A DNA stretch of 64,000 nucleotides from Heterodontus francisci (taxonomy: Eukaryota). Position numbers and translations under genes: made by a program. Below are positions 1 to 64,000 of this stretch, one piece after another. The first letter of the stretch is position 1. Every line of letters starts with the position of its first letter. The notes below the pieces were generated by a model that worked only from the letters and a program-made list of their open reading frames with translations, did no database searches and had not been told where the DNA came from. The DNA lies in the NCBI RefSeq assembly GCF_036365525.1, contig NC_090412.1, positions 23,578,459 through 23,642,458 of the forward strand. Direction: 5' to 3'.

Positions 1-465
1 TCAAGGAGAAAGCCCACCTCGACCATCAGGTGAACTGGGAATGTACTACCTGTGCTGCCTATCTGTTAGCAATCAGACATGTTTATAGTAAATGGCATTT
101 CTCAGTGTCTGTATCTGCATTCTTGAATCTATTACATTTTCTGGTTTGGGGAGCCCAATGAGTCAGTAAAATGGCCAGCTCTGTCAGCTTGTTGGTAGTT
201 GTTCATTGGAAAGTTGTTCATTTAAAGCAATGCATCAGTGATGCTTGAAATATCTGTGCACGTCGATTGAAAGATGTCACTAATATTCTGTAAAGATGCC
301 TAGAATGAGCCGATTACATTAAGAATTATGTGCAGTAGTGGCCAGAGGTATTGCAGTGCCCATGGTGGAGATGGTCTGCAGGTTTCGTTGCAGTATGTGG
401 TACAATTCATTGAGGTTCTCCCTTCTGAAGCACAGTCCTCTCACACACTAAAGTGTGTGAACATA

Positions 466-2246
466 GGTATAGCTAAAGTGAATGTTGGTCCCTTGGAGGA
501 TGAGACTGGGGAGTTAATTGTGGGGAACACGGAAATGGCGGAGACACTAAATCAGTATTTTGCCTCAGTTTTCACGGTGGATGACACTAGTACCATCCCA
601 ATTGTAACAAGTAATGCAGAGGTTATAGGAAGGGAGGAACTTAGAACAATCATCATCACTAGGGCAAAAGTACTGAGCAAACTATTGGGATTGAAGGCAG
701 ACAAGCCCCCAGGGCCTGATGGCCTACATCCTAGGGTCTTAAAGGAAGTGGCAGCAGAGATAGTGGATCCATTGGTTATAATATTCCAAAATTCCCTGGA
801 TGTGAGAAAGGTTACAGTGGATTGGAAAAATGCTAATATGATACCCTTATTCAAAAAAGGAGGGTGGTAGAAAGTAGGAAGCTATAGACCAGTTAGTTTA
901 ACATCTGTCATTGGGAAATTGTTAGAATCCATTATTAAGGAAGTAATAACAGGACATTTAGAAAGTCAAAATGCAATCCATCAGGGTCAGCATGGTTTTA
1001 TGAAGGGTAAGTCATGTTTGACTAATTTGTTAGAGTTCTTCGAAGATGTAACCAGTAAAGTGGATAATGGGGATCCTGTAGATGTAGTATATCTGGACTT
1101 CTAGAAGACATTTGATAAGGTGCCACACAAAAGGTTAATACACAAGGTAAGATCACATGGGGTTAGGGACAATTTATTAGCTTGGATAGAGGATTGGCTA
1201 ACCAACACAAAACAGAGTTGGGATAAATAGGTTTTTTTCTGGTTGGCAAGATGTAACTAGTGGGGCGCTACAGGTGTTGGTCCTCGGGCCCCAACTATTT
1301 ACAATCTATACTAATGACTTGGGTGCAGGGATAGAAGGTACTACAGCCACATTTGCAGATGAGACTAAAATAGGTGGGATAGTAAGTTGCAATAAAGAAA
1401 TAAGAAATTTACAAACGGATATGGATAAGTTACATGAATGGGCCAAAATTTGGCAGATGGAGTTCAACGTGGATAAGTGTGAGGTTATCCATTTTGGTCT
1501 GAAGAATAGAAAGGCAAATTATTATCTAAATGGAGAGAAACTTCAGAGTGCTTCGGTGCAGAGGGATCTGGGTGTCCTTGTGCATGAATCGCAGAAAACT
1601 AGAATGCAGGTGCAGCAGGTGATAAGGAAGGTGAATGGAATTTTGGCATTTATTGCTAAAGGAATAGACTATAAAAGTAGGGAAGTACAGTTGCTGCAAC
1701 TGTACAAGGCATTAGTGAGACCGTACCTGGAGTATTGTGTACAGTTTTGGTCCCCTTACTTGGATGGATGTAGTTGCATTGCAGGCAGTTCAGAGGAGGT
1801 TCACTAGATTGATTCCAGAGATGAGGGGTTTGTCTTATGAAGAGAGATGTAACTAGTGGGCAGTTTAAACCTTTACTCTCTAGAGTTTAGTAGAATGAGA
1901 AGAGATCTAATTGAGGTATTTAAAATGATTAAAGAGGTTGATAAAGTAGACATAGAGAGGTTATAATTTTAGAATAAGGGGTAGTAGATTTAAAACAGAG
2001 ATGAGGAGAAATTACTTCTCTCAAAGGGTCGTGAGTCTGGAATTCTGGAGTGCTGTGGATGCCGGGACATTGAGTAAATTTGAGGAGATAGACAGACTTT
2101 TAATTAGTAATGGGTTGAAGGTTTATGGAGAACGGGCAGGAAAGTGGAGTTGAGGCTGAGATGAGATCAGCCATGATCGTATTGAATGGCGGAGCAGGCT
2201 CGAGGGGCTGAATTGCCTATTCCTGCTCCTTGTTCTTATGTTCTTA
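466..2246 (+). mobile_element. CR1 (HER1-like) LINE, 5'-truncated, degraded ORF2/RT
   Basis: ORF fragments GPDGLHPRVLKE, QHGFMKGKSCLTNL, VYLDF, LGPQLF..FADETK, LEYCVQFWSP; CR1 3' end with (GTTCTTAT)-type tail. Confidence 0.93.
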
Positions 2247-2329
2247 GCTTCGGGTTGCTTGCCTTTTCAAGCCCCATCTCCCCCCTCCTCCCCTCCCCCC
2301 TCATGTCTGTCCTTGGCTTTTGTGCTTTT

Positions 2330-2665
2330 GGCTCGGGCTGTTCATTATTCTGTCATTAACACTCTCTCTACACTAATGCTTGATCTTTCAACACACCATT
2401 AGCACACTCTTTTTGCCTTTGCCTCATGACCTCCTGGTCAGTTAATCTCTCCTGCCCTCTGTCCTATCTCACACCTTCCCTTTTGTTCTGTAGCCCCGCT
2501 CGCCACCCATTCCCCCCGCCAAGCCCCACTTTACTTAAAACCTATTACATTTCTAACCTTTTCCAGTTCTGATCAAAGGTCACAGACCTGTAACTTTAAC
2601 TCAGCTTCTCTCTCCACAGATGCTGCCAAACCTGCTGAGTATTTCCAGCACTTTCCGTTTTTATA
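2330..2665 (+). mobile_element. Penelope-like element 3' terminal fragment with decayed hammerhead motif
   Basis: Pyrimidine-rich tract, then CAGTT-CTGATCA-A-AGGTC-ACA-GACCT-GTAAC (mutated core) and the ...GATGCTGCC..ACCTGCTGAGTATTTCCAGCA tail also seen near 30.9, 55.0 and 58.1 kb. Confidence 0.6.
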
Positions 2666-2674
2666 ACTCTGGTG

Positions 2675-4126
2675 GTTTAGGAGTCTAGGAGTAAGAGATA
2701 TAGTCTAAATATTGAAGTCAGAACTTTCAGGAGTGAAATTAGGAACGCTTCTACACACTGTTATGATCGAGGTGGGAGGAGTGCACTGTTAATTCAGTCC
2801 CACTTCTCCACATTACACAGCATATCAATAAATGTTTCTACTTACTAAGCTGCCAATTAGATACTCTTTGTTCCCAGAATAAAGCACACCAACCAAGTTT
2901 ATTTAATTAACAAAATTATTTGGTTATTATAAAACCAAGTCTTAACCAATAATGAAGTAAATCTAAATACGAATTGGGATTAAAGCTCCTTATTCTTCCC
3001 GAACCCTCATGCACATGCATATATCCAAAAAAAAAAACGGTTTACCGGGGATAAAAGGATTTTGATTTACAGCTGTTTCGTAGGAATGCAAAGAATAATA
3101 AAATAACTTGGGATGTCACGTTCTGGTAGGAAGTTCTTCGGTTTGGTGAGATGTCCCAAAGTCTACTAGTTGGATGCCACTTGAAATCGTTCCAGGTGAG
3201 GTTGATGAACAGTCTGTGATGGGTAGGCTTTCAAGGAAATGCAACTGCAGAAGTCTTCACATAAAGTCTTCCATCAGGGGTGTAGCAACAGGTCATCTTA
3301 GATTTTACAGCAGCAGTATAGGAGTAGAAGATTTCTTCAGATTTCAGGATTTCCTAAAACACAGGAGGCAACAGGAACCACACTTGATGCAGGGATTCTT
3401 CAGAGACTGGAGGCAATAGGCACTGCCACCTTTGAAATAAAGGGTTTCTTCTCAAGAGATGCAGGATTCCTTTACAGAGAGGTAATACTTTTTCTGAGTT
3501 TTCCTCCAATCTCCAGGCAGGTCAAAATCAAATTTCAAATGCCTGCTCGTTGTCCAACTCACTGGTTTTTTTAAAAGGTCCAAACCTGAAACTGAAACTT
3601 CCAGAATGAAGTCACATGCCCTGTCATAAAGTCTCTCTTGCCACTCGAAGTGTAGCTCTGAGGTCAAACCCCTTGTTGGTTTCCTTGAAATTGCCTGCTT
3701 TCCTGTGCTTGTGCACATGTTCAGCTTCCTTTCAAAACATCCATAGAGTTCAGCTTTTGTTTGAACTTCCTAGCTAAACATTTTATAAATTTCAACTAGT
3801 TGAAGGTCTCAATGTCTACCGAAATCCTTTTCAGTTTTTTAAAACACACAGAATTCTAAGTTTTTAAGACAAAAACAAAAGGGCTTGTAACAACACAAAG
3901 GCTGGTAGAAGTTTGGAATTTTGTTCAGAGAAATGGTGATTGATGCTAGATCAATTGTTAATTTTAAAACTGAGATTGACATATTTTTGTTAGCCAGAGG
4001 TATTAAAGGAGATGGGGCAAAGGTGGGTATATGGAGTTAGGTCACAGATCAGCCATAATCTAATCGAATAGCAGAACAGGCTTGAGGGGCTGAATGGCCT
4101 ACTCCTGTTCCTATCTTCTTATGTTC
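2675..4126 (+). mobile_element. CR1 3' fragment interrupted by a solo LTR
   Basis: CR1 3' sequence (...CTTCTACACAC / AAAGGCTGGTAGAAGTTTGGAA...GAATGGCCTACTCCTGTTCCTAT) resumes after the insert. Confidence 0.75.
2759..3892. mobile_element. Solo LTR (~1.13 kb)
   Basis: TGTTA...TAACA termini; 4-bp target duplication ACAC (2755-2758, 3893-3896); no coding remnant. Confidence 0.8.
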
Positions 4127-4775
4127 TACACAAGGACAATAGAGATATATAGCAATATCCTACGTAAACACAACGAAGTGCAAGGTAGGTGTCCAGTGTA
4201 CTATAGATTCTAGTGGATAGGCACCAGTGAATGAATGCCAGCTACCTTCTGTGTGGTGTGACCTTCTGTTCCTCTCCCTCCATATTTGCCAAATTCAGGG
4301 TTGGTTCCAAAAGGAGCTCCTATAGTTTCTTCTGTTGAATGGGTAACAGGCTGAAATTTGGCAAATCTCAACGTACTTAGTGAAACAGGAGCGAGCAGTA
4401 CTCAGTGCTTGTCAGTTATTGAACAGGAGCAGTGCATTTGCTGCTTTGTTCTTTTAAACTCTCTGACCTTTAGCTTTGCGCCTCTCAGGATCAATAGGAG
4501 GCCATTCAGCCCCTCCAGCCTGCTGCCCCATTCAGTTAGATCAGAGCTGATCTGTATCATAACTCCATCTACCCGCCTTGCTTCTTCAAACCCTTACTGA
4601 ACAAATCTCTCAATCCCGGTATTAGATTAAGCCTGTTTTATACACCCATCAATTACAACCAATAAAACTGAAGTCACAGGATACTATGGGTGAGGTCAGG
4701 CCTTCATTAGTTGCCCTGTTATTATTACAGGCCTGCCCAGGAGCAAGAGAGGAAAGCTAATCACTGCTGCAAACC

Positions 4776-4918
4776 TGAGAGGGAATTGTCCCTGTGCTGC
4801 AGGTCTGAGGGGTAATGGTCAGTGCTCTGTAGCATGAGGCGTAATGACCAGTGCACTGTAGGGTCTGACGGGTAATGGTCAATGTTTTGCATGTTCTGAG
4901 GGGTAATGGTCAGTATGG
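4776..4918. repeat. Degenerate ~30-bp tandem repeat, about 5 copies
   Basis: Recurring CTGAGGGGTAATGGTCAGTGC.CTGTAG unit. Confidence 0.6.
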
Positions 4919-5890
4919 GTTGCTCTGGTTGCTCTGCTGTGATAGCTGCTCAAAGCCCTCCAGCCTCTCAATCTTTGTTGTGGCTCCAGTGAAGAAAGTA
5001 ACTGCCTGTTTCCAGCTTCCATCTGCTTGCTGTAGTCTCTTCTCAGACCATTCAATCAAAGTTGAGCGATGCACAGGCCCAAGGCCCACTTTAGGAGGCC
5101 TATTGGAGCTGCCACCAAGCCATTGCAGTGTCCCTTCCATATTGGTTACCATTTGGTTATGATACAAATTACTGTGGAACTCCGAGAAATGTCGGTGCAC
5201 TGTAAAGTGGCCAAGACTTTGCATCGCAGGTCTTCACCCTTTATCTTCACTCTGCACCAGGGAATAATTACCATCCAGACTCTCAGCATAGAGGAATTGA
5301 CCCTTTTAAAACAACACACACTTTATAACCAATACACGACTTCATTTGATATGAGAGAATACAAACCATCAGGTTAGACAGGAAGTTATAGTGCTGAAAC
5401 ACATCTATTGTCCTAACTCATTTACAAAATGATGCACAGGTGGCTGGAATCTTGTTTCAAGTTGTTTCTTTCTTGAACATTAACCCTTTCTAGTTTTGAT
5501 TTGAGTCACTCAGCAGGTTTAATGCAAGTGCTGTCATTGGAATGGACAACAACATAAAGGCTAGCAGCTGTAAATAGATGAATAAAACAAAAAAACTGAT
5601 GTCCTGTTCACTCAACCAGCAATTCTACCTCCTTCTGCATAAGAGTGACAGCAGCGTCAGAGGGCTTTTCCCAACAGGAATGTTCCTGAAGGTCTAGGAG
5701 ATTAGCGATTCCACCTCCTGGCCCTGTGGCCTCCCTCGCATAATGCCATCATCTAGATGATTACAAAAGAGCTCACTCTCTGAACATGAAACCTATTTGC
5801 AACCATCAGTATTGCAATATTCAAGTCATTTCCCAGGCGCGTGTTACAGATCCATCACTTTAAGGGAGTGCCATCAATATTTGACCTGAA

Positions 5891-6578
5891 AAAGTCACTG
5901 AAAGCTAACATGCAGGTGCAGCAAGCAATTAAGAAGGCTAATGGTATGTTAGCCTTTATCACAAGAGGATTTAAGTACAGGAGTAGTGAAGTCTTGCTTC
6001 CATTGTATAGAACCTTGGTTAGACCGCACCTGGAGTACTGTATACAGTTTTGGTCTCCTTACCTTAGGAAGGATATTATTGCCATAGAGGGAGTGCAACG
6101 AAGTTTCAGCAGACTTGTTCCTGGGATGGCGGGACTGTCCTATGAAGAGAGATTGGGGAAACTGGGCCTGTATTCTCTAGAGTTTTGAAGAATGAGAGGT
6201 GATCTCATTGAAACCTACAAAATACTTCAAGGGATAGACAGGGTAGATGCAGCTAAGATGTTTCCCCTGGCTGGGGAGTCTAGAACCAGGGGACACAATT
6301 TTAAAATAAGGGGGAAGCCACTTAGGACCGAGATGAGGAGAAATTTCTTTACTCAGAGGGCTGTGAATCTTTGGAATTCTCTACTCCAGAGGGTTGTGGA
6401 AGCTCAGTCATTGAGTATGTTTGAAGTAGAAGTTGACAGATTTCTAAATACCAATGATATAAAAAGATATGAGGATAGTGTGGGGAAAAGGCATTGAAGT
6501 GGATGATCAGCAATGATCGTATTGAATGGTGGAGCAGGCTCGATGGGCTGAATGGCCTACTCCTGCTTCTGTGTTCCT
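5891..6578 (+). mobile_element. CR1 LINE 3' fragment
   Basis: AIKKANGMLAFI, LEYCIQFWSP, RGDLIETYKI, NFFTQR.VNLWNSL; CR1 3' hairpin/tail. Confidence 0.93.
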
Positions 6579-8045
6579 AAACGCACCTCTCAAGGTGGCT
6601 CCTGGCTGCTGAAGGTTACCCTCAATAGCCATAGCTCTGTGTCATCACAGTATCTCAGCTAAATAAAATGCACAGTGAGGTTCTGGCATCCATTCAACTC
6701 TAGGACTCTATGACTCTATCTACTTGCAGCTGCTCAGCTTGTATTACTGGCCATGCTAGTATACTTAGCAGTTACATTTGCATGGCACAGTTTCACTTCA
6801 ATTGCCAGTGATCAGGGATTACTACCCAGTATCCCGTAAAACGGGTGAAGTGAAGCCTGCTGAGAGATTCAAAACTAGGAAAGGGTTAATGTTGAAGAAA
6901 TAACTTAAAGCTCGAGTCAAGACACTAGCTTTATCATTTTGCTAATAATAAGCTAGCACAATAGACATGTTTACTGCAGTTTCCTGACTAACCTGATGGA
7001 TTGTATTGATCTTAAAGGGGCCCACACCAAACGGACTGCAGCAACAGTAAATACATGGTACATTGCAACTGTCCATTTAAAACAGCAGACCCTTTGACTT
7101 AGTACAAGAAGGGCTAAGGGAGATTGCTGGCTCTAATTAAAATGGATCAACCAATGCTGGCAAATAATTAGTTTCTTTTTTGATTTTGCTGTTTGTAGAG
7201 GGAGTTCCAGCTTGGCTGAAGGCCAAGAACCAAACCTAACTCGGTATAGAATATTATCCACTTATCAATCTCGATAAATGAATTGTGTGTGATTGCCTTG
7301 GTTTGGAATTTCCCAGCTGGGTGCCACAACTTGCAATGAGTCTTTCGCTGCAGTGGTCAAGGTCAGGCAAATTGTATTTCACTTCCTTTGCAAATTAGAA
7401 TTCTGTTTTTTTCCCCCTTTTCAGCACCAACATTTTAAAGATATACAATGGATTTCAGTATCTGAAATCAGAGACACAATGCAGGCTGGGTGCCTTTCAA
7501 CTGATCACAATCTCATCCTGAAACTAACATGCCAATGACTTCCACTGAGCAAAACATTGACTCCAATGGCTGGTGGGTCCTGGCAGATACGTGGGTAGAA
7601 CAGCATTGATCAAAGCTTCAATACTCTGAAGGGAAGCTATTATAATCATAAGGTAATAATGACATTCGGAACTCTAATAAATATGGCAATGATAAAGTTG
7701 GTGAGGTGACTATGATCAATAAAGCTATACCCCTTGTTGTTATGGGCTCCAATAGTGGGTTCTGCTACTGAATGGGACATTAGGTACTAGTAGCCAGAGG
7801 GTGAAGCAGATGGAAGATTTGCAGGGTGACCACAAATGAAACACATGGACCTGCATGAACCTCAATCAACAGGTTACCAAGGCTGCCTTTCCTACCTTTC
7901 ACCAGATGATGTAGAACCAGGTAGCACAACAGACTGCTCAGTCTATGAGCAATCTATTTGATGCACAGTGGTGGGAATGGGGAGCGAAAAGTCGAAACTC
8001 CAAGAACATTGATCCTAGTTTCAAATTCCAACCTCACAGGTTGTA

Positions 8046-9355
8046 CCATGGAACCATAGAAGAGTTACAGCACAGAAAGAGGCCATTCAGCCCATCATGT
8101 CCGCACCGGCTGAAAAAGCTAGTCGCTCAATCTAATCCCACCTTCCAGCACCTGGTCCGTAGCCTTGCAGATTACAGTAATTCAGGTGCAGGTCCAGGTA
8201 TCTTTTAAATGAGTTGAGGGTTCCACCACCGATCCGGGCAGCGAATTCCAGACACCCACCACCCTCTGGGTGAAAACGTTTTTCCTCATGTCCCCTCTAA
8301 TCCTTCTACCAATCACCTTAAATCTGTGTCCCCTGATAATTGACCTCTCCGCTAAGGGAAACTGTTTCTTCCTGACTACCCTATCTGGGCCCCTCATAAT
8401 TTTGTACACCTCAATTAAGTCACCCCTCAGCCTCCTCTGTTCTAAGGAAAACAACCCTAGCCTATTCAATCTTTCCTCATAGCTGCAACTTTCAAGCCTT
8501 GGTAACACTCTTGTAAATCTCCTCTGTACTGTCTCCAGAGCAATTATGTCTTCCTGTAATGTGGTGACCAGAACTGTACACAATACTCCAGCTGTGGCCT
8601 CACCAATGTTTGATACAGTTCCAGCATTATTACCCTGCTTTTGTATTTTACACCTCAGCCAATAAAAGAAAGCATTCCATATGCATTCTTCATTCTATCT
8701 ACCTGTCCTGCCACCTTCAGGGACCTGTGGACATGCACTCCAAGGTCTCTCACTTCCTCTACCCCTCTCAATATCCTCCCGTTTATTGTGTATTTCCTCG
8801 CTTTATTTGCTCTCCCCAAATGCATTACCTCACACTTCTCCAGATTGAATTCCATTTGCCACTTTTCCGCCCACTCAACCAAACCATTGATATCATTCTG
8901 GCATTTACGGCTATCCTCTTCACACGGCCCATTTTTGTGTCATCTGCAAATTTCCCAATCATACTTCCAACATTTAAGTCCAAATCATTAATATATACCA
9001 CAAACAACAAAGGACCCAACACTGAGCCCTGTGGAAAGCCACTGGAAACCGCTTTCCATTCGCAAAAACATCTGTCGAACATTATTACCCTTTGTTTCCT
9101 GCCACTGGACCAATTTTGGATCCAACCTGCCATATTCCCCTGTATCCCATGGGCTTTTACTTTTCTGACCAGTCTGCCATGTGGGACCTTGTCAAATGCC
9201 TTACTAAAATCCATGTAGACAACCTCCACTGCACTACCCTCATCAATTCTCCTTGTTATTTCCTCAAAAAATTCAATCAAGATAGTAAGACATGACCTTC
9301 CCTTAACAAATCCATGCTGACTATCCCTGATTAATTTGTGCCTTTCTAAGTGACA
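8046..9355 (-). mobile_element. CR1 LINE 3' part with RT fragments
   Basis: YMDFSKAFDKVPH, PQGSVLGPLLF, FADDTK, RGDLIEVYKI in frameshifted minus-strand ORFs. Confidence 0.93.
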
Positions 9356-9721
9356 GTAACAAACACCAAGTGTACTGGTAAAACAGACTCATGTAATGTT
9401 GTCCACTGGATTGGCACACCTGTTCCTCATTCCAGCATATATTCCCTTTCCATCCACTTACAGGAGAGGACTGGTGGCAGTGGCTGCAGTAACTTAAAGG
9501 AGTAGGCCAGCACTAATTTCCATCAAAGTTGGATCTAAAAACGATGATAGTTCTGGGCACCATACTCCCATATTGCCCAGGCTCTTCAGTTGGGAATGTT
9601 GGCAAAGGAGGATCTTACTTTTGGCACCAAGGGAAGGAGGCCCATGATGGGCATAGCACAGGCCCAGTAGTAGCAGTGAGTGCCTCCTTCAGTAACAGTT
9701 ACTTCCCAGGTTAGGAGGATT

Positions 9722-10082
9722 AGAGGTAGCATAGTGCTAATGTTACTGGACTAGTAATCCAGAGAACCACACTGATACACCAGAGAAATGCGTTCCAATT
9801 CCACCATGGCAGCTGTGGGAATTTAAATTAAATTAATAAATCTGGGATAACATGCTAATTGCATTGATAATCATGAAACTACTGCATTGTCAAAAAAGAA
9901 AACTCAACTGGTTTGCCAATGTCCTTCAGGGGAGGAAATCAGCCATCCTAACCTAGTCTGGCCGACATGTGAGTCCTGACCCACACCAATGTGTTTTACT
10001 CTTAACTGCCCTCTGAAATGGCCTAACAAGGGCAACTGGGGATTGGAGATAAAAGCGGTCCGTATCCCAAGAATGAATAATA
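9722..10082 (+). mobile_element. tRNA-derived SINE (third family; tail related to the second LINE family)
   Basis: A/B-box-like head (TAGCATAGTGCT...GTTCCAATTCC); 3' AAGGGCAACTGGGGATTGG...AATGAATAA resembles the LINE tail near 24.5 and 40.4 kb; partial minus copy near 29650-29860. Confidence 0.55.
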
Positions 10083-11829
10083 AAAGGAGATAATTGGAAC
10101 TTGGTGAAGTGCAAAGTTATCTTTTCTCTCTGCCTTGAACGGTGTGTACCAATTCCAAGAAATATCCAGAAAGGAGTATGAAACTCTTAACTCTCTGTTC
10201 TTGTTTCTTCACTCAAAGCCTCACGCGAAGATAAGCAGAGAAAGACTTGGTGAGGTACATACGCTTGTTTCCTCCTGTCATCCCAATCAATTCTGCTTTC
10301 TCACATTTGGGTTGTATTCCATATGGTGACATGGAGAGTATCTTCACACTCTTAACTTTCTTTAAAGGCCAATATCCCTCAACCAGACTTCTACTGGAAA
10401 GCAACAGTCACCACAGAACCTGCTTGCATGGAGGAAACACCCAGGAGAAGTAGGAGGCTGGCATTGGTGGAGGGTCACAATTGCCAACATTAAAGGGAAA
10501 CACAGCCATAAAACAAATCATGAAGGAGCACAGATTTATTTTCCTTGAAAGTTTTTTTTTGAATCACTGACTGGATATGCATGGAATGATTTGGGGGAGA
10601 TAGCACATTGTAACTGGAGCCTTGTGGAGAAGATTCTGAAAATGAGTGAAGTTCTGTTGTTTCCAATGGAGACCATGATCGCTGGATTGATTTTGCAGTG
10701 GTCACTGATCTTAGTCTGGTGAAGGAGTCTCTTGTTTCATAGTTAGCTTCTTTCTGTGGCGGGCCTTCAGAATCCCTATGACCTGCTCCAAGACAATGTG
10801 GGTGGCATTGGACTAAAATCAGGGGGTTGGAGAAAGGTTGCACTGGTGATTTTTAAAGGGAGGGTATTTGGTTCTAGCCATCCCCACTTTTACTTTTATC
10901 CTTTTGCAGCCCTGGGACTCCTTAGAGCAGACAATGATTCGGAAGATAATCCAGCCTTCCGTTTCTCTCCTTTGCTCATAATTAAAGCCTTTAACCTCCA
11001 GTAGCATTCTAGTAAATCACTCCATAGATGGAGTATCCTTCCTGAGATAGGGTTCCCAAAACTGATCACAATCCACCTCTAGCCTGTTGTCACAAAGTAT
11101 CCCGAGTGTTGGAACTTCCATATGCTCTAATTATCACCTCTACTTGCTGACGAGGATCTGCTGAGTCAGCTAGTCTGAACGATGCACCTTTCCTGCAGTT
11201 CTGCCATTAATTCTGTGGTCCAATTATTCTTTTCTGTACCTCAGGCATGGGGAAATCCCTATTGGGAACCCCCGCCACCCCCATTGATGGAAGTAACTGT
11301 GCAGTGGGGCAAACAAAATGGAACAATTGACCCATAAGGCTCATAAGAGCCCAGAGATCAGGGAAACAAGCAAAATGGTCCCAAGAGGCTGAATGGCTTC
11401 CTGCTCCCTGTCCTATGGAATTGACTCGGAGCTGCTCCCATTCCATTGCCTTAACCTTTGGCAGACGTTCCTATTGAAGCTCTGCTAAATGTTACAGCAA
11501 TATTGTAGAAGAAGCTCTGGTGAAATTTCCAGCAGTGGATAGTCCAAGACAGCACCAAGAGGGCAAGAGAATGTTTCACCCTGAGAATCTGGTTCTAATT
11601 AGCGGATGGAAATTTGGTTAGGTTTTGTTGCCCAAGAAAAGAAACACCAACAGAGGACAAACTCTCCTCTTGTACTGTCTTGTGACATTATTTAATGGCA
11701 GAAAGTGACCCAATCATATTCAAGTTATTATTTGAAACCAGACAATGTGGAAGAAGTGAACAAAGGAATTGGGAACAAAGTAGGCATGAAGCAGACAGCA
11801 GCATGAGGAGTTTATAGATATGATAGGTG

Positions 11830-13760
11830 TCAGTTGTTACTCAGTGGTAGCCTTCTTGCTGCTGAGACAGAAGGCTCTAGAGACTGCAACACAAAATCTA
11901 GTCTGACACTCTGGTGCAGTACTGAGGGAGAACAACAGTATCAGAGATGCCGTCTTTCAGATGAGATGTTAAATCAAGGCCCTGTCTGCGCTCACAGGTG
12001 GACGCAAAAGATCCCACGGCATTTATTTTTTAAAAAGAAAAGCTGGGGAGTTTTTCCCAGAGTCCTGTCCAATATTTATCCCTCAACCAACAGCACTAAT
12101 AAACAGATTATCAGCTCATTTATTTCATCACCATTAGGAACCTTGCTGTGTGCAAATTGGATGTTGTGTTTCTGATTTCAGAACAGTCAGAGGACTGGAG
12201 GACTGGAGAACAGCTAATGTAGTCCGACTATTTAAGAAAGGTTGTAGAGCTAAGCCAGGGAACTACAGACCAGTGAGTCTCACGTCAGTGGTAGGGAAAC
12301 TATTGGAGAAAATTCTGAAGGAGAGAATCTATCTCCACTTGGAGAGGCAAAATTTGATTAGGAATAGTCAGCATGGCTTTGTCAGAGGGAGGTCATGCCT
12401 AACAACTTTGATTGCATTTCTTGAGCATGTGACCAGGCGTGTAGATGAGGGTAGTGCAGTTGATGTAGTTTACATGGATTTCAACAAAGCCTTTGACAAG
12501 GTCCCACATGGGAGACTTATCAAGAAAGCAAATGCACATGGGATACAAGGTAACTTAATAAGGTGGATTCAAAATTGACTTGGCTGTAGGAGACAGAGAG
12601 TGATGACAGACGGCTGTTTTAGTGACTGGAAGACAGTGTCCAGTGGCGTACCACAGGGATCTGTGCTGGGTCCCCTATTGTTTGTCATTTATATAAATGA
12701 CATAGATGACTATGTGGGGGGTAGTATCAGTAAGTTCACGAATGACACAAAGATTGGCCAAGTGGTTAACAGTGAGGTTGAGTGTCTCGAGTTACAGGAT
12801 GATCTAGACTGGATGGTCAAATGGGCAGAAAAGTGGCAGATGGAATTTAACGCTGAAAAGTGTGAGGTGATACACTTTAGAAGGAGTAATGTGACACGAA
12901 AGTATTCAATGAATGGCCTGACACTGGAAAGTTCCGAGGAACAAAGGGACCTTGGCGTGTTTGTCCATAGATCTCTGAAGGCAGAAGGGCAGGTTAATAG
13001 GGTGGTGAAAAAGGCATATAGGACACTTGCCTTTATCAATCGAGGCATAGATTACAAAAGCAGGGAGGTCATGTTGGAGTTGTATGGAACTTTGGTAAGG
13101 CCACAGCTGGAGTACTGTGTGCAATTCTGGTCGCCACATTATAGGAAGAATGTGATTGCACTGGAGGGGGTGCAGAGGCGATTCACCAGGATGTTGCCTG
13201 GGATGGAATATTTAAGGTATGAAGAGAGGTTGGATAGGCTTGGGTTGTTTTCGCTGGAGCAGAGAAGACTGAGGGGTGATCTGATCGAGGTGTACAAGAT
13301 TATGAGGGGCATGGACAGGGTGGATAGGGAGCAGCTGTTCCCCTTAATTGAAGGGTCAGTTACGAGGGGACACAAGTTAATGGTGAGGGGCAGGAGGTTT
13401 AAGGGGGATTTGAGGAAGAACCTTTTTACCCAGAGGGTGGTAATGGTCTGGAATGCCCTGCCTGGGAGGGTGGTAGAGGCAGGTTGCCTCACATCTTTTA
13501 AAAAGTACCTGGATGAGCACTTGGCACATCATAACATTCAAGGCTATGGGCCAAGTGCTGGCAAATGGGATTAGGGAGCCAGGTCAGGTGTCTTTAATGC
13601 ATTGGTGCAGACTCGATGGGCCGAAGGGCCTCTTTTGCACTGTATTATTCTGTGATTCTGTATTCTTATTCTGTGAACAAGTCGACACACTTCAAAAGTA
13701 TTCAATTGGCTGGAAACTGCTTTGGGAAGCCCCAAGGTTGTGAAAAGTGATTAAAAAATA
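11830..13760 (+). mobile_element. DeuSINE (SacSINE1-like) split by a CR1 insertion
   Basis: Deu-type core TGCCGTCTTTCAGATGAGATGTTAAA...AAAAGATCCCACGGCA at 11830-12190; tail CACTTCAAAAGTA...TGCTTTGGGA resumes near 13680. Confidence 0.75.
12192..13672 (+). mobile_element. CR1 LINE, well-preserved 5'-truncated RT region
   Basis: ORFs 12150-12578 and 12600-13574 are in the same frame, separated by one TGA at a W codon; NYRPVSLTS, PQGSVLGP; tail (ATTCTGTG)n. Confidence 0.95.
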
Positions 13761-14547
13761 AGAAAATAAAGGAAGAAGTTAAGGGTGGGGTAAGAAAACA
13801 AAGAGGGAGCTTGAGGAGAGAATCTTGAAAAAGATTAAACAAAAACGTTTCTACAAATATGTCAGTAAAAAGAGAATTGTTAAATGTGAGTTCGGACTCT
13901 GAGAGCAGAGAAGAGTGAGTGAGGATAAACAGAGACTGACGTGAACATTTATCAAATACTTCATATCGGTGTACTGGGGAGGAGGTAAATCCTGAATTGG
14001 CGATAAGTGAGATGAAAAACACTAATAAATAAAATGAAAGTATTAGTGAAGTTAGTTAAGCTAAAGGAGGACAAAGTGCTGGGACCTGATTGGATACTGT
14101 CCCTTTGTTTAACTTTCTGGCATCTCACCCACTTCTGTTCTCAATTACAGGGACATATTTTGCCCCTTAGAAGTGGACTGTTGGTACTGCAGCTAAACTG
14201 GGAGCTGGCACCTTCGGCTGTGAGAAGTGCAAAATGCAAATTAATCCATTAAAAAAGTAATAAAATGCATCGAATTTACAATTCACAAAAATTTCCCACA
14301 GCTGTTTCTAAGCGATCACCCTTCTCCATGGAGCTAACCTGTTCGAACAATCGTACGCACCTGCAGCTGTGATTCTTTTGTGAGAAAAGCTACATACATT
14401 TATAAAAAGAAAGGTATGCATTTATATAGCACCTTTCATGACTGCCAGATGTCTCAAAGCGCTTTACAGCCAAAGAAGTACAAAACAACAAAAAAGTTTG
14501 TGCTGCGTTAATTTTATTGTTGCAATTTATTAATTATATATTTCAAC

Positions 14548-15402
14548 AGGAAACTCAGTGATATAATATTACAGGAAGCTTGGTGTGGTAATATAGGAGG
14601 AAGCTTGGTAATGTAATATCAAATGTAATAATGTAATATTCGGTGCTGTAATATTACAGGAAGCTCGGTGCTGTATGTAGGAGGAAACTTGGTGCTGTAA
14701 TATCAGAGGAATCTTGGTGCTGTAATATCAGGGGAAGATCAGTGATGTAATATAGGAGGCAGCTTGATGCTGTGATATTACAGGAAGCTCAGTGCTAAAT
14801 ATCAGAGCAAGCTCGATTCTGTAATATAGGGGGAATTTTGCTGCTGTAATGTCAGGGGAAGCTTGGTGCTGTAATATAAGAGGAAGTTTAGTGCTGTAAT
14901 ATCAGAAGAAGCTCGGTACTGTAATATCAGAGTAGGTTTAATGATGCATTATATGAACAAGCTAGTACTGTAATATAGGGGGAAACTCGGTGTTGTAATA
15001 TATGAGCAAGCTTGGTGCTGTAACGTAGGAGGAATCTTGGTGCAGTAATATCAGAGGAAGCTTGGTGCTGTAATATCATAGGATCATAGGAAATAGGAGC
15101 AGGGGTAGGCCATTCGGCCCGCCAAGCCTGCTCCACCATTCAAAAAGATCATAGCTGACCATCTACTTCAACACCATTTTTCCCCACTATCCCAATATCC
15201 TTTGATGTCATTAGTATCCAGAAACCTATCAATTTCTGTCTTGGACTTGCTCATTAATTGACCTTCCACTGCCCTCTATATAGGAGGAAATTCAGTATGA
15301 ACAAGCTCAATGTTGTAATATTGGAGGAAGCCTGGTGCTGTAATATCAGAGGAAGCTTGGTATTGTAATATGAGTGGAATATTAGGGGAAGCTTGGTTCT
15401 GT
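14548..15402. repeat. ~25-bp minisatellite
   Basis: Unit approx TGCTGTAATATCAGAGGAAGCTTGG, about 25 diverged copies, interrupted by a CR1 tail at ~15077-15272. Confidence 0.85.
15077..15272 (-). mobile_element. CR1 3'-end fragment inside the minisatellite
   Basis: Plus strand CATAGGAAATAGGAGCAGGGGTAGGCCATTCGGCCC... is the reverse complement of the CR1 3' terminus. Confidence 0.8.
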
Positions 15403-15520
15403 CAAATAGGAGAAGACAATTATAATTCAATAATAGTTTCAGAATCAACTTAACTTCAATCGATTCCTGGTAATTGAAGATACAAAACCCTTGGATTTCC
15501 ACTTTGTAATGCTGTTTGCA

Positions 15521-15702
15521 CTAGGATGAGTCTCCACAGAGTAGGCACATGTTTTTTTTGTTGAATTTTCCAATGATGGTCTTCTTGAGTTCATCCTTGA
15601 AGGTCGATATCATGATTTTCTCCTGGGTGTAATTGTACAATACGTCATGGCACCTCTCGGGGAAGTAGGCTGATGGCATCCCACTTACTCTCCTGGAACT
15701 CG
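15521..15702 (-). CDS. Secreted Cys-rich protein exon 6 (terminal)
   Basis: atttcgcag|CG...TAG; (A)SSRRVSGMPSAYFPERCHDVLYNYTQEKIMISTFKDELKKTIIGKFNKKNMCLLCGDSS*. Confidence 0.85.
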
Positions 15703-16686
15703 CTGCGAAATGAACAAATAGAGGATAAGGAAGTTCAATGATACAGTGCTCTGAGGGTCAGTTGTTCAGCTGGTTGGACCTCCAAAGACAGTCAGTCGAG
15801 CTTTGCAGTGGGTTAGACACCGGCTCATTGGCTCTTAGGCCTGGACTGGACTGATGGAAATCAAACATTTGGCTACAAGAGCTCGCTATGATATGAATTT
15901 GGACAGTTTTGATCCACTTCCTAACAGGCAAGGATCTACAGCACAAAAATTGTCCCAATTTGGCTTTAAAATGCCAATCTGACTCACAGAGAGACATGTG
16001 AAGATAACTTATTGGTCCATACCCTTGAGACTAAGGCACTTTGGTTAAAGTAGGAACTTTACTCCTTAGCTAACCCATTTTTAACTAAAACTGGTCAATC
16101 TTAATCTAACATACAAGTTTTATTCCAAGCACAAAGACCAGCAACACTTTCAACATGGACTAGGGACTCCTTTACTTCCTGACCTGAGGGCCTCAATTCT
16201 CCCTCGCTTGAGGGCTTCAAATCTCCCTCACCTGAGAGCACCTCAAAACTCCCTCACCTGAGGGCCTTGGCAAACTTGGGTTTGCCACGGGACTGCCACG
16301 GTTCAACAGAGCGGTCACACCACCTTCTTAAGGGTAACTAGGGATGGGCAATAAATGCCAGCCTTGCCAGTGATTCTCACATCCTGAGAATGAATTTAAA
16401 AAAAACATTATGTCTCTGGGCTTCATTTTATAGTCTAATTGATTGTGAGAAGTTGGTGGAGTGGGGATTTGGGGCTGTTCAGTTCCCCTGTTCTTGTTTT
16501 CCAGCACTATGAAGAGGATCTAGTCTACAGTAGTTAAGGGAAGGGCCATTTAGCAACTGGACACTGGGCCATCATTGAAATCACTCTGCAATTCAGCGTG
16601 TCACTGAGAATTACTCTCGAGCAACATTCTGCCTGGGACTGCCACCCTCCACAGAAAGTTAGCAACACTGGACTAAAAGGATGTAC

Positions 16687-16801
16687 CTGTGCATACGGCC
16701 AACCTACGCCCTCCAATGTACTGCGTGTCCCAGCGATAATTTGTGTTTTCCCCACACTCCTCGTACAGTCGACTTATTCTCAAGAAAGCAAAGTCATAAC
16801 C
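16687..16801 (-). CDS. Secreted Cys-rich protein exon 5
   Basis: gaacag|GGT...ACAG|gtacat; GYDFAFLRISRLYEECGENTNYRWDTQYIGGRRLAVCT(A), resembling the second half of a sushi domain (GY..C...W...C). Confidence 0.88.
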
Positions 16802-17104
16802 CTGTTCAAGCATAGTGAACAAATGTCAGTACAGATTTTACCATCACCTTGGGAAGAAATATCTTTTACTGCAATGTGTTCAAATACTCCTGAGGGCTCC
16901 TAGAGTCTGCAACCCTGCACCTGGGTGACTCAATGTCAATCGGGGAGATGGAGCGTAATGCCCAGAGTCAACTCATTCAACAGACAATAACATCAGCATA
17001 GGGAAATCTCAAAGCTTAACTCTGATCAGGAGTCTTTTTATACAGCAGGGCTTAGATCAGGGTTTATTAGATTTCACAGGAACTTATTTCAGTAAACTCA
17101 CTGG

Positions 17105-17320
17105 ATGTGTGTGTGTGTATTCATGAACGTCTATGTATATTTGTGTCTGTGTGTGCATGTATTGGTATGCATGACTGTATATGTGCCTGTATATGTGTGT
17201 GCTGTGTGTATGCACCTCTGTATAAGTGCATGGACATGTGTCTGTACATATCTGTGTGTTTGTGTGTCTATGTGTTTGTGTGTTATCTATGTGCGTGAAT
17301 GTGTCTCTGTCCACGTGTCT
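17105..17320. repeat. Degenerate (TG)n microsatellite
   Basis: TG/TA alternating low-complexity tract. Confidence 0.85.
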
Positions 17321-17329
17321 TTGACTGTC

Positions 17330-17870
17330 ATAAGCCCGCTGACATTACTCAGCTCCCCCTCGCTACCTCTTCGCTCAACTCTGTGACCATCTCCATGCTG
17401 TCAGGCTGCCTGTCCAACATTAAATTATGAATAAATTAAAAACTTCATCCAACTGAGCAACTGGGAGACTGAAACCACTGTCTTTGGCCCCTGCCATAAA
17501 CACTGCTCTTTTGACTCCGAATCCATCTGTCTCTCCCACCACACAAAGAGCCAGATCCAAAACAGGCAAAACCTTGGCGCCCTGTTTGGCCCAGAGCTGA
17601 GCTTCAAACCTCACATTGGATCCATCACCAAGGCCGCTCATCTCCACCTCTGTCCCTCTTCTGACAACATCCTTGGCTATGCTTTAGTAACTTTCATACT
17701 CTACTCCAATGGTCCCCCATCCCTCACCTTGCATAAGCTTGACCAATATCCATCACTCATCTCCTGCCTCGCACTCAAGCCCCACTCACTCCCCACTGAC
17801 CTTCATTGGCTTCCTGCTGCCCCTACACATTCAACTTAAAACCTTCACCCTCACTTTAATATGTTTCTCA
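17330..17870 (+). mobile_element. L2 LINE fragment (degraded)
   Basis: Resembles the L2 ORF2 C-terminus (CL.DI..WM..NFLQLN..KTE..VFGP pattern); homologous to the 47-48 kb copy. Confidence 0.6.
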
Positions 17871-18988
17871 CTCCAGCGATGCACTCAGCAGTAGAATACT
17901 CACACTGGTCACAAATTCACTGCATTAGTATTCTCATTCCAATAGTGTAACTCACTCGTGTATGCAGTCAGTCATTGCAGAGATTAAACTTCGTAACTCG
18001 CTGCCTTCTCTCTATCTGTGTTGTCCTCGACTCAACATTCAACCCTACCCATCCTCTTGCTGAGAATTCCACTCGCATTCAGGTTCTCTATACAAGTAGC
18101 CTCTATCAATCTCTACCGCTCGATCTCAGGCTGCTCAGAGGGACAAGGAAAATCTTATTTCTTTCAGTTTTCTCATAGACACAATGCTTTCACTCCTCTC
18201 ACAATCCAAGCAACAGCTCTCCCCTTTTAGACCGTCTTTGTTGATCAACTGTCTCCACTCATCTCAGACGAAACTTTCACATATCCTCTTTTGTGTTGGT
18301 TTTTATCCTGTCATGTTAAACACCATCTTTCAACTGAACAAGTTGTGATTCCCTACAAAGCCCAAATCGATTCAAGACATGACTACTGCCTGTATTTCTC
18401 AGAAGTAAATAGCCCTAATTCTGAAAGCCAGTCCTAAGATCCCCAGGACTAGGCGTCATTCTCCTCCTCTGCACCGTCCCCAGATTCTCAACTTTACCAT
18501 GTGCAGAGACCATAAACAAAAAGAAAGAACTTCCATTTACATAGTGCCTTTCACAACCCCAGGACTTCCCACGTGTTTTACTGGCAACAAAATGATTTTG
18601 AAGTGTATGTATTGTTATAATTTAGGAAACTGGTGACAGTAGTTTAAGTGTGGATGTACGAGGGCCTTAAGTAACCCAAGTATAGCACTCTTGGTTGAGC
18701 AATGCTCCCTAAAAGACTATTTGCTTTCCCTACATATTGCTGGTGAATCTTTAGTGCACCTTTTACCCCAGTATCTTGATCCATTACTTTTAATATGTGC
18801 ACCATTGTAGAGGGTCACAAATGAAGAATGGTCTCCTTGTGTGAGCTACCAGGAGAGTCACTGGCACCTGTTACCTGTGAAACTGTCACTGGGTCACTGG
18901 GTGCAGGAGACATGAGGGTTGGAGAAGACTGAAAACATTTTTAAGACTAATAAATAGAGTGGTGTCGTGAGCCGCGCTGAGTCCGCAC

Positions 18989-19101
18989 CTTGTTACAAAG
19001 CGGCTTGCAATAGCGAGTCTTATCAACAGTGATACATATCAGGCCTCCGTTAGCAGGGATCAAGGGCAAACTGCAGTTCTTGGGATTAACATTCTGACAA
19101 G
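18989..19101 (-). CDS. Secreted Cys-rich protein exon 4
   Basis: ttttttaaag|CT...AAG|gtgcgg; (A)CQNVNPKNCSLPLIPANGGLICITVDKTRYCKPLCNK, resembling the first half of a sushi domain (C..P..P.NG...C). Confidence 0.88.
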
Positions 19102-19159
19102 CTTTAAAAAAGTACAAAGGTTGAGAGAAAATCAGACATTCACAAACATAAAAGGAAAG

Positions 19160-19360
19160 AAACAGTTTGCATTTCTGTAGCTTCTGCCCTGACATCAGGA
19201 TATCATAACGCATTTTACAACCAATGAAATACTTTGGAAATGCAGATACTGTTGTAATGTAGGAAACACAGCAGCCAATTTGTGCACAGCAAGCTCCCAC
19301 AAACAGCAATGCAATAATGACCAGATAATCTGTTTTAATGATGTTCATTGAGGGATAAGT
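19160..19360 (-). mobile_element. DeuSINE 3' fragment
   Basis: GCAGCCAATTTGTGCACAGCAAGCTCCCACAAACAGCAATG is the reverse complement of the shared SINE body. Confidence 0.75.
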
Positions 19361-19613
19361 GTTGTCTCGGTCCGATACAAAATCGGTTCTGAGAGATATA
19401 TGTAAATATATCTACCTTGAGATAGAGTTTCTGCGAGGTAACACTGGCAGTTCAAGTGCAGTTTGCTCAAAATCGGACAAACAAGGGCAAAAGATCAAGG
19501 AACTTCAAGTACAAATTACACCTAGCGTAAATCAAGTTCTGCGATCTTTTGCACTGGTTTAAAAAACATCACGCTGGATGCCAGCCCTACCGACAAAACT
19601 GGCCCTACCCATG

Positions 19614-19943
19614 GGGTGGCACAGTGGCGCAGTAGTTAGCACCGCAGCCTCACAGCTCCACAGACCTGGGGGCAGTTCTGGGTACTACCTGTGTGGAGTT
19701 TGCAAGGTCTCCCTGTTTCTGCCGGGTGCTCTGGTTTCCTCCCACAGCCAAAGACTTACAGGTTGATAGGTAAATTGGCCATTGTAAATTGCCCCTAGTG
19801 TAGGTAGGTGGTAGGAGAATGGTGGGAATGTGGTAGGGAATATGGGATTAATGTAGGATTAGTATAAATGGGTGGTTGTTGGTCAGCACAGACTCGGTGG
19901 GCCGAAGGGCCTGTTTCAGTGCTGTATCTCTCTATGACTCTCT
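19614..19943 (+). mobile_element. HE1-like V-SINE (tRNA head, CR1-type tail)
   Basis: GGGTGGCACAGTGGCGCAGTAGTTAGCACCG head; V-domain GGGTGCTCTGGTTTCCTCCCACA; tail GGGCCGAAGGGCCTGTTTCAGTGCTGTATCTCT. Confidence 0.85.
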
Positions 19944-21108
19944 AAATTAATCGCCATGGTGATTTCCATTGACTGCGCCATTTGCAGTCCTCCGAGGAGG
20001 CTCTTAAAATTAAGCATTTTTTAAGGTGCAAGGACACCAATAGGAACCCTTTGAAAGCTTTTAATTTGTTTTAGTTTACTGGGGAACTGAAACTGTACAC
20101 CAATAAAACTACTAAATGCTTCTGTATGGTTTTTTAAAGTCATTTTCAAATATTTAAAATCAGGTTACTCATAGGATGTGGACAAGACACTGCGATTACC
20201 AGTGCCTATATTTTGTGATGACTCCATTTTCACCTGTATTAATAAAGCTGCACCAAGTTACCACTTATGAATATATCAATGAATATTTTCAATGTTAAAA
20301 AAAGATTAAAAATTTCCTTCTAAGATACTCGGTCGTGTAGGTTCATTGAAGATTGTACATTCGGCTATCTGCAGTTGAATTTGAGTGGAAACTTCAGCAC
20401 AAAATTCAATGCAGAAAATGTGCCCAATTTTGAGCCGCAATTTGCGCCCATGATAGAAATTCTATCCCATTCTCTTTGGCGTCAGCCATTCCCATAAGCA
20501 GACCACATATCCCTTATGTTCTGGAGTTGTCTCACACTGTCCTAGATCTATTTACAGTATAGCATAACCCAGTAGGGTGTGTCAATGTGTCTTTTTGACA
20601 CACAGGAGCCACCAGTTCCCAGACTGATTTCTGCAGTTGGTTGAAGATCTCAAACAGGTCTACTTACAGCTATACTATTATATACTGTTACTTAGGCTCA
20701 GAGAAGAGGAAAAGTTTTGTGTGTTCAGCAGAATCTGCATCACCAACTGATTGCACGAACAATCAGATTCCCAGTTGAAACCGACTGAGTAACATGGCAG
20801 AGGAGCACAGCCTGGGCTGTACCATCCGTACAGAGATAGCTAGCTCAGGCCAGATTATACTGCTAAAGTCACTGTTAGTGAGGGAGCCACAGAACCAGTT
20901 TCTGATCGAAATTCAGGCAGTGACCATTCCTGTAGCGGTCAGCTCTTGTACTGTTCCAGTTCAGGTCTGGCCATTTCTCCTCTTGTATACTGTGCAGATG
21001 GACAATATATGTCGCATGTAGTCACTGTCCTTGCAGTAATGCTTGTTACTTTACAGCAGGGCTGTTCCAGGGTTTGGTTGAGTGAAGTGTAATGAGGAGC
21101 TGCCACCA

Positions 21109-21370
21109 TGTAATAAGTTCTTTTTATGCTGTCTGATGCAACATAAATGAGATGTGTGGAGTCCAGTTGGCTGAAGATCTCAAACAGGTTTATTTACAGC
21201 TAAACTATTATATACTGTACAGAGGTAACTGTTTGCAGAACCTTACTCTGGGTGTCACAGCTGCAGAGTGCCTCTGGCTTTGAGTCACATGACTGCATCC
21301 TGGTACTTGGCTCATTAGCATACTAGGATCTTAAAGGGACATCACTTTTAAAGGCAATCACACAATAACA
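21109..21370 (-). mobile_element. Short solo LTR (~260 bp)
   Basis: TGT...ACA termini; homologous in reverse to 36520-36781; partial third copy near 20630-20690. Confidence 0.7.
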
Positions 21371-21626
21371 AGTACCATAGGGCTTTGCCAAACACACAAA
21401 AAACTCAGTCCGTACATGATCCTAGAAGATATTGGATGTTCTTATTTAGAATTTATCAATGAGGTAACAGCACAAAGGCTAGTCCATCCTGAGCCTCCAG
21501 AATGACTGAATTCAACGGGACAAATCAAAACATAGGAGGTGTAAGTGCACATAACCTGAGGGAGAGATTACCAGGGATCAGACACCGAGACTAAAAGGGG
21601 CTTCAGTAGATTGAAGAGGTTCATAC

Positions 21627-21741
21627 CTTTCAGAAGGACGGATTTCAACCGGTCAGCCGCATTTTGCAACAATCCAAGAAGGTTACTGCGTTTCTCACCC
21701 TCCAAATGCTCTATAAGATGGTCAGAACAGCTGGCTAAATC
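21627..21741 (-). CDS. Secreted Cys-rich protein exon 3
   Basis: ttttgtcttcag|GAT...AAAG|gtatga; DLASCSDHLIEHLEGEKRSNLLGLLQNAADRLKSVLLK(A), amphipathic-helix-like. Confidence 0.82.
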
Positions 21742-21809
21742 CTGAAGACAAAAGGAAAAAAATGCAGAAGTGGGCATTGAACTTCCCATTTATTTGGATG
21801 TACCTTGGG

Positions 21810-21815
21810 TCTCCT

Positions 21816-21865
<50 letters not shown>

Positions 21866-21871
21866 CCTCTC
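21810..21871. repeat. (TC)n microsatellite
   Basis: Direct TC run. Confidence 0.9.
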
Positions 21872-23234
21872 TAGTTCTTTAGGTATCAGAACTGTTGTGT
21901 GGATAATTGTACAACAGAGCTTTGGATGAGCTCAGGTTTATGGAAGATGGAAGGTGTAGGCTGAGCCAGAGAGTCTTACTTGGTCTTTAGAGGGTTTATA
22001 TGTTTGTCTAAGCTGCTCAGTTTGTCATTCTACAATATCTCCACATGACACTAGATACTAGTTGAATTGTGCATGGTGATTAAGGTAAACAAGCAGTGGG
22101 CATGTCAAGAATCCAACCTATAGCATTGGGGGATTGGGCCTGTTGGTATCTGTTACTCAGAACTGAGACCCATATCTTCCAAGTTCAGGGTTCTTAATGC
22201 TGTGGAATGGGATGGGAGGAGGTCAGTCAGCCCCTCAAACTGGTTCTGACATTCAGATCATTGCTGACCTCTATCTAAACTCTATCTACCAGCCTTGGTT
22301 CCATAACCCATAATACCCTCGCCTAACAAAAATCCATTAATCTTAGTTTTGAAATTTTCATTTCATCCCCCAGTCTCAAACACTTTTTGAGGGGAGAGTG
22401 GTCCAGATTTCCATTATTCTTTGTGTGAACAAGTGCTTCCAGACATCACCCCTGAATGGCCTAGTTCTAATTTTAAGATTCTGCCCCCATCCAGTGACTA
22501 TCACCATTCCTGACCCAGCTATTGTATGGTGCAGTACAGAGTAAAGCTGCCTCAACCCTGCTTCAACACTATAGCCTGATTTTAACTGGGAGCAGAAATC
22601 GGTCAGTCTGCAAGACAGATTGACATCCAGGCGATTTTAATTCACCTTCCTTCCATCTCCTACTGCTTGGCGTGTGGTGGAGGAAATTTGGGCGGCCAGA
22701 GATTGCTGGCTGGCACCAAGGGAATGGTTGCCGACAACAAGTTAAAGGGCTATTTGGAAGGCTCCGTGAGCAGGAATGGTGGCAGGAAGGGGCTGAGTGA
22801 AGGCTGGGGTAGGGGAGGCTTAACTTTCGATGTGGGGTCCGGAAGAGCACTCCTGCTGTTTGCCTGTTTTGTCCTCTCCAGACGCCATTCTCTTCACCTG
22901 GTGGAAAAGTCACATTGCTTCCCCTGCTCAGGCCGCTGTTAAAATTCCAATCAGGGCCCGATTATGCCATCAAACCCTGATCTGCATATGTAAAGAAGGG
23001 CCTCGCCAACTTCAGGTCTGTGACCTTGTTGCCTGCCGATTTTAACTGCCCACTTAGTTTCCACAAGCCCTAGGCTCAGAAGAGGCTCTTCACTGCACCA
23101 AGTTGGGCCGAGGTTGGCACCCACACCAGCCATCCCATGCTTGGCTGACTGTGAATACCAAATTCGTGTCATTTAGCTTTGTCTTTGGGCAGTTTCATGC
23201 TGTGGAACCTGGTTGGGGTTGGTCAAACTTATTT

Positions 23235-23655
23235 CATGTTTTATTCATTCTCAGGATATGGGCATCGCTGGCAATGCCAGCATTTATTGCCCATCCCTAA
23301 TTGCCTTTAAGAAGGTGGTGGTGAGCTGCCTTCTTGATCCACTGTGGTCCGTGTAGTGAAGGAACCCTCACAGAGCTGTTAGGTAGGGAGTTCCAGGATT
23401 TTGACCCAGCGGTGATTAAGGAACAGCGAGATAGTTCCAAGTCAGGATGGTGTGTGACTTGGAGGAGGTGTTGATGTTCCCATGAATTCTCCTTCTAGGT
23501 GGTAAAGGGCGCAGGATTGGGAAGTTCTCCTGAGGAAATCTTGGCATATTGTTGGAGTGAATCCTGTAGATAGTGAATAATGTAACACTGAGGGTGGAGG
23601 GAGTGGATGTTTAAACCAGTGGATGGGTTGCCAATTAAGTTGCTTTGTCCTGGCT
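23235..23655 (-). mobile_element. 3' fragment of second LINE family (CR1/jockey group)
   Basis: Homologous to 24460-25110 (CCCTAATTGCC...GAAGGTGGTGGTGAGC...GGGAGTTCCAGGATTTTGACCCAG). Confidence 0.7.
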
Positions 23656-23897
23656 GAAGAAGAGTTAGGGGCTGGATTTAAACCCTGATTTCTAGGTCGA
23701 AATACCAGTGTCTAAACTGCTCCACCGTTCTTGTCCATTTAATTTGTGGAGCCCTGAGGCTGTCTAGCACTACACACAGCCTCATGTTCCTATAACACAG
23801 TTCCTACTCTGAATTTCCAATATCTGACCAGTATTAGCTCTATATGTGACTGAGGGAGATAATCTTAACACTCATAGTGTGATGATGAAATTATTAC

Positions 23898-23980
23898 CTT
23901 TAAGTTGCTGCTAAAGTTCAGGTAGCTGTCAGTATCAAACACGGTCTGACAGGTCTCGGTCTCTTCGATTAAGTATATAC
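23898..23980 (-). CDS. Secreted Cys-rich protein exon 2
   Basis: ttttactttag|GT...AAG|gtaata; (G)IYLIEETETCQTVFDTDSYLNFSSNLK; phase 1->0 bridges exons 1 and 3 exactly. Confidence 0.75.
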
Positions 23981-24459
23981 CTAAAGTAAAAGATAATTTC
24001 ATCAAAACCCATAAATATATACTCAAAAAACATACTGATCCTGCTTCTGCAGTGTATATGGTATGTATCCCATGTAATCTATACTGTTTCCACCCTACAT
24101 AACATACTGCCTGCATCCTTTATGGTGTGTATGCCTTGCACTCTACATGATGAATGCCACAAACATCTTACTATTAATTCAAAGTCATTTTTTACTGGGA
24201 GTGATTTAGGTAATTCTAATAAAACAGAACTGGAGGATTTCCTTTGCACAATTTTGATTTGAATCAATGATAATTTGAATTAAATATCTTTGAATTAAGA
24301 GGAGTAGACTGTGTAATGTAAATCATAGAATCAACGAATGGTACAGCATAGAAGCACGCCATTTGGCCCATCCTTCCTGTACCAGCTCTTCAAATAGTCC
24401 CACTTCCCTGCTCCATGGACTGCAGCTCACCACCACCTTCTCAAGGGCAATTTTTTTTT

Positions 24460-25112
24460 ATTTGTTCATGGGATGTGGGCGTCGCTGGCTAGGAGAGCAT
24501 CCCTAATTGTCCTTGAGAAGGTGGTGGTGAGCCACCTTCTTAAACTGCTGCAGTCCTTGTGGTGTGGGTACACCCACAGTGCTGTTAGGAAGGGAGTTCC
24601 AGGATTTTGACCCAGTGACAGTGAAGGAACGGCGATATAGTTCCAAGTCAGGATAATGTGTGGCTTGAAGGGGAACTTGAAGGTGGTGCAGTTTCCATGC
24701 ATCTGCTGCCCTTGTCCTTCTAGGTGGTAGAGGTCGTGGGTTTGGAAGATGCTGTCGAAGGAGCCTTGGTGAGTTGCTACAGTGCATCTTGTAGATGGTA
24801 CACACTCTCGCCACTGTGCATCAGTGGTGAAGGGTTGTGAATGTTGAAGGTTGTGGATGGAGTGCTAAGCAAGCAGGCTGCTTTGTCCTGGATGGTGTCG
24901 AGCTTCCTGAGTGTGGCTGGTGCCGCACTCATCCAGACAAGTGGAGAGTATTCCATCACACTCCTGACTTGTGCCTTGTAGATGGTCGACAGGCTTTGGG
25001 GAGACAGGAGGTGAGTTACTTGCTGCAGAATTTCCAGCCTCTGACCTGCTCTTGTAGTGACAGTATTTATTTGGCTGGTCCAGTTCAGTTGCGGGTCAAT
25101 GGTAACCCATAA
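24460..25112 (-). mobile_element. Second LINE family 3' part (CR1/jockey group ORF2 C-terminus)
   Basis: VTID..LNWTSQI, IYKAQVRSVMEYSPLVW, LDTIQDKAA, KSWNSLP motifs. Confidence 0.8.
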
Positions 25113-25744
25113 GATGTTGACAGGGATGGGCAATAATGCTGGTCTTGCCAGTGATGCTCACATCCCAAAAAATGATTAACAGAAAAATGTGCTCATGGAG
25201 CTAAATTAATTCTTGGTCTAGCAATATTTCAAACTTAAAATGTTCAAAATCCCTCCATGGTCATGTCCCTCAACATCTGTGTAATCTCCTGCAGCCAGCA
25301 CAGGCAAAATGATCTCATTCAATGCTATAAGACTCTATGATTCTAACTGACTCTCTCCAGGAGTCATTACTTTTCCTTGGTCAAGCTTTGGAGATTTATT
25401 TACAGGCCCCACGCAGATGCGCACTAACTCTCAGATGGCTGAGTTGTGCTGAAGCTCAAGGGGGCTATAAACATCCCAGGAAGCTCTACCATTTCCCCAA
25501 ACCCCAAACAAGCCCCCTTCGACAGAGGAAAAAAGACAGACTTGCATTTTTATGGCACCTTTCACAACCTCAGGACATACCAAAGCACTTTACAGCCAAA
25601 GAAGTACTTTTGAAGTGTAGTCACTATTGAAAGGTAGAAAATGGTGAGTGGGGGTAAACAGATAATCCACAGGAATTTAAAGGGCCAAGCAAAACAGAAT
25701 GGAGACTCTGACTCATTCCCCATTCCCTTTATTCTTCCACCTAG

Positions 25745-26184
25745 GCTATGGAAGATGCAGGATCCCCAAGGACACATTGTACAGCGAGCTCGCCACTGGT
25801 ATCAGACCCAACGGCCGTCCATGTCTCCGCTTTAAAGATGTCTGCAAACGCGACATGAAGTCCTGTGACATTGATCACAAGTCGTGGGAGTCAGTTTCCA
25901 GCGATCGCCAGAGCTGGCGGGCAGCCATAAAGGCGGGGCTAAAGTGTGGCGATTCGAAGAGACTTAGCAGTTGGCAAGAAAAAAGACAGAAGCGCAAGGG
26001 GAGAGCCGACTGTGTAACAGCCCCGACAACCAATTTTATCTGCAGCACCTGTGGAAGAGTCTGTCACTCTAGAATTGGCCTTTATAGCCACTCCAGGCAC
26101 TGCTTCACAAACCACTGACCGCCTCCAGGCGCTTACCCATTGTCTCTCGAGACAAGGAGGCCAAAGAAGAAGAAGAAGAAGAAG
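25745..26184 (+). mobile_element. RTE-clade LINE 3' end
   Basis: RIPKDTLYSEL..G.RP.GRP.LRFKD.CKRDMK...DR..WR, C-terminal C2H2 finger (CSTCGRVCHSRIGLYSH), (GAA)n tail. Confidence 0.88.
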
Positions 26185-26459
26185 GCTATCCCACTCTCCT
26201 GCTCTCTCCTCATACCCTTTAAATTCTTTTTCAAGGAACTATCAAATTCCCTTTAAGATAGGTAGGGATTCTGCTTTAATGCTTAAAAGACTAGGATCTA
26301 CATACACCTAAGATTGCATCTCCTATTCTGGTCATTTTTAGGCCCTAACTTATTCGATTACCCAAGGTTTTAAATGACCCATTTTGACCCTTTCTCATGG
26401 ATCTTTTGAGCACACAGTTACTGTGCTGTTTGCAAGGACTCAGCTTAAATGTACTGTAC

Positions 26460-26520
26460 CTGGGATTAGAGTCCAGCTCACACCAATCAGAGCAAAAACT
26501 GTGAGCAGTGTGCGATCCAT
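26460..26520 (-). CDS. Secreted Cys-rich protein exon 1 (signal peptide)
   Basis: gacATGG Kozak-like start; MDRTLLTVFALIGVSWTLIP(G) hydrophobic leader; CCAG|gtacag phase-1 donor; TATA box upstream. Confidence 0.75.
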
Positions 26521-26575
26521 GTCTGCTTGCTTCAGTTCGCTGAAGAGTGAGTTTAACTTGCTCCTGAGGCTTGTG

Positions 26576-26650
26576 TTTATATTGCACAAATGGAAGGGGG
26601 AGAGAGACAAGCAAAGATTGCATTTGGTGATGGGACTGTTAATCATTAAA
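26576..26650 (-). promoter_or_regulatory. Putative proximal promoter: TATA box, C/EBP site, HNF1 site
   Basis: Minus-strand TATAAA at 26576-26581; ATTGCACAA (C/EBP-like) at 26581-26589; GTTAATCATTAA at 26638-26649, matching the HNF1 consensus GTTAATNATTAAC. Confidence 0.6.
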
Positions 26651-26964
26651 AAAAATTAAGAAACCTCCCGATCAATCTGATGCAGGGAAATGCATTTGGA
26701 AACTCCACTGAGAGCACTCAGCCGCTCCTCATTTTTCAGGGTGAGGTTTTCATTTCCAAATGGTCACACAGTCACACACATAACTCAATCTGAATTATAT
26801 GGGTGGCAGCAATTGTTTTGTATTAAGCAGGAGAAAGGTCTGTAGTGGAAGAGAACACCAGAGGAGAAAAGAGTGACCAAGAATGCATTGTAAACTCAGA
26901 AGCAGTTTTTAATTGAGACCGTCTTGCATTTTAAAAATAGACAGAAAGTCTGAGGAGAAAAAAT

Positions 26965-27340
26965 ACTTGCATTTAAGTAGCATCTTTCAGAACCTCAGGA
27001 TGTCACAAAGTGCTTTACAACCAATGATTTGTGAAGTCACTGTTGTAATGTAGCCAATTGGTGCATATCAAGCTCCCACAAGCAGCAATGTGACTGATTA
27101 GATAAATTGTTTTATTGATATTGCTTGAGGTAGTACCATGAGATCTTTTACATCCACCTGAGACGGCTGACAGAATCTCAGTTTAACGTCACATCCAAAA
27201 GAGGGCACCTCTGGCAGTGCCGCGCTCCCTCAGTACTGCACTGACAGCGTCAGCCTGGATTAGGCACTCAAGTCTCTGCACTGAGGCTTGGACTCATGAC
27301 CTAACACAGAGGCGAGAGTGCTATAGAATGAGACACGGCT
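26965..27340 (-). mobile_element. DeuSINE
   Basis: Reverse complement of the shared Deu-type SINE (CTCCCTCAGTACTGCACTG, GTTTAACGTC.CATCC.AAAGA). Confidence 0.75.
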
Positions 27341-28659
27341 GTCAAAGAGAAGTAAGGAGCTCCACAGTTATGCGTCTGTGGAAACAGAGGGGTGACATTG
27401 GTTTTATATATTGTAATATCTGTAGGAACTAATTAGCTAGGTACTAATTGTTATGTGTAAGTGTTCCGGGGGCCACATTCACGGCTGCACTCGAGAGTTA
27501 TGTGATGTGTAACAGGACACCAGTCTAGGACAGTCCAATACCAGGCAGCATGGAAGCTGAACGAATAAACAAAGAACTCCAGCCTTTCCAAGTCTAAAGC
27601 TTGATTATTTCTAACATATGCCAACCATAAGACAAACGGGAGACATAATAATTGGTAACGGTGGCCTATCAGCACCAATAATCCCTGGATAGGCCCAAGG
27701 CCCGGTTAAAATTAGGCCTCGGGCCTCAGTTAATTAGTGCTGGGCAGCTGTGCACACATACTGCATGACCCCATCCCGCTCGCCTGATGCAGCAGGTGTA
27801 AATTTTAGATTGCTGCATCACACACAGTGACCTTCGGGTACGTGCTCAGGGAGGGAATTAAGAAGGAGGGGGCAGAGTGGAGGCTGAATGGGAGCCAAGA
27901 AGAAGTGGTGATGGTCTTTGGGACGGCTGTGGAACTATATGCTGCACTCCTGCTTCTCCCAGCTCCACAATAAGTTAAGTGTTTTTATTAAAAAATTACC
28001 TTTTGGTGGCATCCTCCTTTTAAGAACTGCTGATTAGACCACAAGTAGATCTGGTTATCCCGAATGCAGCTGTCCTGGCCTCTGGCTGCATTCTTGAACC
28101 TTAGGGCTGCATTCATGAGTCGTGGGGCTGGATTCTCCTCTTTGGTGCATGACTTCCATCCACCCCTTGACTCTGCACCAACCCTGACCCATTTCACGGG
28201 GCTGAGATTCATTATTGATGCACAACAGACTCCCAGGGCGTTTCCCACCAACAAGAGCAAGTCCGGAGGGACGGCAGCTGCTGCACCGGAAGAGGCAGCT
28301 GGGCCTATAAAGGAGCAGGAGAGCGCCAAGGATCAAGCTAAGCTAGGCCGCATAGGCCTTGGCAGTGACTAGAGCCTGTATGGGTGAGTTAGTGGGAGCC
28401 AATATAAAGTGAGACGAGGCCACTACAAGGACCTCTCCCTCCATTTCCTACCCTTGGATCCTTTCCAGTTTAATCCAGTCCTATTTCCACATGGTTTTGA
28501 TGGTAACTGCAGTGGATGGAAGGCATATGAACCTCAATCTGAGACTCCATCACCTTATCACTCGCTGATATTTGCATGTAGCACAATATTGGGGTAGTGA
28601 GTCAGTGTTAGAGCTCGCCAGCCGATTTAGCCTCGTTATCTGGGGAGTATGGAGAAGTC

Positions 28660-29125
28660 CTTTCAGCTTCTCAAGCTTGTTCCGCCATTCAGTTAGATCA
28701 TGACTGACCTGTATCTGAACTCTCTATATCTGGCTTGTTAGCGTATCTCTTAATAGCCTTGCCTAACAAAAATCAACCTCAGTTTTGAAATTTTCAATTG
28801 ACCTCAATTTGACCCAGCCTTGGCAGCGTTTTGGGGGTGAGAGTTCCAGATTTCCTCTACCCTTTGTATGAAGAAGTGCTTCCTGACATCACCCCTGAAT
28901 GGTCTAGCTCCTAATTCTAAGGTCATACTCCTTTATTCTGGAGTCCCTCGCCAGAGGAAATATTTTCTCCCTACCTACAAAGTCTTTAATCATCTTAAAC
29001 ACCTCAAATAGATCATCCCTTATTCTTCTATACTCAAGGGAATACAAGCCTAGTCTATGTAACCTGTCCTCATAATTTAGCTTTATTTTTGGCCCTGGTA
29101 TCATTCTGGTGAATTCCACTGCCTC
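28660..29125 (-). mobile_element. CR1 3' fragment
   Basis: YEDRLHRLGLYSLEYRRIRDDLFEVFKMI. Confidence 0.8.
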
Positions 29126-30214
29126 CCCCACAGTTCAAACCAGCCCGCCCCATCCCTCACTCCAGCCATTTTGGGCAGGTTCATGGAGAAGAATCCAACC
29201 TTCCAATTTCCAAACAGTTTGGAAGAGGCAGAGCCTGCAGGGTAGTGTATCTGGAGCTTAGATAGGACAAGAAAGGAGCAAAGACTCAAAATGTGTAATT
29301 AAAACAGCGAAAGATCGAAAGTGACTGGGAGTTAGAAGAGAGGTGGGGAATCATCCATCAGACGACAAGCTTTTCCTGGTGTCCTGCACTAGAGTATGAC
29401 AGAGAAGAGCCTCCCCAAATTTGGAAGCAGGATTCAAGTACTATGCGGATTTGGGGAACATTTAGATGGTTAAGAATTTCTGAAACAATGAGAACTGTTC
29501 AGCAGGAAGTAAGAAACTAAACTTCTCAGAGAAAAGTTTAGCTGTAGAGATTTGAAGTTAGTCTGAGGTCAACACAATTGATGGATGCAGAAACTCAACT
29601 GATTGATGGAGGCAAAGTGAAGTATAGAATTCCCTCCTGTTGAGGTTTCCTTGCCCACGTTTAACCTGAACATTCGTAAGCTAGTTGGGTTTTTACAAGA
29701 ATCCAACAGCTTTATATGCACATTTATTGAAACCAGTTTTTTATTTCCTAATTTTCAAATTCTCAAATGGCCATTGTGGGATTCGAACAAATGTTTGTTG
29801 GATTAATCTTGGTTTCTGAATTACAAATCCAGTAACATAACCACGACACTATCATACACTGGGGGATAATTGTGAACCTTCTCTTCTCACCATTGGCATC
29901 AATGAGATTAGTGAATTTACAGAATGATCGCACACCCTTTCGTTTTGCTTTTAGGTTTTGCCAGGCTCCCTGGCCTGTCTGCAACAGGTTGTTGAAATTG
30001 TGGTTTCAAAGTGAATGAATGTGTTTGTGTGTTTGAGCAGCCTGGTTGTGCAACACCATATGATTCCCTTCTTTCTGGGAAAAGAAACTTATCTCAGTCA
30101 TACAATGGCTTCATCCATCACTGAGAGCAAAGGCCAGGGATCTATAAGTACAAAGCATTGCACACCACTCTTTGGCTCATTGTAACAGTACCATAGGAAA
30201 CAAGATGTTATATA

Positions 30215-30868
30215 TGAACATAAGAAGTAGGAGCGGGAATAGGCCATTTGGCCCTTCGAGCCTGCTCTGTCATTCAATAAGATCATGGCTGATCAGATTA
30301 TATTCTCAACTCCACTTTTCGGTCTGCACCCCATAACCCTTGACTCCCTTGCAGATCAAAAATCTACAAACTTGTTACTGAAGTTCATTGAAAAGTAGGA
30401 AGTCATGCAAAACTTGTATCGAACCCAAGTTAGAGCGCATTGGGGGTAATATAGAAAGGATAGAGAGTCATTGGTGATAGTACAAAAAAGATTCACAAGG
30501 ATGATCCAGAATTGAGAGGTTATGACTATCAGGAAAGGCGGAACAGGCTGGGGCTCTTTTCTCTCAAAAAGAGAAGGCTGAGGGATGACCTCTTTAAGAA
30601 GAGATTGATAAAGTAGACACAGAGGGAATGTTTCCATTTGTGGGGTAGATCAAAACCATAAGATAGTCACTAATAAATCCAATCAGGAATTCAGGAGAAA
30701 GTTCTTTATCCAGAGAGTAGTTAGAATGTGGAACTCACTACCACAAAGAGCAGTTAAGGTGAACAGCATTGATGCACTTAAGAGGAAGCTAGAAAAGCAC
30801 ATGAGGGAGAAAGGAATGGATAAAGAGGGGTGGGAGGAGGTTCGAGTGCAGCATAAACACTGGTATAT
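30215..30868. mobile_element. Two CR1 3' fragments (minus 30215-30370, plus 30380-30868)
   Basis: GAACATAAGAAGTAGGAGC (reverse tail); degraded GLFS.EKRRLR / FF.QRVVRMWN pattern. Confidence 0.7.
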
Positions 30869-30877
30869 ACCATAATA

Positions 30878-30975
30878 AATACAAATGCTGGAAATACTCA
30901 GCAGGTCTGGCAGCATCTGTGGAGAGAGAAGCAGAGTTAACGTTTCAGGTCTGTGACCTTTCATCAGAACTGAGT
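30878..30975 (-). mobile_element. Penelope-like terminal repeat fragment
   Basis: Same family as 2560-2665 and 58010-58235. Confidence 0.65.
30935..30971 (-). ncRNA. Minimal type I hammerhead ribozyme motif
   Basis: Minus strand AGUU-CUGAUGA-A-AGGUC-ACA-GACCU-GAAA-CGUU-AACU: intact core, stem I AGUU/AACU, stem II AGGUC/GACCU, palindromic ACGU in place of stem III. Confidence 0.65.
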
Positions 30976-31444
30976 TCATACGTGCGTTTTGATTTCCACA
31001 GGACAATAACTGAATTGCAGAATGTGATCTTAAAACATTAATAAAACTCTTTAATGCCAATTAAACAACTTATTTGCTCACCTTGAAGCCATGGCATTGG
31101 GCAGATGCCTTTATTCACACATACCCCACCACAACATTGGCCGTGGTTTTCTCTCCGCAGATGCTGCCTGACCTGCTGGGTTTTTCCAACGTCTTTTGTT
31201 TCGGATGTCTTTTGCATTTATTTAAGTCTGATTTTCATTTGTATATTGTTTCTCAATGTGACATCATTTTTGAAGCTGCCCGTCGAACTCCTCAAGTCTT
31301 GACATGGATATGAATGGTCGGACCGAATAATATTTTGATAATGAGTGGGGAGAGGGGCTATTTGATCTAGGGGCCTATTTCTGTTGCTAAAATATCTATG
31401 TCTTTTAAAGCAATGTGAGGCTAAGGACAGTGTATAAATAGGGA

Positions 31445-31830
31445 TCAGCCTTGGCTCAGTGGTAGTACTCTCACTGCTGAATCAGAAGGCCGTGTGTTTA
31501 ATCTTCACTTCAGACATTTCAGTGTAGCCCTGAGGGAGTACTGCACTATCGGAGAAGCTGCTACTCCATTGAAATGTTAACCCAGGGCCCTGTCTGTCCT
31601 CATAGAAGTATAGAAGATCCCACGGCATGATTTGAAGAAGATCCGGAGTTCTCCTTACCAATTACAATCAGCTTAACTGGTCATTTATCTTAATCCTATG
31701 AGGATCTTGCTGTCTGTAAATGGGCTGCTGTATTTGCCTACATACCAACAGTGACTACACTTCAAAAGTACTTCATTGGCTGTGAAACATGTATGGAGGT
31801 CCTGAGGACATGAAAAGTAAAATGCAAAAT
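31445..31830 (+). mobile_element. DeuSINE (near full length)
   Basis: TGGCTCAGTGGTAG A-box head, Deu core, CACTTCAAAAGTACTTCATTGGCTGT tail. Confidence 0.8.
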
Positions 31831-32299
31831 ATTTTATCGATTGAGAAGAATCCATAAAATGTTACAGAGTTAGGTTTTGGGTTCCCAGGCATCTTGCTGG
31901 TAAATAGATGGGATGAGGTCCCTCATTGTATTTCCCTGGGCCTATTTCTACTTTATTTCTGACTCATTCGGCTCCCAAACCTGGAGTTTACAAATCAGTT
32001 TCTCCGTGCATATTATTCTGGTAGCTAATTTATTTGCTTAACATTTAGCAATCTCTTCCCCCACATGTAATTCCTGACTGCCTCTGCTTCCATCTCCCTC
32101 AGAAATCTCGTGTAAATGCAAAACTCGGGATAGGTTGAGCTTAACAGAGATAAGCTGAAAAGTGTTCAATTCCAGCATTTTGTTGTGGAAAGGGTATTAA
32201 AGCGATAAAGAGCGTACAGCATAGGAACCACTGGGATCATCGAAATATAGGAAGAGGAGAAGACCCTTCAGGCTTCGGGCCTACTCCACTGTGACTCGC

Positions 32300-32670
32300 C
32301 TACGAGCCAGAAGGTCATAGCTTTGAATCTCACTCCAGGCTTGAGTGTATTATCCAGGCTGATGCTCTGTTGCAGTAATAAGGTTGTGCTGCACTATCAG
32401 AGGTGCCGTCTTTCGGATGAGACGGTAACCGAGGCCCTGTCCATCCTCGCAGGTGGACATAAAAGATCCCAAAGTATGATTTCGAAGAAGAGCAGGGGAG
32501 TTCCACCTGATGCCCGGGCCTCAATCAACGTCAAAAACTCAGATTTTCTGGTCATTATTTCATTGCTGTTTGTAGGATCTTGCTGTGTGCATTTTGTTAC
32601 ACTTCAAATGCACTTCATTGGCTGTAAAGTGCTTTGGGACATCTTGAGGTCAAGGAAGGTGCTGTATGGA
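32300..32670 (+). mobile_element. DeuSINE
   Basis: GAGGTGCCGTCTTTCGGATGAGACG...AAAAGATCCC...GAAGAAGAGCAGGGGAGTT core. Confidence 0.8.
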
Positions 32671-33093
32671 GCTTTCTGTTAAGTCAGGGCAGATCAGTAC
32701 CCCAACTCCAAGTTGATGCCAGACATGGGGAACTAAAGTTATGAGGAGAGGCTTGAGATTTTGGGACAGTTTCCACTGGAGCAGGGAAGGTTGACGAGAT
32801 TTAACAGAGGTTTATAAGATTATGAAGTGCTTTGTTGGCGTGATTGGAGAAAGATTATTTCCCCTGTTTGGGAATTAATGAGGAGGTCATCAATTTTAAA
32901 TTGTCACTAGGAGAACAAGGGAGAGATTAGGAGAAATGTCTTTACACAGAGGGTTGTTGGACCTTTGAATGTTCTTCAACAAAGGGTGGTGAGGCAGAGA
33001 CCATCGCATCTTTTAATTTAACACAGGACTACGGGGAGAGTGGGGCACTGGAATTAGTTCTGGATTGCTTCAGTAAAGAGACAGCACAAACAC

Positions 33094-34890
33094 TGTAAGG
33101 AAAAGGTTAATTAGACTGACTCGAGTTCCTATTCATTCATCCTTATCATGTGGTAATGTTAGTTTCTACCATCAGTTTGTTTAGCCAGGACTATGTTCCA
33201 CTCTGAAGCAATGACCGCAGAACATTTGAAATGAGACTGACCCTTATGATTCCACATGTTTTAGTATCACGTAATCACTTGCTCAATAAGACAAGTTATA
33301 GATAACGACATATTGGTTCCTGAGTCTCAGGTAGGTGCAATCAATGACAAATGGGGGAAAGGATAACACCCCTGATCAAGAAAACCATGTAGATAAATAT
33401 TATCTTTTTAATGGAAAAGTTGTGAGCACTAATTGGTACAGAATCAAAGGCAGATTTATAATTATTAATTTCATTTGGCGGGACAATTCTATGTAACCAG
33501 AGAGAACTGTGCAAGGTGACAGAATCATTGAGTTAAAGTCATCATGTTAGCTTGACTGGAAAAAGGCTCGTTAATAAGGAAATCAGCTTAATAACTAAAG
33601 TTATTGATAAGGCATGGATCCAATTAGATACTGGGTCATATTCCTGAGAAGTTGGAAAACAAGTAGTTTACATCTTCACCCATGTCAATCAACAGAGACG
33701 TGTTGTAAAATTTCCCACAACAGTGTCTATACTTCAAAAGTACTTCATTGGCTGTGAAGTGCTTTGGGATGTCCTGAGGACGTGACAGGTGCTATATAAA
33801 TGCAAGTCTTTCTTTTTTCTATTAGTCACTACCCTGCAGATGTAAAACTATACACTTGTCTAAAACATAATCAGGTCTGGGTAACTTACCAGAGATAGAC
33901 ATTTTGATAAGGAATCTTTAATTCAGAAATCTATATAGATCTGACTGAATACTAAGTTCAGCACTGAGTCCCCAACCATCAGGTGTGATTGTAAGAACCC
34001 TTAGGAGTATTGACAGGCAGAGAGATATGGGCGTACAGGTCCACAGGTCACTGAAAGTGGCAACGCAGGTGGATAAGGTAGTCAAGAAGGCATACGGCAT
34101 GCTTGCCTTCATCGGTCGGGGCATAGAGTACAAAAATAGGCAAGTCATGCTGCAGCTGTACAGAACTTTAGTTAGGCCACACTTAGAATATTGCGTGCAA
34201 TTCTGGTTGCCACACTACCAGAAGGACGTGGAGGCTTTGGAGAGGATACAGAAGAGGTTTACCAGGATGTTGCCTGGTCTGGAGGGCATTAGCTATGAGG
34301 AGAGGTTGGATAAACTCGGATTGTTTTTACTGGAATGACGGAGGTGGAGGGGTGACATGATAGACATGATACAAAGTTATAAGCGGCATGGACAGAGTGG
34401 ATAGTCAGAAGCTTTTTCCCAGGGTGGAAGAGTCAGTTACTAGGGGACATAGGTTTAAGGTGAGAGGGGCAAAGTTTAGAGGGGATGTGCGAGGCAAGTT
34501 CTTTACACAGAGGGTGGTGAGTGCCTGGAACTTGTTGCCGGGGGAGGTGGTGGAAGCAGGTACCATAGAGACGTTTAAGAGACATCTTGACAAATACATG
34601 AATAGGATGGGAATAGAGGGATACGGACCCCGGAAGTGCAGAAGGTGTTAGTTTAGACAGGCATCAAGATCGGCGCAGGCTTGGAGGGCTGAATGGCCTG
34701 TTCCTGCACTGTACTGTTCTTTGTTCTTGTTCTTTGTTCTTTGTAAATACTATTTTTTGAGTGTGTACCTAACCACTACTGCATACACTGCCTAATAAAT
34801 TTATGAATCTTGACCTCAACATTTGAGGAACTTTATTGATTTGGAGGGATAGATAGAACACCTAATCATAATAAAAAATGCATCCTCACA
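33094..34890 (+). mobile_element. Probable solo LTR carrying nested SINE and CR1 fragments
   Basis: TGTAAGGA...TCCTCACA imperfect inverted termini; interrupts a CR1 3' end (GCACAAACAC | ATGGGCCGAATGGCC); TATATA near 33932 and AATAAA near 34795; no clear TSD. Confidence 0.55.
33988..34742 (+). mobile_element. CR1 LINE 3' fragment
   Basis: VVKKAYGMLAFI, LEYCVQFW, FFTQRVVSAWN; (GTTCTTT)n tail. Confidence 0.93.
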
Positions 34891-35086
34891 ATGGGCCGAA
34901 TGGCCACTTTCTATCCTGTAAGCAGAATAGTTTTGTTCAAAACCATGAAGGACTGTGATGGAGTAAAAAGAGAGAAACTGTTTCCGCTGGCAGGAGGGTC
35001 AGTAACCAGAAGACAAAGGTTTAAGGTAAGTGGCAAAATGCCAGAGGGCAGGCAAGGAGCCCCACTTTTTTTTACCCAGTGAGCTA

Positions 35087-35412
35087 TAGAGAGATACAGC
35101 ACTGAAACAGGCCCTTTGGCCCAATGAGTCTATGCTGACAAACAACCACCCATTTATACTAATCCTACATTAATCCCATATTCCCTACCACAGCCCCACC
35201 AGTCTCCTACCACCACTAGGGGCAATTTACAATAGCCAATTTACCTATCAACCTGCAAGCCTTTGGTTGTGAGAGGAAACCAGAGCACCCGGTGGAAATC
35301 CACACAATCACAGGGAGAGCTTGCAAACTCCGCACAGGCAGTACCCAGAATTGAACCCAGGTCACTGGAGCTGTGAGGCTGCAGTGCTAACCACTGCACC
35401 ACTGTGCCGCCC
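35087..35412 (-). mobile_element. HE1-like V-SINE inserted in a CR1 fragment (34930-35620)
   Basis: Reverse complement of 19614-19943; flanking CR1 sequence resumes on both sides. Confidence 0.85.
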
Positions 35413-36519
35413 TGAGTTGTTGTGATCTGGAATGCACTGCCTGAATGGGCGACGGAGGCAGGTTTAATAGTAACTTTCAAAAGGGAATTAGATAAATACT
35501 TTAAGGGGGAAAACATTGCAGGGCTATTGGGAAAGAGCAAAGGAGTGGGATGAATTGGTTAGCTCTTTCAAAGGGCTGGCACAGGCATGATATGACCTCC
35601 TGTGCTGTATGATTTCATGAACATGTCTGCTATAATGCTTCCCATATAATAATCTTCATGATCCTTGTATCAGGGGACTACAGGGTGGAAGAAGGTGAAC
35701 TAGACCTTGGTCTTTTCTCCTCTAGAAATTTCTATGTGTCTTGCTAACATATTCAAAAATTGTTAACCTTTGGGTGAAAATATCTGTGCCTCACTGCTTT
35801 CTTTCCATTTCGTTGCTAATGTGGACTGTAGGATATCAACCCTCTCTACAATCATCAATTTGCCTGGATCACCTCGTACTGTCTCCTTTTCCAAAGAAAG
35901 TGAGCCTCCAGTTTCCCTAATCACTTAAAATTCGACTACCCTGAAACATTTATAGTTGCCTTTGTTCAGGTTCTGTGATCCAGTAAAGGAGATCTCAACA
36001 ACGTCCCAATAAAAGAGAGAGAATTAAAGAAGGAATTCATTCAAAACACAAGACAATTAAATTTTAATGGACAGCATTCACAGCAAAACTTCAATTTACC
36101 AAATAAAAATAGACAGTTTCTAACGAAGCCTAAAGATCCCAGATTGCAGATAATTTCTCAAGTGGTCCCGAGGAGCTTGTAAACCGGTTTGTTTTTCTGT
36201 ATGCAACACCAGCCGAAGAGTCTCCCTGGGACCACCTTCGATTACACCACTGTGCGCTAAAACAACAAGCCACACCATACCTCGCCCTGCCACTGCTGCC
36301 TCAACCAAGACCTCAACTGGATTCTGGAAACATTTTCTCCGTCACTGAGGTTGAAACGATTTGAAAAAGGTGTGAAGCCTCATTGGAGTCCAACCTCAGT
36401 CGGGTCCTTCCGTTTGCACAGTTTGATGTCCAGAAGCTGCTTATTTTTGGCAGAATGCAAACTCTCGGATGTTGACTGAGTTTATTTGAAAATAAAAGGA
36501 CCGCCATCAAACTACATTT

Positions 36520-36781
36520 CGTGGTATCATCGCCTTTAAGTGTGATGCCCCTTTAAGATCTTAGTATGCTAATGAGCCACATACCAGGATGACGTACCAT
36601 CATGCGACTCAGAGCCAGAGTCACTCTGCAACTGTAACACCCAGAGTAAGTTTCTGTAAATAGTTTACTCTGTACTGTATATAAGAGTTTAGCTGTATTA
36701 AACCTGTTTGAGATCTTCAACAAACTGAACTCCATGCATCTCATTTATGTTGCATCAGACAACATCAAACAACTCATTACA
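36520..36781 (+). mobile_element. Short solo LTR with 5-bp TSD
   Basis: CGT (from TGT)...TACA termini; CATTT on both flanks (36515-36519, 36782-36786); internal TATATAA then ATTAAA; paralogous to 21109-21370. Confidence 0.75.
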
Positions 36782-39700
36782 CATTTGGTTAAGTCAGTGA
36801 CCATATCACCTTATCAACTGAAATCCTCTCATTTTTTTCATTGAGTACCACCTGCCACCTCCAGACACTGTAGCAGATAATCACTGAGCATTACTTTAAT
36901 TATACAGGATAGAATTTCTGATAGCAGCACAGAGCAATAATCCATAAACATGTTAATGGGTGTGATATCTCTCGGGACATAAGTGAAGTTTAGCCGAATT
37001 TAGTAGAAGGTATGCGAGACAGAGATTGAGACAGCAGCAGCAAGCTGTTGAACATAAAGGCTTCTTCTTTATTCTGTTTTACTTTCACTTTAGCTTTGTG
37101 AGTATGTGTGTTCTACAGCAGCTTCTGGAGTACACACTGAACAATGCAATTGCAATTTCAAAACACTACAACGGGACAATGGGATGCACGTCAGAATTTG
37201 CTGGTTTATACTGGTGTGGCTACTTGAGGTCCACGTCACATGCATTACAAATACAAGTGAGTATGGTTGCATTTCGCAACCCTATTCCAATTAAGCAGCG
37301 ATGTAGCAGGGAGGGTGTATATCGTGGGATGGTAAGAAACTACGGAACTCCCATCTTAAACTGGGTTCTTTGAGGAGTTGGCTTCAATTGGTGGTCACAT
37401 TGTCCTGTTTGAGGTCAGCACTGACATGGTTTCTCTCCTGAACATTCCAAAATGGAAAATTCTAAAGAAATTCCAAATATTTGAGGTTCATGCATGAAGC
37501 TCTCTCTGTTTTGGATAAGCAGGGATTCAACACCATGAATTGCCAGGGACTGCACACCTTCAACACAAATATAAATTCTTGGACCTCCCTTCAAATTCAT
37601 ACTTTATCTGAAATCATCAAAAAAGGGTACGATGCCCTCAACACAACACTAATGTGCAACCCCATCTGAACACAAGGAATCGAGTTCCCTGCTAGACAAT
37701 ATTACAAAATTACAATATTACGTTTACAATCAATGTTTGATTGCAGGATTGGAAATGAAGAATTGAATGCTCAGCCGGTGATTTTTTATCTTAAATACCC
37801 TGTCCCGAAACTTTCTCCCCTCCTGGGCCAAAGCAGGAGGTTTCTTTCCACAGGCATCCGCTGTTCTCTGGTACTTCACCCTAGTGTCGACCACATAGGT
37901 TGTCATAACAGAGCCCATCCCTTTGTCCACACACATGCATTCTGCAGCAGGGATCACTGGATAACCTTCAGGAGCAGAAGCCCCTTGCTCACCTCCCTCC
38001 CTTTGCTATACGAGGAGGCCACCTAGTAACACCTGACTGCTTACTTGTGGGCTGGGGGGGGTGCCCTCCTAATTGGGTCAGCAGCACGGGCTGGCCTCAC
38101 TGGAAGCCCTTCCCTCTCCATAGACTCCCCTTCACCCCCTTGCTGGACATGGCCAATTGGCCCCAGCGAGCCCCGACCTCACTTAACCTGCCCTGAGGCT
38201 GGCGTCCATCGTGGCTCCTTTCGCTGGGTGTAGTCCCAGCAGTGGCCACTGGTCCCAGTGGCGCTAGTGGGCCTGAAGAGCTGCTGGCCCTCTGATTGGC
38301 CGGCAGCTCTTGGAGGTGGGACATCCTGCCTCAGAGGAATGGAAGCCATGACTGCAGGCAATTAATTGCCTGAGCCACGCAAAATAGCAGCGGAGGTGGG
38401 CTTGCCCTGGGGTTTCCAGCCAGTGGGCGGGGTCACCACCTCATCATTAAATTCTAGCCATGGTATAAACAGCCACAATGATGAAGAAAGTAATCTCAGT
38501 GCTTGAAACACTGAATTCATCCTATGCATCACTTTAGACCACCAGAAAACACGCCTCATGTCTGATTTGTCCTGTCAAAGTGAAGTTAACAGGCTAGACT
38601 TTATCTGGAACACCAGGATAGAGGGGCAAAGCACTGCCATATAGTCCATCCACGGAACTCCCAGTGGAAAAACTCCAAGTCGGGAGCTGAATGCAGGAAA
38701 ATCGAGCCCAATAGGATTGTTAAAAAAAAATACATCACAGAATCTAACTTAGAGCTAATTGTTGGAAAAACAGTTCCTTTGACATAACTGCTAATATAAA
38801 ATGAGAATTAGAAAACTCGAGAAGTTATAAACAGTTTGCTACATACTGTAAGGTACAGCCATGTGATATGCTAGGGGGATTAGTTAATTGAAACCAAACC
38901 CATGATAGGTTTGCTCAATTGGTGGAATACCGACCAGAAACAGTAGGCTGGCTTTGAACCACTAACAGGATCAGCAGCAATGATTGCTAATGGACCCCAG
39001 CAATATCCAAGCAGAAGAAGAGAGGATCATCGATGTTGTATTTGCAAATGGTTGAAATGTTATTTTAATAAACAGAAGTTAATTTCTAATTCCACTTCTT
39101 CTCTGATTTCGATCTCTCCATGCTTTGTTCCATTCTTGGGCGCGATGGTGGGCTAGCGAGTTGCGCCAAAGCCACACACACTATTTACCCAGCTAAGGAG
39201 GTAGGCAGATGCCCTGTGCACCCTACATCATAGACCCAGCTCTAGTAGGGAGGAGCCGTTCGCTGTTGAACAAACTGCTTGAGTGCTGCTGGGTCTGTCT
39301 CCATTGTTGACATCATTAGTGTGAGATGATGTGAGATGCCTTCAACAGGGAGTTCTTGACCGGGGCAGATATTGCATTATATAGAAGGCAATTGTCTATA
39401 TAGATAACACACCGTCCATGTTCTCCCCTGGACTGAGGGTGTCGTAAAGAAATATTCCAGAGTATTTTTCTGCTTCTTGACCCTGTTTTCTTTTCTCTGA
39501 TTTTCTTTGCCTTTCCCAGGATATTACAGGGCTATGAGATTGGGATGTGTAGGGGTCGGGTGGGGGGAGGGGGTGCATTTGGATGGGGATGAGGCAGAGA
39601 GAAGGGAACAAGTGTTTAGTCATAATGCTCCAGCTATCATGGAGTGGGGCAGCCTGATGGATCAGCTGATCTTTTCCAATTTGTACATACATATGTAATC

Positions 39701-40189
39701 TCGTTAGTTAATACACTCCCCATGCCAGGCATCCTATGTGAGTGGCATTGCTGGCACAGAGCTTTGACCCAGGAGCATGGACTGGGAACTGGCATTGAGA
39801 TTCATTGATGTGCAGGACATGCACCATTTTCCACGATACACCTCTGGGAGGCAATGCTTTGTGCTAGGAGTGTGCGATTGTTTCAGATAAAGGGGGTTAC
39901 AAAAGGAATCTGCTCCCCAGACCATTGCATGACTGACTGGGCAGGAAGGCAACCTGCTGCCATGTTTCTACCAATGCCTAGCTGTAACCATCTGACAGAG
40001 GGCACATATACAATGCTCATTACCTCCACAAGTAGCTTGATATAACTAATCATATTGCTGCTTCAATGGCTGGTGGTGGGGGGTTGGTGGAGGGTGGTGC
40101 GCGGGGGATCGAAATGTAACATTCCCAACCTCTGAAAGCTTCATTAACAGCAGAATGGCACTGTTTTGGCTTTGGAGCCTTGTTGATGC

Positions 40190-40445
40190 CATACAGGTGC
40201 ATGGGAACACCACCATCTGCAAGTTCCTCTCCAAGCCACACACCATCCTGACTTGGAACTATATCGCCATTCCTTCACTGTCACTGGGTCAAAATCCTGG
40301 ACCTCCCTCCCTAACAGCACTGTGGGTGTACTGACACTGCCAGGACTGCAGGCGGATCACCAGCACCTTCTCAACGGCAATTAGAGATGGGCAAATAAGT
40401 GCTGACCTTGTCAGTGACACTCACATCCCATGAATGAAAAAAAAA
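40190..40445 (+). mobile_element. Second LINE family 3' end
   Basis: CATGGGAACACCACCATCTGCAAGTTC...CACATCCCATGAATGAAAAA, matching 24460-24700 in reverse. Confidence 0.75.
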
Positions 40446-41689
40446 GATGGCGTAACACTGCCCAAATTGGACTAGCATTTTTCATTGAAGGGAGAGATAA
40501 CATCTGATAGGGTTAAATGACAGATGGTTAGTGTGACGACCAAGGTCTCTGGAGGGAAGCAACGAGTTCCTTTCGCTTTCATTATTCAAGTTCGGAAGGA
40601 TGTTCACTTGGTCCATTATCCGCAATCGCCGTGCTACATTGTGACGTGTTGCGACATGTTATTTCATACAGATTGGCTTGTCGATCCCTGAGGCTATCAT
40701 AATGATTTGATGTTTTTTTTAAGTTACTGCACAAATTTTTCTCCACTCGAGGAAGACGACATTTCTAAATGCAAGCACAAGATGACCTGGGCTGCAGGAC
40801 TTTTTACAGAGAACCTGCTCGCAGGGCGCTTGATGGAAGGTGCCATTCAAAGGAGAGAAGAGATAAACATTTCCGCCAGGTGCCTGACTGGCAATGGGTT
40901 CAACAAAATATCAAACCACTGGACAAATAAGTTCACCTGACAAGCAGACTGCAACTTAAACTAGTGGTCTTATCAGGAGGCAAAGGACTTCTGCACTTAC
41001 GCTGGAAACAGGGACCGAGCAAAGGGTTGGGTTAAGACCATGAGAGATCTTTCAATATACATGTAAAAGCTCCAGTTCTGAGAACACCTCACACTCTGCA
41101 AATTGCAATTATTAATCCTGTATCTCATGTTTTATTTTTGTAAAACAATTGCCACACGGTCAAACTTAAATCATACTATGACATCTATAATAACAGCACA
41201 CCTTTCTAAAAACAGAGAGAGAAAGCTCCCTCTATTGTTAACCTGATTAACATGCCTATGATATTCAACCATTAACCAACCCTCCTCCATGAATTAAACT
41301 GAGAGGAAGGACACAACTAGTCCCTAAAAGAATCTTGCAGATAGGGTTCGTTACCCACAGAGCAATAAGTTATAATTTCCACCTGCCACTGCCAGCTTCT
41401 CTTTGGTGTTTATTTATAGGATGGTTTATCTAACCTGGTGCAAATAGTTATATTGTTACTAGTGTCTGAGGGGCAGATTGGAATAATCCCTCACATCAAG
41501 GGGACGATTTAATTCCTGCCCTTTGCCTAGATACTGCAATCCCACGTGTCCTGAACGTTTCTCGTTGCTCTATGCTCTAGTTTTAGTAGAACAGAAGAGC
41601 CTATCAGAACCACCCGTGCTAAAATGTCTCTGGGCCAGGCAATCCTGAGGGTCAACCTCCAATCAGAACAACTGACTTGTGATCAATAT

Positions 41690-42420
41690 AGAGTCTTTAA
41701 TCTAGAAAATGCTTCAGAGCAGCATGATGAAAAAAAAAAGGAAGTTGAGCCCAAGTAAGAAGAGATTAGCAGTGGTGACCAAAAGTTGGCTAAGGAGGTA
41801 GATTTTAAGGACAGTCTTAAAGGAAAAGAGGCAGAGCAGTTTAGGAAAGGAATTCCTGAGAGTGGGACATAGATGGCTGAAGGCATTGCTGTCGATGGTG
41901 GGGTGCCAGCATGAGAGAGCTTGGGGGAAGAGGGAATTGTAGGCCTTTCAGGAGGTTACAGAGTTAGGGAGAGGCAAGGCTGGTGGGATTTAAACACAAG
42001 GGATGAAAAGAAACAAAACCCAAGAAGGAACATTTTTCACTTGCCGCATCGGAGTATTGAGAGCTGGCGTAAGACAGTGAGGCCAGGAGTAATGGGCAAG
42101 TGGGACTTAGTGTAGGATATAATATGGATAACTGAGATTTGGATCAGCTGAAAATTATGGAAGATGGAGTGTGGGAGACTGGCCGGGGATTATTGGAGTA
42201 ATCAAGTGTGGAAAAGATAAAAGATATGAATAAGGATTTCAGCAGCAGGCGGGCAGACACAGGGAAAGAGGCAACATTGTCAAGGAGCTGAAAGTACAGG
42301 TCATTGTCATGGGGGTTGATAGGGGTCAGAAGTTCATCTTATGGTCAAAATGGACATCGAGGTTGAGGACTTTGCAGTTCAACCCGAGAAAGAGACGAGG
42401 GAGTGGGTTGGAGAGAGTGA
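41690..42420 (-). mobile_element. L2 LINE fragment (degraded)
   Basis: Weakly homologous to 47030-48055 (GAGGTAG.TTTTAAGGA..GTCTTAAAGGA). Confidence 0.55.
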
Positions 42421-45104
42421 CAATTAAACTAATGAGTGTGTATGTGACTGCACCATGAAGAAACGAAAAAAAAAGCACCAAGACAAACCCTCCTCCAATA
42501 TTTTGTCAAGTTTTTGACCAGGAACTGGTAAAGGGATGAGGACAGCGTGTATGTTTTAAACTGAGAAACAAAGGGGAAGAGTTTGAAAACAGCAAAAGTG
42601 AAGACAAGGTAAATCAGAAAGTAGTAATCAGGTGGTGATGAGAGAGGGAAGACGGAGAAATAGTAAAACAAGAGGGAGAAATAGAGATAGTAAAAGGGGA
42701 GATAAAGAGAATTAAACAAAGATAATTACCTCATGACACTGGAGGCTGATGGTGGAATTTAAGTGCTGGCATGAGGCATGGTAATGATATTATCCCAGAA
42801 GACTTAGCACCTATTTGTCACCCATCCCTCATACTAATGAAATTGCTCAAAGTGTCCTTTTTCCTGTCCCAATGAACTGTCTTTTCTTGAATTAATTGAA
42901 TGCTCATATTTCATCTAGCACCTGTCTAATGGTATAATGCTGGAGGAGGCTCGGAAGTAGAGGTGGAAACTTTAACCCTTACAGTTCAATCAGCAATGAA
43001 TCATTCTGGAGACAGGTGCCAATTACCAGTATTAGATTAAGACTTTTTGAATGATAAATATATTCTTTAAGAGCATCAGTGATTTTTTTTTTTAAAGGGG
43101 GCATAACATTCTTGTGAGGCACCCTTTATTGCCCCACCATCTCCCCTTCATAATGGTGCTCTTGGGCCACATGCTTCCACCTCAGACAGGATGGCATGAG
43201 GCTGCCTACTCCTAGTCTGTACCAATGCCAGTCTTGGACAACTGCCAGGAGAAGCATGACAATGGCCTGTTGATTTTCACCTTTCCCATAGTCAGATGCC
43301 CAATTGTGACATCTTGGTGCTGCCAGCTGATTTTCAAGGCTAAAGTATGTCATGTATTGATCAGACGCTTGGCAAGCCCTCTTGGCCACTAGGTTCAAGA
43401 AGAGAATGCAAAATTTTAATTGTATATCCACTAGCCAGGCAAGTTAGGATGGAGATTGGAAGATTTGTTTTCCACGTGTAGAGCTTCCTACAATTTACCC
43501 TGATATTGTAACTCACCATCCTTTCTAGCATGAAAGTGAGATCTGTTGTCCTTGCTTTCTTCACCTGTGATCTTTGAGCTAAATTGTCAGATTAGTGCAA
43601 ATTAGATCCCAATTTGAAGGCAGTTTTGTGCATTGTACCTAACTTCATGTCCACCAGAATTCATTTTACTTAATGACTGACAAAATAACGAGCTTTTCCT
43701 ATATTGGGAGCAACATAAAACTTGATTGTTGAAAGGTGCAGCAACATGGGTTCATTAAACCATTGGCATGCTTAATGGGTTTGCCCAAAATTCCTCTGCT
43801 GGCTATTTTAGTGGAAGCTACAACCCGTTTACTTTAAACAGGCTAAAAGGGTGGCGAGAGGAATTTTGGATAAATGCTGGTATCTCTTTGGAGCTGTTGT
43901 ATGGAGACAGCAGGGGCAATTTTCGGACTTCCTTAAGGAAGCCTTGCTACGGGGAGAGCGTATTGGAAATTCCAGCGACTGCCACACACTGCGGAATTTT
44001 CGATTACATTCTCTCAGCCGGCATGATTTCCTGCTAGGAGACTGAGGTTCGATGATTTCCCCTCTATCATGCTATCACATCTGGAAAATGGTTGAAGTTT
44101 CAAAGAGACAATTCTAAAGTTAGTTTGATTCCTGGAAGCCTTTAACGGGTAATTTTAAGCCCATATTCTGTCCGGAGCTGCTGTTAGCTCTTTGTCCAAA
44201 GTTGTGCTGCCGCAGTTGGAGATGTTTCTTCCAGCAGGAGAGGTGAGCATCAGGATTCTGAGGTTCCCCTGCATTGTGAGACAGGCCTATTCCCTGGGGT
44301 AAGAGCAGGCAACTTTAGCACACAGGGGAGATGGAGATAAGTGTGGTTTCCTGGGATTGCTTCCTCATCTTTACTCCTATAGCTTAGTGGCAAAAGAGAA
44401 ACATTGAACATGGCATCACCTGGAGGTGTAGATGGGATCTCTGATTGCAATAGGAAATATAATTTAAATGCTGTTCTGGTTTAATAATTGAGGTCTTAAC
44501 AAGATACAGATTGCTGTAAAAGAGGTTCCTGGCACAGATCTTTGTGTGATGTGAAGGCACATCGGGAATGGAAGCCTGGAGATCAGTGTGCCCAGCTTAA
44601 TTTCCCATCCATTCATTTTGGAAAATTCTACAGGATATGTGGCTTTCCACAGTTGAATCCCCAATACATGTCGCATCACCACAGAACTATATGCCAGACG
44701 CACAGATCCATCACATCCAATTTTCTAATCTTGTTTTAATCCTTCGTTCAACCTTGGGCCTATTTGATGTCTGAATAAAGTCAGGGATTGACCTGGGTGC
44801 CCCTGCAATATAATCGGGGAAATTTTCCCTCCTTTTAACTGGAAATATCACTTTAGGGTGAAATTAAAAACCCGCTTTTTTTCTTAAAAAAAAAAGCAAC
44901 TCTGCCAAAATGGAAATTGAAGAAAGAAGAAAAGTCAAAAGAGATTTGAGGCACTCGAAGATTGTTTAGATTTGGCCAGAATATAAATTAACATTAAATA
45001 AAGAACAAAATAAGATGGATGGGAGAGAGATATTAAAAGCAATAGCAAGAGCAGAATTACAACACTTAATTTTGGGTCTTTTTTTGTCGATTAGGATGAT
45101 AAGA

Positions 45105-45515
45105 AAGAAAGACCTTGCATTTGTGTAGCACCTCATATCGTCAGGATGTCCCAAAATGTTTCACAGCCAATTTTGTAGGTGTTATCACTGTTGTAATGTA
45201 AGAAATGCAGAAGCCAATTTGTTCACAGCAAGCTCCCAAAAAACGACAATGAAATAATGAGACATAACAATGTTACGCGAAGGATGAATGTGGGCTGGAA
45301 CACTGAAGAACATTCTGCCCCTTCTTTGAATTCTGCCATGGGATCTTTTACACACCTGAGGGAACGGACAGCACCTCGGCTGAAAGGTCAAAGCATGACA
45401 CCTCCCTCAATACCACAACAAAGTATCAGAGTGGATTATACGCTCAAGTCTTAGGAGTGACGTTTAAACCTGCAACCTCCTGACTCAGAGACAAGAGAAT
45501 TCCTGCTGATCCAAG
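45105..45515 (-). mobile_element. DeuSINE
   Basis: AAAGACCTTGCATTT...CAGGATGTCCCAAA...GGGATCTTTTAC...TGACTCAGAG, reverse copy. Confidence 0.75.
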
Positions 45516-46572
45516 GCTGGTATGGTAAAGAAACGAGCCCTAACACTGGAATGGGTCCATGCTATTTTTGCATCACAGTCCATGAGCTGAAAATTCTCAA
45601 AACTGGCCAGCCCGTGAAACAGGCAGTTTTCTCGGGCTTCATAATAGGTTAGAGGTTAAACGTAAGAAGAAAAAGAAATGCAAAACTGTACAGGCTAGAA
45701 CATCTCATGAAGATATTAGGAAACGCATATGTTCATACAACTTTGCCTCTGTGTAGTGTTTTGATGGAGGCACCGAGGAGTTCATTTTAAATATGTCATG
45801 TCACTGTTTAAGTAGTGAAGTGAGGAATGTTGTCAGAATCCGTATAGAGAAACAGGAATTTTAAGGCACTGTTTTAGGTTAGGTTTTTAAAATTTTTTTT
45901 TGCCAATTATGGGGCATTTGTTTGCCAGGCGTCTTCAGCACTAACTCAAGCGGGCAAACTCAGGTATCCTGCAAACTTAAATTACAAATTCCAATGTGCA
46001 CTGTTTCGACTTTGTATGTAACACAGGAGATACTCCTTGTTATGAGGGATTGGTGGGTGGGGCGAAGGAGGACAGAATTGAAATGGTAAAGACTGTCCAA
46101 TGTACCTTTCCACATCAACACTTCAGGCAAGGTAACGCATAGCAGAATACAAGCATCTGACATTGGGCTCATTTCTGGCTCAAGATGGTCTTTGTCCTAT
46201 GTTACCAAGCTTGAAGGTTGTGAGGTGAAGCTGCCACACAGACTGCAGAATTTTTCTGGTGTCTTTCGCTATGAAAAATTGAACTTTTACATTTCCTTAA
46301 GCGAAAGGATTGCAGTTCCACAGCTAAGAATAAATCAAGTGCTGGACTCTGGATGAAACTCCCAGGAAACCAAAAGCAACCCTTCCCCATTGTTAAGGCC
46401 AGTTAAAGCTTCCTACTTATTGTGATTTGTTTTCAGTGTTTTGGTCCCTCCTGTAGATAAGAATCTGAATCTAACTGGCAGCAGACAATTTGTTGTGAAA
46501 TTTCTGGACAAGATGCCCCTCCCTAGTTCACTGATGTAAACAGCAGCAGGTTTGGGACCAAGTCGAGATATA

Positions 46573-46675
46573 TTAGTAGCTGAGTTTCTTCACCACTTCC
46601 CAAGGGAATTCACTCCTGCCAAAATGGCCGTAGCAAGCTGTTTTTTGGTAGATTGCTTTCTTCAAGTTTAGGTCC
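46573..46675 (-). CDS. MAT1A: MAT1A exon 9 (terminal coding part)
   Basis: ttctag|G GAC...TAC TAA; (R)[33 protein letters not shown]; 103 bp; absent from the ORF track. Confidence 0.93.
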
Positions 46676-47027
46676 CTAGAAAAGGAAACATATTTTGTCT
46701 GATACAAAATCACAAAATCACAAAGGACAACACATAACATGCAGAGAGATGAGGGTGGTCATCTTGATTCAGCCACGCATTCCGATATTAAAACTCTCCC
46801 AACCAAGGCATTCAACTATTGCTTAAAGATTCCAGGCTTTTATTCTCCAATACTCTTTTTGGAAACCCATTCTGAGAGTTAATTACTTGTGTGCAGAAGA
46901 ATTTCCTGAGATCAGTGCTATTTGTCTTTAGCTTGTTTGACCCTGTGTCTTCTTTCTCCACTGTCGTGGTGTGGTTTTAAAGCAGTGTGCCAAATTTACC
47001 TGTTCCATACTGTATGTTACAACAACA

Positions 47028-48055
47028 ATTTATTATATAGTGCCTTTAATGTAATAAAGCGTCCCAAGGCATGCTTCACAGGAGCATTATAAAAAACAAT
47101 ATGGCACTGAGCCATGTAAGGAGATATTAGGTCAAATGATAAAAGCTTGGTCAAAGAGGTAGGTTTTAAGGAGCGTCTTAAAGGAGGAAAGCATGGTGGA
47201 GAGGCTGAGCGGTGTAGAGAGGATATTCCAGGGCTAGGGGCCTAGGCAACTGAAGGTGCAGCCACCAATCAGGAATTCACAAGAGGCCAGAATTTGAGGA
47301 GTGCAGATATCTTGGAGAGTTGTGGGTCTGGAGGAGATTACAGAGATAGGGAAGAGCGAGGCCATGGAGGGATTTGAAAGCAAGGATGAGAATTTTAAAA
47401 TCAAGACATTGCTTGACCAGGAGCCAATTTAGATCAGCGAGCACAGGAGTGATAGAGGAACGGGACATTATTTATTTAGAGATACAGCACTGAAACAGGC
47501 CCTTCACTCCACTGAGTCTGTGCCGACCATCAACCACCCATTTATACTAATCCTACATTAATCCCATATTCCTACCACATCCCTTCAATTCCCCTACCAC
47601 CGACCTACACTAGGGGCAATTTACAATGGCCAATTTACCTATCAACCTGCAAGTCTTTGGCTGTGGGAAGAAACCGGAGCACCCGGCGGAAACCCACGCG
47701 GTCACAGGGAGAACTTGCAAACTCCGCACAGGCAGTACCCAGAAACGAACCCGGGTCGCTGGAGCTATGAGGCTGCGGTGCTAACCACTGCGTGACTTGT
47801 TACAAGTTAAGACATGGGCAGTAGAGTTTTGGATGACCTGAAGTTACAGAGGGTCAAATGTGGGAGACCAGCCAGGAATGCATCAGAATAGTCAAGTCCA
47901 GAGGTAGCAAAAGCATGAGTAATGGTTTCAGCAGCAGATGAGCTGATACGGGGTGAAGTCGGGCGATGTTATGGAGGTGGAAATAGGCGGCCAAAGAGAT
48001 GGGGCGAATATGAGGTTGGAAGCTCATGTCGGGTGAAATGTGGCACCAAGGTTGC
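47028..48055 (-). mobile_element. L2 LINE 3' part with nested V-SINE
   Basis: ITPVLADLNWL.VKQ..DFKILIL.FKSLHGLA.PYL and AYFHL.NIARL motifs; (TTG)n-type tail. Confidence 0.85.
47467..47792 (-). mobile_element. HE1-like V-SINE
   Basis: Reverse complement of the 19614 copy; CpG-rich, relatively young. Confidence 0.88.
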
Positions 48056-50446
48056 CTTAAAAGATGATTTCTCATGAGCTTGCTCTATAATGTTACTTCT
48101 CATTATCTACTTTGAAAGGTTGAAAGGTCCAGTCTCTCCTTACATTTCAATCCTCTAACCTTTGGATTCAGCCTCAAGATTCTTTTTCACAGAACCCTAT
48201 CCAAGACTTGAATGACTGCCTTGTATCCTGTTAACTAGAAAATGACACAAGGCATAGCTTGACCAAAGTATCATATTGTTTGAGCCCGACTTCTTCTGAC
48301 TTGTGCTCATCGTTCTATTTGCTATGTTGGATTTTGGTGGGTATGAGCAAAATCCGGAACTTTGTGTGGTAATGATGCCACTGGGTATCTGTTCGAATTG
48401 GAAATGGTGGACCTGATGCCTGCTGGCGTTCATTGCTCTCACATGTTTGAGTAAACTCATTAATTAATCTTGTGCATTCTTATTCAGGGCTGTGAAGCGG
48501 CACTAGAAGTATTTCTGCCACATCTGCTTGCCCTGCCTGCTTCCCATTTGCATGGGGAGAGTGGATTGGCCAAATGTGGTTGTACTGTGAGACTATTACC
48601 TCATCCATGCCTACTCCTGACCAGAGCCTGCTGTCGGGCACTGGCTCAGCATGTCTATTGATCTGCACAGGAGTAGGACGTGTAGACATGAAAATGGAGT
48701 ATGCGCTGCACTTTGAGTAAAGGAACACTGGTGGACGGGGAGCAGCTCCAAGCAATTTCTCAGCCATAGAATCGATTGTTGACTCATTCACCAATCAGTG
48801 GAAATATTTTTTCCTGATTTACTTTATCAAAATCTCTCACAACCAGATTCTACCCTGTTTTGTTTTAACGGGGAAAAAGAAACACATTTCCACTAGTCTC
48901 TCCCACCAAGTATCATCCAAGAGAATTCCCTCCATGACATTGACATCTTCCTGAGGTAAAGCAACTGAAACGAGCCACATTATTCTAACAACAGCCTAAC
49001 TAATAATTTGTATTTGTTTAGCATTCAGTCTCAGTGTTCATAAAGTCAGGACCCGATATGCTTTGTTTTAAAAATAGCTTTATCCACCTTTCCTTCCACA
49101 TTTATAGTTTTGAACACTCAAGCATCCCTCTTTTAGAGTTTTGGCATTTAACATCTATGCTCTCCTCTTATTCCCCCTCCCAAAATGTTATTGCCTCACA
49201 TGTCTTTGATCTGAGATCTACCTGTGCAATCTGCGAACCTGTAAATGTCCGCAAGTCCACTTTCATGGTTAACTGTGCCCCAATTTATGTGCAGCCTGCA
49301 AATTTCCATCTTGCACCCCCCCACACACCCGAGTCCTGATCATTTCCATATATTGAGAAGGGCAGCAGTCCCAACACTGACCACTGGACGGAATGTAGCT
49401 CATATACAACCTAACAAAACTGCAGAGCATAGCTGCTTGGTATAGGGAGCCCCATTTGAAAAGAACTAAGGGAACGTACAATCCAGAGTACCAGAAGACA
49501 CCCGCCCAATGGGATTATTGTTAACTGGAATGGAATGAGGGCCATTCCTTTCTGGTGTATGAAGTTGCACATCTATCGATTTTTTTTTTCAAATCTGCAT
49601 TAGTTACTGACCCCTGCTCTGATGGGATTAAACTGTACTATAGAACTGATTCATGTAAAAGAAATTAGACAGCATCTGGGAGAGACAGCACTGTGGGGCA
49701 TGGATGGCCCATTCATACGGCAGGCCGACTTCCACATGGCAGGAGGCAACAGAGAAACAACCGAGAATTTGTACAGGAACAGCTATTTGAAAAAAAATTG
49801 AACTTATATTTCTAGTTGCTGGGCGTCTGACTGAGGGATGGGCTGCGGCCAGGGTAAGATGATGGAGGGTGTGTCCGATTGCATCAATTTATGTTTGCCA
49901 TAGGGCTGACAACCCTCCAGGAATTAAAGATTAATTGCCAGCACTGTGCACCAAGAAACCTGGGGGAAAATCATTGAGGCAGTAGAAGAATTGTATGCTT
50001 TTGTCTTTTTCTTCAAACAATTCCGCTTCTTAATGAGGAAAATATTGGAGATGGGGGAATGCTGCTGGACCGGGTAGGGCGGTTGGAGGAGGAGAATCAT
50101 GTGATGAAATCTCCAGGAATATGTCCAAGTAGAGTTGATGACACTGGTTTGCCAGCTAGCATGATGGTAGTTCTGCCATCTAACCTTAAACCCAACCTTA
50201 AACTGTAACCATTTCTCTGGGTGAATTCCTTTCTGAACTAGAGGGCCAATTTTACAAGTACAGGCTGCTGAAGGGATCTCATGCACAGGGAGTGGCAGGG
50301 AATGCTCAGGCTTTACTGTGCAATTATATCTGCGCTGCCTCACAACAGTGATCCGCCACCCAAAACACTGTGTGCACGGCTCAAGTGAATGTTCATCAGT
50401 CCTCACATTTTGCTCCCAGAACCAAACGCGACAACTTTAATTTTAC

Positions 50447-50580
50447 CTGACGATCATGCCGGGTCGAAGGTCAAAGTTCTTTCTCACAATTTCCATCAAT
50501 GCCCTGTCGCCCATTTGTGCGGTTCCATATGAGAAAATGGAGATGGAGAGTGGCTCAGCAACACCAATGGCATACGCAAC
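50447..50580 (-). CDS. MAT1A: MAT1A exon 8
   Basis: ttacag|GTT...AG|gtaaaa; [44 protein letters not shown](R); 134 bp. Confidence 0.95.
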
Positions 50581-51459
50581 CTGTAAATTTACAGCAATAG
50601 GTGTTTGCACAAAAAGTGGCTTCACTGAATAAAGCTGTTATATAACTTGGCTTAAAATCATCTTGTTGAAACAGGAGAATAATGTGACGGTCACAAGCAC
50701 AGGCTTTCGCAATCACTGAAAAGCACAAAAACACTCACAACCAACCATACTGACACTCACTGAAAACCACAAACACAAGAACACATTTACTCCCAACCAC
50801 ATATACACAAAGACACTGCCCCCTCCTCCCCCCCCGCAACCACACACAGATTCACACAATCACGGACAATTATACATACAGAAATATACCCACTCTACAT
50901 GAACACACCCAACCATGTTGGGGACAACATAAAGTTCTCCTGCCAAGTCACACCCCATCGCCGATGGATAACATGTGTATTGTCATTCCTTTATCGTCAC
51001 TGGGGCAAGAATCCTGGAATTTCCTACCTAACACCATCATGGGGGCACGAGCAGCACAAGGACATCAACAACTCAAGGAGAAGGCTCACCACTGCCTTCT
51101 CATAGCCTGCCCATAGGCTCTCAAAGGGCACTTTCTGACACAAAGACCCTATACACTTCATATATTATCGCTGCTCTGACTTAACAGACATTTTGAACGG
51201 GGAGTTATTATGAGTAGCAGCTTTGTTTACCCTTCATGCTCAATAGGTCCAATTTGTGCACTGAATTCCTTTCATCAGCTGAAAACCAAAGTCTTGAAAT
51301 GACTGTCCTCGATATTAATGCGTTGATTGTGCTGAATTACTATGTTAGCTTAGTGGAAGCTTTAATCCGTTCAGAGTAATGTCTTACAGATCCAGGAAGC
51401 ATCTCAAAGTCAGACATAGTCATTTCTGGACTGTAGTCTCCAAGCCGCTGAATCCTCAC

Positions 51460-51642
51460 CTGCACCAAGACTCGTTTGCACAGACCAGCCTTCACCAGGG
51501 ACTTGGCCACCCAGCGAGCTGCATATGCTGCCGATCGATCAACCTTTGTGTAGTCCTTGCCTGAAAAGGCGCCGCCACCATGAGCTCCCCATCCCCCATA
51601 CGTGTCCACAATGATCTTCCGCCCAGTGACTCCCGCATCACC
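51460..51642 (-). CDS. MAT1A: MAT1A exon 7
   Basis: gtttag|GGT...CAG|gtgagg; [61 protein letters not shown] (GGGAFSGKD signature); 183 bp. Confidence 0.96.
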
Positions 51643-51724
51643 CTAAACAATCCAAACACAAGACACACGATGATTCCTCCAACATCACAAGGAGAGGCTA
51701 CGTAGGTAACTGAGGGGCAACCTG

Positions 51725-52045
51725 AGACAGGCCTTTAAGATTATGAAAGGGTTTGATAAACATACAAAAGGTGTTTCCACTTGTCAAGGTGACCAAAACT
51801 AGGGGTCCTAAATATAAGATAGTTGCTAATAAATCCAATAGAAAATTTAGGAGAAACTTCTTTACCCAGAGAATGTTGATGTGACTAGTATAGATGCATT
51901 TAAGCGAGAAGCTAGGCAACACATGAGGGGAGAAAAGAATTTAAGGATATGCTGACAGAGTCAGATGAAATAGGGTGGGAGGAGATTGTGTGGAGCATAA
52001 AAACCAGCATAGACCGGTTGGTCCAAATGGTCTGGTTCTGTGTAA
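51725..52045 (+). mobile_element. CR1 3' fragment
   Basis: AGGAGAAACTTCTTTACCCAGAGA and CR1-type 3' end. Confidence 0.65.
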
Positions 52046-52494
52046 TACTTAGATTTTCACTGAGTTTTGATGAGATTGAGGTCCATTTTAGGGTTGAGTC
52101 TGTGGCTCCCGGTGAGAAGGCGCGCTCGAATGAACTGCTCGCTGGTTGGGAATAGAGCTGCAACACCTCAGTTCCGACTCTCCAACTCACATGTCCTGTC
52201 AACATGACTTGCTGTTGGCAGCACATGCCCTATTCCTCACATAGCCCTTGTGGTGGTTACAATAATGGTATTATCGCAGCTGCACATGAAGCTTATTGGA
52301 AAGGTCTACAGTTGTAACGAGTTGGACTCTACCCATATAATCATGCAGCACCGAAGGAGGCCATTCGGCCCATCATGTCTTTGGAAGACTTTTCCAATTA
52401 GTCCCACACCCCTACTCTTTCCCATTGCCCGGCAAATATTTCCCTTTCAAGTATATTTCCAATTTCCTTTAAAACATTACAATTACAATTGTAA

Positions 52495-52996
52495 TTGCGT
52501 TGGAGGCGGTTTAATAGATTGATACCTGGAATGAGCAGGTTGTCTTATGACGAAAGGTTGGACAGACTGGGCTAGTTTTCACTGGAGTTTTGAAGAGTAA
52601 GTGAAGACTTGATTGAAGTTGATAAGATCCTGAACGGGCTTGACAAGGTGGATGTGGAAAGGATGTTTCCTCTTGTGGGGGAGTCCAGAACTAAGGGGCA
52701 CTGTTTTAAAATTAGGGGTCGCCCTTTTAGGACAGAGATGAGGAGAAATGTTTTCTCTTAGAGGGTTGTGCGACTTTGGAACTCTCTGCCTCAGATGATG
52801 GTCGAGGCAGGAACATTGAATATTTTTAAGGCGGAGGTAGATAGATTCTTGTTAGGCAAGGGAATCAAAGGTTATCGGGGGTAGATGGGAGTGTGGAATT
52901 CGAAACACAAACAGATCAGCCATGATCTATTTGAATGGCAGAGCAGGCTCGAGGGGCCAAATGGCCTACTTTGACTCCCAATTCATATGTTCGTAT
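52495..52996 (+). mobile_element. CR1 3' fragment
   Basis: TCTTATGA.GAAAGGTTGGACAG...GAGATGAGGAGAAA...GAGCAGGCTCGAGGGGCC.AATGGCCTACT. Confidence 0.85.
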
Positions 52997-53226
52997 AAAC
53001 CTGCTTCCACCATCCTTTCAGGCACCGCATTCCAGATCATAACAACTCACTGCATTAAAAAAATTCCTTTTATCTCCCCCTTGGTTCTTTGCCAATGATC
53101 TTAAATCTGTGTCTGGTTACCGACCTTACTTCCAGTAGAAAGTTTATCCCCATCTACTCTGTCAAAACCCTTGATGATCGTGAACACCTTTATTAAATGG
53201 CCCCAAGCTATGTTCTTTCGACTAAC

Positions 53227-53445
53227 CTGAGGTCCTCCAATCACGAATCGTCCACTGGGCTGGAGGTGATACACAGTTTGGTCGTCCAAGTACTTGCTGG
53301 GCACCACAGCATTGATAACCTTCTCCTTTAGGGCAGTGCGCATTTCGTCCAGTGATATATCTTCGTCGTGCTGCACAGAGATGACGATGGTGTGTACACG
53401 AGTAGGGACCACCACCCCGTTCTCCTGGCTGTACTGTACCGTCAC
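53227..53445 (-). CDS. MAT1A: MAT1A exon 6
   Basis: ctgcag|GTG...CAG|gttagt; [10 protein letters not shown]...[11 protein letters not shown]...[15 protein letters not shown]; 219 bp. Confidence 0.95.
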
Positions 53446-53624
53446 CTGCAGAGAGAGCACACCAACTGGGTCAGATCTGTGCCCATCACAGTGACAGAGG
53501 CCAGGGACACCTTCGCTCACAAAACTCCACCAGCGTCCCACCTGAAACACTGCCAAGCCTCTCTGTAGCCTGTTAGATATCAGCGTTGAGGGATTGCGCA
53601 TAGACCGCTTAAAATGTCACGCAC

Positions 53625-53768
53625 CTGGGTCTTAGAGTCAGGTCTGACCCAGGGGAGTGTCTGGTTGCGCCGGAGCTCAGCCATCTTGGCGTTGAGTCGG
53701 TGCGCGAGGATTATTGTCAGTGGCATGCATTCCTCCGTCTCATCTGTAGCGTAGCCGAACATCAGGCC
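53625..53768 (-). CDS. MAT1A: MAT1A exon 5
   Basis: tttcag|GGC...CAG|gtgcgt; [48 protein letters not shown]; 144 bp. Confidence 0.95.
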
Positions 53769-54379
53769 CTGAAAAAGGGACACAAACGGGTTTAGAAAAT
53801 GAAGGGGTTGATTTTCCTTTTCCCATCCAGACTGGGTTCGGGCAGAGCTTCCCTCCATCACTCTGACCCCCACCCTGACTTTCAAAATTGAGTTCAATAG
53901 ATCTTTGGGTAAGGGCATCATGGGATATCGAGGCACAGATATGATGGGCTGAATGGCCTCCTTCTGTGGTGTATCATGATGCTGTGATACAATGCCTAGT
54001 CGGTAAATGGAGTTCAGATCCCGGATCAGCATCATATCATTGAATGGTGACATAGGCTTGAGGTGTTGTGGTATAAGGGCCTATCTAAAACTGTTCTCCA
54101 TCACCAGCCAGGATGTAATGTATATACTCGTGTGATCATCAGGCAGAAGATAGAAGTAGTCCTAGAGACCAGATGTGTTAAATAGCCTTCCAGATGTTGT
54201 ATATAGTTTCATTTCTTCAAATAAAAGAACCCACTTCATTGAGTTCCCAAACATCTTCGTGTGGTTGGTCTGTTTGTGTAAAGTAGAAAACACAACATGA
54301 AGAGTTCAATTGCCTCCTCCTGTTCCTACGTTTGGACGACCCCAGCCCAGTTTGCTGGTTCAGAGGTCACTAGCTATTA

Positions 54380-54932
54380 CATAGAATTTACATTCATCCC
54401 ATCAGCCCTATGCCAGTGTTCATGCTTCACACAAGCCTCATCCCTGTCTACTTCATTTCATCCTGTCAACGTATACTTCTACTTCTTTCTCCCTCGTGTG
54501 TTTGTTTAGCTTGCCCTTAAATATATCTACGTTATTTACCTCAGCTACTCCGTGTGGTTACGAGTTCCAAAGTCTCACCACTTGCTGGGCAAAGATGTTT
54601 CTCCTGTATTATCTATTGGATTAATTTGCCAATGTCTTATATTTATCGTCCCTAGTTCTGGCCTCCCCCACAAGTGGAATTATTTTCAGTACATCTGCCT
54701 TATGATTTTAAAGACCTCAATCAGGTCACCCTTCAGCCTTTTCTTTTCCAGGTAAAGAGCCCCCAGCCCCAATTCCATCCTTCCTAATAAGTGTCACCTC
54801 TCATTTTACGTATCATTCTAGCGAATATTTTTTTGCACGGTCTCCAATTCCTCTATTTCCTTTTTATAATATGGAGATCAGAAAGGTTCACAGAATTCCA
54901 GGTGTGCACTAACCAAGGTTCAATACAGGTTT
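54380..54932 (-). mobile_element. CR1 3' fragment (degraded)
   Basis: ATCAGGTCACCCTTCAGCCTT is the reverse of the RLRGDLI-coding segment. Confidence 0.65.
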
Positions 54933-55258
54933 TATAAAAGTAAAATACTGCAGGCGCTGGACAGCTGAAATAAAAACAGAAAGTGCTGGCAATGCTCAGC
55001 AGGTGAGGTCATCGACCTAAAACGTTAACTCTGTTTCTCACTCCACAGATGCTGCCTGAGCGTCTGAGTGTTTCCTTGGGTTACAGGGACAGTGTGTGCA
55101 CTGAGTGTCAGAGCCCCTGTCCTGCAGAGATCTGGCACTGTCCAATGCAGTGATTGCCATCTGTTCTCCTTCAACATTGGAACATTCTCCAGTTGTGTTC
55201 CTGCTCTGTTCCCTCAGTCAATGACACGCAAAGGTCTTTACCAGTCCCTGCCACACTT

Positions 55259-55963
55259 TGGGGGAATTTTATGTTGGCAGCGGGGATCTTGACGTTGGGG
55301 GAAACTGACATCGAGATCCCTGCATCGCCTCTTTTAGCGGAGGCGGTGGCTGCTGCTGGAACTGCGCCTACCAGAGGTCTTAGTTTAGTTTAGAGATACA
55401 GCACTGAAACAGGCCCTTCGGCCCACCGAGTCTGTGCCGACCATCAACCACCCATTTATACTAATCCTCCACTGCGCCACTGTGCTGTCGAGGAGCATTG
55501 TTGGAGCTAGGCCTCAGGTAGGGCAGGGCATTGGAAACAAGGGTGGGATGGGGTGGGGAGGTGCTGTGGAGCTGTTTCTCGATGCCTGGTCCCTTGTTCA
55601 GGCACTACGTGCCTTTGAAGGAGGGACCCCACCACCAACCCTCGGAGCTGGGAAGCAGTCCATACAGTTTTCCATGTCGTGCTTCCTGTGCAGCGACAGA
55701 ACCGCCTGCTGCACGGATAATTGTGGCTGCGGTGGGAAGAGGCCCTTAACGGGGTTAATTACCCAGTTAAGGGCCTCAATTGCCCACGGGACATGTAGGC
55801 CATTCACAGGTCTTCCTGTCCCGGACTAAATTTTGGCAGAACTGGGATGGTGGCAGCAGCAGCAGCAACCCCCCATCCACCCCCATCCCCGCCACCATCC
55901 CACTCGATTTTATGCTCTTCCTGCCTCCAAACCCACCATGGGGGAGAGCATAAAATTCACCCC
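55259..55963. mobile_element. MITE-like non-autonomous DNA element
   Basis: Terminal inverted repeats GGGGGAATTTTATG ... CATAAAATTCACCCC; contains an internally deleted V-SINE at ~55380-55487. Confidence 0.55.
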
Positions 55964-56214
55964 TTTGTCATTCAACTGGATGGATTGAACCTGGCCAAGG
56001 AGCCAGGCTAACAGTGGCCTATGTGGTGGGCTGTGAATGGGTGATCACTGTCTTAGGTCATTGGCAGACAATGGGGTGGGGGGGGGGTGCAAAGTGGAAA
56101 GTGGGTTTGTCCAACCTCACTGATGGACACTGGGGGAGGGGATTATGGTCATGTCTAGGTTCCTTTCAGAATATTGGATCAATCGGTGTCTGAGCTCCAG
56201 GGACAACTGCTAGA

Positions 56215-57400
56215 TGGTCTGGAGCCATGTCCGAGGTGTCTCATGGATTGGGTCCGGAACTGTGGCCGAGGTCTCTCATGGATTGGGTCCGGAACTGTGT
56301 CCGAGATCTCTCATGGATTGGGTCTGGAACTGTGTCCGAGATCTCTCATGGATTGGGTCCGGAGCTGTGTCCGAGATCTCATGGATTGGGTCCGGAGCTG
56401 TGTCCGAGGTCTCTCATGGATTGGGTCCGGAACTGTGTCCGAGGTCTCTCATGGATTGGGTCCGGAACTGTGTCCGAGGTCTCTCAAGGATTGGGTCTGG
56501 AACTGTGTCCGAGGTCTCTTATGGATTGGGTCCGGAGCTGTGTCCGAGGTCTCTCATGGATTGGGTCTGGAACTGTGTCCAAGGTCTTCCGTGGATTGGG
56601 TCCGGAGCTGTGTCCGAGGTCTCTCATGGATTGGGTCTGGAACTGTGTCCGAGGTTTCTCATGGATTGGGTCCGGAGCTGTGTCCGAGATCTCATGGATT
56701 GGGTCTGGAGCTGTGTCCGAGGTCTTCCGTGGATTGGGTCCGGAGCTGTGTCCGAGGTCTCTCATGGATTGGGTCCGGAGCTGTGTCCGAGGTCTCTCAT
56801 GGATTGGGTCTGGAGCTGTGTCCGAGGTTTCTCATGGATTGGGTCCGGAGCTGTGTCCGAGGTCTCTCATGGATTGGGTCTGGAACTGTGTCCGAGGTTT
56901 CTCATGGATTGGGTCTGGAACTGTGTCCGAGGTTTCTCATAGATTGGGTCTGGAGCTGTGTCCGAGGTCTCTCATGGATTGGGTCCGGAGCTGTGTCCGA
57001 GGTCTCTCATGGATTGGGTCCGGAACTGTGTCCGAGGTCTCTCATGGATTGGGTCCGGAACTGTGTCCGAGGTCTCTCATGGATTGGGTCCGGAGCTGTG
57101 TCCGAGGTCTCTCATGGATTGGGTCCGGAGCTGTGTCCGAGGTCTCTCATGGATTGGGTCCGGAGCTGTGTCCGAGGTCTCTCATGGATTGGGTCCGGAG
57201 CTGTGTCCGAGGTCTCTCATGGATTGGGTCCGGAGCTGTGTCCGAGGTCTCTCATGGATTGGGTCTGGAGCTGTGTCCGAGGTCTCTCATGGATTGGGTC
57301 CGGAGCTGTGTCCGAGATCTCATGGATTGGGTCTGGAATTGTGTCCGAGGTCTCTCATGGATTGGGTCCGGAGCTGTGTCCGAGGTCTCTCATGGAGCTG
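56215..57400. repeat. 35-bp minisatellite (~33 copies) in MAT1A intron 4
   Basis: Unit GGATTGGGTCCGGAGCTGTGTCCGAGGTCTCTCAT; some 33-34 bp variants; highly homogeneous. Confidence 0.97.
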
Positions 57401-58009
57401 TGACTTTGCAACTTGTTTTCATACTTTGTTTTTGGATTTTTAATCTGATTAGCCCAAATTTCCTTCCTGGCAGAAAGAAAATGCAACAAAGTAATCCTGA
57501 GCCACTATTAAAAATATTCCCTTCACGAGGCCTCCTCAGCCCACCGTTGTAGCATGAGATCTGACACTGGAGCTGCACATTATTTCTTGGAATCACACCC
57601 TTGACAGATGCAATAGTTAATCCTGCCCCATGGCTGCTAATAACCCGGGAGACAGCACTGAGACAGCCAAGTTCACAGAGCACAGAACTGCTCAGAACAT
57701 AACATGTTATCAACACTCAGGGTCCTGTTTCTACTGAAATGCAGGGCCTTGGACATAGCTCCACATACAATCCATGAAAGGACTCGGGTCAGCGTCCAAA
57801 CTATTTAGAAGCCGTCCAATATCTTCAGACTGACTGATAGCAATGGGCCTCTTTGTAGCTTATTGAACTGGGGGCTAACGTGGGCTCAGATTGTGTGCCC
57901 CAGATATTCTTTGGGCTGCTTTACATTACGTTGTACAATAGAACATGGAGAGACAGGTGTGAATGGCACTGTCACTATTAATGTGCAAACAGATGACAAA
58001 AGCTCAACT

Positions 58010-58235
58010 TGGAAACAAAAACAGAAAGTGCTGGAAACACAGCAGGTCTGGGAGCATCGATGGAGAGAAAAACAGAGTTAACGTTCCAGCTCGATGACTT
58101 TTCATCGTGAAAGGTCATGACCTGAAACATTAACTCTGCTTCTGTCTCCACAGATGCTGCCAGACCTGCTGAGTATTTCCAGCACTTTCTGTTTTTGTTT
58201 CAGATTTCCAGCATCTGCAGTACTTTGTTTTTGTC
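58010..58235. mobile_element. Inverted pair of Penelope-like terminal repeats (palindrome)
   Basis: AAAACAGAAAGTGCTGGAAA...CAGCAGGTCTG...GAGTTAACG on the left mirrors TTAACTCTG...CAGACCTGCTG...TTTCCAGCACTTTCTGTTTT on the right. Confidence 0.7.
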
Positions 58236-58279
58236 CACTATTTTGAAAACTGTGCACAAACTCTGGAATTAGAAAGAAA

Positions 58280-58575
58280 AGCATGTATTTATAATCATAT
58301 GTGTAGTCACTGTTGTAATGTTGGAAAAACGCAAGCCAATTTTCACACAGCAAGATCCCACAAACAGCAATGTGATAACGATCAGATCATTTGTTTCTGG
58401 TAATGTTGCTTGAGGGATACATATTGGCCAGGATACTGGGGAAAACACCCCTGCTTATCTTCGAATGCGATCATGGGATTTTTTTTTACATCCACCTGGA
58501 GGGCGGACAGGGTCTCGATTTGTAGTGATATCAGAAAGAAGGCATCTCCTACAATGCAGCATTCCCTCAGTACTT
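58280..58575 (-). mobile_element. DeuSINE
   Basis: GTGTAGTCACTGTTGTAATG...CAGCAAGATCCCACAAACAGCAATGTG...CTCAGTACT. Confidence 0.75.
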
Positions 58576-59211
58576 CTCCAAAGGCCAGTCTGAGCCACTC
58601 CCAAAGTACCCACTGTCCCCAACCTGAGCCAGTTAATGCTAGCCTATAGCAGGATCAACAAGACTGGCTCGACCAGCTTTTCTTCAACCCCATGAATTTC
58701 CGCCCTCCCAATGCTACCTTGATTTTACTCTGGAGCTGACAAACTCACCCAACGATGACCATGAAACTGGGTAGCCAAGGTAAGGCAGGGACACACACTT
58801 GGATTTGGATCCCAGTGCTTTGTCACTACAACAGCGGGGATACAAGGCTAAAAAAAAACGGAACTTGATTTTGCTTGGGATGAAAGGTGGTGAGAGAGGG
58901 GGAGCTTTGTACTTTGATCTCTAAACAATGGACCTTCCAGGGATTTGTTAATTCTGATCAGTACTTGATCATGTCACAAGCTCTGTGCTTTGAAGACAAG
59001 GAATTGAGATGGATAGTGTACTGGTACATTGTGTTCCAATAATGAGCAACACTATGTTCCCACAGTCATTGATTCTTCATGACGGCCAGTATTTTGTAAA
59101 GGCCAGCAACACCATACTCTGTGCTGGGTGCCTCAGAATGCCCACTGGATTGTGATGGTCAGTGGTCTCAGTAATGTAGTGGCCACTGAGTGGCAAAGGC
59201 CATTAGCACAC

Positions 59212-59324
59212 CTGGTCTCCAGCGCCAACATCTTCTTCGTCTCTGTCTAGATGAACCCCCTGTGCGATGTCTGGCGACTGTTGCTCCAAAGCAACCAGTA
59301 CGTTGCAGGTCTTGTAGTCAAAGC
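59212..59324 (-). CDS. MAT1A: MAT1A exon 4
   Basis: tatag|GC...CAG|gtgtgc; (G)[37 protein letters not shown], containing the GAGDQ SAM-synthase signature; 113 bp. Confidence 0.95.
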
Positions 59325-60561
59325 CTATACATGGCAAAGCACGGTCAGAGCCCAGCTCTATCAACATATCAACATACATCATCAACACAAGAGGAGACTA
59401 CAGACAGCACAGAATTTTGAAAATTAAAACAGGGTCTTTCCTCTTCTCTTTGCTTTCCCACTCACCGGTCCAGCAACTAGAACTGTGCCTGGTGACCAGT
59501 CTTCCAGCACACTACAGCAATGGAAACCTCACCGATGATTAAATTGCTAATGTCTCGTTGAAAATTATTTTATCTACACAAATCTTTAGAACGTTTATCA
59601 ACTGGAAATGGAAACGAGTGAATAAGACTTTAACAAGTTCTTGAGAAATTCCAAGATGTTAACCTGTTGAAAGGGAGTAAGCTCACACCTCCCTCACAAG
59701 CAGACAGAATAACAAACACATTTGTATATTCGCGTGACATAGCTCAATTTCTCGGGTTATATAGCATTGATAGTTAATCCAGGGAGATATTTGGAGTCAC
59801 ATACCATATGTACCCCTGTATCAATGAGTGAAGGAAGTGCTATCATGTGGGGAGTGAGCAGGCTGGTACTAGTATAGGTTAGTGAGGGCAGTGATGCGAT
59901 TGGGGTGAGAATTTCTGCTGGTATCAGTGAACGAGGGCCGTGCTGGGAGTAGTTGGTGTTCTGCTGGTGTTGGTGGGTGAGTTTAACAGTTGCAGATCTT
60001 GGGTGAATGGAAACTGAACTACCCCTTGATTTGTACTGGGATCATGTCACTGAGCAACACTGACTAGGAGCTTTGTGCTGACTTACTACATCTCAACTGA
60101 AATGTTACATTTGGTCACAGCAGCACTGGCAGAGGTTAATACCCCCTGAGCACCATCAATACCCTCGCTGGAAGTGTACCTGTATAGAATCGGCACCAGC
60201 TCAGGACTGGGGTTGGCTGTGATACTTGGCAAGGTTGAATATCACGGTCTAGACTCGCATGTGAAGAATGATGCCTTGGATGAGATACTGAAGGGTTGGG
60301 TTCCTGCTGCCCAGGGAACTACCCCCAGCTCGAGTCTGTATCGACAGGAGAGGAGCCCAGCAAACTGAAGATACATTGAGATAGCTTTCATTGTGTTTAA
60401 TCATTGAATAGATATAGTGTAGAATTATTTTAAGAAATACCTCACATTGAGTCATGAGAATTGAAACAGAGAGACTTTTAACAATGGTTCATTCCCTGTG
60501 CTATACAAGGTATCGGTCTCTTAATTGAAATAAAGTTGGCGCTGAGTGAACTTTCACTGAC

Positions 60562-60684
60562 CTTTAGCAGAATCATCATATCCGATGTACTGTATCGTGT
60601 CCCTCACCACCTTTTGGTAATCAACAACTCCACAAGAAGTGATCTCCCCACATAACAGTACCATCCCGGTCTTGCAGACAGTCT
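60562..60684 (-). CDS. MAT1A: MAT1A exon 3
   Basis: cccgcag|AG...AAAG|gtcagt; encodes (E)[40 protein letters not shown](G); 123 bp; not shown in this frame in the ORF track. Confidence 0.93.
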
Positions 60685-61020
60685 CTGCGGGAAACAGGAG
60701 GGAAATGGCAATGAGCTCAGAGGCCGATCTCTTAGATTAGGAGACATTTTGCTTTGTTGATTATCACGAGGAGAAGTGTCAGCATTGGGGGGGGGTGAAG
60801 CAATTTCTATCTCGAGCACCTGGTACAGCCAGGTCAGGTACAGCATGGTTAGATACAGAGTGAAATTCCTACAGGCCGACAATATGCTTCAAAGCCTCTT
60901 GCTAGTTGACCCATCCCGCCAGCATCAGAGAACACTCTTTACTCTGGCCTGTCGGAGAGAGATGACCAGGTTTATGTTGGATCACGTGTTGTTTTGCACT
61001 CGGTTCTCAAGGAATGGGCT

Positions 61021-61307
61021 GAGTTTAGTTTAGTTTAGTGATACAGCACTGAAACAGGCCCTTCGGCCCACCGAGTCTGTGCCGACCATCAAACACCCAT
61101 TTATACTAATCCTACACTAATTCCATATTCCTACCACATCCCCACCTGTCCCTATATATTTCCCTACCACCTACCTACACTAGGGGCAATTTATAATGGC
61201 CAATTTACCTATCAACCTGCAAGTCTTTGGCATGTGGGAGGAAACCGGAGCACCCAGAGGAAACCCACACAGACACAGGGAGAACTTGCAAACTCCACAC
61301 AGGCAGT
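61021..61307 (-). mobile_element. HE1-like V-SINE, 5'-truncated
   Basis: (GTTTA)n tail plus GATACAGCACTGAAACAGGCCCTTCGGCCC. Confidence 0.85.
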
Positions 61308-61719
61308 TATTGTAGAAACCTCCGAGTTGGCAGAGGGAGGGTATCTGCATCCTACACTTCAAAAGTATTTCATTGGCTCTAAAGCACTTTGGGACATCCT
61401 GAAGTTGTGAAAAGGTGTCACATAAATGCAGGTTTTTTTCCCCTGTCTTTGCGGGTTGGGTTCAAACTTAAGTCACAACAGAAAGGACAATGTGCCACCC
61501 TGGTGCGGTGCCCAGCACCCACTGAATCTTGGTTGGATACAGAATGGCACAACGTTTAAAAAGAGGGAGTTCTTTCCTATTTGAACATCCATATTCCATT
61601 GTACAGTAGAGTGATTTATCAAAAATAAATGAATAAGCTCAGTTTTTAAAGTTTAAAACTGCTCAGAGTGCCACTTGGCCTATTCCATAACAACTTAAGA
61701 GTAAGTCATATGGTCCCTT

Positions 61720-62345
61720 GCTCTGACATTCAGTAAGATCATGGCTGATCTTCCACCTCAACTCCAATTTCCTGCCCGATCTGCATATCCCTTGATTCCC
61801 TTAGTATTCTAAAATCTAATGGATCTCAGTCTTGAATATACTCAATGACTGAGCATCTACAGCTCTCCCATGTAGAGAAGTCCAAAGATTCACAACTCTC
61901 TGAATGAAGAAATGTCTCCTCAACTCAGTCCTAAATGGTCACTCCCTTATACGAACATCCGAATTAGCAGCAGAAGTGGACCACTCGACCCCTCGAGCCT
62001 GCTTTGCCATTCAATAAGTTCATGGCTGAACTGATTACTCCACATTTCCACATGCCCCTGATAACCTTCCACCCTCTTGCTTATCAAGAATCTATCCTGG
62101 ACCTCCATAAATTTGCCCAGGCATGCGCCATGGAGAGGTCACTCCACTGACCACCTCCAGGCGCGTATCCATTGTCTCTCGAGATAAGGAGGCCCAAAAG
62201 AAAGAGAAGAAAGAAAGAACCTCTCATTCTTCTAAACTCTAGCGATTATAGGTCCATTTTACTCAATCTCTCCTTATGGGATAGCCCTCTCATCCTAGGA
62301 ATCAATCTAGTGAACCTTTGTTTCACCCCCTCCAAGGCAACTAAA
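61720..62345 (-). mobile_element. Nested CR1 3' fragments with an RTE-tailed insert
   Basis: CR1 reverse tails near 61720 and 61955; RTE-type tail at ~62147-62218 (+). Confidence 0.65.
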
Positions 62346-63654
62346 TCTGTACACGGTAAAGGAGGAATGGGGAAAAGAAAGGGATGCCATTGGGTTGGGA
62401 TTTCCAGCATTCATTGTGCCAACAAAAAACATCCATTAAATCCAAAGACCTATAGATCAAATAGGGGGCTTTCACTAGAGCAATGGCATCTGGGTAAGTC
62501 TACCTCCATAGCATTGCTTCTTTTCCAACATCAGAAAGTCCCCACCTGGTGACATCCAGACATCCTTGAGCAGGTCACTGCTTGGAATTGTTGCCCTCAA
62601 GCAAAGTTGGTCTGTACCTCAGCTTTGGCCGATAATTATTTATTGCTTGTTACCACTATCTATTGTGCTAGTCCTTCCAATTGGTTAAATTCTGTAAAGT
62701 CTTTGTTTAGCTACGATTAGTTATTCTCTGCTTTAGTGATATCACCAATCACATTGCACAAATGGTAATCAGTTGCATCCCATAATAACCCACATACTGT
62801 AAAAAATGAGCCGTTCCATTGATCAATCACGGACCCTCCCTCTGCCATACTCTCAGATCCAGGACAGGCTCAGTGATGACTTTATCAAGGTTGACAAGAT
62901 CCTGAGGGGTACAGATAAACTCTAATGATCAAAGGAACTGACTCAAGTTTAGACGAGGGAAGCTATACAGTTTCAGACAAGAATGTGTGAAACAGGCTGC
63001 CTCGGAATGTTTTGTGCTTTTGGAGAGGTCAGATGGATGACTGCCCTCTCATCAACTCAAGGCCTCTGTCATGGTATGTTGCGGCCCAGCCTCAAGCCTT
63101 GCATCTTGCAATGATCTCCTGACCAGATGAAGTCTCAGTCTCAACATCCTAGCCCCCCATCTGGGGTAACGCTGCTGCATTCTGTTTGAAGAGGGGTACA
63201 AACTAGCTCAAACCTTCCTGAGTAAGATTTCTGGTTACAATAATCAATTGTGAGGATAATGTAATTGAAATTACTGATGTATCCTCTCTATTTAGTCCAT
63301 AAATTAAGTCATATAGGGTATTTAAACCATGTTCTTAGCTAGACTGACAATCAAAGACTTGACCTCTGACCCTCCCCCCCCTTTATATGTCCAGGGACTG
63401 GCCAGTCAAACTGCCAATCAAATCAGCTGTGATTAGAAATTTATCCCATCCACACGGGCGATCAACCAAGCCCCTACTGATTGACAACATAACCATTCTC
63501 ACATATAATGTGTCAATGTATGCGAGAATAACTTTAATGAGCGTCCAAAGTCTCAAGCTGACATGGTGCGCAGAAAGTTTCTTTATCTGGGACTATGTCC
63601 TTGCGTGCCGAATTCGAATCTGCATTCCTAAAAGCTATGTGTCGTGAATTTACA

Positions 63655-64000
63655 TGGAATTTACAGCACATCAGGCCATTCGGCCCAATAGGTCTATGCC
63701 AGTGTTTATGCTCCACATCAGCCTCCTCCTGCAATACTTCATCCCACCCGATTACACATCCTTCTATTGCTTTCTCACCCATGAGCCTGTCTAGCTTCTC
63801 CTTAAATGCATCTTAGCTACTTGCCTCAACCACTCCCTGTGGTAGTGAGTTCCACATTCTCACCACTGTCTGGGTAAAGAAGTTTCTCCTGAATTCCCTA
63901 TTGGTTTTCTTAGTGACTGTCTCATATTTATGACCCTTAGTTTTGTTCCCACTTGGCGGGGGAGTCTGCCTTTCCTATGTCTACTCTATTAAACCCCTTC
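63655..64000 (-). mobile_element. CR1 3' fragment
   Basis: GAGTTCCACATTCTCACCACT.TCTGGGTAAAGAAGTTTCTCCTGAATTCC is the reverse of the FRRNFFTQ.VVRMWNSL-coding segment. Confidence 0.8.

Follow-up and report, generated by a model that had tools for sequence, protein, structure and literature searches.

We report here that a six-exon gene on the reverse strand of the window, the whole 64,000-nt stretch of horn shark (Heterodontus francisci) DNA that was analysed, is the orthologue of zebrafish si:ch1073-126c3.2 (gene 555816), trout LOC110502557 (XP_021436350) and chicken LOC423629 (XP_421513.1), and that si:ch1073-126c3.2 is a single-copy, pan-vertebrate liver gene. The shark product is best explained as a glycosylated plasma protein of about 23 kDa, and the best reading of its role, held tentatively, is that of an acute-phase protein of innate defence that is moderately induced and works by binding, not as an enzyme. 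The gene itself is no discovery since it is already annotated: the first-pass annotation had called it hidden, but its 222-aa product is identical to RefSeq entry XP_067876449.1, horn shark si:ch1073-126c3.2. What is added here is that three plasma or liver matches in zebrafish, trout and chicken, separately named and each listed as uncharacterised, are one orthologous family, and that this family, in which the paper flagging it saw no domain, can be given a predicted fold and an ancestry, namely a CCP (sushi) module with an alpha/beta tail shared with tunicate and invertebrate proteins.

The spliced frame measures 669 nt and encodes 222 aa with one terminal stop and 12 cysteines. The five introns are all GT-AG, have lengths of 2479, 2156, 2525, 2187 and 984 nt, and lie in phases 1, 0, 1, 0 and 1. 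The features of the locus, in window coordinates, are as follows.

46573..46674, reverse strand (same strand as the gene, at a distance of about 20 kb): MAT1A-like gene upstream, its last coding exon
26638..26650, no strand assigned: candidate HNF1-like palindrome that agrees with the consensus at 12 of 13 positions; the TATA box follows about 60 bp downstream
26576..26589, reverse strand: C/EBP-like 9-mer (26589-26581) running into the TATAAA box (26581-26576)
26460..26520, reverse strand: coding part of exon 1, for the predicted signal peptide (residues 1-21), supported by hydropathy, a GT donor and a splice joint in runs X2 and X3
23898..23980, reverse strand: exon 2; residues 21-48, a helical and variable stretch of the N-terminal region that holds C31 and sequon N42
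21627..21741, reverse strand: exon 3; residues 49-87, helical region, C53
18989..19101, reverse strand: exon 4; residues 87-124, first half of the CCP-like module, additional hairpin cysteine pair C109/C118
16687..16801, reverse strand: exon 5; residues 125-163, second half of the CCP-like module, best-conserved loops DFxF-RxxR-LYExC and WxxQYxGG
15521..15702, reverse strand: coding part of exon 6 with the stop codon; residues 163-222 form the alpha/beta tail, comprising YF, C180, a long helix, the final strand, C215 and C218
14501..15520, reverse strand: 3' UTR of about 1 kb, AATAAA at 14531 and 14518

The exon chain, predicted at first from the letters alone, was borne out by contigs from sequencing runs, of which X1, X2 and X4 come from the same sample and whose RNA nature is in all four cases a guess and not on record. 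Contigs of run X2 lack all five introns at their exact lengths, those of run X3, from a different organism and study, lack four of five exactly with the fifth offset by one mismatch, and run X1 contained two of the five spliced joints. Run X4 is the one run of four with no joints and with exon bins devoid of cover. Nothing was found in favour of the idea that the six exons are a chance or mis-spliced reading, or a pseudogene; it is refuted by exact spliced joints in two organisms and by full-length, intact orthologues throughout the vertebrates, and we give it practically no credence. A genome search, together with the 414 kb flanking the gene, gave no second copy. The placement downstream of MAT1A was also upheld, as the upstream exon (46576-46674) scores 53.6-54.9 bits with MAT isoform 1 vs 45-47.5 bits with isoform 2. 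In mammals a collectin cluster is neighbouring; a crude motif scan of the 414 kb gave neither a collagen motif nor a convincing C-type-lectin motif, and no adjacent collectin cluster was seen.

Database searches identified 42 other proteins matching the shark protein over its full length at E <= 4e-29, and Atlas clusters of the si:ch1073-126c3.2 family scored 0.97-0.98. Orthologues are present in lampreys, hagfish, cartilaginous and bony fish, amphibians, turtles, one crocodilian (the gharial) and many birds, with local identities of 39-48% to the bony-fish, salamander, turtle, crocodilian and bird members. The family name suggested in the first-pass annotation was right, and the family extends beyond fish; the suggestion that mammals have no counterpart agrees with our searches, in which none of 113 named matches was mammalian or from a squamate. 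All members represent the same gene, about 220 aa long with a shared cysteine scaffold, and no difference of substance separates the shark protein from them, certain orthologues having been automatically named "Sushi domain-containing protein". A 6092-aa protein (P0094) was discarded as a relative, the match being a spurious one to repeats. The open literature searched contains no functional study of the family and assigns it neither a domain nor a structure. A trout paper of 2020 had already drawn attention to it as a plasma protein that responds to immune challenge, lacks a mammalian member and is uncharacterised, with "no known conserved domains" (PMC7579410).

The hydrophobic leader, 12 cysteines and three sequons (N42, N95 and N186) reported previously were all found, and strongly hydrophobic 19-residue windows are confined to the leader (best 1.87; at most 1.05 beyond residue 25), from which the signal peptide would be cleaved after G21. 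Mean column conservation is 0.35 for residues 23-87, and 0.63 for exon 4 residues vs 0.75 for exon 5 residues. C122, C140, W148 and C161 are invariant (56/56) and C96 is kept in 55/56, with disulfides C96-C140 and C122-C161 predicted from the fold match. In the tail C218 is near-invariant (55/56) and C215 occurs in 39/56, so that a conserved CxxC of the thioredoxin-like redox type was not found. Since C218 is near-invariant while C215 comes and goes with C88 (both in 36, neither in 13, discordant in 4), the two most likely sit in separate structural disulfides, the predicted pairs being C88-C215 and C180-C218; co-occurrence alone cannot fix the pairings, because C53 likewise tracks C88 and C215 and the cysteine losses are concentrated in amphibians and cyclostomes. 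The earlier proposal of a CxxC-ended C-terminal domain therefore falls: the CxxC is not a conserved unit, and alignments to distant relatives indicate that the C-terminal part is not a free-standing domain and travels with the CCP as one ancient module. An RxxR motif adjoining aromatic residues is present in 143 of 149 proteins; as a furin site it was rejected, R-x-K/R-R occurring in 0/149.

In the predicted model residues 96-161 fold like a divergent CCP/sushi module, as had been proposed. The isolated module gave a best VIA-align Z of 4.9 (rmsd 2.0, 59 aligned), the top 30 rows all being chains which we take to be CCP-bearing, and the best Foldseek matches were CCPs of beta-2-glycoprotein I and E-selectin (prob 0.96-0.98, E 0.05-0.08); these fold scores are modest, with every Z below 5 and no Foldseek E below 0.001. 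Like the modules of beta-2-glycoprotein I, selectins, factor H, DAF and C1r/C1s/MASP it has four cysteines and a tryptophan (C96, C122, C140, W148, C161) and is flanked on both sides by phase-1 introns, and 55-68 residues of the model superpose at 2.0-3.5 A. Unlike them, it has an additional hairpin cysteine pair and two long conserved loop insertions, and the protein carries a single module with a fused alpha/beta tail; unlike the regulators of complement activation (factor H, C4BP, CR1, DAF, MCP), it has no tandem CCP array. Pfam Sushi (PF00084) matched 0/43 members at E <= 1, no relevant Pfam family was found with any of the six exons, the full-length protein or the 43 members as query, and searches of PDB sequences with the protein and its profile gave nothing below E 0.3. 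A pLDDT of 92.5 was obtained for the model of the sawshark orthologue. The N-terminal region has pLDDT below 50 through residue 35 and helices at 37-51 and 63-89 with pLDDT 55-80; generic helices swamped the wide search when the full-length model was the query (best Z 6.5, residues 1-90), and no fold can be assigned to this region.

The tail, which the model joins tightly to the CCP-like module, weakly resembles the N-terminal half of a SEA domain. With the SEA fragment of MUC1 (6bsc_A) 52/57 residues align at 2.1 A to the model's hairpin, helix and last strand, at a Z of only 2.9, which places it 46th and on a par with the PurS and PIH1 folds. The complete four-stranded ferredoxin-like SEA fold was not found; its second half is absent, as the shark protein stops after one long helix and one strand. 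A likeness of the module to the thyroglobulin flap found no support: thyroglobulin matched just the ephrin-receptor-like part of invertebrate relatives, gave no match from the module and its continuation, and is absent among the listed fold rows.

Outside the vertebrates the two-part module ends tunicate proteins with FN1 repeats and lies internally in invertebrate SCUBE/SVEP1-like proteins. Phallusia CAB3246632.1 (labelled "fibronectin", 432 aa) and unnamed tunicate relatives carry the whole of it at the extreme C-terminus, stopping 1-5 residues past the aligned part (hhalign 99.3%, E 1.6e-20, 133 columns); they differ in having FN1-like repeats in place of the helical N-terminal region, and identity is just 28%. 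Lingula XP_013402131.1 and two further EGF-sushi-ephrin-receptor-like proteins (P0124, P0129) share the module over 122 columns (hhalign 98.4%, E 5.9e-15), and Atlas gave a TM of 0.65 for residues 93-218 against a mollusc EGF/HYR/Sushi cluster. In these SCUBE/SVEP1-like proteins, by contrast, the chain continues for about 250-280 residues, and in two of the three long examples a polybasic furin-type stretch follows directly on the module's last Cys-Gly. The labelling of human SVEP1 in PMC13722417 includes a furin site and a SEA module.

Liver expression, plasma presence and induction have been published for the orthologues only, not for the shark. For the nurse shark, a plasma study (PMC9207270) names contigs Seq9619 and Seq18791 as ones with homologues in fish and amphibians, which makes them candidate members of the family. 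Zebrafish plasma contains 5.2 ug/mL in females and 15.2 ug/mL in males, and in male liver the transcript ranks 22 at 7304 TPM (PMC4829857, PMC3547925). A three-fold male bias and a hormone response are also reported in zebrafish. Five peptides of the orthologue were reported from chicken plasma (PMC6205363). After LPS the chicken protein changes by +0.33 (FDR 1.9e-3), a small effect, and in necrotic enteritis by a logFC of 2.22 (adj. p 0.015), while a DIA row of the enteritis study lists +1.45 with raw values that are lower in the diseased birds, a sign mismatch shared by APOA4 (PMC12000508). In trout, liver expression rises by log2 1.35 after Aeromonas (PMC6167799), and plasma levels at day 7 of immunisation exceeded those of day 0 in 6/6 fish (PMC7579410), reaching about 2.9-fold by day 42 by our own arithmetic on the published values; that table covers six immunised fish only, so handling or time effects are possible. 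Across two lineages that are distant from each other, the family thus responds with a rise to LPS, enteritis, immunisation and infection by bacteria. On these data a real, secreted plasma protein is almost certain, in line with the plasma or innate-immune character proposed at first, and induction in inflammation across vertebrates is probable; the best reading is that the orthologues behave as a moderate positive acute-phase protein made in the liver. A conserved, apparently non-mammalian plasma defence protein is thereby made directly testable in zebrafish or chicken, and may be of use for monitoring inflammation in poultry and in fish farming.

Action in complement or innate recognition is the role we favour, with slightly less than even confidence. 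The protein would lack a catalytic role and work by binding, the two extended, highly conserved CCP loops being where a conserved partner would dock. The likeliest partner is a component of complement (C3/C4 fragments) or else, within that system, the surface of a microbe or of damaged self, and the variable N-terminal helices may form a stalk or help the protein to oligomerise. An analogy is offered by the factor-H-related proteins, which are small, soluble CCP proteins of the complement system. Support comes from the clustering of the trout plasma orthologue with C3, C6, factor H and C1q-like proteins (PMC7579410), and the HNF1-like site at the promoter counts for the wider reading of a liver-made plasma protein. 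Against it, the LPS effect is small, the fold scores are modest and Pfam Sushi matches no member, co-induction with complement is common to many liver proteins, the closest multidomain relatives (FN1, EGF, ephrin-receptor-like) look like matrix or cell-surface proteins and not complement regulators, and the literature searched reports no ligand or activity for the family. Regulators of complement usually depend on a tandem array of three or four CCPs; the shark protein has one. Only speculatively can the parts be joined into an overlooked, ancient vertebrate acute-phase defence protein, retained in lineages as far apart as lampreys and birds but lost in mammals and perhaps also in squamates, built on an undescribed chordate-wide module of CCP and half-SEA-like tail; it would be the free plasma equivalent of a furin-cut SCUBE/SVEP1-like piece, its open sheet edge completed by a second copy or by the target, making a new soluble complement- or pathogen-binding adaptor.

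Other roles were weighed against the same data. A scavenger like beta-2-glycoprotein I or a lipid-associated carrier, with the FxFL-RxxR loop binding anionic phospholipid, LPS or heparin-like polyanions and the helices lying on lipoprotein particles, is unlikely: beta-2-glycoprotein I heads the Foldseek list, Sushi_2 clusters appear among the Atlas feature matches (0.77-0.79, where scores below 0.9 are leads only), RxxR stands beside aromatic residues and the plasma level is in the ug/mL range, but net charge is 0 over residues 125-162 and only +4 over 88-162, the helical hydrophobic moments are modest (0.28-0.43, no control), and APOA1, APOA2 and APOA4 fall in the chicken LPS table while the orthologue rises. 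Less probable still is a hepatokine, in which the single CCP holds a ligand or receptor as in IL-15 receptor alpha or SVEP1 and immune induction is secondary. Single-CCP cytokine binders are among the fold matches (IL-15Ra, Z 3.5), one SVEP1 CCP binds TIE1 (PMC13722417), the module is common to SCUBE/SVEP1-like proteins, and the male bias and hormone response of zebrafish would fit; for a hormone, however, both the plasma concentration of 5-15 ug/mL and a place among the top 25 liver transcripts are high, and no receptor evidence supports this reading. Least probable of the three is a clotting or wound-matrix accessory protein that would bind a coagulation factor or fibrin(ogen), for which the CCPs of factor XIII-B provide a precedent. 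The FN1 repeats of the closest non-vertebrate relatives belong to a module type that binds fibrin in vertebrates, and fibrinogen chains rise alongside the orthologue after LPS in chicken, but factor XIII A and B fall in the same table and the vertebrate protein itself has no FN1 repeats.

As regards the promoter, the HNF1-like palindrome was spotted by eye ahead of testing; it is the sole match in the window, and 14 of 100 shuffles match somewhere in the window. No STAT3-type site lies within 3 kb upstream of the gene, which counts against the favoured reading. The C/EBP-like 9-mer is as frequent as expected by chance (two matches vs 1.57), and its position alone is suggestive of a candidate site. 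At the other end of the gene, contigs of runs X2 and X3 both end at about 14501, which as contig ends gives a weak hint of the poly(A) site.

Six minus-strand exons, proposed in the first-pass annotation to encode a secreted protein, were borne out at the following positions, given here together with a TATA box:

26581, TATA box upstream of exon 1
26520-26460, minus strand, exon 1 (coding part)
23980-23898, minus strand, exon 2
21741-21627, minus strand, exon 3
19101-18989, minus strand, exon 4
16801-16687, minus strand, exon 5
15702-15521, minus strand, exon 6 (coding part)

All five introns are bounded by GT-AG (phases 1,0,1,0,1), and the spliced frame encodes 222 aa with 12 cysteines, three sequons and a single, N-terminal hydrophobic stretch. 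Among contigs from sequencing runs, those of X2 lack every one of the five introns at its exact length. Those of X3, which comes from a different organism and study and carries substitutions, skip four exactly and the fifth with an offset of one mismatch. Two joints were found in X1 and none in X4; X1, X2 and X4 represent one sample, and the RNA label of the runs is a guess of the tool. Contigs of X2 and X3 end near 14501, shortly beyond AATAAA motifs at 14531 and 14518. An HNF1-like site, the sole one in the window, lies about 60 bp upstream of the TATA box, and 14 of 100 shuffles contain one anywhere. A C/EBP-like 9-mer runs into the TATA box and occurs at chance level, and the motif scan found no STAT3-type site near the promoter. 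The 3' UTR carries a degenerate tandem repeat (14550-15400, unit about 25 nt); 25 nt are missing from an X2 contig at 15324 within this stretch, possibly a repeat-number allele.

The gene had been described as hidden, and this did not hold. Exon 6 as the sole query retrieved one protein at 100% identity, RefSeq XP_067876449.1 ("uncharacterized protein si:ch1073-126c3.2", Heterodontus francisci), which equals the spliced product at 222 of 222 positions. This entry may be based on the same genome as the window, and so it refutes the word hidden yet is not independent proof of the gene. A genome search gave five matches, all of them the window's own exons. Gene and family are already on record, and one published paper has singled the family out as an uncharacterised, immune-responsive one that mammals lack. 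The earlier interpretation was otherwise largely right. None of the literature reached by our searches examines the family's function, assigns it a domain or unites the zebrafish, trout and chicken names. The gene find itself is ordinary; its worth lies in a testable orphan for comparative immunology.

The full-length structural model has pLDDT below 50 through residue 35, helices of middling confidence at 37-51 and 63-89, and blocks at pLDDT 80-95 across residues 81-210. The naturally short sawshark orthologue P0010 (69% identical) was modelled at pLDDT 92.5, and the best 30 rows of its VIA-align search were all CCP-bearing chains (top Z 4.9, rmsd 2.0, 59 residues). Foldseek concurs, with E never below 0.05. 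The divergent CCP module recognised at first pass is therefore upheld by predicted fold at modest scores; Pfam Sushi matches none of 43 members, and some orthologues carry the automatic name "Sushi domain-containing". Conservation is highest in exon 5 (0.75 versus 0.35 for residues 23-87), where it is concentrated in two loop insertions that ordinary CCPs lack. An RxxR motif is retained in 143 of 149 proteins, none of the 149 having the R-x-K/R-R form. Predicted disulfide pairs are C96-C140, C122-C161, C109-C118, C180-C218, C88-C215 and C31-C53. Of 150 proteins, 120 could be scored for C88 and C215: 80 carry the two cysteines, 33 have neither and seven have just one of them. These counts are not independent, and C53 tracks the same pair. 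The analysis turned up neither a catalytic fold nor a catalytic motif in the protein.

A profile search of 1.84 billion representatives gave 115 matches, and the best non-vertebrate ones span the CCP and the alpha/beta tail (residues 163-222) jointly. They include a Phallusia FN1-repeat protein (E 3.3e-12) and two unnamed relatives, in all of which the module is C-terminal, and EGF/sushi/ephrin-receptor-like proteins, Lingula XP_013402131.1 being one. Profile-profile comparison gave 99.3% over 133 columns for the tunicate FN1-repeat set and 98.4% over 122 columns for an invertebrate SCUBE/SVEP1-like set; as these sets were drawn from the profile's own matches, the values demonstrate continuity of match and not independent homology. 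Independently, the Atlas gave a TM of 0.65 between a mollusc EGF/HYR/Sushi cluster and residues 93-218. In a 71-row tree five invertebrate modules stand apart from those of vertebrates and tunicates with full support and long branches, the branching at the base of the chordate group not being settled. Two of three long relatives have a polybasic stretch directly at the point where the vertebrate protein ends. A MUC1 fragment, the N-terminal part of its SEA domain, aligned over 52 of 57 residues (2.1 A, Z just 2.9), and human SVEP1 is labelled with a SEA module and furin site (PMC13722417); descent of the tail from half a SEA domain is therefore no more than a lead. The FN1-repeat proteins P0099, P0107, P0114 and P0151 form a small family with the module at the end. 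Its Phallusia member, labelled "fibronectin", has 432 aa and no FN3 match; the true Ciona fibronectin has 3698 aa (PMC5006582), so the Phallusia protein is something else and looks mis-named and undescribed.

Members extend from lampreys and hagfish through fishes, amphibians, turtles and a gharial to birds. Cartilaginous fish, teleosts, amphibians and hagfish account for the 43 proteins that a single-sequence search returned; lampreys, chimaera, bichir, salamanders and passerine birds were reached through cluster look-ups. BLAST in Table S7 of PMC7579410 gave none for mammals or reptiles. A tetrapod profile matched 175 proteins, the best 120 comprising 113 named and seven unnamed; the 113 named matches listed include 38 birds, four turtles and one gharial, and no mammal or squamate. 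This agrees with the first-pass view that there is no mammalian counterpart, an absence that is unproven given the 55 other matches and the unnamed full-length members P0057 and P0223, of unplaced lineage, whose best named match is to turtles at about 40% identity. The teleost-like P0045 has its N-terminal helical unit in two copies, and P0033, named "Fibroblast growth factor receptor 2" at NCBI, is mostly of this family in sequence and probably a chimeric model.

The chicken family member we take to be LOC423629. Its 221-aa sequence (PMC6205363 supplement) shows about 23 differences, counted by eye, from the guineafowl member P0226. Five of its peptides were reported in chicken plasma, with a rise after LPS (+0.33, FDR 1.9e-3; PMC6205363), and necrotic enteritis is accompanied by a rise as well (logFC 2.22, adj. 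p 0.015; PMC12000508). A second table of the latter paper lists it at +1.45 with raw values lower in sick birds; wherever rows of its Table S2 were checked, raw intensities contradict the tabulated fold changes. The sign disagrees in the same way for APOA4, which makes these columns look unreliable. Zebrafish si:ch1073-126c3.2, assigned to the family by NCBI name and mass and not by sequence, is present in plasma at 5.2 ug/mL in females and 15.2 ug/mL in males, a 3.12-fold male bias (PMC4829857), and its transcript ranks 22 in male liver at 7304 TPM (PMC3547925). Trout XP_021436350 was placed in the family via Table S7 of PMC7579410, whose matches are the database proteins P0050, P0163 and the P0017 locus. 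It rises in liver after Aeromonas (log2 1.35, FDR cut-off 0.1; PMC6167799). In a plasma table of immunised fish only, all six fish had higher levels by day 7, and the increase reached about 2.9-fold at day 42 (our arithmetic on supplement rows); the protein falls into one cluster with C3, C6 and factor H (PMC7579410). The evidence for the plasma and innate-immune character suggested at first pass comes from these orthologues and would apply to the shark protein by extension. Section 24 of PMC7579410 interchanges the taxa of its two uncharacterised proteins, as comparison with that paper's Table S7 shows. PMC9207270 mentions nurse shark plasma proteins that are uncharacterised and have homologues in fish and amphibians.

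We tentatively favour a soluble binder within the liver's acute-phase output, in which the conserved loops of the CCP would hold on to a partner, itself conserved, in complement or on microbial or damaged surfaces, with the N-terminal helices as stalk or oligomeriser. Its proposed mode of action would be that of small soluble CCP proteins; having one module only, it falls outside the regulators of complement activation. That it scavenges lipid or polyanion in the manner of beta-2-glycoprotein I seems unlikely, a role as hepatokine or growth-factor binder quite unlikely, and one as clotting accessory protein improbable.

Some 20 kb separate this gene from the end of its upstream neighbour, which best matches MAT isoform 1 and has MAT1A-like exons within 46573-59330 of the window:

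~59286, minus strand, MAT1A-like exon
~53900, minus strand, MAT1A-like exon
53271-53450, minus strand, MAT1A-like exon
51540-51640, minus strand, MAT1A-like exon
46576-46674, minus strand, MAT1A-like exon

An earlier such exon lies outside, at window-equivalent 75282. A tandem repeat in a MAT1A intron (56159-57549) has plus-strand open frames of 414 and 452 codons, which are probably non-coding. Broken reading frames at 304-1804, 5790-6494, 8185-9388, 12138-13571, 24469-25157 and 33949-34648 resemble LINE (CR1-type) reverse-transcriptase fragments, and in several intron bins contig depth is very high owing to repeats.
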